Source: Macrostomum lignano (lineage: Eukaryota). Taken from it: a stretch of DNA of 64,000 bases. Each line of letters opens with the position of its first letter. Positions within the stretch are counted from its first letter, which is position 1. The stretch covers positions 62,001 through 126,000 of the forward strand of contig NIVC01001935.1 in the NCBI GenBank assembly GCA_002269645.1. The letters run 5' to 3'. Both the position numbers and the translations under genes were made by a program. Below are positions 1 to 64,000 of the stretch, in pieces. Under the pieces are notes generated by a model. That model searched no databases. It was not told the DNA's origin and was given only the letters and a program-made list of their open reading frames with translations.

Positions 1-3000
1 TTAAAATATCTGTTTCGCGGATGTTTGAGAAGTTAAAAACAAATCGTATTATAATCGTCGTGCCTGGAAATAACAAGGGTAAGAAGACACTATAACTAAA
101 AACTTATGTGTTATAAATATTTTGCTTTAACTTTTGCATTTCATTTATTATCTGTCTATAATTTACGCATAGTTTATTTAAGAAAGCTTTTTAAAGCATT
201 TGATTTCAGCCTCTTTCGTCGACAAACAATGGTTCGAATTTAAATGTCTTTTCGTTTTAATTTATTTTTCAGGTCATCATCATCAACATTCAACATTCGT
301 CAGATTAATTGAGGTTGCCTCTCTTACTGTAGTTGAAGTTGAATTAGTTGTATAATAATTATTTTGGCTCATGTCTTTAGTCTGACTTTCAGTCATTTTT
401 TTGTTCACACACACATCGCTTACCATTTTAGTTCTTTCAGTTTCGGTTATTACATTTCGAGTCTACAGTAAAAAATCTTGCACCTAGGTCTAAAATCTAA
501 CTTAGTGAGCCTAACTTATTTTCCATTGGGCATAGGCCTAGAGTGTGACTAAATTAACTACTCTGGTTTATTGATTATAATGGCACTTCTAGGACAGAGC
601 AGCTTCTTCCCACATTCACCTATTGCACCTACGGGGAATAGCCCAAGCTTTCATCAACAAAACGATTTTGGCAGTCCTGTGCAATTTCCACCTGCAGCTG
701 GTCTCTGTAAGCATTTTTTGTTTTTCCTATGTTTGTCTTTTTATGACAGATTTTTAGTTTAAAGTACTTGTATAAGTATATATGTCATTCATTTCATTTT
801 TCTATATAATTAAATTAGAGATTATTGAATTTAAAATATTACAGGATATGCCTATAATATGGTGATAATCATTTATTTTGTTTAAACTTAGACTTGTTCT
901 TAGTAAAGCAAATCTAAAAAATATGTGCAAGTATATATATATATTTTAATCCTAGAGGGGAGAATTTCTGAGATATCAAGGCTTATATATGGATTCATTA
1001 AGATATAATAAATTGCTAATTAAGCAATGTGGGTTCAATTTTTTTGAACAGTTTTTTTGAGTGTCAAGTTTATTTATTAATTTTTTTAATTTCTAGAAAA
1101 ATATTAAAAAAACTTTTAAAAATATTAGATGAAAATGGAAAAAGCATCATGTTGGACTAAAAACAGTGTCATATAAGACATTAAAAGAAATTTTATGTTA
1201 AACATAAAGAAGCATCATTTAAAATATGAAAAAGTGCTATATCATACTTTATAGAAGCTTTATCGTTTATGTTAGATATAAAGACTTTAAAGAAATCATA
1301 TTAGACTTTAATTTAAAGAAGTGCCATGTCAAGCTTTAAAAAAGTATCATATAGACAAAAAAGCATCATATGACAAATAAAAGAAGCATCATGTAGAAAA
1401 GAAACATCATATTGTAGTTTGAAGCATGAAACATAGCCTGAAGCATAAATAAAGCATTACATAAAACTGTAATATGACTCTTAGGGAGAATTTCTGAGAT
1501 ATCAAGGCTTATAGGTGGAATTGCTAAGATGTCAAGGCTTGTTGGGGCAATTGCTAAGCTGGTAATAGTTGAAGACCTTGTGGGTGGGATATCCTTAATT
1601 TATCAACTATTCAAGGGATTTATAGATTGTTATATGATTGTCTAGAATGTTTTGGGGAATCCTTGATATTAATTGTAGGGTACATTGCAAATTTATAAAA
1701 ATATTAATAAAGCAGGAGACTTTAGACAAAATGAAGTACTTATTGACTAAATAGGAAAATCTTTAAGTCAATCCTTTCTTCAAAAGTGCATTTTAAAATG
1801 TCAGTGTATATGGAATGCATTCCAAAATATCAGTGTGCATGGCATGCAACTGAAAGAAAGTGTAGTTGTTAGGGTATATAATTGTAATGCAAGGTATATT
1901 ACTGTAATGGCGTTCCAGTGTGGGGCATATGATAAATAGACATTAAAGTTATTTGCAACATAGACAAAGAAATCAGGTAAAGTGGCTTGCTTACTGAAAA
2001 GTAGATAAATAAACTCTTAAAAGATAGAGTTTTTACAATTAGAAGATAAATTAAAAGAGCAATTTTTCTAAAAAAATAAGTAAGATAAATGTATATAATT
2101 AAATATATATATATATAAACAGTTTGTTAGCAGGTACAAGTACATGTAAGCTATATTGTTAATTTAGTTTTAATCAAAGCTTATGTTGTAAAAATATTGA
2201 AACTGCTACAAAAGGTCCTTTATTGTTGCTATTGCAATCAGTGTCAGTGTGCATTTACTTGGCATTGGTGTGCATTGTTCCCTTTTGTCTATGGTTTCCG
2301 GCATTCATACTTGCGCTAACAATTTGTTTGTCGGCTTTTTTCGATTGTTGCCGGATTTCAGACGAATGTATTTGGCTATCAAAACAAGGAACAACAATAG
2401 CAACACGGCGAAAGTGTTTCATAGTCACAAAAAGTTCTTAAGAACAAACCGATCGAATCAATTGTTTTACTTTCCGTAAAAGTTGAATGTGCAGTTGTGG
2501 AACTGACCACCACAGAGGCTTCTCGGCAGGTCTTGGCCGCCCTCGGGTGCTTTCATCAGCTCGCCTCTTTTCCAGATCTTCGCTACCTAGCTCAGGCAGC
2601 CCGTTGGAACTAGACGACGCATCCAGGTTGTCCATCTCCAGAACGTAGCGCGTGCTCGACTCTCAGGTGACAAAAGCCAACTCGTCCGTGAAGAGTCCAC
2701 ATATTTCTCCGCCAGGAATGTTTGCCTAGCGAATCATAGCTACTTTTCCTATTTGCACTCCGAATAGGAGAATTAATTCAAGCTCAAAATCAACTTGAGA
2801 ATTAACTCATGGCAGCCAGGCTAGCTGTCTTCACTGTCCTTTAAATTTGCCATAAACGATTAATTATCTCTACAACCCTTTCATTTAGAGAGCAACTAAA
2901 TTTGCCATAGACGATTGATTATCTCTACAACCCTTTCAAAGCGCATTCCGGCAACAATCGCATTTCATACTCAGCATCCGCACTATGTCTGGGCCATAGA

Positions 3001-3463
3001 CAAGGGAAGTCAAAAGGGTACAATAATGACATGTACCGATTTTTTTCGGCAGCAATTGCGTAAGCTGAAGCCGCATAGCAATTGCTGCCGAAAAAAATCG
3101 GTATATATTGTTACATTGGTTTGAAGCATTCTGGTGTGCACTTAGCATGATCTAGACTATGGAAGTCATTAGGAACATGTGATTGACCAAACAATAATAA
3201 ATGACCCAATTGTGACAGTGTGACTATTTTTTTGAAATTGTAATACTTTGTAAGGAAGTTATGTAGGAGGTAAAACTGGGGGAAGTTAAGATAAATATAG
3301 CCCTAGTTGATTCTGCTTGCCATACTTGTGCAATAAATTTATTATCAGTATTTATTTCTTCACTATAATATAACAAATTATAGATAAACTATTGGCATTA
3401 GTATTATATCGTTAAAATTGAAAGGGTTAAAAGAACTAATAAGAACTAAAGCTTTTGCTATAT

Positions 3464-4392
3464 AAACAATTCCCCTTGAATATTTGACAAGCTGAACAAT
3501 TCCCCTTGAATATTTGACAATCGGACAATTCCCCTTGAATATTTGACAATCGGAACAATTCCCCTTGAATATTTGACAATCTGAACAATTCCCCTTGAAT
3601 ATTTGCCAATCTGAACAATTCCCCTTGAATATTTGCCAATCTGAACAATTCCCCTTGAATATTTGACAATCGGACAATTCCCCTTGAATATTTGACAATC
3701 GGAACAATTCCCCTTGAATATTTGACAAGCTGAACAATTCCCCTTGAATATTTGCCAATCTGAACAATCCCCCTTGAATATTTGACAAGCTGAACAATTC
3801 CCCTTGAGTATTAGACAGACTGAACTATTCCCCTTCAATATTTGACAGTCTGAACAATTCCCCTTCAATATTTGACAGTCTGAACAATTCTCCTTCAATA
3901 TTTGACAATATGGGTAATTCCCCTTGAATACTTAGCAATCTAAACAATTCCCCTTGAATATTTGACAAGCTGAACAATTCCCCTTGAATATTTGACAATC
4001 TGAACAATTCCCCTTGAATATTTGACAATCTGAACAATTCCCCTTGAATATTTGACAATCTGAACAAATTCCCCTTGAATATTTGACAGTCTTAACAATT
4101 CCCCTTGAATATTTGACAATCTGAACGATTCCCCTTGAATATTTGACAAGCTGAGCTGAACGATTCCCCTTGAATATTTGACAAGCTGAACAATTCCCCT
4201 TGAATATTTGACAATCTGAACAATTCCCCTTGAATATTTGGCAATCGGAACAATTCCCCTTGAATATTTGATAATCTGAACAATTCCCCTTGAATATTTG
4301 ACAGTCTGAACAAATCCCCTTGAATATTTGATAATCTGAACAATTCCCCTTGAATATTTGACAATCTGAACCAATTCCCTTTGAAGCCTTCA
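3464..4392. repeat. ~30-bp minisatellite (AACAATTCCCCTTGAATATTTGACAATCTG), ~31 copies, directly upstream of the first identified Argonaute exon
   Basis: Tandem unit read directly; it explains the periodic ELFRLSNIQG-type ORFs at 3378-4409. Confidence 0.95.
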
Positions 4393-4457
4393 ATATCTGG
4401 AATGATCATTCAGACCTATATAATAATCGCACCAATCTACATACTAATTAATTTTAG

Positions 4458-7400
4458 TGCCCGGCGGCTTTAACCCACACGCGCCGCCGCCATCCAGCGA
4501 CCCCGGCGGCGGCCCCGGCAGCAGCGGCGTCGCCTCCAATGCCGGAGCTTCCTCGGGCGGCGGCTCGAACAGCTTCGGTGGGGGCGGCGGCGGTGGCGGC
4601 GGCAGCGGCGGAAATGGAAGTTCCGGCGAGCCGTCGCCACCCGCCATCATCTTCCAGCCTCCTATGCGGCCGGACCGCGGCCAGGAGGGCCGCCACATCG
4701 GCCTGCGTGCCAACCACTTCGAGATCCGGCTGCCCAAGGGCTTCCTGCATCACTATGACGTGTCGATTGTGCCGGACAAGTGTCCGCGCCGGGTCAACAG
4801 GGAGATCGTCAACACCATGGTGAACTCCATGCACCACCAGAGCTTCTTCTTCAACCAGAGACCGGTCTTCGACGGCCGGAAGAATCTCTATGCCAGGTTT
4901 GTTGGGCTGTCTGTGTCCATGACTCTTCAGGGAGTGTCTGTGTCCATGACTCTTCAGGGAGTGTCTGTGTCCATGACTCTTCAGGGAGTGTCTGCGTTCA
5001 TGACTCTTCAGGGAGTGTCTGTGTCCATGACTCTTCAGGGACTGTCTGTGTCCATTACTTTTCAGGGAGTGTCAGTGTCCATGACTCTTCAGGAAATGTC
5101 TGTGTCCATGACTCTTCAGGGACTGTCTGTGTCCATGACTCTTCAGGGAGTGTCTGTGTCCATGACTCTTCAGGGAGTGTCTGCGTTCATGACTCTTTAG
5201 GGACTGTCTGTGTCCATGACTCTTCAGGGAGTGTCTGTGTCCATGACTCTTTAGGGACTGTCTGTGTCCATGACTCTTCAGGGAGTGTCTGTGTCCATGA
5301 CTCTTTAGGGACTGTCTGTGTCCATGACTCATCAGGGACTGTCTGTGTCCATGACTCTTCAGGGAGTGTCTGTGTCCATGACTCTTCAGGGAGTGTCTGC
5401 GTTCATGACTCTTTAGGGACTGTCTGTGTCCATGACTCTTCAGGGAGTGTCTGTGTCCATGACTCTTTAGGGACTGTCTGTGTCCATGACTCTTCAGGGA
5501 GTGTCTGTGTCCATGACTCTTCAGGGACTGTCTGTGTCCATGACTCTTCAGGGACTGTCTGTGTGCATGATTCTTCAGGGACTGTCTGTGTGCACGATTC
5601 TTCAGTTTAGTTTATGCCTTCACTTCAGGCATAATTCAATGTCAGTGGACTAATGTGTCAAGAATGTTTATTATGTATCAATTCGCAATTGAGGCTGTCA
5701 ATATTGAGGGTCCTATCAGGAAAGGTGCTAACCGTTAAAGTCCCTAGCACTGATCGAGAGTGTTAGTACAGCAGGATGCTGGCACACCCGCAGGGACCCG
5801 CTCCCGTTGGGCAGCGACCGCCTGGAGCTGGAGGTGACGCTGCCGGGCGAGGGCAGCAAGGACCGCGTGTTTCGCGTCAGCCTGCGCTACCTGGGCGAGG
5901 TGTCCCTGTTCGCCCTGGAGGAGGCTCTCGAAGGCCGTCGCCGCGGCATCCCGGGAGAGGCGGTGAACGCGCTGGACGTGATCATGCGCCACCTGCCCAG
6001 CATGCAGTACACCCCCGTGGGCCGGTCCTTCTTCCAGCAGCCGGAGCTGGACTCCACCGACCACCCGCTGGGCAGCGGCCGGGAGGTGTGGTTCGGCTTC
6101 CACCAGAGCGTGCGGCCGAGCCACTGGAAGATGATGCTCAACATCGACGTGTCGGCCACGGCCTTCTACAAGGCGCAGAGCGTCTGCGACTTTCTCTGCG
6201 AGGTGCTGGAGACGCCCGACTTGGAGGAGTACAGCAGGAAGCCGCTCAGCGACTGCAACAGGGTGAAGTTCACCAAGGAGATCAAAGGCCTGAAGATTGA
6301 GATCACCCACTGCGGCCAGATGCGCCGCAAGTACCGAGTGTGCAACGTCACCAGGAGGTCGGCCAGCGCCCAGAGCTTCCCGCTGCAGATGGAGAACGGC
6401 CAGACTCTCGACTGCACTGTTGTGAAGTACTTCGCCGAGCGGTATAAGATGCGGCTGCGCTATCCTATGCTGCCGTGCCTGCAGGTGGGCCAGGAGAACA
6501 AGCACACCTACCTGCCTCTGGAAGTCTGCAACATTGTCAGCGGCCAGCGCTGCATCAAGAAGCTGACGGATTCGCAGACGTCCACCATGATCAAGGCCAC
6601 GGCCAGGTCCGCACCGGACCGGGAGCGCGAGATTAACAACTTGGTGCGGAAGGCCAACTTCAACCACGACAGCCATCTGCAGACCTTCGGCATTCAGGTG
6701 CGATTCTCGGGGTGCACTTTTCATGTTGGTTTCTAGGGTTAGAAAGAACAGGATGTACTTGTAACTGCTCACAATCTGTTGCACTAGATTTCCCCTTAAC
6801 TCTATCCTCTCAATTCCAATTCCCTTAATTCCATTTGCTTGATTCCCATTCCCTCGATTCCAATCCCCTTAATTCCCATTCCATCAGCTCCCATTCCCTT
6901 TACTCCTATTCCCTCAATGGCTATTCCCTTAACTCCCATTCCCTCAACTCCCATTCCCTCAACTCCCATTCCCTCAACTCCCATTCCCTCAACTCCTATT
7001 CCCTCAAATCCCATCCCCTCAACTCCCATTCCCTCAACTCCCATTCCCTCATTTTCCATTCCCTCAAATCCCATCCTCTCAAATCCCATTCCCTTAACTC
7101 ACATTCCCTTAATTCCCAATTCCTCTACAACCGCTCGAATCACTCTGCAGTTAAAATATTTCACTAATCATTGATCCCAAACAAATCCTGAATCCCGACA
7201 GGTGCAACCTCGCATGGCGGAGGTGGGCGGCCGGGTGCTGCCGGCGCCGCGCATTCAGTACGGCGGGCGCAGCCGCGCGCAGGCGTTGCCGCAGCAGGGG
7301 GTCTGGGACATGCGCGGCAAGCAGTTCTTCGCCGGCATCGAGATCAAGGTGTGGGCCATCGCCTGCTTTGCCGCTCAGCGCATTGTGCGCGAGGACTCGC

Positions 7401-9913
7401 TGAGGCAGTTCACCCAGCAGCTGCAGCGGATCAGCCAGGATGCCGGCATGGCCATCACCGGCCAGCCCTGCTTCTGCAAGTACGCCAACGGCCAGGACCA
7501 GGTGGAGCCGATGTTCCGCTACCTGAAGAACACCTTCCAGGGCCTGCAGCTCATCGTGGTGGTGCTGCCCGGCAAGACGCCCGTGAGGCCTCTTTGATTG
7601 GCTTTTTCAATAAGTTGATATGGTTGGGATGAGGTCTGTTCAGAGAGTCTCTGATTGGTTGGGATGAGGTCCGTTCAGAGTCTCTGATTGGTTGGGGTGA
7701 GGACTGTTCAGAGAGTCTCTGATTGGTTGGGGTGAGGACTGTTCAGAGAGTCTCTGATTGGTTGGGGTCAGGACTGTTCAGAGAGTCTCTGATTGGTTGG
7801 GGTGAGGACTGTTCAGAATCTCTGATTGGTTGGTGTGAGGACTGTTCAGACCAGAGAGTCTCTGATTGGTTGGTGTGAGGACTGTTCAGACCAGAGAGTC
7901 TCTGATTGGTTGGTGTGAGGACTGTTCAGAATCTCTGATTGGTTGGTGTGAGGACTGTTCAGACCAGAGAGTCTCTGATTGGTTGGTGTGAGGACTGTTC
8001 AGAATCTCTGATTGGTTGGTGTGAGGACTGTTCAGACTTCAGAGTCTCTGATTGGTTGGTGTGAGGACTGTTCAGAATCTCTGATTGGTTGGTGTGAGGA
8101 CTGTTCAGACTTCAGAGTCTCTGATTGGTTGGGGTGAGGACTGTTCAGAGTCTCTGATTGGTTGGTGTGAGGACTGTTCAGACTTCAGAGTCTCTGATTG
8201 GTTGGGGTGAGGACTGTTCAGAGTCTCTGATTGGTTGGGGTGAGGACTGTTCAGAGTCTCTGATTGGTTGGGATGAGTCTGTAATTAGTTATTGATTTAT
8301 TAATTAACCAACCCTCCCCCATTCCCCAGGTGTACGCCGAGGTGAAGCGAGTGGGCGACATCCTGTTCGGCCTGGCCACCCAGTGCGTGCAGGCCAAAAA
8401 CGTGGTGAAAACCTCTCCGCAGACGCTCAGCAATCTCTGCCTGAAGATGAACGTCAAACTCGGCGGCATCAACTCCATCCTGGTGCCCGCCGTTCGTCCT
8501 GGCGTCTTCCGCGAGCCCGTCATCTTCATGGGCGGCGACGTGACCCACCCGCCGGCCGGCGACCGCTCCAAGCCGTCCATCGCGGCCGTGGTGGCCAGCA
8601 TGGACGCCCACCCCAGTCGGTACGCCGCCACGGTTCGAGTCCAGGCCCACAGGGAGGAGCGAATTGCCGAACTGTGCGGCATGACCAGGGAGCTGCTGCT
8701 GCAGTTCTACAGGAGCACCCGGTTCAAGCCCACCCGCATTGTGTACTTCAGGGACGGCGTTAGCGAGGGCCAGTTTCAGGTGAGTTTGCTTAGGCTTGCG
8801 TCATAGCTCTTTTTGCAGTATCGACTCTGCACCCCCAATATGTACTTTTACACCATCTCTTTCTCTTATTCCCTTAGACCACTTCCTATCCCCAATTAGG
8901 TGTTTCCTTAGACCACCTCCTATTCCCAATTAGGTGTTTCCTTAGACCACCTCCTATCCCCAATTAGGTGTTTCCTTAGACCACCTCTTATCTCCAATTA
9001 GGTGTTTCCTTAGACCACCTTCTATCCCCAAATCTACAGAAGGTGGTCACAGATCGTCCTTATTCCTATACTGTCAGATTTGCGACATCCCCTCCCCCAG
9101 GTGGTCCAGTCGCACGAGCTGCGCGCTCTCCGCGAGGCGTGCACCCGCCTGGAGCTGGACTACCAGCCCGGTATCACCTTCGTGGTGGTGCAGAAGCGGC
9201 ACCACACCCGCCTGTTCTGCGCCGACACCAAAGATAAAATTGGCCGCAGCGGCAACATCCCAGCTGGTACCACTGTGGATCAGACCATCACGCATCCGAC
9301 TGAGTTCGACTTCTACCTGTGCAGCCATGCCGGCATTCAGGTGCGATCATTTTAGCTGTGTTGGGACCCAGGAAATTTCACTCTCGTAGGAGGCTCGTGG
9401 GCACCCTCGGCGGCAGCATCCCGATTCTGCCCATTCCACTGACTCCTGAGCAAATGCTGTACGCAGACACGCTCACACTGGGTGTACAGTGGTCCTGACT
9501 TTCAAATCGTCAAGCATGTGCATTCTCTGTGCCTTTGGGGTTGATCCTCATGGGTGCTCTCATCGGAGCTCACCACTGAGCTGCTCTGCTCCGAATTCCA
9601 GGGCACCAGCCGGCCGTCTCACTATCACGTGATGTGGGACGACAACAAATTCTCAGCCGACGAGCTGCAGATGCTCACCTACCAGCTGTGCCACACGTAC
9701 GTGCGCTGCACCCGCTCCGTGAGCATCCCGGCCCCGGCTTACTATGCTCACCTGGTGGCTTTCCGGGCTCGCTACCACCTGGTCGAGAGGGACCAGGTTG
9801 ACATTGGTGAGGGCTCGCAGAAGAGCGGCAGCTCGGATGAGAGGAACCCGGCCGTCATGCTGCGGGCCATCACCGTGCACCCGGAGACCATGCGGGTCAT
9901 GTACTTTGCATAA
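4458..9913 (+). CDS. AGO: Argonaute, AGO (miRNA-class) clade, slicer-competent; first coding exon/start not located
   Basis: Exons 4458-4896, 5794-6697, 7202-7582, 8330-8779, 9101-9340, 9602-9913; all introns GT-AG and phase-compatible, >=908 aa. Motifs: LRANHF and FDGRKNLY (N domain), [12 protein letters not shown]...LPCLQVGQ...YLPLEVC (PAZ), [16 protein letters not shown] and TQCVQ.KNV (MID), GGDVTHP / HREE / RDGVSEG / [11 protein letters not shown] (PIWI DEDH), C-terminus MYFA as in human AGO1-4. Confidence 0.97.
4910..5605. repeat. 27-bp minisatellite (CTGTGTCCATGACTCTTCAGGGAGTGT), ~26 copies, AGO intron
   Basis: Tandem unit read directly between donor 4897 and acceptor 5793. Confidence 0.95.
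6790..7125. repeat. 15-bp C-rich minisatellite (ACTCCCATTCCCTCA), AGO intron
   Basis: Tandem unit read directly in intron 6698-7201. Confidence 0.9.
7625..8278. repeat. 33-40-bp minisatellite (GAGTCTCTGATTGGTTGGKGTGAGGACTGTTCAGA), ~18 copies, AGO intron
   Basis: Tandem unit read directly in intron 7583-8329. Confidence 0.92.
8874..9030. repeat. 34-bp minisatellite (TTAGACCACCTCCTATCCCCAATTAGGTGTTTCC), ~4.5 copies, AGO intron
   Basis: Tandem unit read directly in intron 8780-9100. Confidence 0.9.
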
Positions 9914-12078
9914 GGGGGCCGCTAGACTCTAATCCGGCTGCCATTTAGATCTTGTTTATATAATGCACTTGATCGGTCACACCGCTGCTATGCCATTGCT
10001 AGTCATGGATGACCCGTTGAAAACGTTACCGTGACCAGAATCGCTAAATAGTCCTTGCAAACTTGTCTTGCCTTGTGTCTTGTGACTATTTAACGGCTCA
10101 AACGGCTTAACGTGACGGATTTTTTTCTGCAAAATGAGTTGCAGAATTGTAAAAGTCACCAAAAAGTCGTCCGAAAGTTGTTGTGTCAGCGCTTGACTTT
10201 CTGCTAACTCAAATTGACTAAACAGAGTTGTTGTGTCAGCGCTTGACTTTCTGCTAACTCAAATTGACTAAACAGAGTTGTTGTAAATGTGAAATGCGAT
10301 TATAATTCATACAGTGACGTGACGCAGCTGCGCTTCAGGCGCAACTCGGTGATTCTACAGCGACTCCAGCAGGCCTCAGATGCGACTATACGGGGCCCCA
10401 CAGCCTTCAGTAATAAAACGTCTTGACTTGACTCTTAGACGACTCTGACGACTTTTTGGCGACTTGTACCGTGATGTCTCTTCGTTTTAAAGTCGTCTTG
10501 AGTCACTTTCCTATGTTACCTGTGTTACCTCAAACAACTGAGGCGACGCAAGTGACTCTGGGATGCTTTATGGCCTAGGTACCGTTTTCATTAGGTGACG
10601 ACAGTCTATGGCCGAAACTCCCTTAAGGTGATTTCTATTGGCTGCTAAATTCTACAAAAAATTCCTGACACTACATCAGTAGTCTTATGGCCATAGACAT
10701 TCTCGTTGACAGGCAGCGTCGCGTTTGGCGTTTAAAGTGTGCAACTGCAGGTGGGCTTAAAATCAAAGTGTGTTGCGTCATCGTTGAGGCCTGTTTAGCA
10801 GTTGGAATATTCAGCATCAGTTGTGTAGTAGCCGCAGCCCCCACCCCCCTGTTTTCGGATCTCTCTGCTGTGCAGTGGCAGTTCTCGAACGAATATCCAT
10901 TCTTCTTTTCTGCTGTTTCCATCTCTTTTTTGCGTGCCACCAGAATTTTTAGCTGAATTTGTGTTTGGAATTTGGGCAATTTTCAGGTAACTACTGAGTA
11001 TTGCTTGTCCAAATCTTTAAACATTGCAAAAGTACAATAGTAGTATGGCATGATCCAAGGTGCAATATTAACTGCTATTTATGCAAACTGCTTCTGCTGT
11101 TCTCCCTTTAAACTCTGTTTTGTTCACCAGTGTTTCTTCTGAGGGGCTGTGCTCTCCGTTCACAAACTCACATATCCTTTGTCCTGTGAGCAATGCCTAT
11201 GCAGGACTCAGCGTGACCTCTCCAATAATGCTAACATCGACCTTTGCTTAGAGTTTGCTGAATCATTTTCCAGTTTTTATACAAAGTACAACAATTTTAC
11301 GGACAAAGAGCCGCGAATCCAAGTCTGCCCGAGTCGTTTTCCATCCCCAATATTTGCTTGTAAGTCAACTGTAGTCTGCTTTGCTTTACCTACTTCCTTA
11401 GCGTACTACTTGCAGTAGCTTATTATTAAATCTCTGACCAAACTGCTTTGGCGCAGCAATTTAACTGGCTGTTTTTTGTATTCGCAATTGGAACTAGCTT
11501 TGCCTATTACTTCCACCTGTCGCATCAAACGCTGCTTCTATTTCTTCCTATTTTGTCTTGTACTATAGCGATTTTTTTTTACGTTTGACAAGCTTAGTCT
11601 GCTTCTTTTTATCTACTAGCCTTTCTTTAGTCACCTGTATAATTTTTGCTGTGAAAGAAAGAAGTGAATTTAGATTTTGCTTCATTTTTTAAGATTATTA
11701 TTATTTAGTTGATTGCTAGGTCAGCACGCGATTCCCGAGCATTAGACTGACACTGTGACACAGTAATTATTTGGTTCTTTCTGTTTTCTTCCTAATCTTG
11801 TTTTGTTTTTTAACCCTCTGAAACTGCGTAGAGCCTATTACTCTTATTGGCACGAGTCTCCCACAAATAGAAGAAATGATGATGAAATGAGTGGGCTGAA
11901 CTCTTGTGCGAAAGAGAGTTGTTCGATTTTATCGTAGGTTTGTTTATAACAATTCTAAAAATAGGTTTGCCTTCCCCCCAAACCTAGATAAGACAAGTAA
12001 TGTACACTTCGAACCTTTCTATTCCTCAATGTACATTCAGCCCACGGGCTAGACTTGCCTCAATGTACACACACTCTT

Positions 12079-12448
12079 AGGGGGGGGGGGGCGTAGCCCA
12101 GCGGTCTAGCGCAGGCTCTGGTGTGCCAGCGACCCAGGCTCGATTCCAAGTGTGGTCACATTAATTTGGGGCTGAATTGGAATCTCGGCTTGGCTCTGCT
12201 CGTGCAATTAACGGCCTTGAGAGCCAACCCCCCAAGGCGCAGTAAAGTGTAAATGCCTAGCGATAAAATAAAGTTAGGGCCGCTGTACACTCCTGTGTGA
12301 TTGTGTGCCTGCGTATCCGCGCGCTTGTATGCCTGCTCAGGGGAGTCTGCGGAATGGGGAGTAATGCCTCTCGCCGGTTGTGTGCCTATGTCGCTAAAAG
12401 GTGCGCCAGGGTGCACACAACCCCCCTGCCGCTAATAAAAAAACAAAA
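12079..12448 (+). mobile_element. Full-length tRNA-derived SINE (~370 bp) with 10-bp target-site duplication
   Basis: Pol III A box TAGCCCAGCGG (12094-12104), B box GGCTCGATTCC (12137-12147) at tRNA-like spacing, A-rich tail TAATAAAAAAACAAAA, flanking direct repeat ACACACTCTT at 12069-12078 and 12449-12458. Confidence 0.8.
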
Positions 12449-15385
12449 ACACACTCTTGCCCAATCGCCAAAACCCTCTCCCTCCTGGCTAAACTCCAAT
12501 CTTCACCAGAAAAGCCTGTTTGATCTCAACCCAGTGTGTACACTCACTCTAAGGCCAACCGCAAACCGAAATGTACACTGAATTCCTACCCCTCTTAGTA
12601 GTCCCCGCCTCTATTAATATTTCAGTGCCAGTTTTTATTAACGCAGATCACCAGTTTTTTACTTTGCTACCGGGTTTAATGAGAACGCAATGACTTATTC
12701 TTTTTGAACTGTATAGGCCTTCGTTTGTTCTGCTAGTTTTGGAAGAACTGCTTGTGTAGGGTTCTTTAATTAATTATGTACATCTCCGATGGCGGTGTCT
12801 TCCCATTTCCGAGTCTGGTCTGGTACACGCGCACTAATCTTGTGATACGCCCAAAGTTGAGCACTTCCTGTTGGTAAATGATTGATTTAATTTCTAGTTT
12901 GTCAGCTGTGCCAGGCAATAATTATTAAGAATTTTCCGTTTCTGGTCAAGCTGTGCATTAATTACTTTTTAAAAGTTTTTATTTGATCCAGATTGTTTTT
13001 CTCTTAATTATCAGACTATTTAAATTCCTTGAGTGCTGCTTTTGTTTTAGAATTGTATTGTTGCTATAAAAATTGAAAATTAAGATTAGTTTTAGTTGCG
13101 GCCAGTTGTAGACTGCTTTGCTATAAAATATTTAAAAAGATTTTTATCTCTGTGCAATCCAGCACTTTTTTCTATTAAGAAAAATTAGACTTTACCTGTA
13201 GTTAATTGTGCACAGCACAGCCCTATTGATTTTTGTTTTTTATTGGTTTTCAAGGTTAAAAGCCTTTTGTTTTAATTTGATTGACACAATTGCGAGATAG
13301 AATAGAGATACTCAACACAGTTTTTGCTTGTGCAACCAATGCTGCTGCTGACTGTCGGGCTTCAATAAGCAGGAAAAATTAACAGCTCTTTTTATTACAA
13401 TACCTGTCTGATTATGATCTGCAGAACTGTTTTTAAGCTGCAACTTTTTATTAGATATTCATTTAATTAGATTGATTTAAGAACCTTAGAGAAGAGTGGT
13501 GCGGCACTGGCAGGTTCGTGCCTGCCCTGCAGCGGTTGTCTGAAAAATCTTTGAAATTATTATAGCTAATAAATCATATTTCATACTGTTCCTGCGTCCT
13601 GCGCAGTTTCAATTTGCTGTCTTTTATCTTTTGACAAAAATATTCAACAGTTACGCGCTCGCGCTTCTATTTGCACCCTAAATTTAGCGATTGAATTTTT
13701 TTCGGCTGTTATTAACTGATTTGCCTTATTTATTTGACCGGCTAGATCCATCCGATGACTGGTTGAGGTTGATCATTAAAGACTGTCAACGATTTTGGAG
13801 GGCTGGAAATTTCTCTATTAAGCTTAGCTTCAATGCGTTTGATAAAAATACAAAAAAAACAACAAAAATCCGACCAATTCGCATTGTGATTCGACGAATA
13901 AATTGAATTATAATCGCAAAAGTTGTTTTCTAGGATGAGTACCGGTATTGCAGAGGATGATAGATATACATCATACATGTTTTATTTAGATGGAGAATAG
14001 CCTAGATAGACACAATAACTAGTCCAGTGTCCTTCCTTGTAACTGTGCGTACGCCAAATTTCTTTCCCCGCGCTTGTTTTCTGTCTACCCGAGGCCCTAG
14101 TCCCCGCCTACCCCGTTAGATTTTTATTTCGGTGTCTCGCCCCCCCGGCCTGTCCCGATCCCGAACCTGTTTACGGGTACGGGGTACGTGTGTACGCAAG
14201 CTGCGGGCACAGTGTACAGTGCGCGCTCCACCCCATCTATGTACATTGAACCGTTTTTACGACCTCTTACCGGAGAGTGGGTGGAGAGGGACGGGCGGCG
14301 GAGAGAGCGGCTGGGGTTTGGACAGATCTGCACTCCGCGCAGAACGGAGGGGGCAGGCCGGCTTGTCCTTATTTCGCCCCCGGCCAGACCAAACAGAACC
14401 AAGCAAAAGCAGCTTGCCTGAGCCCTGAGTGCGGCGAATGCGACAATACCTTACAGACGGCGGAAGAGCTCAGAAAAACCAGTCCGACCTACTCCGGCCC
14501 TTAGAACTTTACTCTCTACTCGCGTCGCGCTCAAAAAATCAAAGGAAACGCACAGAGAAGATTAGAGGACTGCTCGCTATATGCTGTGATTGAGAGAAGG
14601 GCATCGGTGAGTGCCAGCCGCTGTATCTAAGGTACCATTTTATGTCAACTGAAGCCAGTCGAGTATTTCTTACTCTATTGACTTGACTGCTGCAGAATTC
14701 AAATTTTATTTGCTGTCGTCTGCCTCGCACCGTCTGAGTCTGTCTAGTCTGAATCTGGTAGAAATAAAAGTACATTGAATTTCTAATTTTCTACTCTACT
14801 CGTACACTAGCCTTAGAGTTAAACGCTGTATTAGGCTAACTGGAAAAGCCATTAGGATATTAGCAACAACATTAGCCCGCTGGATAAAGGTGAGAAATTA
14901 ACTATTGACTGCTAGCTGCGTATTAGCCAAATCAGGAAGCAAAGATGCACTCTATGGTTGAACTCTGACTTCACAGGCCAAAATCAACACTTGTCTGCTG
15001 AAGAAAAGTTTAAAAGTAACCATTTAATAGATCTAGTGCTGGAGCTGATTTTATTCAATTAGTTTTGTTGCGTTTCTTTTCAAGTCAGAGAAAGATCACT
15101 ATGACCTTCTTTTGACCTCGCGCAGTGCAGGCCAAACAGAGCCAACATCGCTGACCGCTCGTTCAAGACAAGTTGCTGAATACACGAGCCAAAGAACAAA
15201 GGAAAATACGGGAGTTGGCCAAAGCTACTCGTGTTGGAGATAAACTATGCTGCAGTGCAGGCCTCACAGCCAGTCAGCAGCAGCAAAAGCAGCAACAGCA
15301 AAATCAGAAGCCGGTCTTGTTCAGACGACGGCCGCCAGTAGCCGCTGATTGGCCGGTGAAGCTGCTCGGCTCCCTTCTCCATCAA

Positions 15386-18304
15386 ATGAGTGACAGCAGC
15401 GGAGTGCAGCCTGCCGAAGATGACGATGGCCTGCGATGGGAGGACACCGCGGCGGCGGCTGTGGCTGCAGTGGCGTTGGAAGCTGCGGCAGGCGGCGCAG
15501 CGGCGGAAGCCGACGTCGCAACGGAGGACGAGACCGAGGCGGACTTCGAGTGCAGCCTGAAGCGGGTGGACAGCCTCACCCTGGCGCTGCGGGCCCTGCA
15601 GGCTGGCGGGCTGCAGTACTCGCAGGTACAACTGGGCTCTCAGAATCTTCAAGACTGACGGGGGGGGGAGCTTGGAGAAGCTGCACTCAGTTCTGAAGCC
15701 TTCACTCCCAAGCCGATTCCCAAGCCGGAAGCCACGGTTATCCCAACTTGAAGCTACGATTCCCCTTCCTGAAGCAACGATTTCCCACCCTGAAGCTACG
15801 ATTACCCACCCTGAAGCTACGATTTCCCACCCTGAAGCAACGATTCCCCACCCTGAAGCTACGATGCCCCATCTTGAAGCTACGGTTCCACACCCTGAAG
15901 CTACGATTCCCCACCCTGAAGCTACGATTTCCCACCCTGAAGCTACGATTCCCCTTCCTGAAGCAACGATTCCCCACCCTGAAGCTACGATGCCCCATCT
16001 TGAAGCTACGGTTCCACACCCTGAAGCTACGGTTCCCAAGCCTGAAGCTACGATTCCCCACCCTGAAGCTACGATTTACCACCCTGAAGCTACGATGCCC
16101 CATCTTGAAGCTACGGTTCCACACCCTGAAGCTACGGTTCCCAAGCCTGAAGCTACGATTCCACACCCTGAAGCTACGATTTCCCACCCTGAAGCTACGA
16201 TTTCCCACCCTGAAGCTACGATTCCCCTTCCTGAAGCAACGATTTCCCACCCTGAAGCTACGATTCCCCTTCCTGAAGCTACGATTTCCCACCCTGAAGC
16301 TACGATGCCCCATCTTGAAGCTACGCTTCCACACCCTGAAGCTACAGTTCCCAAGCCTGAAGCTACGATTCCCCACCCTGAAGCTACGATTCCCCACCCT
16401 GAAGCTACGATTCCCCACCCTGAAGCTACGATTTCCCACCCTGAAGCTACGATTCCCCTTCCTGAAGCAACGATTCCCCACCCTGAAGCTACGATGCCCC
16501 ATCTTGAAGCTACGGTTCCACACCCTGAAGCTACAGTTCCCAAGCCTGAAGCTACGATTCCACACCCTGAAGCTACGGTTCCCAAGCCTGAAGCTACGAT
16601 TCCCCACCCTGAAGCTACGATTCCAAAAAGCCTGAAGCTACGATTCCCAAGCCTGAAGCTACGATTCCCAAGCCGGAAGCCACGGTTATCCCAACTTGAA
16701 GCTACAATTCCCCTTCCTGAAGCAACGATTCCCCACCCTGAAGCTACGATGCCCCATCTTGAAGCTACGGTTCCACACCCTGAAGCTACGGTTCCCAAGC
16801 CTGAAGCTACGATTCCCCACCCTGAAGCTATGATTCCCCACCCTGAAGGTACGATTCCCTATCTTGAAGCTACGATTCCCCACCCTGAAGGTACAATTCC
16901 CCATCTTGAAGCTGCAAATTCACCCCCTGAAGCTCGGGGTCGGTATCACAAGAAAGCAGCTCAGATTACAGCAGCCGACTGCACCGGTTGGACCCCAGTT
17001 AAAACCGCTGGCCGCACCGCCAAACCTCCGCAGGACAACGCGGCGAACAGCGGCAACAGCCTCGACAGCAGCCGCAGCGGCAGCGACAGCCAGCTGGACG
17101 AGGACTCTCGGCCCGCCTACAAGCGCGCTTCCAGCCTCAAGCTGCCCCGCCAGCAGGAAGACTCCAGCCCGGACGCAGTCACCAAGAAGGCCGTCCGCTT
17201 CGCCGACGCGATGGGCCTCGACCTCGCCCTGGTCCGCGACGTGTTCGACCTCGAATCGCCGCCGGAAATTCCCCCGCAGGCGACCCGTGACCTCGTGTTG
17301 CCCCCGTCCGACGACGAGGAACAGGCGGAGGAAGGCGACGATCTTCTGAGCTTCAGAGACCTGCAGCAGCAGAAGCCGCCGCCGCACGCACCTGTTCATC
17401 TCTACCTGTCGCCGTCGTTCGCCCAGCCGGGCTCGGCGCCGAACTTCAACTCGCGAATCGCCGCCCAGAAGGTGGTGCTGGAGAGGGCGCAGTTCCACCA
17501 GCAGGCCCCTACAGTCGGTCTGCCTTCCTTCACCCAGCATGCGCCCGCACCTGCGACCACAGTTGGCGGCCAGGTGAGCCCGCCCGGATGGAGAGTCCAG
17601 ATATTTGAGTCGGGAATTTTGCGTCAAAATAAAGATTTAGGGTTCGTGTCACGTGATTTACATTTAGGTCTTCAAGTGTGGGATTTAGGGCTGAGATTTA
17701 GGGCTTTAAACTTGAAATTTAGCGCTTGATTTAGGGCTTAAAGCGTGAGATTTAGGGCTTAAAACTTGAGATTTGGGCCTTAAAAGCCAAGATTTAGGGC
17801 TTAAACCTTGGGATTTAGGGCTTGAAGCTTGAGATTTATTGTTCATAAGTGAAACTTCAGTGTTGAGAAATTGAGCTTAAGAGTTCAGTATTGTAGCTTT
17901 AGGTTTTCGAGAAATTTGAGCTTCAATATTCAGAACTGGAGCTTCACCAGTGCTGCCAACCGCCCCGACCCTTCGCCCGGCAGGTCCGCGGTTTCGTCCG
18001 CGTGGCCAACCTGGGCTTCAAGAAGGCTGTCCGAGTCAAAGCCAGCCTGGACAACTGGGGCAACAGCTTCGAGGTCTGCGCCGACTACGTCTCCGGCAAC
18101 GGCAGCAGCGACCAGTTCGCCTTCACGCTGGGCCTGCCGGACTGGCTGCGGGCCGGGGATCGAGTCGCGTTCTGCATCGCCTACTCGGTGAACGGCGAGA
18201 CCTACTGGGACAACAACTTCGGCGACAACTACGCCTTCAACTGCGTGCCGGTGGGCTCGGGCCCGCGGCCGGGCCTCGACCAGGCCTGGACCAGATACGT
18301 CTAG
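15386..18304 (+). CDS. PPP1R3: Protein phosphatase 1 glycogen-targeting regulatory subunit (PPP1R3 family, CBM21 domain), ~366 aa
   Basis: Exons 15386-15625, 17034-17573 (acceptor less certain), 17984-18304, all phase 0. RVxF motif KKAVRFADAMGLDL; FAQP...QKVVLE; CBM21 VRGFVRVANLGFKKAVRV...DNW...FCIAYSVNGETYWDNNFGDNY. Confidence 0.9.
15700..16930. repeat. 21-bp minisatellite (CCTGAAGCTACGATTCCCCAC) with higher-order duplication, PPP1R3 intron 1
   Basis: Tandem unit read directly; the block TTCCCAAGCCGGAAGCCACGGTTATCCCAACTTG recurs near 15716 and 16664. Confidence 0.93.
17680..17835. repeat. Degenerate GATTTAGGGCTT-type tandem repeat, PPP1R3 intron 2
   Basis: About 7 imperfect copies read directly. 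Confidence 0.75.
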
Positions 18305-18789
18305 ACAGCGCGCCAATTCAAAACCGAGTGTTTCTAAGAAATGGTTGCTCAGAAACAGCTATTGTTGATCCGTTGGCAGAAAGCCTGTTGTCTTCTAAAT
18401 TCAAAGATCGGCGGGGCCCAAATAAATTTTATTTTTATTTAATAAAACAAATTGTTTTGTTATACACAAATCTGATGTAAATTTTATTTTAACTCTTGAA
18501 GATTTTATCACCTTGAGTGTTTCTTAGTTTTCTGAATTAGTTTGCTAAGGCCCAGCCGATTCTAGAGAGACTGAGGTGTGACTTCATCACTTCAGCTAGC
18601 GAGTTCCCAGTACCGACTCATTGACTTATTTGTCCTCTGTACCAAGTGCGTCATTCACTTAGTGAGCCGTTATTCTTGGCTGCTTAGGTGTGCTCAACCG
18701 ACCAAAGTTTTGCGTCAAATTTTGAAATCGATTACAATAAGCCGCTTTCTAGTTGCCTTTGATAAGATACTTCTCAATTTTCAGCGCTT

Positions 18790-19410
18790 GCAAGAATCCC
18801 TGCAAATCCGCCTTGAGAATCCCTGCAAATCCGCCCCGAGAATCCCTGCAAATCCGCCACGAGAGTCCCTGCAAATCCACCCCTAGAGAATCCCTGCAAA
18901 TCCGCCCCGAGAATCCCTGCAAATCCGCCACGAGAGTCCCTGCAAATCCGCCACGAGAGTCCCTGCAAATCCGCCCCGAGAATCCCTGCAAATCCGCCTT
19001 GAGAATCCCTGCAAATCCGCCCCGAGAATCCCTGCAAATCCGCCACGAGAGTCCCTGCAAATCCACCCCTAGAGAATCCCTGCAAATCCGCCCCGAGAAT
19101 CCCTGCAAATCCGCCCCGAGAATCCCTGCAAATCCGCCACGAGAATCCCTGCAAATCCGCCACGAGAGTCCCTGCAAATCCGCCACGAGAGTCCCTGCAA
19201 ATCCACCCCTAGAGAATCCCTGCAAATCCGCCCCGAGAATCCCTGCAAATCCGCCTCGAGAATCCCTGCAAATCCGCCTCGAGAATCCCTGTAAATCCGC
19301 TCCGAAAATCCCTGTAAATCCGCCCCGAAAATCCCTGCAAATCCGCCCCGAGAATCCCTGTAAATCCGCCCCGAAAATCCCTGTAAATCCGCCCCTAGAA
19401 CTCCTCTAAA
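18790..19410. repeat. ~23-bp minisatellite (GAGAATCCCTGCAAATCCGCCCC), ~27 copies
   Basis: Tandem unit read directly. Confidence 0.93.
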
Positions 19411-20324
19411 TCCTCTCATGATACCCATCCATTCCGCCCCCAGAACCGGACCAGCCCCAACTTTTACAAAAGCAGTTTCTCCCCATTAGAATCGTGTTTA
19501 GTTAATTGAACCCTGTTACAGTAGAATTTTACCGTTGTACAAAGCATACATTTCGCTAGGTTTAGATGAAGCTTCTAGCTGCATTGTACTGCCTTCAGCC
19601 CCTAGACGTTGAAGCCCCGCTTGCACCCACCTGTAAATGTTTGAAAAATAAACCGACAAAAACGAGTGAAAATTTATTTTAAAATATTATTTCATACACA
19701 GTTAATGACAAACTATCTGCTCCATAATTAGTTGATTACGCCAGCCAGTGTCAGTACGGCTCGTATATTGAATTTTTAATTGCCTTTTGAAATTTCATTC
19801 TGTAATTAGCAAACAGAGGTTGTAAACCTTGCAAAAAATTGGAGCTGAAATAGTCATTACGGTTTATAAAGTAGGAGCAACAAAATAAGTTTGCTGTGAA
19901 GACGGAAATATTGAAAGAAAATAACCTTTTATACTACTTGCGAGTAGGCAAAATATAATTTTAAAAAATATAGGCTGGCGTTGAAAATGCTTGTTAAATT
20001 TATAGTACTAATACAAATGCAATACCCATTTTGTATTCATTACACTAAATGAACACTACTTAAAATCAAGGACAAAGCACCGCTACAAAAACATAAAATT
20101 GTTGCATATGAAGTGCGCTAAGATGTACCTACCGGGAATTTCATGCGTTGGCAGCAAGCTACCACGGCAGCGCAGAGAATAAAATGAAAAAGCTAACAAA
20201 AATGCTACTGATACAAATATATATTAGGCTTCTTTCACAGATTAGGGCGGACCGCCCAATATAACAGGGCTATTTAGCCAGGCTATAAAACAGAACTTTT
20301 CACTTATCAGCGAAGAGACAGATG

Positions 20325-20555
20325 GAACGGCCTGAGCTGCCCTCTGATTGGCTAAGGGAGAGAGAGCGGCCTGAGCTGCCCTCTGATTGACTAGGGGAGA
20401 GAGAGCGGCCTGAGCTGCCCTGTGATTGGCTAGGGGAGAGAGAGCGGCCTGAGCTGCCCTGTGATTGGCTAGGGGAGAGAGAACGGCCTGAGCTGCCTTC
20501 TGATTCGCTAGGGGGGGGGGGGAGAGAGCGGCCTGAGCTGCCCTCTGATTGGCCA
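20325..20555. repeat. 39-bp minisatellite with a CCAAT box in most units, ~6 copies
   Basis: Unit GAGAGAGAGCGGCCTGAGCTGCCCTCTGATTGGCTAGGG; period 39 confirmed at 20366/20405. Confidence 0.9.
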
Positions 20556-20679
20556 GGGAGAAATAACAGCGTGGGAAATCTCTGAATGGCTGGAAAACAT
20601 CTCAAAACCAGAGTATTTTGTCAAAGTTCTACAAGACAAATAAATAAGCACAGAATCAGTTTAATACGGTAGCAGCGAA

Positions 20680-23600
20680 CTACAATAGCCTCAAACGCTT
20701 TCTTGGAGGCGAGCCACCCGCGCTGGGAGAATCCAGACATCGATGCCTGGTTTTAGAAGGCGGCTGCTGCTGCTGACCCGCTGATTCAATAGCGCTGAAG
20801 ATAATGGGGATAGTTGACAAATAATGAGGGCTGAGGCTGCGATCCCCACTCCCCCTCATACCGATCCCCCCCCCAACACTCTGATCCCCACTCTCTCTCA
20901 TTCCGATTATCACCCCTCACATCATGATCAGTACTCCCAACATTCTGATACCTACTCCCAACATTCTGATACCTACTCCCAACATTCTGATACCTACTCC
21001 CAACATTCTGATCCCTACTCCCAACATTCTGCTCCCCACTCCCAACATTCTGCTCCCCACTCCCAACATTCTGATCCCTACTCCCAACATTCTGATACCT
21101 ACTCCCAACATTCTGATCCCCACTCCCCACATTCTGCTCCCCACTCCCAACTGTTAGCGAAGGCCGAGTTGGCTTTAGAGGCGATTAAGAGGCGCTCGAT
21201 TGTGTATATATTTAATTGAAATAAAAGTGATGCCGCGCACTGAACGATAGCATAAAAGCTTACACCATAGACATCTCAGCCAATCAATAGTCTCTACATC
21301 ACCAACATTCTGCTCCCCACTCCCAACATTCTGCTACCCACTCCCAACATTCTGATCCCCACTCCCAACATTCTGATCCCCACTCCCAACATTCTGCTCA
21401 CCACTCCAAACATTCTGCTCACCACTCCCAACATTCTGCTCCCCACTCCCAACATTTTGCTCACCACTCCAAACATTCTGCTCCCCACTCCCAACATTCT
21501 GATCCCCACTCCCAACATTCTGATCCCCACTCCCAACATTCTGATCCCCACTCCCAACATTCTGATCCCCACTCCCCCGCATTCTCACAAGAAATGGAAA
21601 TACCCGAGCCTATCTGACAAAAGCAATTTATGATTTCTTACCGAACGGATCCGGAGCCACCTTGCCCCTGTCCCCCGCCGTCTCCCTCTCTGTTCAAACA
21701 GCTGAGCTCGACTCGGCCGCTCAGCCGATACCCGCCGGAGATGACAATCGGCAGATTGACAGACAGCCGCTTCCTGAGCATCGGCGGTGCCGCGCTGTCA
21801 CTGTCGTCGCCGCGGCCCGCTGCCGCTTGCTGGGGTCCGGCTGTGCTGGACGAAGGCAGGACGCTGCGGTTGCTGCTTAATGGGGGTGGCGGTTGATGTC
21901 GAATGCTGCACTCAGAGCCTTCATGGAGTGCTTTGAGTCTTTTCGGGCACTTCAGTCAGAAACGCAGCTGCTTAGAACATTCAGAGCGTGCCGCTACAAT
22001 CAGATCTTTCAGGTAGAGTGCCGCTACCCTCAGATCCTTCAGGTAGAGTGCCGCTACCCTCAGATCCTTCAGGTAAAGTGCCGCTACCCTCAGATCCTTC
22101 AGGTAAAGTGCCGCTACCCTCAGATCCTTCAGGTAGAGTGCCGCTACCCTCAGATCTTTCAGGTAGAGTGCCGCTACCCTCAGATCCTTCAGGTAGAGTG
22201 CCGCTACCCTCAGATCCTTCAGGTAGAGTGCCGCTACCCTCAGATCCTTCAGGTAGAGTGCCGCTACCCTCAGATCCTTCAGGTAGAGTGCCGCTACCCT
22301 CAGATCCTTCAGGTAAAGTGCCGCTACCCTCAGATCCTTCAGGTAAAGTGCCGCTACCCTCAGATCCTTCAGGTAAAGTGCCGCTACCCTCAGTTCCTTC
22401 AGGTAGAGTGCCGCTACCCTGGGATCCTTCAGGTAGAGTGCCGCTACCCTGGGATCCTTCAGGTAGAGTGCCGCTACCCTCAGATCCTTCAGGTAGAGTG
22501 CCGCTACCCTCAGATCCTTCAGGTAAAGTGCCGCTAAACTCAGATCCTTCAGGTAAAGTGCCGCTACCCTCAGATCCTTCAGGTAAAGTGCCGCTACCCT
22601 CAGATCTTTCAGGTAGAGTGCCGCTACCCTGGGATCCTTCAGGTAGAGTGCCGCTACCCTCAGATCCTTCAGGTAAAGTGCCGCTACCCTCAGATCCTTC
22701 AGGTAAAGTGCCGCTACCCTCAGTTCCTTCAGGTAGAGTGCCGCTACCCTCAGATCATTCAGGTAGAGTGCCGCTACCCTCAGATCCTTCAGGTAAAGTG
22801 CCGCTACCCTCAGTTCCTTCAGGTAGAGTGCCGCTACCCTCAGTTCCTTCAGGTAGAGTGCCGCTACCCTCAGATCTTTCAGGTAGAGTGCCAATACCCT
22901 CAGATCTTTCAGGTAGAGTGCCGCTACCCTCAGATCTTTCAGGTAGAGTGCCGCTACCCTCAGATCTTTCAGGTAGAGTGCCGCTACCCTCAGATCCTTC
23001 AGGTAGAGTGCCGCTACCCTGGGATCCTTCAGGTAAAGTGCCGCTACCCTCAGTTCCTTCAGGTAGAGTGCCGCTACCCTGGGATCCTTCAGGTAGAGTG
23101 CCGCTACCCTCAGATCCTTCAGGTAGAGTGCCGCTACCCTCAGATCCTTCAGGTAAAGTGCCGCTACCCTCAGTTCCTTCAGGTAGAGTGCCGCTACCCT
23201 CAGATCCTTCAGGTAGAGTGCCGCTACCCTCAGATCCTTCAGGTAGAGTGCCGCTACCCTCAGTACCTTCAGGTAGAGTGCCGCTACCCTCAGTTCCTTC
23301 AGGTAGAGTGCCGCTACCCTGGGATCCTTCAGGTAGAGTGCCGCTACCCTGGGATCCTTCAGGTAGAGTGCCGCTACCCTGGGATCCTTCAGGTAGAGTG
23401 CCGCTACCCTCAGATCCTTCAGGTAGAGTGCCGCTACCCTCAGATCTTTCAGGTAGAGTGCCGCTACCCTCAGATCCTTCAGGTAGAGTGCCGCTACCCT
23501 CAGATCCTTCAGGTAAAGTGCCGCTACCCTCAGATCTTTCAGGTAGAGTGCCGCTACCCTCAGATCCTTCAGGTAGAGTGCCGCTACCCTCAGTTCCTTC

Positions 23601-24824
23601 AGGTAGAGTGCCAATACCCTCAGATCCTTCAGGTAGAGTGCCGCTACCCTCAGATCCTTCAGGTAAAGTGCCGCTACCCTCAGTTCCTTCAGGTAGAGTG
23701 CCGCTACCCTCAGTTCCTTCAGGTAGAGTGCCGCTACCCTGGGATCCTTCAGGTAGAGTGCCGCTACCCTGGGATCCTTCAGGTAGAGTGCCGCTACCCT
23801 CAGATCCTTCAGGTAAAGTGCCGCTACCCTGGGATCCTTCAGGTAGAGTGCCGCTACCCTCAGATCTTTCAGGTAGAGTGCCAATACCCTCAGATCTTTG
23901 AAGTAGAGTGCCAATACCCTCAGGTCCTTCAGGTAGAGTACCAATACCCCCAGATCTTTGAAGTAGAGTGCCGCTACCCTCAGTTCCTTCAGGTAGAGTG
24001 CCAATACCCCCTAGATCTTTGAAGTAGAGTGCCAATACCCTCAGGTCCTTCAGGTAGTGCCAATACCCTCAGATCTTTGAGGTAGAGTGCCACTACCCTC
24101 AGATCTTTCAGATCGAGTCAGTTCTCCAGTCAGTTCACAGAACTCCCCTCAACAAAACCAAGCAGAAGGGCAAGAGACCGGCCACCCACCAACTCAATGA
24201 AGGCGCGTCATTTCTGACAGCGGACACAGGCGTGGCCGCGGCAGTCCGCAGCTGAATGGTAGCTCGCATTGACAGCAGGGGAGTCGGCGGCAGCACGATG
24301 GGCATGCGGATGCCGCGCACCAGGGTCTGGCCTGGCAGTGGGGGCTCCTCAGCCGTGTCGGGCAAAGACGGAGGCGAAGCCGTTGCGAGCTTCGGCAGCT
24401 GCACTGTGGAGCAGCAGGCCGCGGTGCCGGAACCTGCCGAGCAGTCAGCAGCAGCTGCAGCATCTGCAGTAGTGAATTCCCGCACAACCGTGTCAAAGAT
24501 GGCGGACAGGTTGTCGGCCATGGAGGCTGGCTGGCGCCGCCTTGGCTTCTTCTTCTTGCCTTGCCTGGCCGTCTTGTCCTGCCGCTGCAGCAGCCGCTCC
24601 ATCTTGGCCACCCGGGAGTGTACCAGAGTCTCGGCCTTCTGCACCAGCTCGGCAAACGCTGAGCCAGCCGCTGCGGCAGACTCAGGCCCGTCGGCCGATA
24701 CCAGATAGTCCTCCTTCTCCAGGTTCAACACCAGGTTGAGCTCCGCCTCGCTGGCGGATGACACCATCGCCTCCAGGTGGCTGAGAACCTCCATGTAGTG
24801 CGGCATGCTGGAACTGGGCCGCAT
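20680..24824 (-). CDS. Orphan protein, ~337 aa: helical N-terminal half, low-complexity C-terminal half, two basic NLS-like motifs
   Basis: Exons 24824-24190, 21905-21642, 20794-20680; two phase-2 GT-AG introns; total 1014 nt = 338 codons; CACCACCATG start context; GC3-rich codons; motifs GKKKKPRRR and C-terminal PPRKRLRLL. No family recognised. Confidence 0.7.
20925..21580. repeat. 21-bp minisatellite (CTCCCAACATTCTGATCCCCA) in two blocks (20925-21150, 21300-21580), orphan-gene intron 2
   Basis: Tandem unit read directly; a unique ~150-bp spacer separates the blocks. Confidence 0.92.
21990..24115. repeat. 30-bp minisatellite (GCCGCTACCCTCAGATCCTTCAGGTAGAGT), ~70 copies, orphan-gene intron 1
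   Basis: Highly homogeneous tandem array; it explains the long ORFs 21956-24004, 21988-23901 and 22755-24035. Confidence 0.97.
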
Positions 24825-27230
24825 GGTGGTGCGAGAAAGTTTCAAGACTCAATGGGGAATTGCTTTGATGTCAAGGCTCATGGGGGAATCGTCGAATGGT
24901 ATGGCTATTGGGAGGATTGTAGAGATGAAGTTGTATTTACTTTTTATTCCAACATAAGCTATGCTAGGCACCACTTGGCACATAATCATAGTGCACAATG
25001 GGGTCCCTAATGTACATAGTGCATAACTTTTGTGGTAAGTTTGTCAAAAACAGAAATATTTGTTTATCTATAAATAACTTATATTCTTAAATCTTTAAAT
25101 TATATATTTATTGCATAGTTTTTGTATATATTAGGGCACAGAAATAATGGATAGAAGATGCATACAGTAGATTGTCTGACCAAAAAATTAATCTTGCATA
25201 TACCATGTTACTTTCTTATATTTATATCCCCTATTGGAATAAGTCTTCATTTTGCAGATTATCTTCATTTTACCTAGTTGCATAAGTAACAAATTTTTTC
25301 AGTCTTTTGCACAGGAGTATCCAAGCCACTTATTCCAATAGGGCTATGCAGGAGCAGCCCTTTGAAGTACCCTATGCGGTATCTGTGGGTTTTGGTGATT
25401 CTATTCCAATAAGATTTATATCTATATAAATATTAAAAATAAAAAAATTGAAAAAGGTTTAGCCCAATTTAAAATTTTTAATACTTAATCAATTTTCTAA
25501 AGTAAGGTGTTTTTGCTTAATCTAAAAAGCAAATAAGATTTAGAGGCATCTATTCTTCAATACCTATGCTTTTAGTTAATACCCCAGTTTACTTCTATAT
25601 ATATACAAGTAATATACTAAAAATTTTGGTATCTAAATTATAAATTAGAATTAGATACCAAAGTTAGAATTTAATAGATTCCTAATCTAAAACTAAATGC
25701 TTTATAATACTTATAACCTACTTTATAAATTAGTACATGATTTACTTAGGTAATGTAACTAAAATTTCTTCTCTAGGACCATAAAAATAGTTATTTTGCT
25801 TTCTACATATGGTGGCTATGAAAATAAGTTTTGCTATTTATACATTACATTAAGTAAAGACCCTAGGCCCAGATAGTGTCTTATGAGCTAACCCTAAAAT
25901 AACAATTTAAAAAAACTTTAAAATCTCATTGGAATCCTTGTGTATTAGGCATAAAATTGTTTTAGCATATCAAACTTTTATATAAAGCATATCATTTCTT
26001 GTGTGGTAGTGGCGGCTACCACGAAGGCTGAAAAGAAACTGTGGTGAATTGAATATTGCTCATTAAATTTTCCCCTTAATAATTTGCTCATCGATTTTGC
26101 CTTAAATTTTAATATTTGTGACTATTTCTCTAATATTTTCTTAACTTTGATTGTATTTTCTCGTTGGCATGATTTTCCATCATTTTCTGACGTCACGCCA
26201 ATTGTTGGCCCAGGCGCTACCCCACTTGGTGTTTTCACCCCCAAGTGGTGCCCCATCTGCGGCCCCAGGCGATGTAAATCTTTCTTTTGCTCATTTTGCC
26301 ATTTGTTCAAGTTATGGCCAGTAGAGGGGTCAGGTGGTGGTAAATGTTCATTCCACCCACTGATTCCCTGGGTGCCCTGCCCCCTGGCCAGATTGATTAT
26401 TATTTATATGGTGAAATGAATGCCCATTTTTTAGCTCTCTCTCTCTCTCTCTCTCTCTGGTTCATTTTCCCTCTTGTTAATCCCCGCTCTCCCTTCTCAG
26501 CTCTTTTGTTTTCTGCCTTTTGTATCGCTTGTTTGTTTGTTAGTGCATTAAACTTTATTTAGCCTATCCCGCACCAGCACGCCAGATTCATTATTGCGTA
26601 GGCCAGCTCTCAAAATTAGCAATAACTAAATTACTTATTCAGCATAAAGGGTTTTAAATAAACACAATTTAATAAAACTGACAGTTTGTTTATTAAGCCC
26701 ATAGCTTTATTTTGAGTCATTTGCCCGTAGGATGTAAAACAACCATAAGTTCTCACCTCAAAGAAAGCTCTGAGAATTTCAACGTTCCATAATACATAAA
26801 TTATGGTGGTGGCAGCAACTACCCTACTGACAGACGCGAGTTCAATATATTGACACATTAATTTATAGAGACTGAATCTCTAGAGTTTCTACAGTTGAAC
26901 GACCGTGCCACTCTACGACCACTCCGCTACGATTGAAACTACCCTCCCCACAGACTTGAGAACCTGGCAGCCGGAGTAAAATGAGATAGTTTTCCCGTTG
27001 TGATTTGTCTGCGCGATTTTCCAGTTTTATTCGTGCAAACTCAACATTGGCAGCAATTCAGACGTGGAATCTGCCTTACCTCACTGGTGTCAGCAAATAT
27101 TTCAAAACCCGAAAGTTCCAAGAAAACTTCTCCACCCCCACCTTACTTGCCATCTATCATTGGTACAATAAATTAATTGTTAATCAATAGAAAAACAAAG
27201 AAATATATATTTAGTGTTAATTAAATTAAT

Positions 27231-27733
27231 CTAGGCATAGGATATTAGGAATAGGAGAGGACAGTGGGGCCATAGCCTCCCTCCCTCCCTTACTTTTTAA
27301 AATAAGGGCAATAATACTACCTGGCTGCTCTATATTTTAAATGTAAAATGTACATATTTTGCTTATTTTTGGTTTTTGCTACTTTGCATAAATACATTTT
27401 GCTGCAAGGTGACAAAACATAGTGCCTGCAACACCAAAATAAGTGCCTGCAGCACTAAAATACATGCCTGCAGCACTAGAATAAGTGCCTACAATGCTAA
27501 AATGAGTACCTGTGGTGCTAAAACGAGTGCCTATGGCGCTAAAATGAGTGCTGACAAGTGCAGCACTTTATAAAATGAGTGCTGACAAGACAGATTCTGA
27601 AAATAATCAGTACATGATAATGTACATTTTCCATATAAAAAAATCAAACTTGACAGGGGCGTGTGCCCTGTGCACCCCCTTAAATCCGCCACTGAACCTG
27701 CCCCCCACTTTTTAAAATGTTCATATGCCTATG
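27231..27733. mobile_element. Possible degraded MITE / non-autonomous DNA element containing a degenerate 21-bp internal repeat
   Basis: Imperfect terminal inverted repeats CTAGGCATAGGA / TCATATGCCTATG; subterminal CCCCYACTTTTTAAAAT at both ends; internal AAAATAAGTGCCTGCAGCACT-type repeats at 27420-27590. Confidence 0.35.
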
Positions 27734-28467
27734 TATGAAATTAATAGTAGGTCTAAACAATTATCTTAAAACATATTCATTTTGATCATTTGATATTTAT
27801 ATTTTAGTGCATTTAAAGAATAAGAGGTTTGAATAGGCCCCTATAGACCCTATAATATCAGAAAAAATTTCGGTGCAGTGGTGAAGTGAATGCAAAAATA
27901 ATAATAAAAAGGTGCCAATTCTAATAGTATTGTAAGCAACTAGGTCTAGCTAGCCTAGCATACGCCATAGAAAATTGAGAGCGAATAATTTGAACTGTAT
28001 TTAACTACATTAACTTGCTTTACAATGAGTACAGGACTACAGATGCTCCCTGTTCTGTTCCCTGCATCCGTCAAGCAGTGAGAGGGATAGATAACACATC
28101 TTTCGACTTTCGTAGCTCGGAAGTCATGGACTTAACGACGCGCTATACACCGGTCAAAATTTATTTCTTTTACTTTCTGTAAGTACGCGAAATAGCTGGT
28201 TCTAACACTTTTTGGCTATGATGAAAGTCTTTTACTATGAGTTTGCGGTTTAAACTGTTTATTTTACTTAACATTTGTTTTACGTAAAACATGTATAAAC
28301 GAGAGGTTTTGACTTAGCAAAATTAAATAATTTCTGCAATACTTTTGGTTGAATGAACGAACGAGCACGAGTCCCATCCCGTAGGTAGAAATATAAAATT
28401 GTCGTGCTGATATCCGACTAGCATACTATCACAATATCGTGCTTATCATATTTTCTTCGAGGTCAGA

Positions 28468-31400
28468 ATGGAAAATAGCACTTGTCTGCTATTTCCCCTT
28501 GAACCACAAAAATGTGTACGTTTTTTATAATTCTTATGATTTGTGTTTATTGTCTTGAATTGAACTCTGATAGTCTGATACTTCCATATTCGTTGAATTA
28601 TTCTTGATCTTTAGGGCTTGATTTTCACCTCGGGTTTCGGGCAGTTGGGAAGCTAGAAACTGGAATTAAATGAGTAGAACATTTAATGCAGTCTTCTAAA
28701 TTAAATAGTAAAAGGAAAATACTTTTTTACTTCTTCGACTTTTTTGGCTATTTTGGACTTAATTTTATCAATTAGCATCAATATTTCATTTTAGACCACG
28801 ATCGTCACTATTAAAAGGGTTAATGCTACATTTTCGATAGCATTCTGGTAAGTGGGTTTTTTCGAGATTGTGACAAAATACCTCATTGAATATTTTTTAT
28901 TCAATCATTTCATTCTGTTCCTCCATATACTTTCATTGTACTGTTCAACTATTTTGCAGCATTCTGATGTTATTTATGATATGGCTATTCAAATTCTACA
29001 AGCTTTTTGTATATCGACTCATCACCTACCTAACTATTGCAACTCTGTTTGATTGCATTATTTATCTTTTGGTAAGCAACTTGTTTGGTTGTACTTTACT
29101 ATACTAGCTAAGCTTCAATTTTGGCATGGTATTAACTGGAGTATTTTGCCTTATTTCAGGGTGAGCCACAGGAAGACAGTGCAACATGCTTGTTTGAAGG
29201 CTTCTGGCTTACTTACTCAGGTCTGGTGCCACTACTGTGCCATTTCTAAGTACACCATGTTGGCACTAATATATATAATATATACTAATATATGAAAACA
29301 ATCTCAATTCTCTCTGCAGATTGGAATGTTGTTCTGTGGATTGTCTTCATTACCATTTACCTGTTTCTAGTCACCGTGAAGTCTATTAAAACTGATCGAT
29401 TCGAATGGTATGGCATTTTTACACTCAAATTCGTTTATTGCACCAACTGTGCTATCATAGATAGTCTATACATGCAGTTCATTAGAAATACATAACTGAA
29501 CCGCTTAGCTTTGAAACAACAGTTTTAACGTCATATACAATTAACTGCATATTTCATTAGTACGGGTATCCACTGACTGCTTCACACTTTTGGTGGTCTC
29601 GTATGAATACTGAGTCACTACCCAATGTCATGTTCAACTGCACAGCACGTTTAAACATGGCAACGTGCTAAAAGCTTTAAGTTGCACACTGCGTCGTTTT
29701 TGCATTAATAGCATGTCCTGCTGCATTTAGCCACAACACTGCTCCTGACTTCCAATCGTTTTTCAAAAGTTAGCAAATAAATTATTTCGATTACAAACTA
29801 CTTTTCGAATAGTATGTTTAAAATATTCATTAAAACAGCTGGGCGAACAACTCTGAATCAAACTGGTTAAAACGGAGGGTCTGATGACTCTGTAACACCA
29901 TTTTGCATCCTGAGTTCTGTTAACCCTGTCGCAGGGTTTACGTCGTCACGGGTTTCCTGCTGCCGGTTCTGCCCGCCTCGCTGCCCTTCGCCGGGTCGGC
30001 CTACGGGCCCGCCGGCGCCTGGTGCTGGATCACCGACACCGCCTGGCGAATGGCCGTGTGGTTCGTGCCCGTGCTGCTGCTGCTGCTGGCCATCCTGACC
30101 GTGTACATCATCATCTTGACTCGGATTCGTCGACGTACCACCACTTGGTCTGGGATGTACGGCGAGGAGTCCGCGGCGGCGGTTGCTACAGCCGCTGTTC
30201 AGCTGCAGGAGCAGCTGTACCCCCTGCTGGCCTATCCGTGCATCTTCCTGGCGCTCAACCTGCTGCCCTTTGTCAACAGGATCAACAATGCGGCCTCCGC
30301 TGAGCCGAGCTTCGTTCTGTACCTGCTGAGTGCGGTCAGCTCTCCGCTTATTGGTGCGTTTGGAGGCTGCTTGACTGAGCTGTGCTTCAGGTGGAATCTG
30401 CCAGGTGTTTGAGGTGTCCTGCGTGCTTGACTGAGCTGTGCTTCAGGTGGAATCTGCCAGGTGTTTGAGGTGTCCTGCGTGCTTGACTGAGCTGTGCTTC
30501 AGGTGGAATCTGCCAGGTGCTTGAGGTGTCCTGCGTGCTTGACTGAGCTGTGCTTCAGGTGGAATCTGCCAGGTGTTTGAGGTGTCCTGCGTGCTTGACT
30601 GAGCTGTGCTTCAGGTGGAATCTGCCAGGTGTTTGAGGTGTCCTGCGTGCTTGACTGAGCTGTGCTTCAGGTGGAATCTGCCAGGTGCTTGAGGTGTCCT
30701 GCGTGCTTGACTGAGCTGTGCTTCAGGTGGAATCTGCCAGGTGTTTGAGGTGTCCTGCGTGCTTGACTGAGCTGTGCTTCAGGTGGAATCTGCCAGGTGC
30801 TTGAGGTGTCCTGCGTGCTTGACTGAGCTGTGCTTCAGGTGGAATCTGCCAGGTGTTTGAGGTGTCCAGTGTGCTTGACTAAGCTGTGCTTCAGGTGGAA
30901 TCTGCCAGGTGTTTGAGGTGTCCTGTGTGCTTGACTGAGCTGTGCTTCAGGTGGAATCTGCCAGGTGTTTGAGGTGTCCTGCGTGCTTGACTGAGCTGTG
31001 CTTCAGGTGGAATCTGCCAGGTGTTTGAGGTGTCCTGCGTGCTTGACTGAGCTGTGCTTCAGGTGGAATCTGCCAGGTGTTTGAGGTGTCCAGTGTGCTT
31101 GACTAAGCTGTGCTTCAGGTGGAATCTGCCAGGTGTTTGAGGTGTCCTGTGTGCTTGACTGAGCTGTGCTTCAGGTGGAATCTGCCAGGTGTTTGAGGTG
31201 TCCTGCGTGCTTGACTGAGCTGTGCTTCAGGTGGAATCTTCCAGATGTTTGAGGTGTCCTGCGTGCTTGACTGAGCTGTGCTTCAGGTGGAATCTGCCAG
31301 GTGTTTGAGGTGTCCTGCGTACTGTTTTTGCTGTACTGCGGTTTGAGTTCGTGGTAGTATACTCGAAGTGTACCTGTGGATTTATAAGTTCAACTAATTT

Positions 31401-31817
31401 TCTCAACTTCGGCAGGCACCATCAATTTTATTTTGTTCTACGTGAATCCGGCAGTAAGAAAGAAGGTCACCCGGTTGGCTATTTTGGTGAGCTTCGCCTT
31501 GCAAATTGCACTACTGTTAGTAGCAATCAGGAAATAAAACTACTAAGTAATTCGTCTTGCATCTGCAGCAGCGGCTTCGCACTGGCGGCCGTCAGACGGA
31601 GAGCGTCGTTCAAGAGTACAACGCAGACGGCGACGGTGGCCAGGGCGGCGGGATGATGGACATCGCCACCTCGACGCTGACCTTCTCCAGGTTTCAAAAC
31701 GAAGCCGTGGACGACCAGTCGCAGCTGCAGCAGCCGCCGCTGCAGCACCGGCTGGCCGAGGGCGAGGAGCAGCGGGCGAGTTCCGTCGGCTTGCGGCCGG
31801 CCACGGACCGCTACTGA
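28468..31817 (+). CDS. 7TM receptor of the cAMP-receptor-like / GCR1 / GPR157-related group, 366 aa, complete
   Basis: Exons 28468-28515, 28795-28847, 28960-29071, 29160-29220, 29320-29407, 29935-30353, 31416-31486, 31569-31817; all phases match, 1101 nt. Seven hydrophobic segments; YKLFVYRLITYL (ICL1/TM2), ATCLFEGF (TM3 Cys), YGPAGAWCWI (ECL2), YPCIF...VNRI (TM6), LIGTINFILFY (TM7) resemble Dictyostelium CAR / plant GCR1 patterns. Confidence 0.85.
30369..31321. repeat. 56-bp minisatellite, 17 copies, 7TM-gene intron 6
   Basis: Unit GCTTGACTGAGCTGTGCTTCAGGTGGAATCTGCCAGGTGTTTGAGGTGTCCTGCGT; period 56 confirmed at 30369/30425. Confidence 0.96.
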
Positions 31818-31899
31818 CCGACTGCCGCTCGTGATCGGCTTGGCTCGCCGTGCCGTGATGGATTTGAAGGATTCATCTGCAATCAATGTGCTGCCTGAT

Positions 31900-32395
31900 T
31901 ATCTGACTCCCTGACCCCCTGACCTCCTGACTCCCTGACCCCTGACTCCCTGACCCCCTGACCTCCTGACTCCCTGACCCCTGACCCCCTGACCTCCTGA
32001 CTCCCTGACCCCTGACTCCCTGACTCCCTGACCCCTGACTCCCTGACCCCCTGACCTCCTGACTCCCTGACCCCCTGACCTCCTGACTCCCTGACCCCTG
32101 ACCCCTGACTCCCTGACCCCCTGACCTCCTGACTCCCTGACCCCTGACTCCCTGACCCCCTGACCTCCTGACTCCCTGACCCCTGACCCCCTGACCTCCT
32201 GACTCCCTGACCCCCTGACCTCCTGACTCCCTGACCCCTGACTCCCTGACCCCCTGACCTCCTGACTCCCTGACCCCTGACTCCCTGACCTCCTGACTCC
32301 CTGACTCCTTGACTCCCTGACCTCCTGACTCCCTGACCCCCTGACTCCCTGACCTCCTGACTCCCTGCTGACCCCCTGACTCCCTGACCCCCTGG
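31900..32395. repeat. Low-complexity CTGACTCC/CTGACCCC repeat just 3' of the 7TM stop codon
   Basis: Read directly. Confidence 0.9.
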
Positions 32396-33133
32396 TATGC
32401 CTGAGCTCCTCAGATAGTCAGTTGGCCTCCCAAAAGTTGCTAAATGGCGCAGTTGACCAAAAAAAATCAACAAGAACAAATGCTATCTATAATTATACAA
32501 ACTTAGATTTCAACACGTGCCTTGATTTCCACTTCCATTGTCCATAAAAACTCAGCTTCTTGTTGTTTGCAACATTAAGAAAGTTTCCTAAGCCGGAGAC
32601 CAAAGTGCATCGGCGCTTCTACATTCCAAACACGCACATTTTTACTAAATTAATTGCCGTCTTTCAAGCAAAGCGGGTTTTCATTTTTAGCTTTTGTGCG
32701 TTAGGATTCCTTACAACTGCCCATCAATAAGTTAATACTTCATAATTTGTTGCTTCGTTTGTGAATTCCCGCCTTATCTATTCAGAGCCCCTCAGCTCAA
32801 CAATTTGCTTATTAACTGCATGTGCCTCGATTTTTGCACCTGTTTTGACTGCTTTTTTAAGCTATGCGGATTATATGAATTATTGCAGCGTCACTATACG
32901 GACCAATAAGAGCAGATTGTGCTCATTATCGCAAATGCTGAGAAAATTACGAGCGTAATAAGCGAAATTAAATTTTATAAAACTTTAGATTTTGAGCAAG
33001 AAAACATCAATTTTTCATGTTTTTCTGTTTGCAGTCTTTAGAGCAGTACCTGTTGATTGTGGATCGGATGTATCAGGATAGGATAGATCCAAGCAAGTTT
33101 TCTTTTTGTCTAAGCCGTTACCCCTTATATTGG

Positions 33134-33540
33134 GGATTGGCTAGGGTACAGATAAGGGGAGGTGGGGATTGGCTAGGGTACAGATAAGGGGAGGTGGGGA
33201 TTGGCTAGGGTACAGATAAGGGGAGGTGGGGATTGGCTAGGGTACAGATAAGGGGAGGTGGGGATTGGCTAGGGTACAGATAAGGGGAGGTGGGGATTGG
33301 CTAGGGTACAGATAAGGGGAGGTGGGGATTGGCTAGGGTACAGATAAGGGGAGGTGGGGTTGGCTGGCGTACAGAAAAGAGGAGGTGGGGTTTGGCTGGG
33401 GTACAGATAAGGCGTGGGGGGTTGACTAGGCACAGATAAGGAGCGGTGGGGGTTGGCTAGGCACAGATAAGGAGCGGTGGGGGTTGGCTAGGGTACAGAT
33501 AAGGAGCGGTGGGGGTTGGCTAGGGTACATATAAGGGAAA
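33134..33540. repeat. 32-bp minisatellite (GGATTGGCTAGGGTACAGATAAGGGGAGGTGG), degenerating towards the 3' end
   Basis: Period 32 confirmed at 33134/33166; the intact units have a CCAAT box and a WGATAR motif. Confidence 0.9.
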
Positions 33541-34952
33541 GGGGAAAAGAGAAGAGTGGAAGGAGAGGATTGGACAACATTAGAAAGGAGATAAGACAGA
33601 GGAACTAAGAAGTTGAGTGCAGATGAACCCCTAGGAGGCAAAAATTAACCTCATTACCCCCTATCGAACACACGCTGGCTGGACCCAGCACAAAATTTTA
33701 ATCTCTTATGGTGCTAAAGATTTTCAGTTGTCTCTCCGTCTCGCACACTGCGTCATTTATTGCAATATTTGGCATTCCCTTCAGCCGACTGTAACCTAAT
33801 GTTGCCGCTTTGCTTTTGCCATTATATAATATGAAGGAGTGTCTCAATACGAGTATGCCACTATACTTGTGCGCTTTTTTAAATACAAAAATAATTAGAA
33901 GCATTACGTTGGTCATCAAATATTGCAGTGAAAGTGTCCAATTGAAGTACTGAGTCGCTTTGTTTCAATTTCCTAAACAATTAGTGAACTGTTTTTAAGA
34001 ATAAAAGTACACTTGCAAGTCGGGATAAAAATTTCCAAATTCCCAATATGTCATCATCTGGGCCTTTGAATACCAGATGAAGCACATTCACGGAGATAGG
34101 ATATTGTAAACTTAGTGCTACATGGAGGAGAGAAATATTCTGGTAAAATATTCTAAACAATACGATCAACAAGCCCGATTTGCTACTTGCGCACTTTAAA
34201 CTGAGTAGTATGAGCAGCAAGAGAGATTTACGATGGAAATTTACGTTTATGATTTTTTATTGAAAAAACCATGAGGCATGACACGCATCGGCAGATCCCG
34301 AGTCAAAGGTTCTGCTTGGTCGCTACTGTGTCACTTGGGGCTTTAGCAAAATAAATTCATAACCGCAAACTTCAAAGAATCCAATTGTCAGGGAGGAATT
34401 CATATTCAGTATTGGGCGGAAAGAGCTGTTCCTACACAATGGCTGCGGGAGCAGATTATACAATAGACAGATGGGAAGATCAAGCGGTGTTTATCTATGA
34501 AATTTGAGAACTTCATGATATGTCAGACAGTCAGTTAGGTGGCGGGGGACTCGCCCGACTCAGCTGAGTTTGAGTCAACAGAGTCGCTAAGCTAGGGGGG
34601 ACGGTGTGCTGAGCAGCTTGAGCACACATCGCAGGGTTGACCATTTTTTTCTGAGTTTACCTTGGGGAGACGAATAGAGAAGGAGAGGGGGAGTCTGAAT
34701 GAAAGACTTTTTTGCGGGCTGCCCCATCTCTACTCTCCGCAGTTTTTGTGTGCGCAAGCGGCTGCTGTGCAGCAAAAATCGCCCAGCGTCTCTCTGAAAT
34801 CCCTCCAGCTCTCACCTGGGCACACACTGGAGGTGGGGCCTCCCGCCCCGGCCACTGGGCTTGCAGATGGCGGCCGCGGCAGCAGCCACCCCAAAAAACC
34901 AGCCGCCGGAAGCCGCCTCCGCGCTTCCACAGTCTAAGAGGGCCAGCCAGCA

Positions 34953-37733
34953 ATGAGCTGCTGCTTTTGCTTCTGGAAGCAATTTTATCCCTACCGTAAG
35001 TCCCTCCCGGGCAGTTGCTGCCGCTGCTGTCAGCCCCTCTGCTGCTGGAAGAAACGAAGAAACGTCAGATGCCGCTCTCGTCGTCTCAACAGCAGCAGCG
35101 GCACCCGCTGCGACACCACCGGAGAGCCGCTTCAGCCGCGTCGGCAGCCGCCGTCCCCAGCCTGGCCGGCGCCATTCAGCGCGGCTGCTTCGCCGAGGCC
35201 CGCCACCTGCTGGACCTGCCGGAGGGCAGCGACGCCGCGGACCAGCCGGAGCCCGCGGAGGGCCGCACGCCGCTGATTTTGTGCGCGTTGATCCGCGACT
35301 CCGCCTGGGCGGTCAGCCTGGCGCGCCAGCTGCTGGAACGCGGCGCCAGAGTCGGCGCCAGAGACGCGCGCCGCGGCATGAACGCGCTGCACTACGCGTG
35401 CGCCTGCGGTCGGGTGCAGCTGGCGCGGCTGTTCCTGCAGGCCATCGACTTCCGGGTGCGCGGCCTGACTGTCTTTGATGGCTTTGGCTCTCGCGCCCTG
35501 GTTCGATGCTGTGCGCGGGGGGGGGGTTGTCTTGCTATTCACAGCAATGAGGGCCAACCCCAAGGCGGGGGGGTTGTCTTGCTATTCACAGCAATGAGGG
35601 CCAACCCCCAAGGCGGGGAGGTTGTCTTGCTATTCACAGCAATGAGGGCCAACCCCAAGGCGGGGAGGTTGTCGTGCAATTCACAGCAATGAGGGCCAAC
35701 CCCAAGGCTTCAATCCCTGAGGGGTTGTCGTGCAATTCACAGCAATGAGGGCCAACCTCCAAGGCTTCAATCCCTGAGGGGTTGTCGTGCAATTCACAGC
35801 AATGAGGGCCAACCTCCAAGGCTTCAATCCCTGAGGGGTTGTCGTGCAATTCACAGCAATGAGGGCCAACCTCCAAGGCTTCAATCCCTGGGGAGGGGGT
35901 TGTCGTGCGATTCACAGCAATGAGGGCCAACCCCAAGGCTTCAATCCCTGGGGAGGGGGTTGTCGTGCAATTCACAGCAATGAGGGCCAACCCCAAGGCT
36001 TCAATCCCTGGGGAGGGGGTTGTCGTGTAATTCACAGCAATGAGGGCCAACCCCAAGGCTTCAATCCCTGAGGGGTTGTCGTGCGATTCACAGCAATGAG
36101 GGCCAACCTCCAAGGCTTCAATCCCTGGGGAGGGGGTTGTCGTGCGATTCACAGCAATGAGGGCCAACCTCCAAGGCTTCAATCCCTGGGGAGGGGGTTG
36201 TCGTGCGATTCACAGCAATGAGGGCCAACCTCCAAGGCTTCAATCCCTCCATTTTTAACTGCCCCCAGCATTCATGACATTCTTCTGGAAAAAACTTTTT
36301 CAGCTGGACGCCGTCGACCGATGGGGCAACTCGCCGATGCACTTCGCCGCCATGTCGGCCAGCAACTCCGGCCAGCTGTTGCGCCTCCTGAGCGCCGCCC
36401 TGCGCCGCTACCAGCTGCCCGCCGAGACCGCCAACAGGGCCGGCCTCACGCCGCTCGGCCTGGCCAGAGCCTGCGACCGGCGGGAGGCGACACGGGTGCT
36501 CGAGGAGCTGCAGGAGCTTCAGGACGTTCGGCAGCCCTCGGGTTGGAATTTGAGGGGATTGCTAATCTAGTCAATCACAGATTTTTACGGATACAGTGGG
36601 TTGCTTATTGATCCCATAGATAAATAGTCTAGATAATCAGGATTGCCTGTCCTGACTCTCAGGGGCTCGTAGCCAGTCCTGACTCTCAGGGCCTCGTAGC
36701 CAGTACTGACTCTCAGGGGCTCGTAGCCAGTCCTGACTCTCAAGTCTCAGGGGCTCGTAGCCAGTCCTGACTCTCAGGGGCTCGTAGCCAGTCCTGACTC
36801 AATTTTTGCTCAACTTCGCACTACCGAATCTCCTTGACGCAGGCTGCCTGTCCAGCTTCAACGCTGCCTCATCGGCGGCAGCGGCGTCGGCCTCCGTGGC
36901 CAGCATGTTCAGGCCGTGCGATTCCGACTTCATCGTGGCGGCGGGGTCTCCGCCTGACCGGGCGCCAACGGGCGCCTCCGAAGCCGCGCCAGCGGGCGAA
37001 CCCGAGGGTGAGTGCCGCACCATCTCGTTTGGGGTTGCGCCACCTCATTTTGGTGGGTGGCGCCATTTCATTTTGGTGGGTGGCGCCATTTCATTTGCTG
37101 GGTGGCGCCATTTCATTTTGGTTCGGTGGCGCCATTTTATTTTGGTGGGTGGCGCCATTTTATTTTGGTGGGTGGCGCCATTTAATTTGGTAGGTGGCGC
37201 CGTTTCCTTTCTCCCACTCTTCCTCCCCTTCCATATTCTCAGCTGGTCGAGCCCGCAGCGCCGCCCGCAGCCGTACCACCTCCGCAGGCGGGCGCTGCCC
37301 CAGCGCCAAGCGCGACATCCCCCGCCTGTTCCACAACTTCGAGTTCCACTGCTCGCCGCTGTACCGGCCGCCGCCGCGGGCCCCGGACCCCAGCCTGTAC
37401 GCCACCGACTTCTTCCTGCGCTTCCAGCCGCCGCCTCTGCCGCCTTCGCAGCAGCACCGGCCGGGCGGAGACGGCGGCGGCGGCAGTGGAGACCCGGCGA
37501 ATGGCGCCGACGCGCCTCACGGGAGGCGCCGTCGCGAGGGCGTCTCGGGTGCGGCGGCGGGCAGCGCGCCGGCATCCAGACGGTCGAAGCGCAGCTCCAC
37601 AGCCACGGCGGCTTCGCTGACAACGGCGAGCTCCGCCGCGGCCGGCGCTGGAGGAGAGGTCGTGGGTTCGAGTCGCCGACGCCCGGGCCGAATCAGCCGG
37701 GTGGCCTTCAACCGAGACGATGCTCAGCCGTGA
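34953..37733 (+). CDS. Ankyrin-repeat protein, ANKRD63/ANKRD34-like
   Basis: Exons 34953-34995 (tentative; otherwise start at ATG 35069), 35034-35455, 36304-36541, 36843-37007, 37243-37733; 1359 nt in frame. ANK motifs GRTPLILC...RQLLERGA, GMNALHYAC, DRWGNSPMHFAA, NRAGLTPLGLA. Confidence 0.85.
35520..36248. repeat. ~57-65-bp minisatellite (core GGGGTTGTCGTGCAATTCACAGCAATGAGGGCCAACC), ankyrin-gene intron
   Basis: Tandem unit read directly. Confidence 0.92.
36645..36800. repeat. 27-bp minisatellite (GCCAGTCCTGACTCTCAGGGGCTCGTA), ankyrin-gene intron
   Basis: About 5.5 copies. Confidence 0.88.
37040..37200. repeat. ~22-bp minisatellite (GGTGGCGCCATTTTATTTTGGTG), ankyrin-gene intron
   Basis: About 7 copies. 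Confidence 0.85.
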
Positions 37734-38014
37734 GACTGCGGTGCTGGCACATCTGGGATCCGAGCCTAAGAGTAATTTGACCTTCCTTGTAACTGAAAAG
37801 TCCAGATCGAGTTTGCACTGACTGAAATATATTGGCGAATTTCCATATTTTTAACCCAATCTTTTTAACTATCCTGATCCTCCGCATGCGGTCCAGATTG
37901 AGCCAACTGACGCCAGCCCTTGCCCTGCACGCTGATTGTTTGTTGTTTATGGTAAAAACTTGAATAACTTCACTCACTTGTTAACTGGGCCAATTGCATT
38001 GAAATTCTGTGGAG

Positions 38015-38520
38015 TACCAGCTACAGAGGGGCACCAGCTACAGACAGAGGGCGCCAGCTACAGACAGGGGCACCAGCTACAGACAGGGGTGCCAACTACA
38101 AACAGGAGTGCCAGCTACGAACAGGGGCGCCAGCTACAGACAGGGGCGCCAGCTACAGAGAGGGCGCCAGCTACAAACAGAAGCGCGAGCTACAGACAGA
38201 GGGCGCCAGCTACAGAGAGGGCGCCAGTCAAAGAGGCAACGCCAGCTACAGACAGGGCGCAATCTACAGACAGGGTGCCAGCTACAGACAGGGGCGCCAG
38301 CTACAGACAGAGGGCGCCAGCTACAGACAGAGGGCGCCAGCTACAGACAGGGGTGCCAGCTACAGACAGGGGCGCCAGCTACAGACAGAGGGCGCCAGCT
38401 ACAGACAGAGGGCGCCAGCTACAGACAGGGGTGCCAGCTACAGACAGAGGGCGCCAGCTACGGAGAGGGCGCCAGTCAAAGAGGCGGCGCCAGTCAAAGA
38501 GGCAGCGCCAGCTACAGAGG
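38015..38520. repeat. ~20-21-bp minisatellite (GGCGCCAGCTACAGACAGAG), intergenic
   Basis: Tandem unit read directly. Confidence 0.9.
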
Positions 38521-38876
38521 GATTATGTTTAAAGTTATTCGAAATATCATAAATCGAAATTGCAGCTCAGTCAAAATAAAATTCCTATGGAAAAATTAAT
38601 TTAAATTGAGCAATTAAAATTAATCTTTTTAGCAAACTCGAGAGAAAAAATTAGTAGACGAGATTTTTAACTAATTTTTTGCCTGATTTTTCTACATTTT
38701 AATTTTTTACTCCAAATTGAGAACATTGATCTCTTTTAATCTCTGAACTTCCAGTCGCAATGTATCGGTCTGCGCTCGTAGAGTGTATTTAAAAATTGAT
38801 TTTCAAATTCCCGCCACACTTTCTGTCGGCAGTGCAACTCCAGATTAACGTTGTCACCAGACTGTCAAGAGCAAAA

Positions 38877-39880
38877 ATGAATTTTCTTACTGCGGTGGCG
38901 ATGGCTGGTGTGCTGGCTGGCGTCGCGAGCTCCTATGGAAACGAGGCGAGTCAGCTGTCCATCGGGGAGCTCCACAAGCCTTGAGCACGAGCTGTCAAAT
39001 CTCTGGAACTTTTCAGTCGAAGCAGTGCTGTGATGCTGCCTCGGAGCTTCTCCTGGTAGCTCTGGTCAGTTGTCACCTCCAGAGAGGTGCCCTGGAGCTT
39101 CTCCTGGTAGCTCTGGTCAGTTGTCACCTCCAGAGAGGTGCCCTGGAGCTTCTCCTGGTAGCTCTGATCAGTTGTCACCTCCAGAGAGGTGCCCTGGAGC
39201 TTCTCCTGGTAGCTCTGGTCAGTTGTCACCTCCAGAGAGGTGCCCTGGAGCTTCTCCTGGTAGCTCTGATCAGTTGTCACCTCCAGAGAGGTGCCCTGGA
39301 GCTTCTCCTGGTAGCTCTGGTCAGTTGTCACCTTCAGAGAGGTGCCCTGGAGCTTCTCCTGGTAGCTCTGGTCAGTTGTCACCTTCAGAGAGGTGCCCTG
39401 GAGCTTCTCCTGGTAGCTCTGATCAGTTGTCACCTCCAGAGAGGTGCCGGGGCATGTTCCACAACCCGAACATGTTGTGGGCCCAGATCACGGATGATGA
39501 TGTTCGGATCGGTGAGTGTAACCATTGCATGCATGCTTGTTTGCTCAGAGTGTCAGTGCTCAGGGACCAGCGTGACTTCGCGGTTTCTGACTGCGGATTG
39601 ACTTGTCGTCTTGACTTGTTTCGTCGCCCAAAGCCCCCCCCCCGGCGACCTGATTGACTAATAAAGTCGTATCAACGCCTAAGAGATGACTGAAACCGTT
39701 TAATCAGTTCGCAGGAGTGCATTCGCACCAGAAGAGCCTCATGAGCTGAACTGCATGCTGGTGGACCCGGAAGACATCGTCAAGTCCTGCTGCTGCCGGC
39801 CCTGCACTCGCGGCTATATGTTCGGCTTCTGCGCCAGCCCAATACCGCTGCGATCCAGGCCCAGACCGGGGCTTTACTGA
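38877..39880 (+). CDS. ilp: Insulin/relaxin-superfamily prepropeptide (ILP-A), ~127 aa; middle exons uncertain
   Basis: Signal-peptide exon 38877-38945 (MNFLTAVAMAGVLAGVASSYGNE, GC donor); candidate exons 39017-39086 and 39440-39511; last exon 39708-39880 with dibasic RR and A-chain DIVKSCCCRPCTRGYMFGFC (CC-x3-C-x8-C) at 39773-39832. The model totals 384 nt in frame. Confidence 0.75.
39043..39448. repeat. 51-bp tandem repeat, 8 copies, inside ILP-A at the B-chain
   Basis: Unit GGAGCTTCTCCTGGTAGCTCTGGTCAGTTGTCACCTCCAGAGAGGTGCCCT. Confidence 0.95.
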
Positions 39881-40546
39881 TCAATGCTAGGGAATCACTT
39901 GGCTGCTCCGAGATTATTGTTGATTGAAGTGGCTAAAATCTGCGCCTTTTCCATCTGCTACTTTTCTGGTTGAAATGTACTTTTAAAAGCAGTTTTGTTA
40001 AATAAGCAATGGTTAAATAAACAGACAATGAGAGATCACCTACTGAAAAGTAGTAAAAGAAGAATTGGAAGCGATGGATGAATGGCGTTGACGTTAAATG
40101 AACGCGGCTTTATCTATTGTGGTATATGCGCATATAAAGTACCTGGTATATTTCATTTCACACACATTGGCCATAGACACTGCCCCTGTTAACCCTGCGT
40201 TCTAAAGCTAATATAAGGAGAGCAAATATAAAGGAAATGAATGTTAACATCGGCATGGCAAGAGCCCGCTACCAAGCTTGAGATTACTAACCATAATTCA
40301 CCTGGACTTCGAGTTGGTAACGGAAGTCGGATGTAACATCTATCTATAACATACTTTTAGAATTTTGAAAATATCTGCCGGCATTCAGAAGTTACGAGCT
40401 TATGTCCAATCCAGAACCGCGCCCTTGGGTATAACTTACAGAAACTAAAAAAAACAGGTACGGAGTACGACCTATGGGATGACTCAACACGATTGATAAG
40501 TCATTTTCTGGAAGTTATACCCAAGGGCACGCTAGTAGATTGGAAA

Positions 40547-42045
40547 TCACTCATAACGGAATAAAAACACAAAGTGCTGCTGCTCAAGCTGCAGGGACCG
40601 CGCAGGCGAGGCCGAGGGCGAACGGCGAGATATCCTGATAGGCTTTTGACTTTTTGAAGGCTTTGGCCCAGAGACGCGTTCTCTGACTTCTCCCCCCTTT
40701 CTGGCCACTGCGTGGCTGGCGGGTGAAGTATTTTGTAGTAGTGAGTTGTTGTAAACTCTATAATAACACAAATGTACGACGCTGTAAAAGACTGTATTGC
40801 GGTTCTGACTTCGAACTCAACGCTGGCGCAGTGCTGAAGCAGGTAACTCCGCCTGCACCAAGTGCAGCAGCATCTGGTGAACAGGTCGTTACTCCTATTT
40901 GCGATATTAATTCTGCATTGCAAGTCCCTGCGTGTCGGCGGCCGGCGGCGCTGCCCTGAAGTCCTCTCCACTGAAAGTGTGCGGTTTCAATAAACCTTAA
41001 ATTCTCTTTCAGGCTTTACCGATAAAAAATGGTAAAAATTGTTTGACTGCCTACTCGGACCGCCTATGAAAGCTGCAGACCTCTTTAAGAGGCTCGCGTG
41101 GCTAGGGCCGTCGTAGAGACCACCCCGATGAGAGCACAAATCCACGACCGTATTGATTAGCGACCGGCCGCAAAGATTGATGAGATCATCCTGCAACAGG
41201 GGGGACTACGGCTTGAGATTGATGAGATCATCCTGCAACAGGGGGGACTACGGCTTGAGATTGATGAGATCATCCTGCAACAGGGGGGACTACGGCTTGA
41301 GATTGATGAGATCATCCTGCAACAGGGGGGACTACGGCTTGAGATTGATGAGATCATCCTGCAACAGGGGGGACTACGGCTTGAGATTGATGAGATCATC
41401 CTGCAACAGGGGGGACTACGGCTTGAGATTGATGAGATCATCCTGCAACAGGGGGGATTACGGCTTGAGATTGATGAGATCATCCTGCAACAGGAGGGGG
41501 ATTACGGCTTGAGATTGATGAGATCATCCTGCAACAGGGGGGATTACGGCTTGAGATTGATGAGATCATCCTGCAACAGGGGGGACTACGGCTTGAGATT
41601 GATGAGATCATCCTGCAACAGGGGGGATTACGGCTTGAGATTGATGAGATCATCCTGCAACAGGAGGGGGATTACGGCTTGAGATTGATGAGATCATCCT
41701 GCAACAGGAGGGGGATTACGGCTTGAGATTGATGAGATCATCCTGCAACAGGAGGGGTTACGGCTTGAGATTGATGAGACCATAATGCAACAGGGGGGCT
41801 CACTTCCATGGCGTGTCAGTGCCCACAGCTCCTCTGCAAACTGACTCACTATGAGTCCGAGTTCCAGATTGGCTAAGGCTAAGGTGGATTTAAGGCAGAT
41901 TCACCTACCTTAAATCCACCTACCCTAGTAGGCTAAGGTAGATCCACCTTTACAGATTGGCCAAGGTGGATCTCACCTCAAACCCAGCGGAATCCACGGC
42001 CGCAACAGCCAGGCTGGCCAAGAAAAGCTCAGTCAGGAACTTCAT
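40547..42045 (-). CDS. ilp: Insulin/IGF-like prepropeptide (ILP-B), ~188 aa, with basic C-terminal extension
   Basis: Exons 42045-41977 (signal MKFLTELFLASLAVAAVDSAGFE), 41190-41055 or -41020 (B chain NLCGRSLINTVVDLC, C-x11-C, then KR), 40970-40778 (RRR/RR then DLFTRCCCTWCRRSYLLQHC), 40715-40547 (Arg/Lys/Ser-rich tail). The model with the 41055 donor totals 567 nt in frame. Confidence 0.85.
41173..41800. repeat. 42-bp tandem repeat, ~15 copies, duplicating the ILP-B intron 1 / exon 2 junction
   Basis: Minus-strand unit AAGCCGTAGTCCCCCCTGTTGCAG/GATGATCTCATCAATCTC; the last copy runs into the true B-chain exon. Confidence 0.95.
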
Positions 42046-42387
42046 TTCACTTTGGACACCGATGCAGCAGATGTGGAAGTTGGTCTGCGCCACCTTTTCG
42101 GTTCGTTTAGGAAGCGGTTCCAGTGAGGGTCACGTGATCCAGAGCTTCCGCATTCCCGAGCAGAAACGGCAATTTCTTTTCAGAGATTTGATTCTCAGTC
42201 TCAAGCTTAATCTGCAGGCATTTAGAAAAAAGAAAGAAAATCGACAATATCGCAGCGATAGTTTTAAAACGATTAAATCTCTTTATCGACGAGTTTCTAG
42301 CAATTGGTTTGGTACTTAATTAAAATTGGTTCATTTTTTATTTCAAAAAATTACATAATTCCTTTGTTTTAACGCAGCAAAACAACA

Positions 42388-42418
<31 letters not shown>

Positions 42419-42695
42419 TGACTGACTGACTGACTGACTGACTGACTGACTGACTGACTGACTGACTGACTGACTGACTGACTGACTGACTGACTGACTG
42501 ACTGACTGACTGACTGACTGACTGACTGACTGACTGACTGACTGACTGACTGACTGACTGACTGACTGACTGACTGACTGACTGACTGACTGACTGACTG
42601 ACTGACTGACTGACTGACTGACTGACTGACTGACTGACTGACTGACTGACTGACTGACTGACTGACTGACTGACTGACTGACTGACTGACTGACT

Positions 42696-42774
<79 letters not shown>

Positions 42775-44607
42775 TGACTGACTGACTGACTGACTGACTG
42801 ACTGACTGACTGACTGACTGACTGACTGACTGACTGACTGACTGACTGACTGACTGACTGACTGACTGACTGACTGACTGACTGACTGACTGACTGACTG
42901 ACTGACTGACTGACTGACTGACTGACTGACTGACTGACTGACTGACTGACTGACTGACTGACTGACTGACTGACTGACTGACTGACTGACTGACTGACTG
43001 ACTGACTGACTGACTGACTGACTGACTGACTGACTGACTGACTGACTGACTGACTGACTGACTGACTGACTGACTGACTGACTGACTGACTGACTGACTG
43101 ACTGACTGACTGACTGACTGACTGACTGACTGACTGACTGACTGACTGACTGACTGACTGACTGACTGACTGACTGACTGACTGACTGACTGACTGACTG
43201 ACTGACTGACTGACTGACTGACTGACTGACTGACTGACTGACTGACTGACTGACTGACTGACTGACTGACTGACTGACTGACTGACTGACTGACTGACTG
43301 ACTGACTGACTGACTGACTGACTGACTGACTGACTGACTGACTGACTGACTGACTGACTGACTGACTGACTGACTGACTGACTGACTGACTGACTGACTG
43401 ACTGACTGACTGACTGACTGACTGACTGACTGACTGACTGACTGACTGACTGACTGACTGACTGACTGACTGACTGACTGACTGACTGACTGACTGACTG
43501 ACTGACTGACTGACTGACTGACTGACTGACTGACTGACTGACTGACTGACTGACTGACTGACTGACTGACTGACTGACTGACTGACTGACTGACTGACTG
43601 ACTGACTGACTGACTGACTGACTGACTGACTGACTGACTGACTGACTGACTGACTGACTGACTGACTGACTGACTGACTGACTGACTGACTGACTGACTG
43701 ACTGACTGACTGACTGACTGACTGACTGACTGACTGACTGACTGACTGACTGACTGACTGACTGACTGACTGACTGACTGACTGACTGACTGACTGACTG
43801 ACTGACTGACTGACTGACTGACTGACTGACTGACTGACTGACTGACTGACTGACTGACTGACTGACTGACTGACTGACTGACTGACTGACTGACTGACTG
43901 ACTGACTGACTGACTGACTGACTGACTGACTGACTGACTGACTGACTGACTGACTGACTGACTGACTGACTGACTGACTGACTGACTGACTGACTGACTG
44001 ACTGACTGACTGACTGACTGACTGACTGACTGACTGACTGACTGACTGACTGACTGACTGACTGACTGACTGACTGACTGACTGACTGACTGACTGACTG
44101 ACTGACTGACTGACTGACTGACTGACTGACTGACTGACTGACTGACTGACTGACTGACTGACTGACTGACTGACTGACTGACTGACTGACTGACTGACTG
44201 ACTGACTGACTGACTGACTGACTGACTGACTGACTGACTGACTGACTGACTGACTGACTGACTGACTGACTGACTGACTGACTGACTGACTGACTGACTG
44301 ACTGACTGACTGACTGACTGACTGACTGACTGACTGACTGACTGACTGACTGACTGACTGACTGACTGACTGACTGACTGACTGACTGACTGACTGACTG
44401 ACTGACTGACTGACTGACTGACTGACTGACTGACTGACTGACTGACTGACTGACTGACTGACTGACTGACTGACTGACTGACTGACTGACTGACTGACTG
44501 ACTGACTGACTGACTGACTGACTGACTGACTGACTGACTGACTGACTGACTGACTGACTGACTGACTGACTGACTGACTGACTGACTGACTGACTGACTG
44601 ACTGACT

Positions 44608-44658
<51 letters not shown>

Positions 44659-45349
44659 TGACTGACTGACTGACTGACTGACTGACTGACTGACTGACTG
44701 ACTGACTGACTGACTGACTGACTGACTGACTGACTGACTGACTGACTGACTGACTGACTGACTGACTGACTGACTGACTGACTGACTGACTGACTGACTG
44801 ACTGACTGACTGACTGACTGACTGACTGACTGACTGACTGACTGACTGACTGACTGACTGACTGACTGACTGACTGACTGACTGACTGACTGACTGACTG
44901 ACTGACTGACTGACTGACTGACTGACTGACTGACTGACTGACTGACTGACTGACTGACTGACTGACTGACTGACTGACTGACTGACTGACTGACTGACTG
45001 ACTGACTGACTGACTGACTGACTGACTGACTGACTGACTGACTGACTGACTGACTGACTGACTGACTGACTGACTGACTGACTGACTGACTGACTGACTG
45101 ACTGACTGACTGACTGACTGACTGACTGACTGACTGACTGACTGACTGACTGACTGACTGACTGACTGACTGACTGACTGACTGACTGACTGACTGACTG
45201 ACTGACTGACTGACTGACTGACTGACTGACTGACTGACTGACTGACTGACTGACTGACTGACTGACTGACTGACTGACTGACTGACTGACTGACTGACTG
45301 ACTGACTGACTGACTGACTGACTGACTGACTGACTGACTGACTGACTGA
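42388..45349. repeat. (ACTG)n tetranucleotide tract, ~740 units, near-perfect
   Basis: Read directly; only four variants seen (ACTT at ~42392, 42720, 42748, 44632). Confidence 0.98.
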
Positions 45350-45920
45350 CACCAGATCGATCCCTACTGACAACAGTAGTAAATTAAAGTACGCGTGTGC
45401 CACCCAGAGCAGGTGCTACGGCAGGCCCTGACAGGTAGGAACTGGTGTGAAGGAAACAACACTTACAAACGAAGCAAACTCCTCTGGCTTTGGTTTAGGA
45501 TGAGGTTTAGAATAGGGTTTAGGATAGGGTTTAGGATAGGGTTTAGGATAGTGTTTTGTCAGGTTCGGTAGTCACTTAGTTTGATTATTTATTCAGACGC
45601 AGATTTTACTTTAGGCCAAATTTGTTAAAATCAATTTAACAAAACAGAAGCGATGGTTACTTTAGCAGTAGTATTTCACGCATAAAACTGTTTTTTAGGT
45701 TTTTTATGCGTAAATAGAAACACTGCAGTAAGCCTACATTTGAAGGGAAATGTAGGAAAGTTTTTGCAGAGAATTCCCACTCCGGGCTCTGGGCTCAGGC
45801 CTCCTTGACAGACTCCTGGACTGCTCCCGACCCTTCCTAATGTCTTTGCAATTGAAACTCTTGGATTCGTCCATCATTGGGGAAATTTTATTAATTGTTT
45901 CTGAGAGAGCTCACAGCCAC

Positions 45921-46057
45921 AGCCAATCAGCAGCGGCCTGCTCAGACATAAAACCCGGAGGACGAGCCGCCATCCAGGACGCAGCCCCATCATCCGAGGA
46001 ATTCCTTCAACTCAAAACTATTTCAAACTGTCCGAGCCGACCGAGGCACCGAAGGAG
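45921..46057 (+). promoter_or_regulatory. Putative GAD promoter and non-coding first exon
   Basis: Consensus NF-Y box AGCCAATCAG (45921-45930), TATA-like CATAAAA (45947-45953), strong donor GAG/GTGAGC after 46057, no in-frame ATG. A further candidate exon near 47319-47411 precedes the 47510 acceptor. Confidence 0.4.
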
Positions 46058-46429
46058 GTGAGCATGGGGAGTTTTCTCCAGATCCCATCCAGATCCCTTG
46101 AGAGTGCAAGGTAGATATTTTAAGATAAGCTGCTAAAACAGGCCTGGTTTTAGGGTAAAGTTTCTAAAAATTCTCGCTCCAACCGAGTTCAATTATGCAT
46201 GAAGGTGGCGGCCAGCGCCGGAGCCTCATGGTTTAGTGGTCCATGTCAGTGCAGTGCGAATTCAGGGACTCCTGGCCGGGCCGCAATTTCCGCCCGCAAG
46301 TCAAGAAAACTCGAAGAGCCACTTTTTACGGGTGTCATTTTTCTGATTGTGTGCTGCTCATTGGGCAGCTCCCTCAGCTCCTGGGCTCGGGGAACTTGGC
46401 ATGGGATTTGCAAGTTCATGCGATCTCTC

Positions 46430-47225
46430 CAATCTGTTTATCTCCCTCATTCCAAACTGCTTATCTACCTCACTCCAACCTGTTTATCTACCTCACTCCA
46501 AGCTGCTTATCTACCTCAATCCAAGCTGCTTATCTCCCTCACTCCAACCTGTTTATCTACCTCACTCCAAGCTGCTTATCTACCTCAATCCAAGCTGCTT
46601 ATCTCCCTCACTCCAACCTGTTTATCTACCTCACTCCAAGCTGCTTATCTACCTCACTCCAAGCTGCTTATCTACCTCACTCCAAGCTGCTTATCTACCT
46701 CACTCCAAGCTGCGTATCTACCTCACTCCAAGCTGCTTATCTACCTCACTCCAAGCTGCTTATCTACCTCACTCCAAGCTGCTTATCTACCTCACTCCAA
46801 GCTGCTTATCTACCTCATTCCAAGCTGCTTATCTACCTCACTCCAAGCTGCTTATCTACCTCACTCCAAGCTGCTTATCTACCTCACTCCAAGCTGCTTA
46901 TCTACCTTACTCCAAGCTGCTTATCTACCTCACTCCAAGCTGCTTATCTACCTCACTCCAAGCTGCTTATCTACCTCACTCCAAGCTGCTTATCTACCTC
47001 ACTCCAAGCTGCTTATCTACCTCATTTCAAGCTGCTTATCTACCTCATTCCAAGCTGCGTATCTACCTCATTTCAAGCTGCTTATCTACCTCATTCCAAG
47101 CTGCGTATCTACCTCATTTCAAGCTGCTTATCTACCTCATTCCAAGCTGCGTATCTACCTCATTCCAAGCTGCTTATCTACCTCATTCCAAGCTGCTTAT
47201 CTACCTCATTCCAAGCTGCTTATTC
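46430..47225. repeat. 23-bp minisatellite (CTTATCTACCTCACTCCAAGCTG), ~34 copies
   Basis: Tandem unit read directly. Confidence 0.95.
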
Positions 47226-47510
47226 ATCTTACCAATAACCGTTCTCACCCACCGACTCAATCCATTAGAAAATGTTGCCCTTCAACTCAAGCACAATAAA
47301 AGCATAAAACTCCGCCAGCTCAGCGGCCACGCCCTCATCACAGACACTTTGCACGCCTCCCGGTTTTACAACCGGCTGGCCAGACGCGGCTCCGACATGC
47401 TGCACTGTGCAGTACAGTGACTAGAAAGGCAATTCATTGTGCAGTCAGGCAATTATTGGAGAATTCTGAGCTACAGACGACAAAGCCAAAGCCTCCTGCA
47501 CCCCCCTCAG

Positions 47511-50500
47511 ATGCTGTCCACTCTGAACAGCGCGAAAGACAACAGTCCCAGCAACAACATCAAAGGCGCCGCCAAAGCCGCCGCCGCCGCCGCCGCCTCC
47601 AATCAGCAGCAGCAGCTCCGCTCAAACCAGTGGGCGAAGTCCGCCGGTCTCCGCGGCCGCCTGTCGCTGGACCCGGGGCTGCTCGACTTCCGGCCCGGCA
47701 CCGACGGCCGCGTTCTCGACACGGTGCGCCTCCTGCGGGGCCGCCTGGCCGCCCGGCACGGCGACTTCCTGCTGGCCGCCGCTGCCGCTGCCGGATCCGC
47801 CAAGGAAGCTGAGGCGATGATCAAAGAGGCCACCGCCCTGGAGGAGCTTCCGGCAGAAACCACAGCGGTGGCGGCCTCGGCAGAAGTATCTGCTCCGACT
47901 TCCGGCCGCGGCAAGAAAATCGGTGACGGCGATGGCGAGGAGAAAAGGGCGGAGAAAGGACCCGGGTTCGAGCCCGACTGGTCTCGATTCGAGGGTGCCT
48001 TTAGCAAGGGTGAGCGGAGCTGGGATGAGGCTGGGATGAGGCTGGGAATGACACTGAAATGAGGCTGGGATGAGACTGGGATGAGGCTGGGAGTGACACT
48101 GACAGGAGCCTGGGATGAGGCTGTGATGAGACTGGGATGGGGCTGGGAATGAGACTGACATGAGCCTGGGATGAGGCTGGGATGAGGCCGGGAATGAGAC
48201 TGACATGAGCCTGGGATGAGGCTGAGATGAGGCTGGGATGAGGCTGGGAATGAGACTGACATGAGCCTGGGATGAGGCTGGGATGAGGCTGGGGATGAGG
48301 CTGGGATGGGGCTGGGGTGAGGCTGGGGATCATTCTGGGGGTGAGGCTGGGGATGATTCTGGGGATGATTCTGGGGATGAGGCTGAGGATGAGACTGGGG
48401 ATGAGGCTGGGGAAGGGGCTGGGATGAGGCTGATGATGAGGCTGGGGATGAGGCTGGGGAATGGGCTGGGATGAGGCTGATGATGAGACTGGGGATGATT
48501 CTGGGGATTAGGCTAAGGATGATTCTGGGGATGAGGCTAAGGATGATTCTGGGGATTAGGCTAAGGATGATTCTGGGGATGAGGCTAAGGATGAATCTGG
48601 GGATGAGGCTAAGGATGAATCTGGGGATTAGGCTAAGGATGATTCTGGGGATTAGGCTAAGGATGATTCTGAGGATTAGGCTAAGGATGAATCTGGGGAT
48701 GAGGCTAAGGATGAATCTGGGGATGAGGCTAAGGATGAATCTGGGGATGAGGCTAAGGATGAGGCTGGGATGAGCTTAAAGTTTTTTGAGTGCAGCACCA
48801 ACACCGAGCCGCTGCAGGCGAAGACGCGTTCTCTCCCCCCCCCCCCCCCATAAATCAATTATCATGCCAAACGTGCCCCTCGCCCAAAAATAATCCCGGC
48901 GGAGCATCTGACACTTCTCATTCGGGCTCAGCGAAGCGACGCGCAGCTCGCACCTGCTCCATCCCAGCCCCAGCATCCCGGGCTCCCCGGATCCCCTCAG
49001 CAGGCAAAACTCGCGGCCCCATATTGGAAATCGATTGCAGCTCAGATCGGAGGAGATTTCGATTCGAATTTTCGACGCACTTGAGCTCCGAGAGTCGTTC
49101 ATCAAACGGCGCTTCAATCAGCTGAGCTGCCAGCACCCTCCGGGCTTTGATCCGCTTTGATCCGTTTATCTCTTTAAATTGGATCATTAAACTGTTGCTG
49201 GCTCGAGTTTCTCAGGCCTGTTTGTCTGCCAGTCTCGGGGTCCCCGATCTCCGAGCTTTGTCTCCCCTCTGCTATTGACTTCTCCTGGGGGACAGGTTTC
49301 CTGAAGATCGATCGCTTGAAGGAGAGGCGCGACTTTTAACGCGAAATTGTCCCAGTTTAGGGATTCTGGAATCTTGATTTTGTAAATCTTTCTTAAAAAC
49401 CTTGAAACTTAATTGAATCCCAAAAGATTAATTAAACCTCTAGATCTCACCCTATCTTGCCCAATCTCACTCAATCTCACCCAATCTCAACCAATCTCAC
49501 CTAATCTCGCCCAATCTCACCTAATCCCACCCCAATCTCACTCAGTCTCACCCAATCTCAACCAATCTCACCTAATCTCGCCCAATCTCACCTAATCCCA
49601 CCCCAATCTCACTCAGTCTCACCCAATCTCAACCAATCTTGCCCATTCCCACCCCAATCTCGCTTAATCGCACTAATCTCGCTTAATCGCACTAATCTCG
49701 CTTAATCTCACCAAATCTCACCCATTCCCACCCAATCTCACCCAATCTCACCCAATATTACTCAATCTCACCCAATCTCGCTTAATCTCACAAATCTCAC
49801 CCATTCCCAATCTAATCTCACCCAATTTCACCCAACATTACTCATTCTCACCAATATCTAAAAATCTCTTCTATTCTTTAAAAAGTCTCTACGAAGATAT
49901 CTCACCCGAGATGTCAAAGTCTCACCCGAGATGTCAAAGTCTCACCCCAGATGTCAAAGTCTTACCCGAGATGTCAAAGTCTCACCCGAGATGTCAAAGT
50001 CTCACCCGAGATGTCAAAGTCTCACCCGAGATGTCAAAGTCTCACCCGAGATGTCAAAGTCTCACCCCAGATGTCAAAGTCTTACCCGAGATGTCAAAGT
50101 CTCACCCGAGATGTCAAAGTCTCACCCGAGATGTCAAAGTCTCACCCGAGATGTCAAAGTCTCACCCGAGATGTCAAAGTCTCACCCGAGATGTCAAAGT
50201 CTCACCCGAGATGTCAAAGTCTCACCCGAGATGTCAAAGTCTCACCCGAGATGTCAAAGTCTTACCCGAGATATCAAAGTCTCACCCGAGATGTCAAAGT
50301 CTTACCCGAGATATCAAATTCTCACCCATCGCCATCCCCGCAGAGATGCTGCCAGCCGAGCAGGGCTACGAAGGCACGGTCAGTTTCATCACGGAGGTGG
50401 TGGACCTGCTGCTGGAGTACCTGCACCGTATCAATGACCGCAGCAACAAGGTGCTGGACTTTCACCACCCTCACCAGCTGCGGGAGGCCCTCAGCCACTG

Positions 50501-53500
50501 CCTGGAGATCCCCGTGGAGCCGCGCGACCTGGAGCAGATCCTCAGCGACTGCAAGGAGACGCTGAAGTACGCCGTCAAGACCGGCCACCCGCGCTTCTTC
50601 AACCAGCTCTCGTCGGGCCTTGACGTCATCGCCATGGCTGGCGAGTGGCTGACGGCCGCCACCAACACCAACATGTTGGTGTGGGGAATGGCGGGTGTGG
50701 GAAATGGCGGGTTGGGAATGGCGGGTGCGGAGAATGGCGAATAAGAAATGGCGGTTGTGAGGAATGGCGAGTGGGGAATGGCGGGTGGGGAATGGCGGGT
50801 GCGGAGAATGGCGGATGAGAAATGGCGGTTGTGAGTAATGGCGGGTGTGGAGAATGGCAGGTGTAGGGAATGGAAGGTGTGGAGAATGGCAGGTGTGGAG
50901 AATGGCAGGTGTGGGGAATGGCAGGTGTGGGGAATTGCAGGTGTGGGGAATGGAAGGTGTGAAGAATGGCAGGTGTGGGGAATGGCAGGTTTGGAGAATG
51001 GCAGGTGTAGGGAATTTCAGGTGTGTGGAATTTCAGGTGTGTGGAATTTCAGGTGTGGGGAAAGGTGGGTGTGGGGAATGGCAGGTGTGAAGAATGGCGG
51101 GTGTGGGGAATGGCGGGTGTGGAGAATGGCAGGTGTGGAGAATGGCAGGTGTGGGGAATGGCAGGTGTGGGGAATTGCAGGTGTGGGGAATGGAAGGTGG
51201 GAAGAATGGCAGGTGTGGGGAATGGCAGGTTTGGAGAATGGCAGGTGTAGGGAATTTCAGGTGTGTGGAATTTCAGGTGTGTGGAATTTCAGGTGTGGGG
51301 AAAGGTGAGTGTGGGGAATGGCGAGTGTGGGAAATTGGGTGGAGAATGGAGCGCGGGGAGCGTGGAACCAATTGATGGAACACCGGAGAAACCGGCAGTG
51401 CTTTGCCCCCCCCCCCGCGCAGGTTCACCTACGAGATCGCGCCTGTTTTCGTGCTCATGGAGGAGGTCACCCTGCAGAAAATGCGAGAGCACATCGGCTG
51501 GGAGAGCGGCGACGGCATCCTGGCTCCTGGCGGCAGCATCTCCAACCTGTACGCCGCTATGGTGGCCCGGTACAACCGCTTCCCGGAGGTGAAGATGCGG
51601 GGCATGCGCGCCGTGCCGGAGTTGGCGATGTTCACCTCGAAGGACGCGCACTACTCGGTGAAGAAGTCGGCCGCGATCCTGGGCATGGGCATGGACAGCG
51701 TCTACCTGGTGGACACGGACAACAGGTAGTCGAAGCTGTCTTTGTCAGACTTGTGGTTTGGCCCTCCTGGCTATTAAATCCGCGGCAGTCGTCGGCTAAT
51801 TTTCGTGCTCAAGTCACAAATGAATGCTGGGCCGCTCGTGGAATCGAACCAGATGCGTTTCCTGCTCTCGAAAAAGCCTCCCTGGAACTTTCCATATCTT
51901 ATTTCCCGAAATGTCTCAAGAAGAGTTTCTCATCTCTGCCTTTTCAACCCCGCATGTCTCAGGGGCAAGATGCTGCCCGAGCACCTGGAGCAGCTGATCG
52001 GACTCGCCCGCAGCCGCGGTCAGGAGCCCTTCTTCGTCAGCGCCACCGGCGGCACAACCGTGCTGGGCGCCTTCGACCCGCTGGACGCGATCGCGGACGT
52101 GTGCGAGCGGCACGGGCTCTGGTTCCACGTGGACACGGCCTGGGGCGGCGGCGTGCTGCTCAGCCAGCGACACCGCCACCTGCTGGCCGGGGTGCAGCGT
52201 GCCGACTCGGTCACCTGGAATCCCCACAAGCTGATGGGCGTGACGCTGCAGTGCTCGGTGATCCTCCTGCCGGAGAGGCACATCGGCCTGCTGCAAGGCT
52301 GCAACGGCATGCAGGCGGACTACCTGTTCCAGCAGGACAAGCAGTACGACGTGAGCTACGACACGGGCGACAAGAGCATCCAGTGCGGCCGCAGGAACGA
52401 CATCTTCAAGCTCTGGCTGTCCTGGAGGGCCAAGGTGACGGCTGGGGCAGTTTCTCGATGACTGGGGCAGATTCTCAATGACTGGGGCAGAATCTCAATG
52501 ACTGGGGCAGATTCTCAATGACTGGGGCAGATTCTCAATGACTGGGGCAGATTCTCAATGACTGGGGCAGATTCTCAATGACTGGGGCAGATTCTCAATG
52601 ACTGGGGCAGATTCTCAATGACTGGGGCAGATTTCCAATGACTAGGGCAGATTCCCGATGACTGGGGCAGATTCTCAATGACTGGGGCAGATTCTCAATG
52701 ACTGGGGCAGATTCTCAATGACTGGGGCAGATTCTCAATGACTGGGGCAGATTTCCAATGACTGGGGCAGATTCCCGATGACTGGGGCAGATTCTCAATG
52801 ACTGGGGCAGATTCTCAATGACTGGGGCAGATTCTCAATGACTGGGGCAGATTCTCAATGACTGGGGCAGATTCTCAATGACTGGGGCAGATTCTCAATG
52901 ACTGGGGCAGATTCTCAATGACTGGGGCAGATTCCCGATGACTGGGGCAGATTCTCAATGACTGAGGCAGATTCTCAATGACTGGGGCAGATTCTCAATG
53001 ACTGGGGCAGATTCTCAATGACTGGGGCAGATTCTCAATGACTGGGGCAGATTCTCAATGACTGGGGCAGAATCTCAATGACTGGGGCAGATTCTCAATG
53101 ACTGGGGCAGATTTCCAATGACTAGGGCAGATTCCCGATGACTGGGGCAGATTCTCAATGACTGGGGCAGATTCTCAATGACTGGGGCAGATTCTCAATG
53201 ACTGGGGCAGATTCTCAATGACTGGGGCAGATTCTCAATGACTGGGGCAGATTCCCGATGACTGGGGCAGATTCTCAATGACTGGGGCAGATTCTCAATG
53301 ACTGGGGCAGATTCTCAATGACTGGGGCAGATTCTCAATGACTGGGGCAGATTCTCAATGACTGGGGCAGATTCTCAATGACTGGGGCAGATTCTCAATG
53401 ACTGGGGCAGATTCTCAATGACTGGGGCAGATTCTCAATGACTGGGGCAGAATCTCAATGACTGGGGCAGATTCTCAATGACTGAGGCAGATTCTCAATG

Positions 53501-56500
53501 ACTGGGGCAGATTCTCAATGACTGGGGCAGATTCCCGATGACTGGGGCAGATTCTCAATGACTGAGGCAGATTCTCAATGACTGGGGCAGATTCTCAATG
53601 ACTGGGGCAGATTCCCAGTGACTGGGGCAGATTCTCAATGACTGGGGCAGATTCCCGATGACTGGGGCAGATTCTCAATGACTGAGGCAGATTCTCAATG
53701 ACTGGGGCAGATTCTCAATGACTGGGGCAGATTCCCAGTGACTGGGGCAGATTTCCAATGACTGGGGCAGATTCTCAATGACTGGGGCAGATTTCCAATG
53801 ACTAGGGCAGATCTCAATGACTGGGGCAGATTCCCAATGACTAGGGCAGATCTCAATGACTGGAGCAGATTCTCTAGGACTGAGAACCCTAAGATTCTCA
53901 GAGACTGAGAACAAGGTTAATTGGAAATATTACTCTCGATAGGATCTTGCAGATCGGATACACACTGCAGTTTCACTTGAGCACATAATGCATTTTGCTG
54001 CAATTGCAGGGTGATGAAGGCTACGGGGAGCAGGTTGACTACCTCATCGACCTGGCCAAGTGAGTCTCCATCACCAGACGCTGATATATAAGTTAAGTCA
54101 GACCTGCTCACACCACACCACACCTGCGTTGCAGTTACCTGTGCCAGCAGCTGAAGAAGCGTCCCGGCTACGAGATGGTGATGGAGAAAGTAAGCGGCGG
54201 ATTCTGGGAGCCTTAGTGAGCTGCTTAGAAACGCCCCCGGATCAGCTTCATCAGCTTTCTAATGCTGTTTTTTCATGGCGACAGATGCACAGTGCTCCAC
54301 TTGAGTCTCTATGATAAGGCTAAGATGATGCTGAAGATGATTCTGTGAATGATTTTGGGGATGATGCTGATATGAGGCTGAGATGGTGCTGAGATGAGTC
54401 TTAAGATGAGGTCGAGATAATGCTGGAAATAATTCTGGGATGATGCTGATATGAGGTTGGGCTGATGCTGATATGAGGCTGAGATGATGCTGATATGAGG
54501 TTGGCATGATGCTGGAGATGATGCTGATATGAGGTTGGCATGATGCTGGAGATGATGCTGATATGAGGTTGGGATGATGCTGATATGAGGCTGGGATGAT
54601 GCTGATATGAGGTTGGCATGATGCTGGAGATGATGCTGATATGAGGCTGGGATGATGCTGATATGAGGTTGGGCTGATGCTGATATGAGGCTGGGATGAT
54701 GCTGATATGAGGTTGGGCTGATGCTGATATGAGGTTGGGCTGATGCTGATATGAGGCTGGGATGATGCTGGAGATGATGCTGATATGAGGCTGGGATGAT
54801 GCTGATATGAGGTTGGGATGATGCTGATATGAGGCTGGGATGATGCTGATATGAGGTTGGCATGATGCTGGAGATGATGCTGATATGAGGTTGGCATGAT
54901 GCTGGAGATGATGCTGATATGAGGTTGGCATGATGCTGGAGATGATGCTGATATGAGGTTGGCATGATGCTGGAGATGATGCTGATATGAGGTTGGGATG
55001 ATGCTGGAGATGATGCTGATATGAGGTTGGGATGATGCTGGAGATGATGCTGATATGAGGTTGGGATGATGCTGATATGAGGTTGGCATGATGCTGATAT
55101 GAGGCTGGGATGATGCTGATATGAGGTTGGCATGATGCTGGAGATGATGCTGATATGAGGTTGGGATGATGCTGATATGAGGCTGGGATGATGCTGAGAT
55201 GAGGCTGAGATCATGCTGAGATGAGGCTGAGATGATGCTGGAGATGAGGCTGAGATGAGGCTGAGATGATGCTGGAGATGAGGCTGAGATGAGGCTGAGA
55301 TGAGGCTGAGATGATGCTGGAGATGAGGCTGAGATGAGGCTAAAGATGATGCTGAGGTGAGGCTGAGATGATGCTGATATGAGGCTGGGATCAGCCTAGA
55401 ATTTTTAGAACCACTGTTCAGTTGATCGGTAGCTCAAAGCAGCTTTCTAGCGCCGTTTTCATGGCGACAGACGCGCAATGCTCCACTTGTCTTGAGCCAC
55501 TCCGATCCCCCAAAATCCGCATTCGTTAATAATTGATGCGACAGGCCAGGTGTCTGAAACCCGCCGTGGCGCCTGAGCTCTGAACTGCTCGCATGGCCAC
55601 CCCCCACCCGGGTTTGGGAAGGCCAGAGGTAGCTAATTACCGCAGTTCGCTGATCCCAGAGACAGCGCGACAGGCGCAATCTGGCGGCTGCTGTGACTGG
55701 GCAGCGGCTCAACCACCGCCCTGCTCACCGCCTCTTGCAGCCCGACTTTGTCAACGTCTGCTTCTGGTACGTGCCGGAGAAGTTCCGCTCGATGAAGCCG
55801 GGACCGGAGAGGGACAGCGCCATCAACGAGGTGAGGCCGCGTTGATGGAGTCGAGGAGATGCTGCATCCCCACTGATTGGACGACTTCAATCTGTCTGTC
55901 TCCCTCTCTGTCTCCCTCTCTGTCTCCCTCTCTGTCTCCCTCTCTGTCTCCCTCTCTGTCTCCCTCTCTGTCTCCTTCTCTGTCTCCCTCTCTGTCTCCC
56001 CTCTGTCTCCCTCTCTGTCTCCCTCTCTGTCTCCCTCTCTGTCTCCCTCTCTGTCTCCCTCTCTGTCTCCCTCTCTGTCTCCCTCTCTGTCTCCTTCTCT
56101 GTCTCCCTCTCTGTCTCCCTCTCTGTCTCCCTCTCTGTCTCCCTCTCTGTCTCCCTCTCTGTCTCCCTCTCTGTCTCCCTCTCTGTCTCCCTCTCTGTCT
56201 CCCTCTCTGTCTCCCTCTCTGTCTCCCTCTCTGTCTCCCTCTCTGTCTCCCTCTCTGTCTCCCTCTCTGTCTCCCTCTCTGTCTCCTTCTCTGTCTCCCT
56301 CTCTGTCTCCCTCTCTGTCTCCCTCTCTGTCTCCCTCTCTGTCTCCCTCTCTGTCTCCCTCTCTGTCTCCCTCTCTGTCTCCCTCTCTATCTCGCTCTCT
56401 GTCTCCCTCTCTGTCTCCCTCTCTGTCTCCCTCTCTGTCTCCCTCTCTGTCTCCCTCTCTGTCTCCCTCTCTGTCTCCCTCTCTGTCTCCCTCTCTGTCT

Positions 56501-58464
56501 CCCTCTCTGTCTCCCTCTCTGTCTCCCTCTCTGTCTCCCTCTCTGTCTCCCTCTCTGTCTCCCTCTCTGTCTCCCTCTCTGTCTCCCTCTCTGTCTCCCT
56601 CTCTGTCTCCCTCTCTGTCTCCCTCTCTGTCTCCCTCTCTGTCTCCCTCTCTGTCTCCCTCTCTGTCTCCCTCTCTGTCTCCCTCTCTGTCTATTATCTC
56701 TGTCTACTTTATACTCCCCCCTGTCGCAGACCCCAGGCGCAAGCAGAAACGCAAAAGATGAATCAGAAAAGGTTTTTCTTCTTTTGGAATCATGATACAG
56801 CTGGGAGCATGATAAATCAAAACTTGATTGCGCAGCTGGTCAAGCGGGATTTCCCTTGCGGCCGGTAAGCTTCTCAAAAAACACTTGTTATCTCATCTGC
56901 CTGCAGCCCGGAACCCGAGCTGTTTGAGTCGCTTCAATAACCACTTGGCCGCTGGGGGGAATTCTTGTCCAACCAGCTGATCCTGGGAATTGCGTCGAAA
57001 CAACAATGTTGGGATCCGAGCAGAGTGGCTGGGGATATCTCTAAGAGGGTGTGAGCTTGAGCAGGTGAGGATTAATGACAGCTTAGCATTTCCCAGCTGT
57101 CCCAACATCCCCAATCCATTATCTCCTCACAGTTTAATCCCACAGGAATCCTCTCGATCTGGTCTAGTTTCCCACCCCGAAAAAATACCAGTTCCCCAGC
57201 GCTGGGAGCCTTGGTGAGGGGATTGCAGATTGCAAGTTCGGGGACATTCATGGGAAAACTTTGCCAAAATTTCCCGATGGCGATCTCCGATCCCCAGCTT
57301 GGCCTCAGTATCGATTTTTTATTCTTCTGCGGGATTTTCGATAAAGTCTTTTTGAAGCGCTATGAGGTGCAGGTTGCGTGCTTTTAATGCCAAAGGTTGA
57401 GCATTTTTCTTCTTTCATTCCTGGTCTGCGCCATTGCCCTCCGATTGCCTAAGGCTGCCGGCCACCTCCCTTTCTCCGTCTCAATCCCCATCTCAACCCT
57501 CATCTCAATTCCCATTTCAATTCCAATCTCAATCCCCATCTCAACCCTCATCTCAATTCCCATTTCAATTCCAATCTCAATCCCCATCTCAACCCCCATC
57601 TCAACCCCCATCTCAACCCCCATCTCAACCCCCATCTCAACCCCCATCTCAACCCCCATCTCAACCCCCATCTCAATCCCCATCTCAACCCTCATCTCAA
57701 TCCCCATCTCAACCTCCATCTCAACCCCCATCTCAACCCCCATCTCAACCTCTTCATCTCAATCCCCATCTCAAATCCCCCTCTCAACCTCTATCTCAAC
57801 CCCCATCTCAATCCCCATCTCAACCCTAATCTCAATCCCAATCTCAATCTCCATCTCAATCCCAATCTCAACCCCCATCTCAATCAAAATCTCAATCCCA
57901 ATCTCAATCCCCATCTCAATCCCAATCTCAACCCCCATCTCAATCCCCATTTCAATCCCAATCCCAATCCCCATCTTAATCAAAATCTCAATACTAATCT
58001 CAATCCCAATCTCAATCCCAATCTCAATCCCAATCTCAATCCCAATCTCAACCCCCATCTCAAACCCCCATCTCAATCCCCATCTCAACCCCATCTCAAC
58101 CCCATCTCAAACCCCCCTCTCAACCCCATCTCAACCCCATCTCAACCCCCATCTCAAACCCCCCTCTCAACCCCATCTCAACCCCATCTCAACCCCCATC
58201 TCAACCCCCATCTCAACCCCTCTTCTCCCCGCCCAGGTGGCCCCCAAAGTGAAGGCGCTGATGATGGAGAGTGGCACCACAATGGTGGGCTACCAACCCC
58301 TCGGCAACCTGCCGAACTTCTTCCGCATGATCGTGTCGAACCCGGCGGCGACGGAGGCCGACATCGACTTTCTGCTGGACTGCATCGAGAAGTACTCGGC
58401 TGAGATCTTCGACGATCAGCCCGATGAGGCCGGGATTGGCGGAGGCGGCGGGCCAGCCCAGTGA
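47511..58464 (+). CDS. GAD: Glutamate decarboxylase (PLP-dependent group II), ~675 aa with long low-complexity N-terminus
   Basis: Exons 47511-48009, 50344-50674, 51423-51725, 51963-52434, 54010-54059, 54135-54189, 55741-55830, 58237-58464; 2028 nt in frame. GAD-diagnostic [42 protein letters not shown] lysine in [36 protein letters not shown]. Confidence 0.95.
48020..48772. repeat. G-rich GATGAGGCTGG-type minisatellite, 5' part of GAD intron
   Basis: Read directly. Confidence 0.9.
49440..50330. repeat. C-rich AATCTCACCC repeat (49440-49860) followed by a 20-bp CGAGATGTCAAAGTCTCACC array (~49890-50330), 3' part of the same GAD intron
   Basis: Read directly. Confidence 0.9.
50680..51330. repeat. 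G-rich ~20-bp minisatellite (GGGGAATGGCAGGTGT), GAD intron
   Basis: Read directly. Confidence 0.9.
52440..53875. repeat. 20-bp minisatellite (ATGACTGGGGCAGATTCTCA), ~70 copies, GAD intron
   Basis: Read directly; it begins immediately after donor 52435. Confidence 0.97.
54310..55390. repeat. G-rich GATGATGCTGATATGAGGTTGG-type minisatellite, GAD intron
   Basis: Read directly. Confidence 0.92.
55890..56695. repeat. 12-bp pyrimidine repeat (CTCTCTGTCTCC)n, GAD last intron
   Basis: Read directly. Confidence 0.96.
57478..58222. repeat. C-rich 12-bp repeat (CCCCATCTCAAY)n, GAD last intron
   Basis: Read directly; it runs into acceptor 58236. Confidence 0.93.
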
Positions 58465-59846
58465 AAGCAGCGGAGCCGGGCAACATGACCAACTGGCACT
58501 CACAGTTCATAACGCGTCCCTACCAAAACCGGCTATATATTAATCCCAATTCGTTAGTAGTTAGTGTCATGCAGCTGTGCTTACTGTGAGTAGCGTGTAG
58601 TGAGCTTGTAAGGGTAAGAGGAGCTTTTTATTTCAAGCAAGCTGCATCTCTTATTCCCAGCACTGAAGTTGAGAGATTTCAGATCTCGCCAATGCACTTC
58701 AAATTGAAAATAAGGCCCTCAATAATTCCATAAATTCGAAGAATTGTGTACTTTTACTGCCAGCTGCGATTGAGCGCGGCCCTCTCCGAGTTAAAAATGC
58801 TTTGATTGGCACAAGAGAAGGAAAAGTTGACAGAAAGCTGGAGTCATTCGGGATATCATGTCTACTTCCATAAATGTACTTTTTAATAGTTTGGTTCCTC
58901 GCAAAGAAATCCAGAGATATTTTGGAGAAGTCTTGATTGTTTAACATCATAATCGAGTTTTGATAGAAAGTGAAAAATCGAAGTGAAAAAAATGAGCAGT
59001 TTCCAGGAATCTGAGAGGTGTGAGCTAAAATGTTTAAATTCGCTCTCCCACGTTTAACCATTTGTTTTCGCCAGTTAAATTTTGTTGTTTAAATTTGCGC
59101 CAGAATTGGTGCGTTCAGTTTTAACTTTCTGTTCAGTTAAACAAAAACAATGAATTTTACTAATTCGCGCCATCCGACTAAAACCAGTGCAATTTTAAAC
59201 AAATCGTTTTTCGAAACACCATTTCAGACGTTTAGACAAGGATTTGTTATTTTGTTTAACCAGATTTAATATTTTGAGTGAGAATTTCAATTATTTAATT
59301 GTCAAAACGCGATATTATTTGACGCAAATATTTTCTGAGTTTTTAATTTTTTAAACAAACAATAATCCGATTATTTTTCCGCAATATTCGCATCTCACCT
59401 AGTAGCAGTAGTTTTACTCTCCTATGCTTATTTATGCGCCTAACCACGCGGAAAGTTTCAAAATTCAAACGAAATTATTTTACCAAGTGCTAAGAAAGAG
59501 AAAGACAATTAGCGCTGCTCGAGTTTGGACTGCCAGCACAGCAGTGTCCCTGCACTTGAAACATTTTTTATGGTCAACGAACAGAGCGCGAGTTTCATTT
59601 ATTGCTCTCGTATAGATAATCTGCCCTTGAGCGCATAGCCTAGTTAGAAGCCTGCTAATCTCTACTAACTCTCCGTTTTATTTGTTTTATCAGCTGAAAT
59701 TTAAATTAAACCCGACTAACTACGCAGATCGGCAAGTAGAAACCTCGCTTTAGATTTTCTTTCGTCTCAATTTTGGCATTTCTGTTCGCACTTTTTTCTT
59801 TATTCTGGGCTGTTCGATTTTGACCAATAAAGAGGCAATGCCGCAA

Positions 59847-60522
59847 TAGAGTTCAGCAGCACCTACGGCAGCCATGGAGTGCTAATATTCCATAGAGTTC
59901 AGCAGCGCCTACGGCAGCCATGGAGTGCTAATATTCCATAGAGTTCAGCAGCGCCTACGGCAGCCATGGAGTGCTAATATTCCATAGAGTTCAGCAGCGC
60001 CTACGGCAGCCATGGAGTGCTAATATTCCATAGAGTTCAGCAGCGCCTACGGCAGCCATGGAGTGCTAATATTCCATAGAGTTCAGCAGCGCCTACGGCA
60101 GCCATGGAGTGCTAATATTCCATAGAGTTCAGCAGCGCCTACGGCAGCCATGGAGTGCTAATATTCCATAGAGTTCAGCAGCGCCTACGGCAGCCATGGA
60201 GTGCTAATATTCCATAGAGTTCAGCAGCGCCTACGGCAGCCATGGAGTGCTAATATTCCATAGAGTTCAGCAGCGCCTACGGCAGCCATGGAGTGCTAAT
60301 ATTCCAGAGTTCAGCAGCGCCTACGGCAGCCATGGAGTACTAATATTCCATAGAGTTCAGCAGCGCCTACGGCAGCCATGGAGTGCTAATATTCCATAGA
60401 GTTCAGCAGCGCCTACGGCAGCCATGGAGTACTAATATTCCATAGAGTTCAGCAGCGCCTACGGCAGCCATGGAGTACTAATATTCCATAGAGTTCAGCA
60501 GCGCCTACGGCAGCCATGGAGT
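59847..60522. repeat. 46-bp minisatellite, ~15 copies
   Basis: Unit ATAGAGTTCAGCAGCGCCTACGGCAGCCATGGAGTGCTAATATTCC; no unique spacers. Confidence 0.95.
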
Positions 60523-61957
60523 GCAACAAATGAGTTTTGATGACCCTTGCAGTTCTCCAGCCTGGCGTGAGCAGCTGCATCGCCTTGGCTCCCGCCCACA
60601 CTCGCCTAAAACAATTCGGCCCTGTGGTTCCGAGAGCCCCGAGCCTTCTCCCGACTCTCTCTCTCTCTCCCTCTCTTCTCACTTTCAATGTCGGCCCGCT
60701 CATGTGTTTGCGAGGCCCGCCTGTGTGAGGTCGGCTGTTGCCCAGCCAGCCCACAGTTGTCTTGTGTTCTCCGCAGCAACCTGGCGGCCGTGTTTGCTGC
60801 GCCAACGCTCCGCGGGCCCCACCGCACTATGCGAGGACAGCCGAGCCGAGGTGTCGGGGCTGCACACTACGAACTAGAACGCAAAGCTAACTCTGGCTTG
60901 AGCCAGTGAGAGCTCGGAAACTAATTAAAAGCCAAATAAAGCAATGGAAAAGAAGTGCTACAAGTAGAAAAAAGGCAATACGAAGAACAAACTGGGTCCG
61001 CATTTCCTGGCTTTGTATATAATAATAACTATTAATCTTCACTACTTCCTGCTCCTAGAAGACAAAAGACAAATTGGACGATCTGTGTCAGCAAGCAGGC
61101 GGACGATCGGGCGAACGGGAGTGGGCCGCACGGAGTTCTAACAGCAATCAGGTAACAACAAATGAAAATGCATTTCGCTGCTGCCAAATCAGCGAGGGAG
61201 ATGATGGGGCTCGGAGGCTGTGAATTGTAAATTCGCGAGGGTCTCTCTGAGTGCGAGCGCTACTGGGGCTGTGCGTGAGCTTCTGCGGCGAGTTCCCGCG
61301 GTCCTGCGGGGCCGCACCGTCGGTTCATCTGGTGAGGCGGGGGCGGGTCGCGCCGCCCCGGAGGGAGGCTGTGCGGTCTTGGCAGTGACGAATTCGAGGA
61401 AGGCGACATTCGGAGCAACTGGAAGCGGCTAAAATGAAGGCGCAACAGAACGGAGCCGGTCTGTCAAAGGCAGGCTGTGGGATTCCACGCGAATGAGAAA
61501 CTCCTTTGATGAGCAGCAATGAGCAGCAGCTAAGTTGAGAGGCGTTAACGAAATGCCAAAAATGAAGGCATTAAAACTGAGCTCAAATGACGCCTGTGCA
61601 ACGCGAGTTTAAACAAAAAAAACTACAGCCGAGCGTAGGTAGAGTTCGAGTACAGAACAAACTAATAACATAATTCGCTATTTTGTAACCGGCATGAGAG
61701 CGATGAGAGCGGTCGATTAAAAAATAGTTCGCACAAGAAGAGGTTCAAGTACAGAATGGCAAACACGGTTTAGCAGAGGTGACTAATGGCTGATGGAGAG
61801 CAAGTTCAGTGCGCAGTGCTGCAGCTTAAGAAAAAGATGCGCAGAGCCGGCAGCAGCAGCTGGCTATCGCAACGCCAGCCTGGGAGATTTAAATGCTTTT
61901 GAGCCGCAACTCCATTGGACCTGCCGCACCGGCGCTGCCCGGCTTCGGTCACAGAGT

Positions 61958-63695
61958 TCAGTTGTCCAGGTGTCTCTGAACGCGGCGTTGGAATTCGCTG
62001 TAAGCTGCTGATGACGCTGACTCCTGGGGCTGGTGCTGGTGCTGGGGCTGAGTCTGGTACTGCCGATGCTGACGCTGAGGCTGCTCAGAGAGCTGCCTGT
62101 GCATTCGCATTCGTTGCGGCTCGAGTGTGGCTTCTGGCCAGAGCTGGTGCTGGTGCTGGTTGTGCTGCTGCTGCTGGTGCTGGAGAGGCATTGTAGCAAA
62201 GTGCTGCTCACTGTCTGGATAAAGTAGAAGAGTCTGCGGCTGCTGCTGCTGCTGCTGAGACAGGTGGTGCCTCATTAGCGAGCTGGACTCGTGAACGAAC
62301 TCATCTGGCTGGTCCGGCTGCTGCTGCTGCTGGTAGTGGTGGTGGCGGCGGCGGTGGTGGGACAGATATTCGTCAGGCGGGTGACTGCCCTGGGTGACGT
62401 AGACATTCAGCTGCGGCCGCGGCTGCTGCGGCTGCTGGTGCAGCTGCGCCCTCTCGTAGGTGCCATATGGGGCTGCGGCAGCCAGCGGCGGGTGCTGCAC
62501 CGTTAGATAGCCGAGATCCGCGTGCTGGAGCTGCTGCTGCGGCCGCGGCTGCTGGTTCAGCCGGTGAGCCGCCGGCCGCTGCTGCCTGGACGACTCGTTG
62601 GTTGAGTGCGACCGGCTGAGCAGCTCCCGGCGGGGCCGCGAATTGATTGGCGTCATCGCCATGGCCATCCCGGTGCCGAGGTTCAGGCTGCTGTCCGGAT
62701 CCATCGGCGGCAGCAGGGGCAGCGGCGGCTGTGGGTCGATGCCGGTCGAGCAGGTGTCCCTGGGGCCGATGCTGTAGTACCCCGGCATGTCGAGCTCGGC
62801 TCTGTGGGGCTGCTGCGGCTGCTGCTGCTGCTGCGGCCTCTGCAGAGACGTTGACGGGAGCTGCGGCGGCAGAATCTGAGCGGAGGTGGACGTCTTCAGC
62901 AGGTCCAGCTGCTTCTGCAGCTGCTTTACGGAGTCCCTGCAGGCGGCCAGGCGGCGCTTGTAGCAGCAGAAGGCAGCTGAAAATGCGATGCAGGCGGTCA
63001 GGGCGAGGGACAGAATCCAGGCGGCAGCCACCGCGCCCACGGTCGGGTAGGCCAGGCTGAGTTCGCTGGCGTCCAGCACTGCGGCCGAGGTGGTCAACTT
63101 CTCTTTTGGCGGCTCCTCGGTTGCCGGCAGCACAGCGTCTGGGGGCTCCCCTGACTTGCTGGCTGAGGGGCTGCAGACCTCGGCCTGCTCCAGATTGCCG
63201 CGGCAGTGGGTGGTCATCAGGGAGGACACGGGCGGCAGGGTGCACTTGCGGGTTCGGAAGCGCACCTTGTTTTTGCACGGGCCCCAGGCCGACCACTCGG
63301 AGAGGTCTGCAATGGGTTGGAGGGTTCGGCGTTACAGTCAGGCGGCCCGCTGAGGATGTCTATGGCCAAAAGATGGCCGGATCCTCTTCGACCCCGGGGT
63401 TTTTGCCGCAGACAGTCTTGGGTCGGGAAAAATATTCATTCAAATTTTGCATGTTCGCCAGTTGAAGAAGTCACCCTGGTAGGCTCACAGTCGCAGGGTT
63501 GAAGCGAGCACTCTCGCTCTTCGGCGCTCGCCTCCGCGGGGCAGTGCGCGGCGCTGCCCGCCTCGGACGGTCCCACCGGAGCTCCGTTCACCTGGCAGGT
63601 GCGCAGGCGCACTTGCTTGCCGGTACCGCAGCCCGCGCCGCCGCCGGTGCCCGGGTTCTGGCAGTCGCTCCAGCAGCCCCAGGCGCCCCATTCGG
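61958..63695 (-). CDS. 3' part of a type I membrane protein with tandem TSP1 repeats, probably semaphorin-5-like; gene continues beyond the window
   Basis: Exons 63695-63489 and 63306-61958 (phase 1). TSP1 WGAWGCWSDC...RLRTC...EERECSLQPC, then a short TSP1 WSAWGPC...RTRKC...CRGNLEQAEVC, a TM helix ending FCCYKRR, and a Gln-rich tail. The last two repeats resemble those of Sema5. Confidence 0.65.
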
Positions 63696-63824
63696 CTGTA
63701 TCCAGCGGAGAGAGAGAGGGGTGGGAGGGAAAGTCAGCGCGTGGGAAGTTCGCTTCCGGCATCAAAATCCCGAGTACTCATTTCCCAAAATTTAATCATG
63801 CTCACTGCAACTCCAGTGAAGGCA

Positions 63825-64000
63825 CTCCAACCAGGCACTCCGACCCGGGCACTCCGACCCGGGCACTCCGACCCGGGCACTCCGACCCGGGCACTCCGAC
63901 CCAGGCACTCCGACCCAGGCACTCCGACTCAGGCACTCCGATCCAGGCACTCCGACCCGGGCACTCCAACCAGGCACCCAGGCACTCCGACCCAGGCACT
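63825..64000. repeat. 14-bp minisatellite (CGACCCGGGCACTC), intron of the TSP1 gene, runs off the window
   Basis: Read directly. Confidence 0.9.

Follow-up and report, generated by a model that had tools for sequence, protein, structure and literature searches.

Two genes of three exons each, convergently oriented and belonging to the flatworm insulin-like peptide (ILP) family, are probably present in the region described here, a complete one on the minus strand (ILP-B) and a degenerate or diverged one on the plus strand (ILP-A) that is without a recognisable B chain (Table 1). Both are new members of a known hormone family and not a new kind of thing, and both lie within the 64-kb stretch of DNA that was analysed as a whole, referred to below as the window. 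The sequence elements listed in the preliminary description are all present where it placed them: neither gene exists as an intact open reading frame (ORF), the first exons of both comprise 23 codons and end in phase 0, dibasic sites occur in each (LLKR, RRR and TRR in ILP-B; VRR in ILP-A), and each encodes an A chain with the spacing CC-x3-C-x8-C (CCCTWCRRSYLLQHC in ILP-B; CCCRPCTRGYMFGFC in ILP-A). The separation of about 670 bp proposed for the two genes depends on where ILP-B is taken to end, since the distance from the ILP-A stop (39880) comes to 620 bp if measured to the stop of the long ILP-B ORF (40501), or to about 945 bp if only the ILP-B A chain is counted. A single-copy hairpin between the genes (-75.8 kcal/mol, z = -11) overlaps the stop of this long ORF, and an Rfam scan of the whole 64-kb window returned no match.

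Table 1. Positions of the gene models and associated features within the window.
Feature	Coordinates	Strand	Remarks
ILP-A exon 1	38877..38945	+	23 codons, MNFLTAVAMAGVLAGVASSYGNE, signal-peptide-like, phase 0; ATG at 38877
ILP-A intron 1 (model)	38946..39426	+	481 nt, GC-AG, GAG/GCGAGT ... ctctgatcag/; same position and phase (0) as in ILP-B and the two M. lignano genes
51-bp minisatellite	39043..39448	+	8 copies, 98% matches; ILP-A intron 1/exon 2
ILP-A exon 2 (model)	39427..39511	+	LSPPERCRGMFHNPNMLWAQITDDDVRI + 1 nt; B-chain position
ILP-A intron 2 (model)	39512..39707	+	196 nt, GTGAGT ... tttaatcag, phase 1; phase as in both M. lignano genes
ILP-A exon 3	39708..39880	+	(V)RRSAFAPEEPHELNCMLVDPEDIVKSCCCRPCTRGYMFGFCASPIPLRSRPRPGLY; A-chain motif 39788-39832; stop 39878-39880
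Candidate ILP-A polyadenylation signal	40016..40021	+	AATAAA, about 135 nt past stop
Long hairpin between the convergent genes	40402..40547		43-nt arms, 84% complementary
ILP-B exon 3	40501..40970	-	(M)ERTSGQRRRPPTRRDLQCRINIANRSNDLFTRCCCTWCRRSYLLQHCAS...; A-chain motif 40872-40828; stop 40501-40503
ILP-B intron 2, alternative	40951-41019	-	69 nt, phase 0; frame kept, as in phase-1 model
ILP-B intron 2	40971..41054	-	84 nt, phase 1, CCGA/GTAGGC ... cacactttcag/; splice model
ILP-B exon 2	41055..41190	-	DDLINLCGRSLINTVVDLCSHRGGLYDGPSHASLLKRSAAFIGGP; B chain + C-peptide start; phase-1 model
42-bp minisatellite	41174..41798	-	14.7 copies, 97% matches; ILP-B intron 1/exon 2
ILP-B intron 1	41191..41976	-	786 nt, GT-AG; splice model
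ILP-B exon 1	41977..42045	-	23 codons, MKFLTELFLASLAVAAVDSAGFE, donor GAG/GTGAGA, phase 0; ATG at 42045

The assignment of ILP-B to the insulin superfamily is borne out by its spliced model, which passes Pfam PF00049 across both chains, with 26.8 bits for the phase-0 model and 27.1 bits for the phase-1 model over profile positions 2-81 of 81 (curated gathering cut-off, 23 bits). The canonical B chain attributed to it, LCGRSLINTVVDLC, is found at 41175-41134 on the minus strand with its two cysteines spaced C-x11-C, and predicted cleavage sites follow the B chain (LLKR/S) and precede the extended A chain (RRR and TRR/D). A HMMER search against 1.84 billion representatives gave one true match for ILP-B, A0A1I8FJR3 (P0121; E = 1.5e-6), and a profile search added BOX15_Mlig006842g2 (P0123); these two IlGF-domain proteins of Macrostomum lignano, at 34-39% identity, are the only database relatives of ILP-B, and a word-indexed protein search with ILP-B yielded no match. 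The blocks INxCGxxL..C..RGGxYD and N(R/K)SNDxxxxCCCxWCRxSYLxQxCA are common to ILP-B and its M. lignano relatives. Among PDB sequences, all 12 matches of ILP-B are insulin, IGF-II or a nematode insulin-like peptide. The B chain, NLCGRSLINTVVDLCSHRGGLYDGP, aligns residue for residue with vertebrate insulin (PDB phmmer; 2mpi_B, 1igl_A and others) and the A chain with IGF-II CCFRSCDLALLETYCA, at weak E-values (0.17-6). The C-x11-C and CC-x3-C-x8-C spacings are common to ILP-B and vertebrate insulin/IGF-II, from which ILP-B differs by an extra cysteine pair (CCC and an upstream Cys), a long C-peptide and a possible long C-terminal extension. AF2 models of ILP-B were of low confidence both from the single sequence (pLDDT 43) and with a 4-row alignment (pLDDT 59.7), and Foldseek against the PDB with these low-confidence models returned no meaningful match and no insulin fold.

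Repeats are abundant in this genome and generate long spurious ORFs, and the motifs could in principle be chance ORF fragments in repeat-rich DNA with no genes behind them. Three strict A-chain motifs are observed in six-frame translation against 0.1 expected from block shuffles, and one of the three, at 62163, is indeed noise from a Cys/Trp low-complexity frame. The more restrictive CCCxxCx8C form, however, appears in none of 200 shuffles, yet is found at two genuine sites no more than 1 kb apart; the Pfam score of ILP-B exceeds the threshold over both chains; and specific M. lignano homologues have intron 1 at an identical position and in an identical phase. The chance reading is effectively refuted, and the probability left to it is negligible. 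A third CCCxxC fragment (61829-61888), just downstream of another gene's ORF and followed by a stop, was treated as chance.

By predicted splicing, ILP-B is a structurally complete three-exon prepro-ILP gene, with exon 1 encoding a short hydrophobic segment of 23 residues as a candidate signal peptide. For intron 2, phase 1 is favoured by analogy with the M. lignano genes; the alternative phase-0 donor would carry exon 2 to 41020. At the 3' end, the ORF continues for 105 codons past the A chain, whereas P0123 stops 7 residues past its last Cys, and this tail looks like non-coding sequence (GC3 0.51, GC 0.49, against a GC3 of 0.83-0.92 in housekeeping exons). Neither AATAAA nor ATTAAA was found for ILP-B on the minus strand, and sequence inspection for an intron after the A chain that would give a short C-terminus revealed no phase-compatible pair of splice sites. 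The 3' end of ILP-B could be damaged, or the protein could carry an unusual C-terminal extension.

The paralogy of ILP-A and ILP-B holds at both ends of the genes. Alignment gives z = 8.6 for the A-chain exons and z = 4.9 for the signal exons (score 34 against 16.6 +/- 3.6 for shuffles, a value reached by 5 of 5000). When a profile is built without ILP-A, on ILP-B and the pair of M. lignano genes, its sole other match in the window is ILP-A exon 3 (E = 1.6e-7). Against P0123, the A-chain exon of ILP-A reaches z = 13.4 and its signal exon z = 3.5; the ILP-B exon 1 gives z = 0.2 against the M. lignano signal exon. ILP-A probably arose by local duplication, inverted relative to ILP-B. Its model forms an intact 108-codon ORF with family-consistent splice sites and seven cysteines in total. 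The donor of intron 1 is GC instead of GT within an otherwise consensus AG/GCGAGT, and exon 2, modelled solely from the analogy of splice position and phase, contains one Cys, an Ala at the place of the second Cys and a Pro in the would-be helix. The conserved A chain and strong splice signals of ILP-A are not expected of a long-dead pseudogene.

The view of ILP-A as a complete ILP did not survive closer analysis, since it has no recognisable B chain in any frame, no insulin HMM match and an odd number of cysteines. No resemblance to a B chain was found in any frame of 38946-39707; a B-chain HMM and the family profile, run with filters off on the six-frame translation of the 64-kb window, detected only the B chain of ILP-B; the modelled exon 2 scores z <= 0.8 against all B chains, and z stays at or below 0.9 when the two candidate frames are compared with flatworm B chains; and PF00049 matched none of six alternative ILP-A models even at E <= 10. 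Among the candidates rejected for exon 2 were frame 38801 (RGAGACSTTRTCC...) and a read-through of the repeat, taken once or eightfold (SKQCCDAASELLLVALVSCHLQRG...), both without an insulin match, the frame being out of phase with exon 3; the eightfold model matched only a spurious, repeat-driven SelB-wing family. A B-chain look-alike in the 51-bp repeat, ELLLVALVSCHLQRG, scored z <= 0.9 against five B chains and was therefore treated as chance.

These searches weigh on the possibility that both genes are functional canonical ILPs and that the models overlooked the B chain of ILP-A. The three-exon ORF of ILP-A is intact, and its introns have the positions and phases typical of the family; apart from the GC, the first donor fits the consensus perfectly, as does the second, GTGAGT; an AATAAA signal and all A-chain cysteines are present; and ALELLLVALVSCHLQRG, encoded in one frame of the 51-bp repeat, resembles an insulin B chain by eye. 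That frame, however, has a C-x13-C spacing, is not in phase with exon 3 and would occur eight times, and the absence of any ILP-A model from the PF00049 matches, together with the recovery of the ILP-B B chain alone in the six-frame search, makes a canonical ILP-A unlikely. With an exon in the B-chain position that has no B-chain identity and a single Cys, and with seven cysteines overall, ILP-A reads as a decaying copy or a diverged derivative and not as a canonical ILP; it is a degenerate or diverged paralogue, and not a demonstrated ILP.

Whether decay has gone as far as a non-functional pseudogene, its B-chain exon overwritten or degraded, possibly in connection with the expansion of the minisatellite at the intron-1/exon-2 junction, is a tentative reading that falls somewhat short of an even chance. 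The loss of the B19-equivalent Cys, which leaves seven cysteines, the Pro in the would-be helix, the GC donor of intron 1 and the missing HMM match all point in this direction, as does the state of the second M. lignano gene, which is likewise defective: its A chain is missing the last Cys, and its score of 15.6 bits does not reach the cut-off. Decay would nevertheless have to be uneven, because the signal and A-chain exons of ILP-A are clearly homologous to those of its relatives (z = 4.9 and 8.6-13.4), the extended A chain keeps six cysteines, the 108 codons are free of frameshifts and stops, and the splice signals are strong.

The M. lignano locus NIVC01000300.1:40856-61427 offers the closest comparison. 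The genome analysed here is itself probably that of a macrostomid-like flatworm, and the flatworm host presumed in the preliminary description agrees with the evidence. The annotated ILP P0123 scores 26.4 bits against PF00049, near the 27.1 bits of ILP-B, and the M. lignano IlGF-domain proteins share with ILP-B a total of eight cysteines, among them those of CCCxWCRxSYLxQxCA and one further Cys upstream of the A chain. The M. lignano genes likewise have three exons. In ILP-B, the ILP-A model and M. lignano ILP1 and ILP2 alike, a phase-0 intron 1 precedes the first B-chain Cys (the exon-2 Cys in the ILP-A model) by six codons, and intron 2, within the C-peptide, is in phase 1 in ILP1, ILP2 and the ILP-A model; ILP-B has a phase-1 option, and its phase-0 alternative is also in frame. 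The two adjacent ILP genes of NIVC01000300.1 are arranged head-to-tail, in contrast to the tail-to-tail arrangement of ILP-A and ILP-B, and the second of them, ILP2, is ILP-like but defective and unannotated, its introns being filled with minisatellites. The second copies are defective in different ways, in that ILP2 lacks the last A-chain Cys, and ILP-A the second B-chain Cys and all B-chain similarity. Orthology scores for the four genes, the present pair and ILP1 and ILP2, are inconsistent between exons. The preliminary description had considered the present pair to be probably lineage-specific; with two adjacent ILP genes at NIVC01000300.1 as well, this is no more than a possibility. Attempts to derive synteny with NIVC01000300.1 from the flanking repeats were discarded: the shared 19/20-mer minisatellite family is dispersed, with two arrays within 20 kb, the microsatellites are of different types, (GACT)n and (AACT)n, and an 80% DNA match is a tRNA-derived SINE.

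The same comparison makes plausible the suggestion that automated annotation would miss the locus: at NIVC01000300.1 the annotation includes the repeat-free ILP gene and omits its ILP-like neighbour, whose introns are filled with minisatellites. The present locus exemplifies the difficulty of annotating small peptide-hormone genes that have minisatellite-filled introns, and the same annotation problem is seen in the M. lignano assembly, where an unannotated second ILP-like gene lies beside an annotated one.

Flatworm insulin-like signalling has been linked to body size, stem-cell activity and reproduction, and planarian ilp-1 reportedly regulates body size and adult stem cells, to judge by the title of a 2012 study by Miller and Newmark (listed among the references of PMC6321970); ilp-1 is a flatworm insulin-like peptide related to ILP-A and ILP-B by family membership only. 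The most likely physiological role for an ILP of a free-living flatworm would be the regulation of body size and adult stem cells. No study devoted to Macrostomum ILPs came up in a search of the literature. ILP-B, a complete ILP gene not recorded before, shares 39% identity with the closest of its database relatives and provides a new candidate ligand for studies of macrostomid flatworms.

A parallel in the A chain comes from the schistosomes, whose ILPs (SjILP, SmILP and ShILP) have been reported to carry the signature CCCX(2)CX(8)C (PMC5391603), the same triple-Cys arrangement that is seen in ILP-A, ILP-B and M. lignano P0121/P0123. The schistosome ILPs are also secreted prepro-peptides with B and A chains, but their genes are made up of two exons with an 8-12 kb intron between them (PMC5391603), against three exons and introns of 69-786 nt in ILP-A and ILP-B, and database searches with ILP-B gave no direct sequence match to them. 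SjILP is reported to bind the insulin receptors of the worm (PMC6480100), and a functional model of this kind was assumed for ILP-B on that basis. The exons of ILP-B would encode, in order, the signal peptide, the B chain with the start of the C-peptide, and the remaining C-peptide with the A chain. The signal peptide would be cut off first, and the chains would then fold around the three canonical insulin disulfides and a fourth, which may join the extra Cys of the CCC triplet to a Cys located 14 residues before it, in an A chain extended at its N terminus. Cleavage by prohormone convertases at KR, RRR and RR would yield a two-chain hormone, presumably able to activate an insulin-receptor-type tyrosine kinase, as reported for the ILPs of schistosomes. 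Maturation and receptor activation are in this sense an inferred mechanism, drawn by analogy.

The minisatellites that the preliminary description had seen as fragmenting the two genes are present, but they do not split the exons; they occupy intron 1 and overlap the acceptor of exon 2. In ILP-A, exon 2 takes its acceptor and its first 22 nt from the last 51-bp unit, and the upstream units have the same acceptor, in frame and open, each unit encoding 17 residues (LSPPERCPGASPGSSGQ). In ILP-B, every 42-bp unit holds ctgttgcag/GATGATCTCATCAATCT, the last of them being the real acceptor with the first 17 nt of exon 2, and the upstream units read DDLINLKP and then a stop. Such units could be functional if the arrays served as decoy 3' splice sites by which ILP output is tuned, with no productive outcome in ILP-B and a variable length in ILP-A. 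In both genes the array takes in the exon-2 acceptor together with 17-22 nt at the start of the exon, which is consistent with this notion, as is a third array adjoining the exon-2 acceptor of the second M. lignano gene; in the Argonaute gene, by comparison, the arrays end about 50-190 nt before the acceptors. Against it, the three arrays are built from units of 51, 42 and 23 bp that have neither sequence nor length in common, no minisatellite occurs in the annotated ILP gene of M. lignano, and arrays are commonplace, making up about a third of the window and occurring in four of the five Argonaute introns, so that their presence in the ILP introns is to be expected. A regulatory role for the junction arrays is highly improbable, and the ILP minisatellites are more probably intronic arrays typical of this genome that, in both genes, happened to amplify the intron-1/exon-2 junction.

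A related proposal concerns ILP-A itself, as an expressed and functional insulin-superfamily derivative that would keep the signal peptide and the extended five-Cys A chain, replace the B chain with an unrelated single-Cys peptide, and vary in N-terminal length through the eight near-identical in-frame acceptors of its coding-capable minisatellite, with splice-junction minisatellites acting as recurrent modulators of macrostomid ILPs; this, too, is decidedly unlikely. Knowledge of the family is unchanged by the locus, and the degenerate paralogue and the junction minisatellites are curiosities. As to the Argonaute gene, the best matches of its exon are to arthropod-type Ago1, at 75-78% identity.

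The two small convergent genes recognised in the preliminary description of the window are borne out, ILP-A opening on the plus strand and ILP-B on the minus strand, each with a 23-codon first exon and neither with an intact ORF. Aligned without gaps, these first exons are identical at 38 of 69 nucleotides and 8 of 23 amino acids, with an alignment score of 34 that was reached by 5 of 5000 shuffles (16.6 +/- 3.6). The exon-1 donor of ILP-B reads GAG/GTGAGA, and that of ILP-A, GAG/GCGAGT, is of the GC type and otherwise matches the consensus. Both genes had been read as insulin-like peptide (ILP) genes, a reading that holds for ILP-B and is half right for ILP-A, where homology extends to the signal and A-chain exons and fails for the B chain. 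Both genes are additions to a family already known.

Features of the window and of the Macrostomum lignano comparison locus L001 (NIVC01000300.1:40856-61427), each in its own numbering
Feature	Position	Strand	Remarks
ILP-A exon 1	38877-38945	+	ATG 38877; 23 codons, MNFLTAVAMAGVLAGVASSYGNE, phase 0 end; then GC-AG intron
ILP-A exon 2	39427-39511	+	acceptor ctctgatcag/; reads LSPPERCRGMFHNPNMLWAQITDDDVRI; six codons precede Cys
ILP-A intron 2	between 39511 and 39708	+	phase 1; perfect GTGAGT donor, acceptor tttaatcag/
ILP-A exon 3	39708-39880	+	codes (V)RRSAFAPEEPHELNCMLVDPEDIVKSCCCRPCTRGYMFGFCASPIPLRSRPRPGLY, then stop
ILP-B exon 1	ATG 42045	-	23 codons to 41977, MKFLTELFLASLAVAAVDSAGFE, phase 0 end
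51-bp array	39043-39448		8 copies
42-bp array	41174-41798		14.7 copies; within ILP-B intron 1
Argonaute-1-type gene	4457-9910	+	PAZ and related domains; 75-78% identical to arthropod Ago1
Ankyrin-repeat ORF	35015-35692	+	
Pyridoxal-dependent decarboxylase, GAD/CSAD-like	50330-58464	+	PF00282
Minisatellites (examples)	3465-4385, 4908-5605, 15714-16934, 21988-24118, 30368-31320, 52442-53882		
tRNA-derived SINE-like element	12092-12442; L001 16415-16749		80% identical
19-20-bp minisatellite family	38017-38518; L001 8716-9240, 19728-20417		core CGCCCCTGTCT
(GACT)n microsatellite	42388-45350		~3 kb, pure
Annotated ILP gene	L001 10001-10572		three exons
Second ILP-like gene	L001 11644-14440		exon 2 ~11977-12104; exon 3 ~14267-14440
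Neuropeptide precursor gene	L001 17594-18133		annotated; 124 aa, signal peptide

The predicted second exon of ILP-B begins at 41190, after ctgttgcag, and codes DDLINLCGRSLINTVVDLCSHRGGLYDGPSHASLLKRSAAFIGGP..., and the third codes ...RRRPPTRRDLQCRINIANRSNDLFTRCCCTWCRRSYLLQHCAS.... Two forms of intron 2 keep the frame between them, one in phase 0 (TCG/GTAAAG ... gggcag/, 69 nt, joining 41020 to 40950) and one in phase 1 (CCGA/GTAGGC ... cacactttcag/, 84 nt, joining 41055 to 40970), and their products, which differ within the C-peptide only, both pass the full Pfam Insulin profile PF00049 (26.8 and 27.1 bits; cut-off, 23 bits). In a phmmer search of PDB sequences, ILP-B matched only insulin, IGF-II and one nematode insulin-like peptide, at weak E-values (from 0.17 up), the alignment pairing its B chain with 25 residues of insulin. 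A word-indexed protein search gave no match, and a full HMMER search of 1.84 billion cluster representatives returned one true relative, the M. lignano "IlGF domain-containing protein" A0A1I8FJR3 (P0121; E = 1.5e-6), to which a profile search added a second, BOX15_Mlig006842g2 (P0123). ILP-B is 34-39% identical to these proteins and shares with them the blocks INxCGxxL..C..RGGxYD and N(R/K)SNDxxxxCCCxWCRxSYLxQxCA. Of its eight cysteines six are canonical, and the other two are the third Cys of the triplet CCC and another located 14 residues before it, an arrangement also found in P0123. ILP-B carries the A-chain signature CCCX(2)CX(8)C reported for schistosome ILPs (PMC5391603).

The gene encoding P0123 is annotated at L001, and its exons are separated by a phase-0 intron that follows 24 codons and leaves six more ahead of the first B-chain Cys, and by a phase-1 intron within the C-peptide. 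Intron 1 of ILP-B occupies exactly the same position, and the phase-1 form of its intron 2 is preferred because intron 2 of the M. lignano gene is in phase 1, the phase-0 model being also possible. A second ILP-like gene, absent from the called genes of the M. lignano assembly, follows the annotated one on the same strand after about 1.4 kb. Its exon 2 codes a canonical B chain (ARWLTECGLRLIEEVTAACADWGGVYD...), with intron 1 placed identically and a phase-1 donor, and its exon 3 (...RCLTRSDDIVYNWCCKFCRVSYLPIRSELRPAQ...; WCCKFCRVSYLPIRSEL) lacks the last A-chain Cys; it scores 15.6 bits against PF00049, under the cut-off, and its exon 1 was not found at L001. A 23-bp array abuts the exon-2 acceptor, and 52-bp units repeated over 2 kb make up intron 2. 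The suggestion that repeat-filled introns defeat automated annotation thus gains support by analogy, from an uncalled gene with array-filled introns. The L001 pair likewise joins one complete and one defective ILP member, in a head-to-tail arrangement as opposed to the tail-to-tail one of ILP-A and ILP-B. In pairwise scores, the two M. lignano B chains resemble one another most, and exon 3 of ILP-A and that of ILP-B both score higher with P0123 than with each other, so that the exons disagree on orthology among the four genes. Since L001 also has a pair and these scores leave orthology unsettled, the proposal of a lineage-specific cluster is not established. The neuropeptide gene of L001 codes about nine tandem copies of AWYVSPRLGKK, which amidation would turn into a PRLamide-type peptide; the window yielded no counterpart.

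The splice model of ILP-A, obtained by transferring the intron positions of the M. lignano/ILP-B family, yields an intact 108-codon ORF with AATAAA downstream at 40016. Pairwise scores place exon 3 clearly within the ILP family (z = 13.4 against P0123 and 8.6 against ILP-B), and a profile made solely from ILP-B and both M. lignano genes picks it out of the window translated in six frames (E = 1.6e-7) as the sole match beyond ILP-B's own exons. Exon 2 has a single Cys, Ala taking the place of the second, and a Pro falls midway along the would-be helix; the whole precursor contains seven cysteines. Scores of exon 2 against the flatworm B chains indicate no similarity (z <= 0.8). None of six alternative models matched PF00049, even at E <= 10, and a B-chain HMM run over the whole 64 kb with all filters off found no second B chain. 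Judged by these comparisons, exon 2 is not a B chain. A B-chain look-alike, ALELLLVALVSCHLQRG, in one frame of the 51-bp repeat was rejected (z <= 0.9; Cys spacing x13; out of phase with exon 3). The lack of one Cys and of B-chain identity speaks against a canonical hormone, and a pseudogene long dead would not be expected to show such uneven conservation, strong splice signals and an open frame. ILP-A is hence a paralogue that has conserved its signal and A-chain exons and whose middle exon is unrecognisable, and may be either a decaying copy or a diverged derivative.

Tandem Repeats Finder arrays, with units of 8-186 bp, make up about one third of this eukaryotic window (rough sum) and give rise to many long spurious ORFs. 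The Argonaute, ankyrin and decarboxylase genes have a GC3 of ~0.83-0.92 and repeat-filled introns; of the five Argonaute introns that tblastn resolved, four hold an array and are largely made of one, and the same minisatellite-dense intron architecture is seen at L001. Because arrays are expected in the introns of this genome, those of the ILP genes are read as a genome-wide property. The Argonaute arrays stop ~50-190 nt before the acceptor, and the ILP arrays, somewhat closer, overlap it. The 42-bp unit includes ctgttgcag/GATGATCTCATCAATCT, its final copy supplying the predicted ILP-B acceptor and 17 nt of exon 2, and its upstream copies read DDLINLKP followed by a stop. The 51-bp array spans the ILP-A model acceptor and 22 nt of exon 2, and its upstream units are open in the ILP-A frame; the two units have no sequence relation. 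The 19-20-bp family lies upstream of ILP-A and, in opposite orientation, of the M. lignano ILP gene. Its two occurrences within 20 kb of L001 mark it as dispersed, and it does not count as a sign of synteny. The (GACT)n microsatellite starts upstream of ILP-B, 340 bp from its start codon, and ~1 kb of (AACT)n lies just downstream of the second L001 gene.

Beyond ...HCAS, the ILP-B frame continues without a stop through 105 codons (40825-40501), a run with an estimated chance of ~0.7% in random codons. Against that rarity stands the composition of the tail, a GC content of 0.49 and a GC3 of 0.51, compared with a GC3 of 0.58-0.72 in ILP exons and 0.83-0.92 in housekeeping exons, and no AATAAA or ATTAAA polyadenylation signal was found on the minus strand. 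The tail could represent an extension of the C-terminus, a stop that was lost or an indel in the assembly. Between the convergent genes, covering this stop, lies a hairpin (40402-40547) with 43-nt arms, 84% complementary, around a 60-nt spacer (RNA MFE -75.8 kcal/mol; z = -11 against shuffles). The window contains this hairpin once; it was not found at L001, has no match in an Rfam scan, and may be either a MITE-like insertion or a structured 3' element.

The predicted course for ILP-B is secretion, folding with four disulfides and cleavage at KR and RR(R) to yield a two-chain peptide; fold prediction remained below a usable confidence. Probable targets of the peptide are growth, stem cells or reproduction, as for planarian ilp-1, to which Miller and Newmark (2012; cited in PMC6321970) reportedly assigned such roles. 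By analogy with SjILP, for which this route is reported (PMC6480100), the peptide would signal via an insulin-receptor-type kinase.

Among the neighbouring genes, matches of the Argonaute exon reach 78% identity at most, and its best clusters are arthropod Ago1. A macrostomid flatworm as host is indicated by the SINE-like element, the strongest clue, by introns as minisatellite-dense as those of L001 and by the kinship of the ILP genes themselves. The SINE-like element shared by the window and L001 starts with GTAGCCCAGCGGTCTAGCGCAG...GGCTCGATTCCAAG and has an A-rich end.

What the first reader, a model, noticed from the sequence alone, without database searches (positions are those of the whole stretch)
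39752..40910. Shared non-canonical six-cysteine A-chain region (C-x11/14-CCC-x2-C-x8-C)
Seen: ILP-A has ELNC-MLVDPEDIVKS-CCC-RP-C-x8-C and ILP-B has DLQC-RINIANRSNDLFTR-CCC-TW-C-x8-C. Both carry an extra Cys at position A8 and another 11-14 residues upstream, after the last dibasic site. Established: classical insulins have four A-chain Cys; molluscan MIPs add a fourth disulfide via one extra A-chain and one extra B-chain Cys. Inference: here the extra pair lies entirely in an N-terminally extended A chain, suggesting a fourth, intra-A disulfide closing a loop. That would be a distinct ILP subtype, and whether it is already described needs a literature check.
Basis: partly seen in the sequence, partly recalled or inferred. 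Interest (0 to 1): 0.75.

Follow-up and report, generated by a model that had tools for sequence, protein, structure and literature searches.

The report
Flatworm-type eight-cysteine insulin-like peptide genes
Two neighbouring insulin-like hormone genes really do carry two extra cysteines in an extended A chain, but this is the layout already published for flatworm insulin-like peptides, so the feature is real but not new, and one of the two genes looks damaged.

Summary
ILP-A (+ strand) encodes RR-SAFAPEEPHELN-C-x11-CCC-RP-C-x8-C-AS…stop. ILP-B (- strand) encodes TRR-DLQ-C-x14-CCC-TW-C-x8-C-AS. These are the only genuine insulin A-chain motifs in the window, and shuffles expect 0.005 such matches. 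ILP-B also has a canonical B chain (LCG-x10-C) and passes Pfam Insulin.

The pattern is not a new subtype. The same eight-cysteine frame (B chain C-x11-C; A domain C-x10–14-CCC-x2-C-x8-C) occurs in a Macrostomum lignano ILP, the only database relative found. It also occurs in planarian Smed-ILP-1, published in 2010. The signature CCCX(2)CX(8)C was reported for schistosome ILPs in 2017. It differs from molluscan MIPs and from octinsulin.

The B domains of the three full-length proteins (ILP-B, M. lignano ILP, Smed-ILP-1) hold only two cysteines, so the extra pair must lie within the extended A chain. A CysA8-to-extension bond is the likeliest pairing. It is unproven, because the AlphaFold model was too weak to judge.

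As assembled, ILP-A has no usable B chain. Its B exon carries eight copies of a 51-bp repeat and a frame mismatch, so it is probably a decaying copy or carries an assembly indel. A SINE shared with M. lignano suggests the window comes from a macrostomid flatworm.

Verdict: new members of a known kind, low to moderate interest.

The parts
38878..38934 (+). ILP-A exon 1 start: ATG and signal peptide MNFLTAVAMAGVLAGVASS. The 3' end of the exon is uncertain; the frame reaches a stop at 38982-38984 and has no good donor.
   Evidence: hydrophobic signal-like N-terminus, similar to the M. lignano ILP start MNTFALTALAFACL
39017..39511 (+). ILP-A candidate B-domain exon. The acceptor CTTTTCAG ends at 39016 and the donor GTGAGT starts at 39512. 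Frame 3 reads SKQCCDAAS(ELLLVALVSCHLQRGAL)x8, which is B-chain-like but has C-x13-C spacing. Only frame 2 (…ERCRGMFHNPNMLWAQITDDDVRI) joins exon 3 in phase 1. The exon is disrupted as assembled.
   Evidence: frame and phase reasoning from the sequence
39043..39448 (+). 51-bp tandem repeat, 8 copies, 98% alike, lying inside the ILP-A B-domain exon and in frame (17 aa per unit)
39708..39880 (+). ILP-A A-domain exon. Acceptor AG is at 39706-39707 (phase 1), RR at 39710-39715, extension Cys 39752-39754, CCC 39788-39796, Cys 39803-39805, Cys 39830-39832, stop 39878-39880.
   Evidence: tblastn with the M. lignano ILP gives E=2.5e-7
40016..40021 (+). AATAAA polyadenylation-like signal, 136 nt after the ILP-A stop codon
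41977..42045 (-). ILP-B exon 1: MKFLTELFLASLAVAAVDSAGFE, followed by donor GTGAGA (phase 0)
41174..41798 (-). 42-bp tandem repeat, 14.7 copies. Each unit holds the 3' splice site CCCCCCTGTTGCAG plus the first 17 nt of ILP-B exon 2. Upstream copies run into a stop codon (DDLINLKP*).
41055..41190 (-). ILP-B exon 2: B chain DDLINLCGRSLINTVVDLCSHRGGLYDGPSHASLL, then KR and the start of the C-peptide. Cys codons are at 41172-41170 and 41136-41134. The inferred phase-1 donor is A|GTAGGC. An alternative phase-0 donor, TCG|GTAAAG, follows 41020.
   Evidence: Pfam PF00049 27.5 bits against a cut-off of 23
40822..40970 (-). ILP-B A-domain exon. The acceptor TTTCAG ends at 40971 (phase 1). It encodes RRRPPTRR, extension Cys 40917-40915, CCC 40872-40864, Cys 40857-40855, Cys 40830-40828, then Ala-Ser.
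40501..40821 (-). Unexplained open continuation of the ILP-B frame: 107 codons after Cys-Ala-Ser, up to the stop at 40503-40501. It could be a D/E-like tail, a read-through, or a missed splice at AGC|GTTGAG.
   Evidence: there is no AATAAA or ATTAAA on the minus strand between 40830 and 40000

Best explanation
The region holds a tail-to-tail pair of insulin-like peptide genes of the platyhelminth type, most likely in a macrostomid flatworm genome.

ILP-B appears intact. It encodes a signal peptide, a B chain with the canonical C-x11-C, and a C-peptide flanked by KR and RRR/RR convertase sites. Its A chain begins 13 residues upstream of the usual A1 position. The ILP-A A-domain exon encodes the same kind of A chain with a 19-residue extension.

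All three full-length flatworm sequences (ILP-B, M. lignano ILP, Smed-ILP-1) have only two B-domain cysteines but six in the A domain. The three canonical insulin disulfides (A6-A11, A7-B7, A20-B19) therefore leave CysA8 and the extension Cys unpaired. The extension Cys sits at A-6 in ILP-A and M. lignano and at A-9 in ILP-B.

The most economical reading, which is inferred and not shown, is that these two form a fourth, intra-A-chain disulfide. It would tie the N-terminal extension back onto the end of the A1-A8 helix as a small lasso loop.

By homology with Smed-ILP-1 and the schistosome and tapeworm ILPs, the mature two-chain hormone would act on flatworm insulin-receptor tyrosine kinases in growth, stem-cell and germline control.

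As assembled, ILP-A lacks a functional B chain and is probably a decaying duplicate, or is affected by a homopolymer indel in the assembly.
For: Sequence and motifs.

Far above chance: 0.005 matches expected per window.

ILP-B passes the Pfam Insulin gathering score, 27.5 against 23 bits.

An exhaustive HMMER search of 1.84 billion representatives gives one genuine relative, M. lignano A0A1I8FJR3, at E=8.7e-7. The other hit below the threshold, P0122, is a repeat protein matching only a 24-residue stretch. A profile search adds the full-length M. lignano protein BOX15_Mlig006842g2, which reads ...KR-SSVPSIFDLG-C-x11-CCC-RW-C-x8-C.

Smed-ILP-1 reads FC-x11-C in the B chain and SPESIN-C-x10-CCC-KS-C-x8-C in the A domain. 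hhalign aligns the extension Cys and the CCC block of the two families, as does MAFFT.

Schistosome ILPs are reported with the signature CCCX(2)CX(8)C and 36-37-residue A chains.

Intron phases match the family's conserved phase-1 intron in ILP-A, ILP-B and the M. lignano gene (by reasoning from the sequence; phase-1 rule from PMC8286064).

In ILP-A, ILP-B and M. lignano there is no dibasic site between the extension Cys and the CCC.

Source organism: a tRNA-derived SINE is 80% identical to one in the M. lignano ILP locus, and a similar minisatellite lies upstream of the ILP gene in both loci.
Against: No experimental or confident computational evidence supports the proposed pairing. The AlphaFold2 model of pro-ILP-B has mean pLDDT 52, with the extension between roughly 40 and 57. 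Foldseek found only a weak insulin-analogue match, E=2.7.

In Smed-ILP-1 a KK site lies between the extension Cys and the CCC, and a fragment YSPESINCNAY was reported by mass spectrometry. In planarians the extension may therefore be cleaved off, or held only by the disulfide.

ILP-B has an RR inside its A-chain core and an unexplained 107-codon open tail.

Neither reading of ILP-A matches Pfam Insulin.

No transcript data are available for either gene.
Confidence: 0.75

Rival explanations
1. The extension cysteine is not part of a stable intramolecular lasso. Either the extension is cut off during processing, or CysA8 and the extension Cys form intermolecular bonds that give covalent dimers or oligomers.
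For: Smed-ILP-1 has KK between the extension Cys and the A-chain core, and a mass-spectrometry fragment ends there. Native SjILP was reported at monomer, dimer and trimer sizes in egg secretions (PMC6480100).
Against: ILP-A, ILP-B and the M. lignano ILP have no dibasic site between the two cysteines. An even number of cysteines is conserved in all three full-length proteins, as expected for an intramolecular pair. The oligomer observation comes from immunoblots of a different species.
Confidence: 0.15
2. ILP-A is a pseudogene or a decaying duplicate. Its six-cysteine A exon would then be a recent relic, not a second functional hormone, and only ILP-B represents the class in this locus.
For: No B chain with C-x11-C spacing was found. 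The B-like reading (frame 3, SKQCCDAASELLLVALVSCHLQRGA) has C-x13-C spacing and is expanded by eight in-frame 51-bp repeats that are 98% alike. It is also out of frame with the only phase-compatible donor. A 1-nt shift in the G-run at about 39449-39452 would restore RGAGGMFHNP, which resembles ILP-B RGGLYDGP. Neither reading hits Pfam. The M. lignano locus likewise carries a second, degenerate copy: LRC-x11-WCC-KF-C-RVSYLPIR, with no last Cys.
Against: The A exon keeps all six Cys, the RR site, Asp at A1, a stop codon and an AATAAA signal. A single-base homopolymer error in the assembly could mimic the frameshift. An all-frame-2 model (exon 1 donor GCGA|GTCAGC, acceptor in the last repeat) is open throughout, although it leaves only one B-domain Cys.
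Confidence: 0.5
3. All eight cysteines are paired, but with a non-insulin connectivity. For example, the extension Cys might pair with A6 or A11, and A8 would take over an insulin-type bond.
For: Three adjacent cysteines allow alternative pairings, and no data constrain them. Non-canonical pairings are on record for some arthropod insulin-like hormones; this is from general knowledge and was not tested here.
Against: The spacings CC-x3-C-x8-C and C-x11-C are strictly kept. This argues that the three canonical bonds are retained.
Confidence: 0.1
4. The matches are chance open-reading-frame artefacts in repeat-rich non-coding DNA.
For: The window is full of minisatellites, and one CAG/CTG artefact at 62163 also fits the regex.
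Against: Shuffles expect 0.005 matches. ILP-B passes the Pfam Insulin threshold. Signal peptides, splice sites and dibasic sites are present. There is specific homology to flatworm ILPs.
Confidence: 0.01

Closest known systems
Macrostomum lignano ILP (NCBI BOX15_Mlig006842g2; UniProt A0A1I8FJR3 'IlGF domain-containing protein')
   Same: It has the same precursor plan and the same eight-Cys frame: B chain C-x11-C, and A domain KR-…DLG-C-x11-CCC-RW-C-x8-C-A. It shares the motifs RGG(V/L)YD after B19 and N(K/R)SND before A2. It has a three-exon structure with a phase-1 intron in the C domain. Tandem repeats and a second, decayed paralogue lie in the locus.
   Different: It is only 35-40% identical to ILP-B and ILP-A. 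The paralogues are in tandem on one strand in M. lignano but tail-to-tail here. It is an uncharacterised predicted protein.
Schmidtea mediterranea Smed-ILP-1 (Collins et al. 2010, PMC2953531; GenBank BK007034)
   Same: B chain FC-x11-C. A domain C-x10-CCC-KS-C-x8-C, with the extension Cys in the same aligned column. It is expressed in neurons and testes.
   Different: It has a KK site between the extension Cys and the CCC, and a long B/C region. Sequence identity to ILP-B is about 18%.
Schistosome ILPs (SjILP, SmILP, ShILP; Du et al. 2017, PMC5391603)
   Same: The published A-chain signature CCCX(2)CX(8)C is identical to the core seen here, and the A chains are long (36-37 residues).
   Different: The authors discuss only six conserved Cys and three disulfides. 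I could not obtain the sequences, so I could not check for the extension Cys.
Molluscan insulin-related peptides (MIP) and nematode beta-type ILPs
   Same: Eight cysteines and four predicted disulfides.
   Different: The A motif is C-x-CC-x3-C-x8-C, and the partner Cys lies in the B chain, giving a third interchain bond. Here the extra A-chain Cys is at A8 and its partner is in the A extension.
Ambulacrarian octinsulin (Veenstra 2021, PMC8286064)
   Same: Eight cysteines, with KR processing sites.
   Different: The extra Cys are C-x2-C just after B19 and a CC doublet at the A-chain end (…LYCC…), as seen in the supplementary sequences.
Vertebrate insulin and IGF
   Same: The B chain LCG-x10-C, A2-A3 Ile/Val-type residues (DIVKSCC against GIVEQCC), the CC-x3-C-x8-C frame and the phase-1 intron.
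   Different: A8 is Thr or another residue, and there is no N-terminal A-chain extension. Cleavage occurs directly before A1.

Membership tests
Insulin/IGF/relaxin superfamily (Pfam PF00049) | Profile score at or above the curated gathering threshold | tested here: met
   ILP-B scores 27.5 bits against a cut-off of 23. Neither reconstruction of ILP-A gave a hit at E<=10, so this is met for ILP-B only.
Insulin/IGF/relaxin superfamily (Pfam PF00049) | A-chain frame CC-x3-C-x8-C | tested here: met
   Met by both genes.
Insulin/IGF/relaxin superfamily (Pfam PF00049) | B-chain frame C-x11-C | tested here: inconclusive
   ILP-B is met: LCGRSLINTVVDLC at 41172-41134. ILP-A is not met: one reading has a single Cys and the other has C-x13-C.
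Insulin/IGF/relaxin superfamily (Pfam PF00049) | Secreted precursor with a signal peptide and dibasic sites flanking a C domain, and a phase-1 intron in the C domain | tested here: met
   Hydrophobic N-termini, KR/RRR/RR sites and phase-1 donor/acceptor pairs were read from the sequence. No signal-peptide predictor or transcript data were available.
Platyhelminth-type ILP (Smed-ILP-1, M. lignano ILP, schistosome ILPs) | A-chain core CCC-x2-C-x8-C | tested here: met
   ILP-A CCCRPC-x8-C and ILP-B CCCTWC-x8-C, compared with CCCRWC, CCCKSC and the published signature.
Platyhelminth-type ILP (Smed-ILP-1, M. lignano ILP, schistosome ILPs) | One further Cys 10-14 residues upstream in an N-terminally extended A domain, with only two Cys in the B domain | tested here: met
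   Spacing is x11 in ILP-A, x14 in ILP-B, x11 in M. lignano and x10 in Smed.
Platyhelminth-type ILP (Smed-ILP-1, M. lignano ILP, schistosome ILPs) | Detectable sequence homology beyond the cysteines | tested here: met
   phmmer E=8.7e-7 in a library of 1.84 billion proteins. tblastn with the M. lignano ILP against the window gives E=4.9e-14 for ILP-B and 2.5e-7 for ILP-A. hhalign to Smed-ILP-1 gives E=2.7e-5.
Platyhelminth-type ILP (Smed-ILP-1, M. lignano ILP, schistosome ILPs) | Fourth disulfide between CysA8 and the extension Cys | not testable with these tools
   The AlphaFold2 model is low-confidence and gives no coordinates. No disulfide mapping was found in the literature searched.
Molluscan MIP / beta-type ILP | A motif C-x-CC-x3-C-x8-C with the partner Cys in the B chain | tested here: not met
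   There is no Cys two residues before the CC, and the ILP-B B domain has only two Cys. MIP definition taken.
Octinsulin | Extra Cys as C-x2-C after B19, and a CC doublet at the A-chain C-terminus | tested here: not met
   ILP-B reads LC-SHRGG and HC-AS.

The most novel reading that the evidence does not exclude
The A8-to-extension bond is a platyhelminth-wide feature, found from Macrostomorpha to planarians and probably in the parasitic classes. It would create a lasso-capped A chain, a fold variant of insulin that has never been structurally or functionally characterised. The schistosome ILP literature overlooks it, counting only three disulfides. It could account for flatworm-specific receptor selectivity, for example parasite ILPs binding IR2 but not IR1 or the human receptor.
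Probability: 0.45. Interest if true: 0.45.

Novelty: new member of a known kind. Interest (0 to 1): 0.3.

Why it matters
It adds two macrostomid ILP loci to the flatworm ILP family. Together with the M. lignano and planarian sequences, it shows that the eight-cysteine frame with an intra-A extra pair reaches back to the base of the flatworm tree as sampled here.

The practical value is modest. It flags that papers on schistosome ILPs, which are studied as vaccine and drug targets, describe only three disulfides although the CCC signature implies a fourth. Any recombinant or synthetic work on these peptides needs the correct pairing.

The locus is also a clear example of minisatellite expansion intruding into exons and splice sites of small hormone genes.

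Tried and rejected
1. The word-indexed homology search with the ILP-B precursor found nothing. The exhaustive HMMER search was needed to find a relative.

2. An AGO1 exon was used to identify the organism. The best match was 76%, to an ant, with flukes and bivalves close behind, so it was not informative. There were no Rfam hits in the window.

3. Octinsulin, gonadulin-type and multinsulin ILPs were considered. Octinsulin sequences from the paper's supplement show different Cys positions, so it was rejected. The multinsulin four-disulfide variants could not be inspected in detail.

4. AlphaFold2 on pro-ILP-B with a four-sequence alignment gave mean pLDDT 52. Foldseek against PDB gave one weak insulin-analogue hit at E=2.7. 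Neither was usable for disulfide geometry, and the second AlphaFold job was not spent because coordinates are not returned.

5. I searched for an ILP-A B chain by regex, by tblastn with three flatworm B chains, and by Pfam on two reconstructions. None was found. A CG-x10-C hit at 34713 is proline-rich, lies upstream of an ankyrin-like ORF, and is one of six such hits in the window, so it was dismissed.

6. Wang et al. 2014 (FEBS J), the primary description of parasitic flatworm ILPs, and Miller & Newmark 2012 are not held in the library. Whether they already propose the fourth bond is therefore unknown.

7. Literature searches for 'fourth disulfide', 'eight cysteine' and 'CCCX' found no disulfide mapping for flatworm ILPs.
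Full report
**Observation**

The window is eukaryotic, with introns packed with minisatellites.

On the + strand an exon with acceptor AG at 39706-39707 encodes (V)RR-SAFAPEEPHELN-C-MLVDPEDIVKS-CCC-RP-C-TRGYMFGF-C-ASPIPLRSRPRPGLY*. The stop is at 39878-39880 and an AATAAA signal follows at 40016.

On the - strand an exon starting at 40970 encodes …RRRPPTRR-DLQ-C-RINIANRSNDLFTR-CCC-TW-C-RRSYLLQH-C-AS….

A six-frame scan finds the insulin A-chain frame CC-x3-C-x8-C only at these two places, plus one CAG/CTG low-complexity artefact. The extended pattern is expected 0.005 times per window in 200 shuffles. Alignment to IGF-II and insulin puts the third Cys of the triplet at A8.

Three details need correcting:
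- The ILP-B extension Cys (40917-40915) lies a few bases outside the stated end of 40910.
- ILP-B has another RR inside the A-chain core, so 'after the last dibasic site' is not strictly true for it.
- Only ILP-B has a canonical B chain.

**Gene models**

ILP-B:
- Exon 1 (42045-41977) encodes MKFLTELFLASLAVAAVDSAGFE and ends at a GTGAGA donor.
- Exon 2 starts at 41190 behind a strong acceptor (CCCCCCTGTTGCAG). It encodes DDLINLCGRSLINTVVDLCSHRGGLYDGPSHASLL-KR-SAAFIGGP.
- A phase-1 donor (A|GTAGGC, exon end 41055) fits the phase-1 acceptor TTTCAG|TG at 40971/40970. This phase is the one conserved in insulin-family genes (PMC8286064), and it is also the phase in the M. lignano gene.
- The spliced product passes the Pfam Insulin threshold, 27.5 against 23 bits.
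- The 42-bp tandem array at 41174-41798 consists of the 3' splice site plus the first 17 nt of exon 2. Upstream copies run into a stop codon.
- The frame stays open for 107 codons beyond Cys-Ala-Ser, and no AATAAA follows on that strand. This is unexplained.

ILP-A:
- The signal-peptide exon starts at 38878.
- The only acceptors compatible with the A-domain frame are phase 1 (39707) or phase 2.
- The GTGAGT donor at 39512 is phase 1 only in the frame that reads …ERCRGMFHNPNMLWAQITDDDVRI, which has a single Cys.
- A good acceptor at 39015-39016 opens a different frame, reading SKQCCDAAS followed by eight in-frame copies of ELLLVALVSCHLQRGAL. This is B-chain-like but has C-x13-C spacing.
- Joining the two frames needs a one-base shift in a G-run at about 39449-39452. 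That shift would give RGAGGMFHNP, reminiscent of RGGLYDGP in ILP-B.
- Neither reading hits Pfam, and tblastn with flatworm B chains finds nothing there.
- As assembled, ILP-A therefore has an intact A-domain exon but a disrupted B-domain exon. It is either a decaying duplicate or the victim of an assembly indel.

**Relatives**

The word-indexed search found nothing.

The exhaustive HMMER search of 1.84 billion representatives returned one genuine relative (E=8.7e-7). It is annotated as a Macrostomum lignano IlGF-domain protein. The only other hit under the threshold, P0122, is a repeat protein matching a 24-residue stretch.

A profile search added the full-length M. lignano protein BOX15_Mlig006842g2: MNTFAL…NESINECGERLVQELRNACADRGGVYD…KR-SSVPSIFDLG-C-RLNKSNDVVNQ-CCC-RW-C-RVSYLQQF-C-ALPEPV. 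This is the same frame, with x11 spacing.

Its genomic locus (L001) also holds a second B-chain exon, a large tandem array, and a degenerate A exon reading LRC-x11-WCC-KF-C-RVSYLPIR….

The window shares two things with that locus: a tRNA-derived SINE at 80% identity (window 12092-12442), and a similar 19-bp minisatellite upstream of the ILP gene. The source is therefore probably a macrostomid. It does not appear to be M. lignano itself, because an AGO exon found nothing above 76% identity.

**Literature**

- Octinsulin sequences in Veenstra's supplement place the extra Cys after B19 (C-x2-C) and after A20 (CC), which is a different layout.
- MIPs have C-x-CC-x3-C-x8-C with the partner Cys in the B chain.
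- Smed-ILP-1, published in 2010, reads …FCQHRLLKAITTLC…SPESIN-C-NAYKKSLVDE-CCC-KS-C-TMLNLFKY-C…. It has exactly the present frame, with x10 spacing.
- Du et al. 2017 state the signature CCCX(2)CX(8)C for schistosome ILPs, but they speak of only six conserved Cys and three bonds.
- hhalign and MAFFT align the extension Cys and the CCC block of the macrostomid and planarian proteins.

The pattern is therefore the platyhelminth ILP frame, already public, and not a new subtype.

**Mechanism**

*Shown:*
- The cysteine counts and positions.
- Their conservation in the macrostomid sequences (window and M. lignano) and in a planarian.
- The absence of a dibasic site between the two extra Cys in the macrostomid sequences.
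- The presence of only two Cys in each of the three available B domains (ILP-B, M. lignano, Smed-ILP-1).

*Inferred:*
- The three canonical bonds form as in insulin.
- The remaining pair (CysA8 and the Cys at A-6 or A-9) forms an intra-A disulfide that ties a 13-19-residue N-terminal extension back to the end of the A1-A8 helix.

A span of 6-9 residues can cover the roughly 10 Å length of that helix, so the geometry is feasible. The AlphaFold2 model was too weak to test this (pLDDT 52, with the extension at about 40-57), and Foldseek gave no significant match.

*Alternatives:*
- Cleavage of the extension, as hinted by the KK site and the mass-spectrometry fragment in the planarian.
- Intermolecular bonding.
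- A non-canonical pairing of the eight cysteines.

**Verdict**

The class is already represented in the literature, so these are new members of a known kind.

What remains of interest is that the fourth bond appears never to have been mapped, and that the schistosome papers overlook it. Two key papers (Wang 2014; Miller & Newmark 2012) could not be read.

Noticed in passing
window 41174-41798 (- strand gene) and 39043-39448 (+ strand gene): In both ILP genes a young tandem array (97-98% alike) sits at the homologous place, the 5' end of the B-chain exon. In ILP-B each 42-bp unit repeats the 3' splice site plus 17 nt of exon, giving about 15 candidate acceptors, and all copies but the last lead to a stop. 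In ILP-A the 51-bp unit is in frame inside the exon.
   Followed up: partly
window 40501-40821, - strand: The ILP-B reading frame stays open for 107 codons after the last A-chain Cys (roughly 0.7% by chance). It contains three more Cys and a stretch RPRPRLRGP that resembles the ILP-A tail LRSRPRPGLY. No AATAAA or ATTAAA lies downstream on that strand. It is unclear whether this is an E-domain-like tail, a lost stop codon, or a missed splice at AGC|GTTGAG.
   Followed up: partly
window 12092-12442; L001 16415-16749: A tRNA-derived SINE-like element (box-B-like GGCTCGATTCCAAG, A-rich tail) is 80% identical to a copy in the M. lignano ILP locus. This is the best clue that the window comes from a macrostomid flatworm.
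   Followed up: partly
window 38017-38518; L001 8729-9240: A 19-bp minisatellite (CCAGCTACAGACAGGGGCG) lies just upstream of ILP-A. It matches, at 70-73%, an array just upstream of the M. lignano ILP gene. This could be conserved microsynteny or a shared repeat family.
   Followed up: no
ILP-B 40893-40885 (N-R-S); M. lignano P0123 residues 96-98 (N-K-S): An N-x-S glycosylation sequon sits at the same position just before A1, inside the proposed lasso loop, in ILP-B and the M. lignano ILP. It is absent from ILP-A (DPE) and from Smed-ILP-1.
   Followed up: no
L001 17594-18133 (M. lignano): About 7 kb downstream of the M. lignano ILP gene lies a multi-copy neuropeptide precursor with some ten copies of AWYVSPRLGKK (a PRL-amide, pyrokinin-like type). 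No counterpart was found in the window by tblastn.
   Followed up: partly
L001 11997-12173 and about 14230-14330 (M. lignano): A second M. lignano ILP paralogue has an intact B exon (ECGLRLIEEVTAACADWGGVYD), a 2-kb tandem array in the intron, and a degenerate A exon in which the first Cys of the triplet is Trp and the last Cys is missing. This parallels the damaged ILP-A.
   Followed up: partly
window 4457-8806, + strand: Argonaute (AGO1/2-like) exons with N, PAZ and Piwi regions, about 76% identical to insect, fluke and bivalve AGOs. The introns are filled with 27-73-bp minisatellites.
   Followed up: partly
window about 50400-58464, + strand: Exons of a PLP-dependent decarboxylase of the glutamate/cysteine-sulfinate decarboxylase type (…[13 protein letters not shown]…, …[13 protein letters not shown]…NPHKLMGV…), again interrupted by long minisatellites. 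Identified by eye only.
   Followed up: no
window 42388-45350: A 3-kb perfect (GACT)n microsatellite of about 740 units lies immediately upstream of ILP-B. A comparable tetranucleotide array lies downstream of the ILP genes in the M. lignano locus (L001 about 14790-15700).
   Followed up: no
window 63583-63663 and 61958-63265, - strand: A thrombospondin type-1-repeat-like motif (WGAWGCWSDC…CGTGKQVRLRTC) is followed by a long exon with a transmembrane-like segment and a Gln-rich tail. This is probably a membrane receptor gene. Its CAG runs create the spurious Cys-rich antisense hit at 62163.
   Followed up: no
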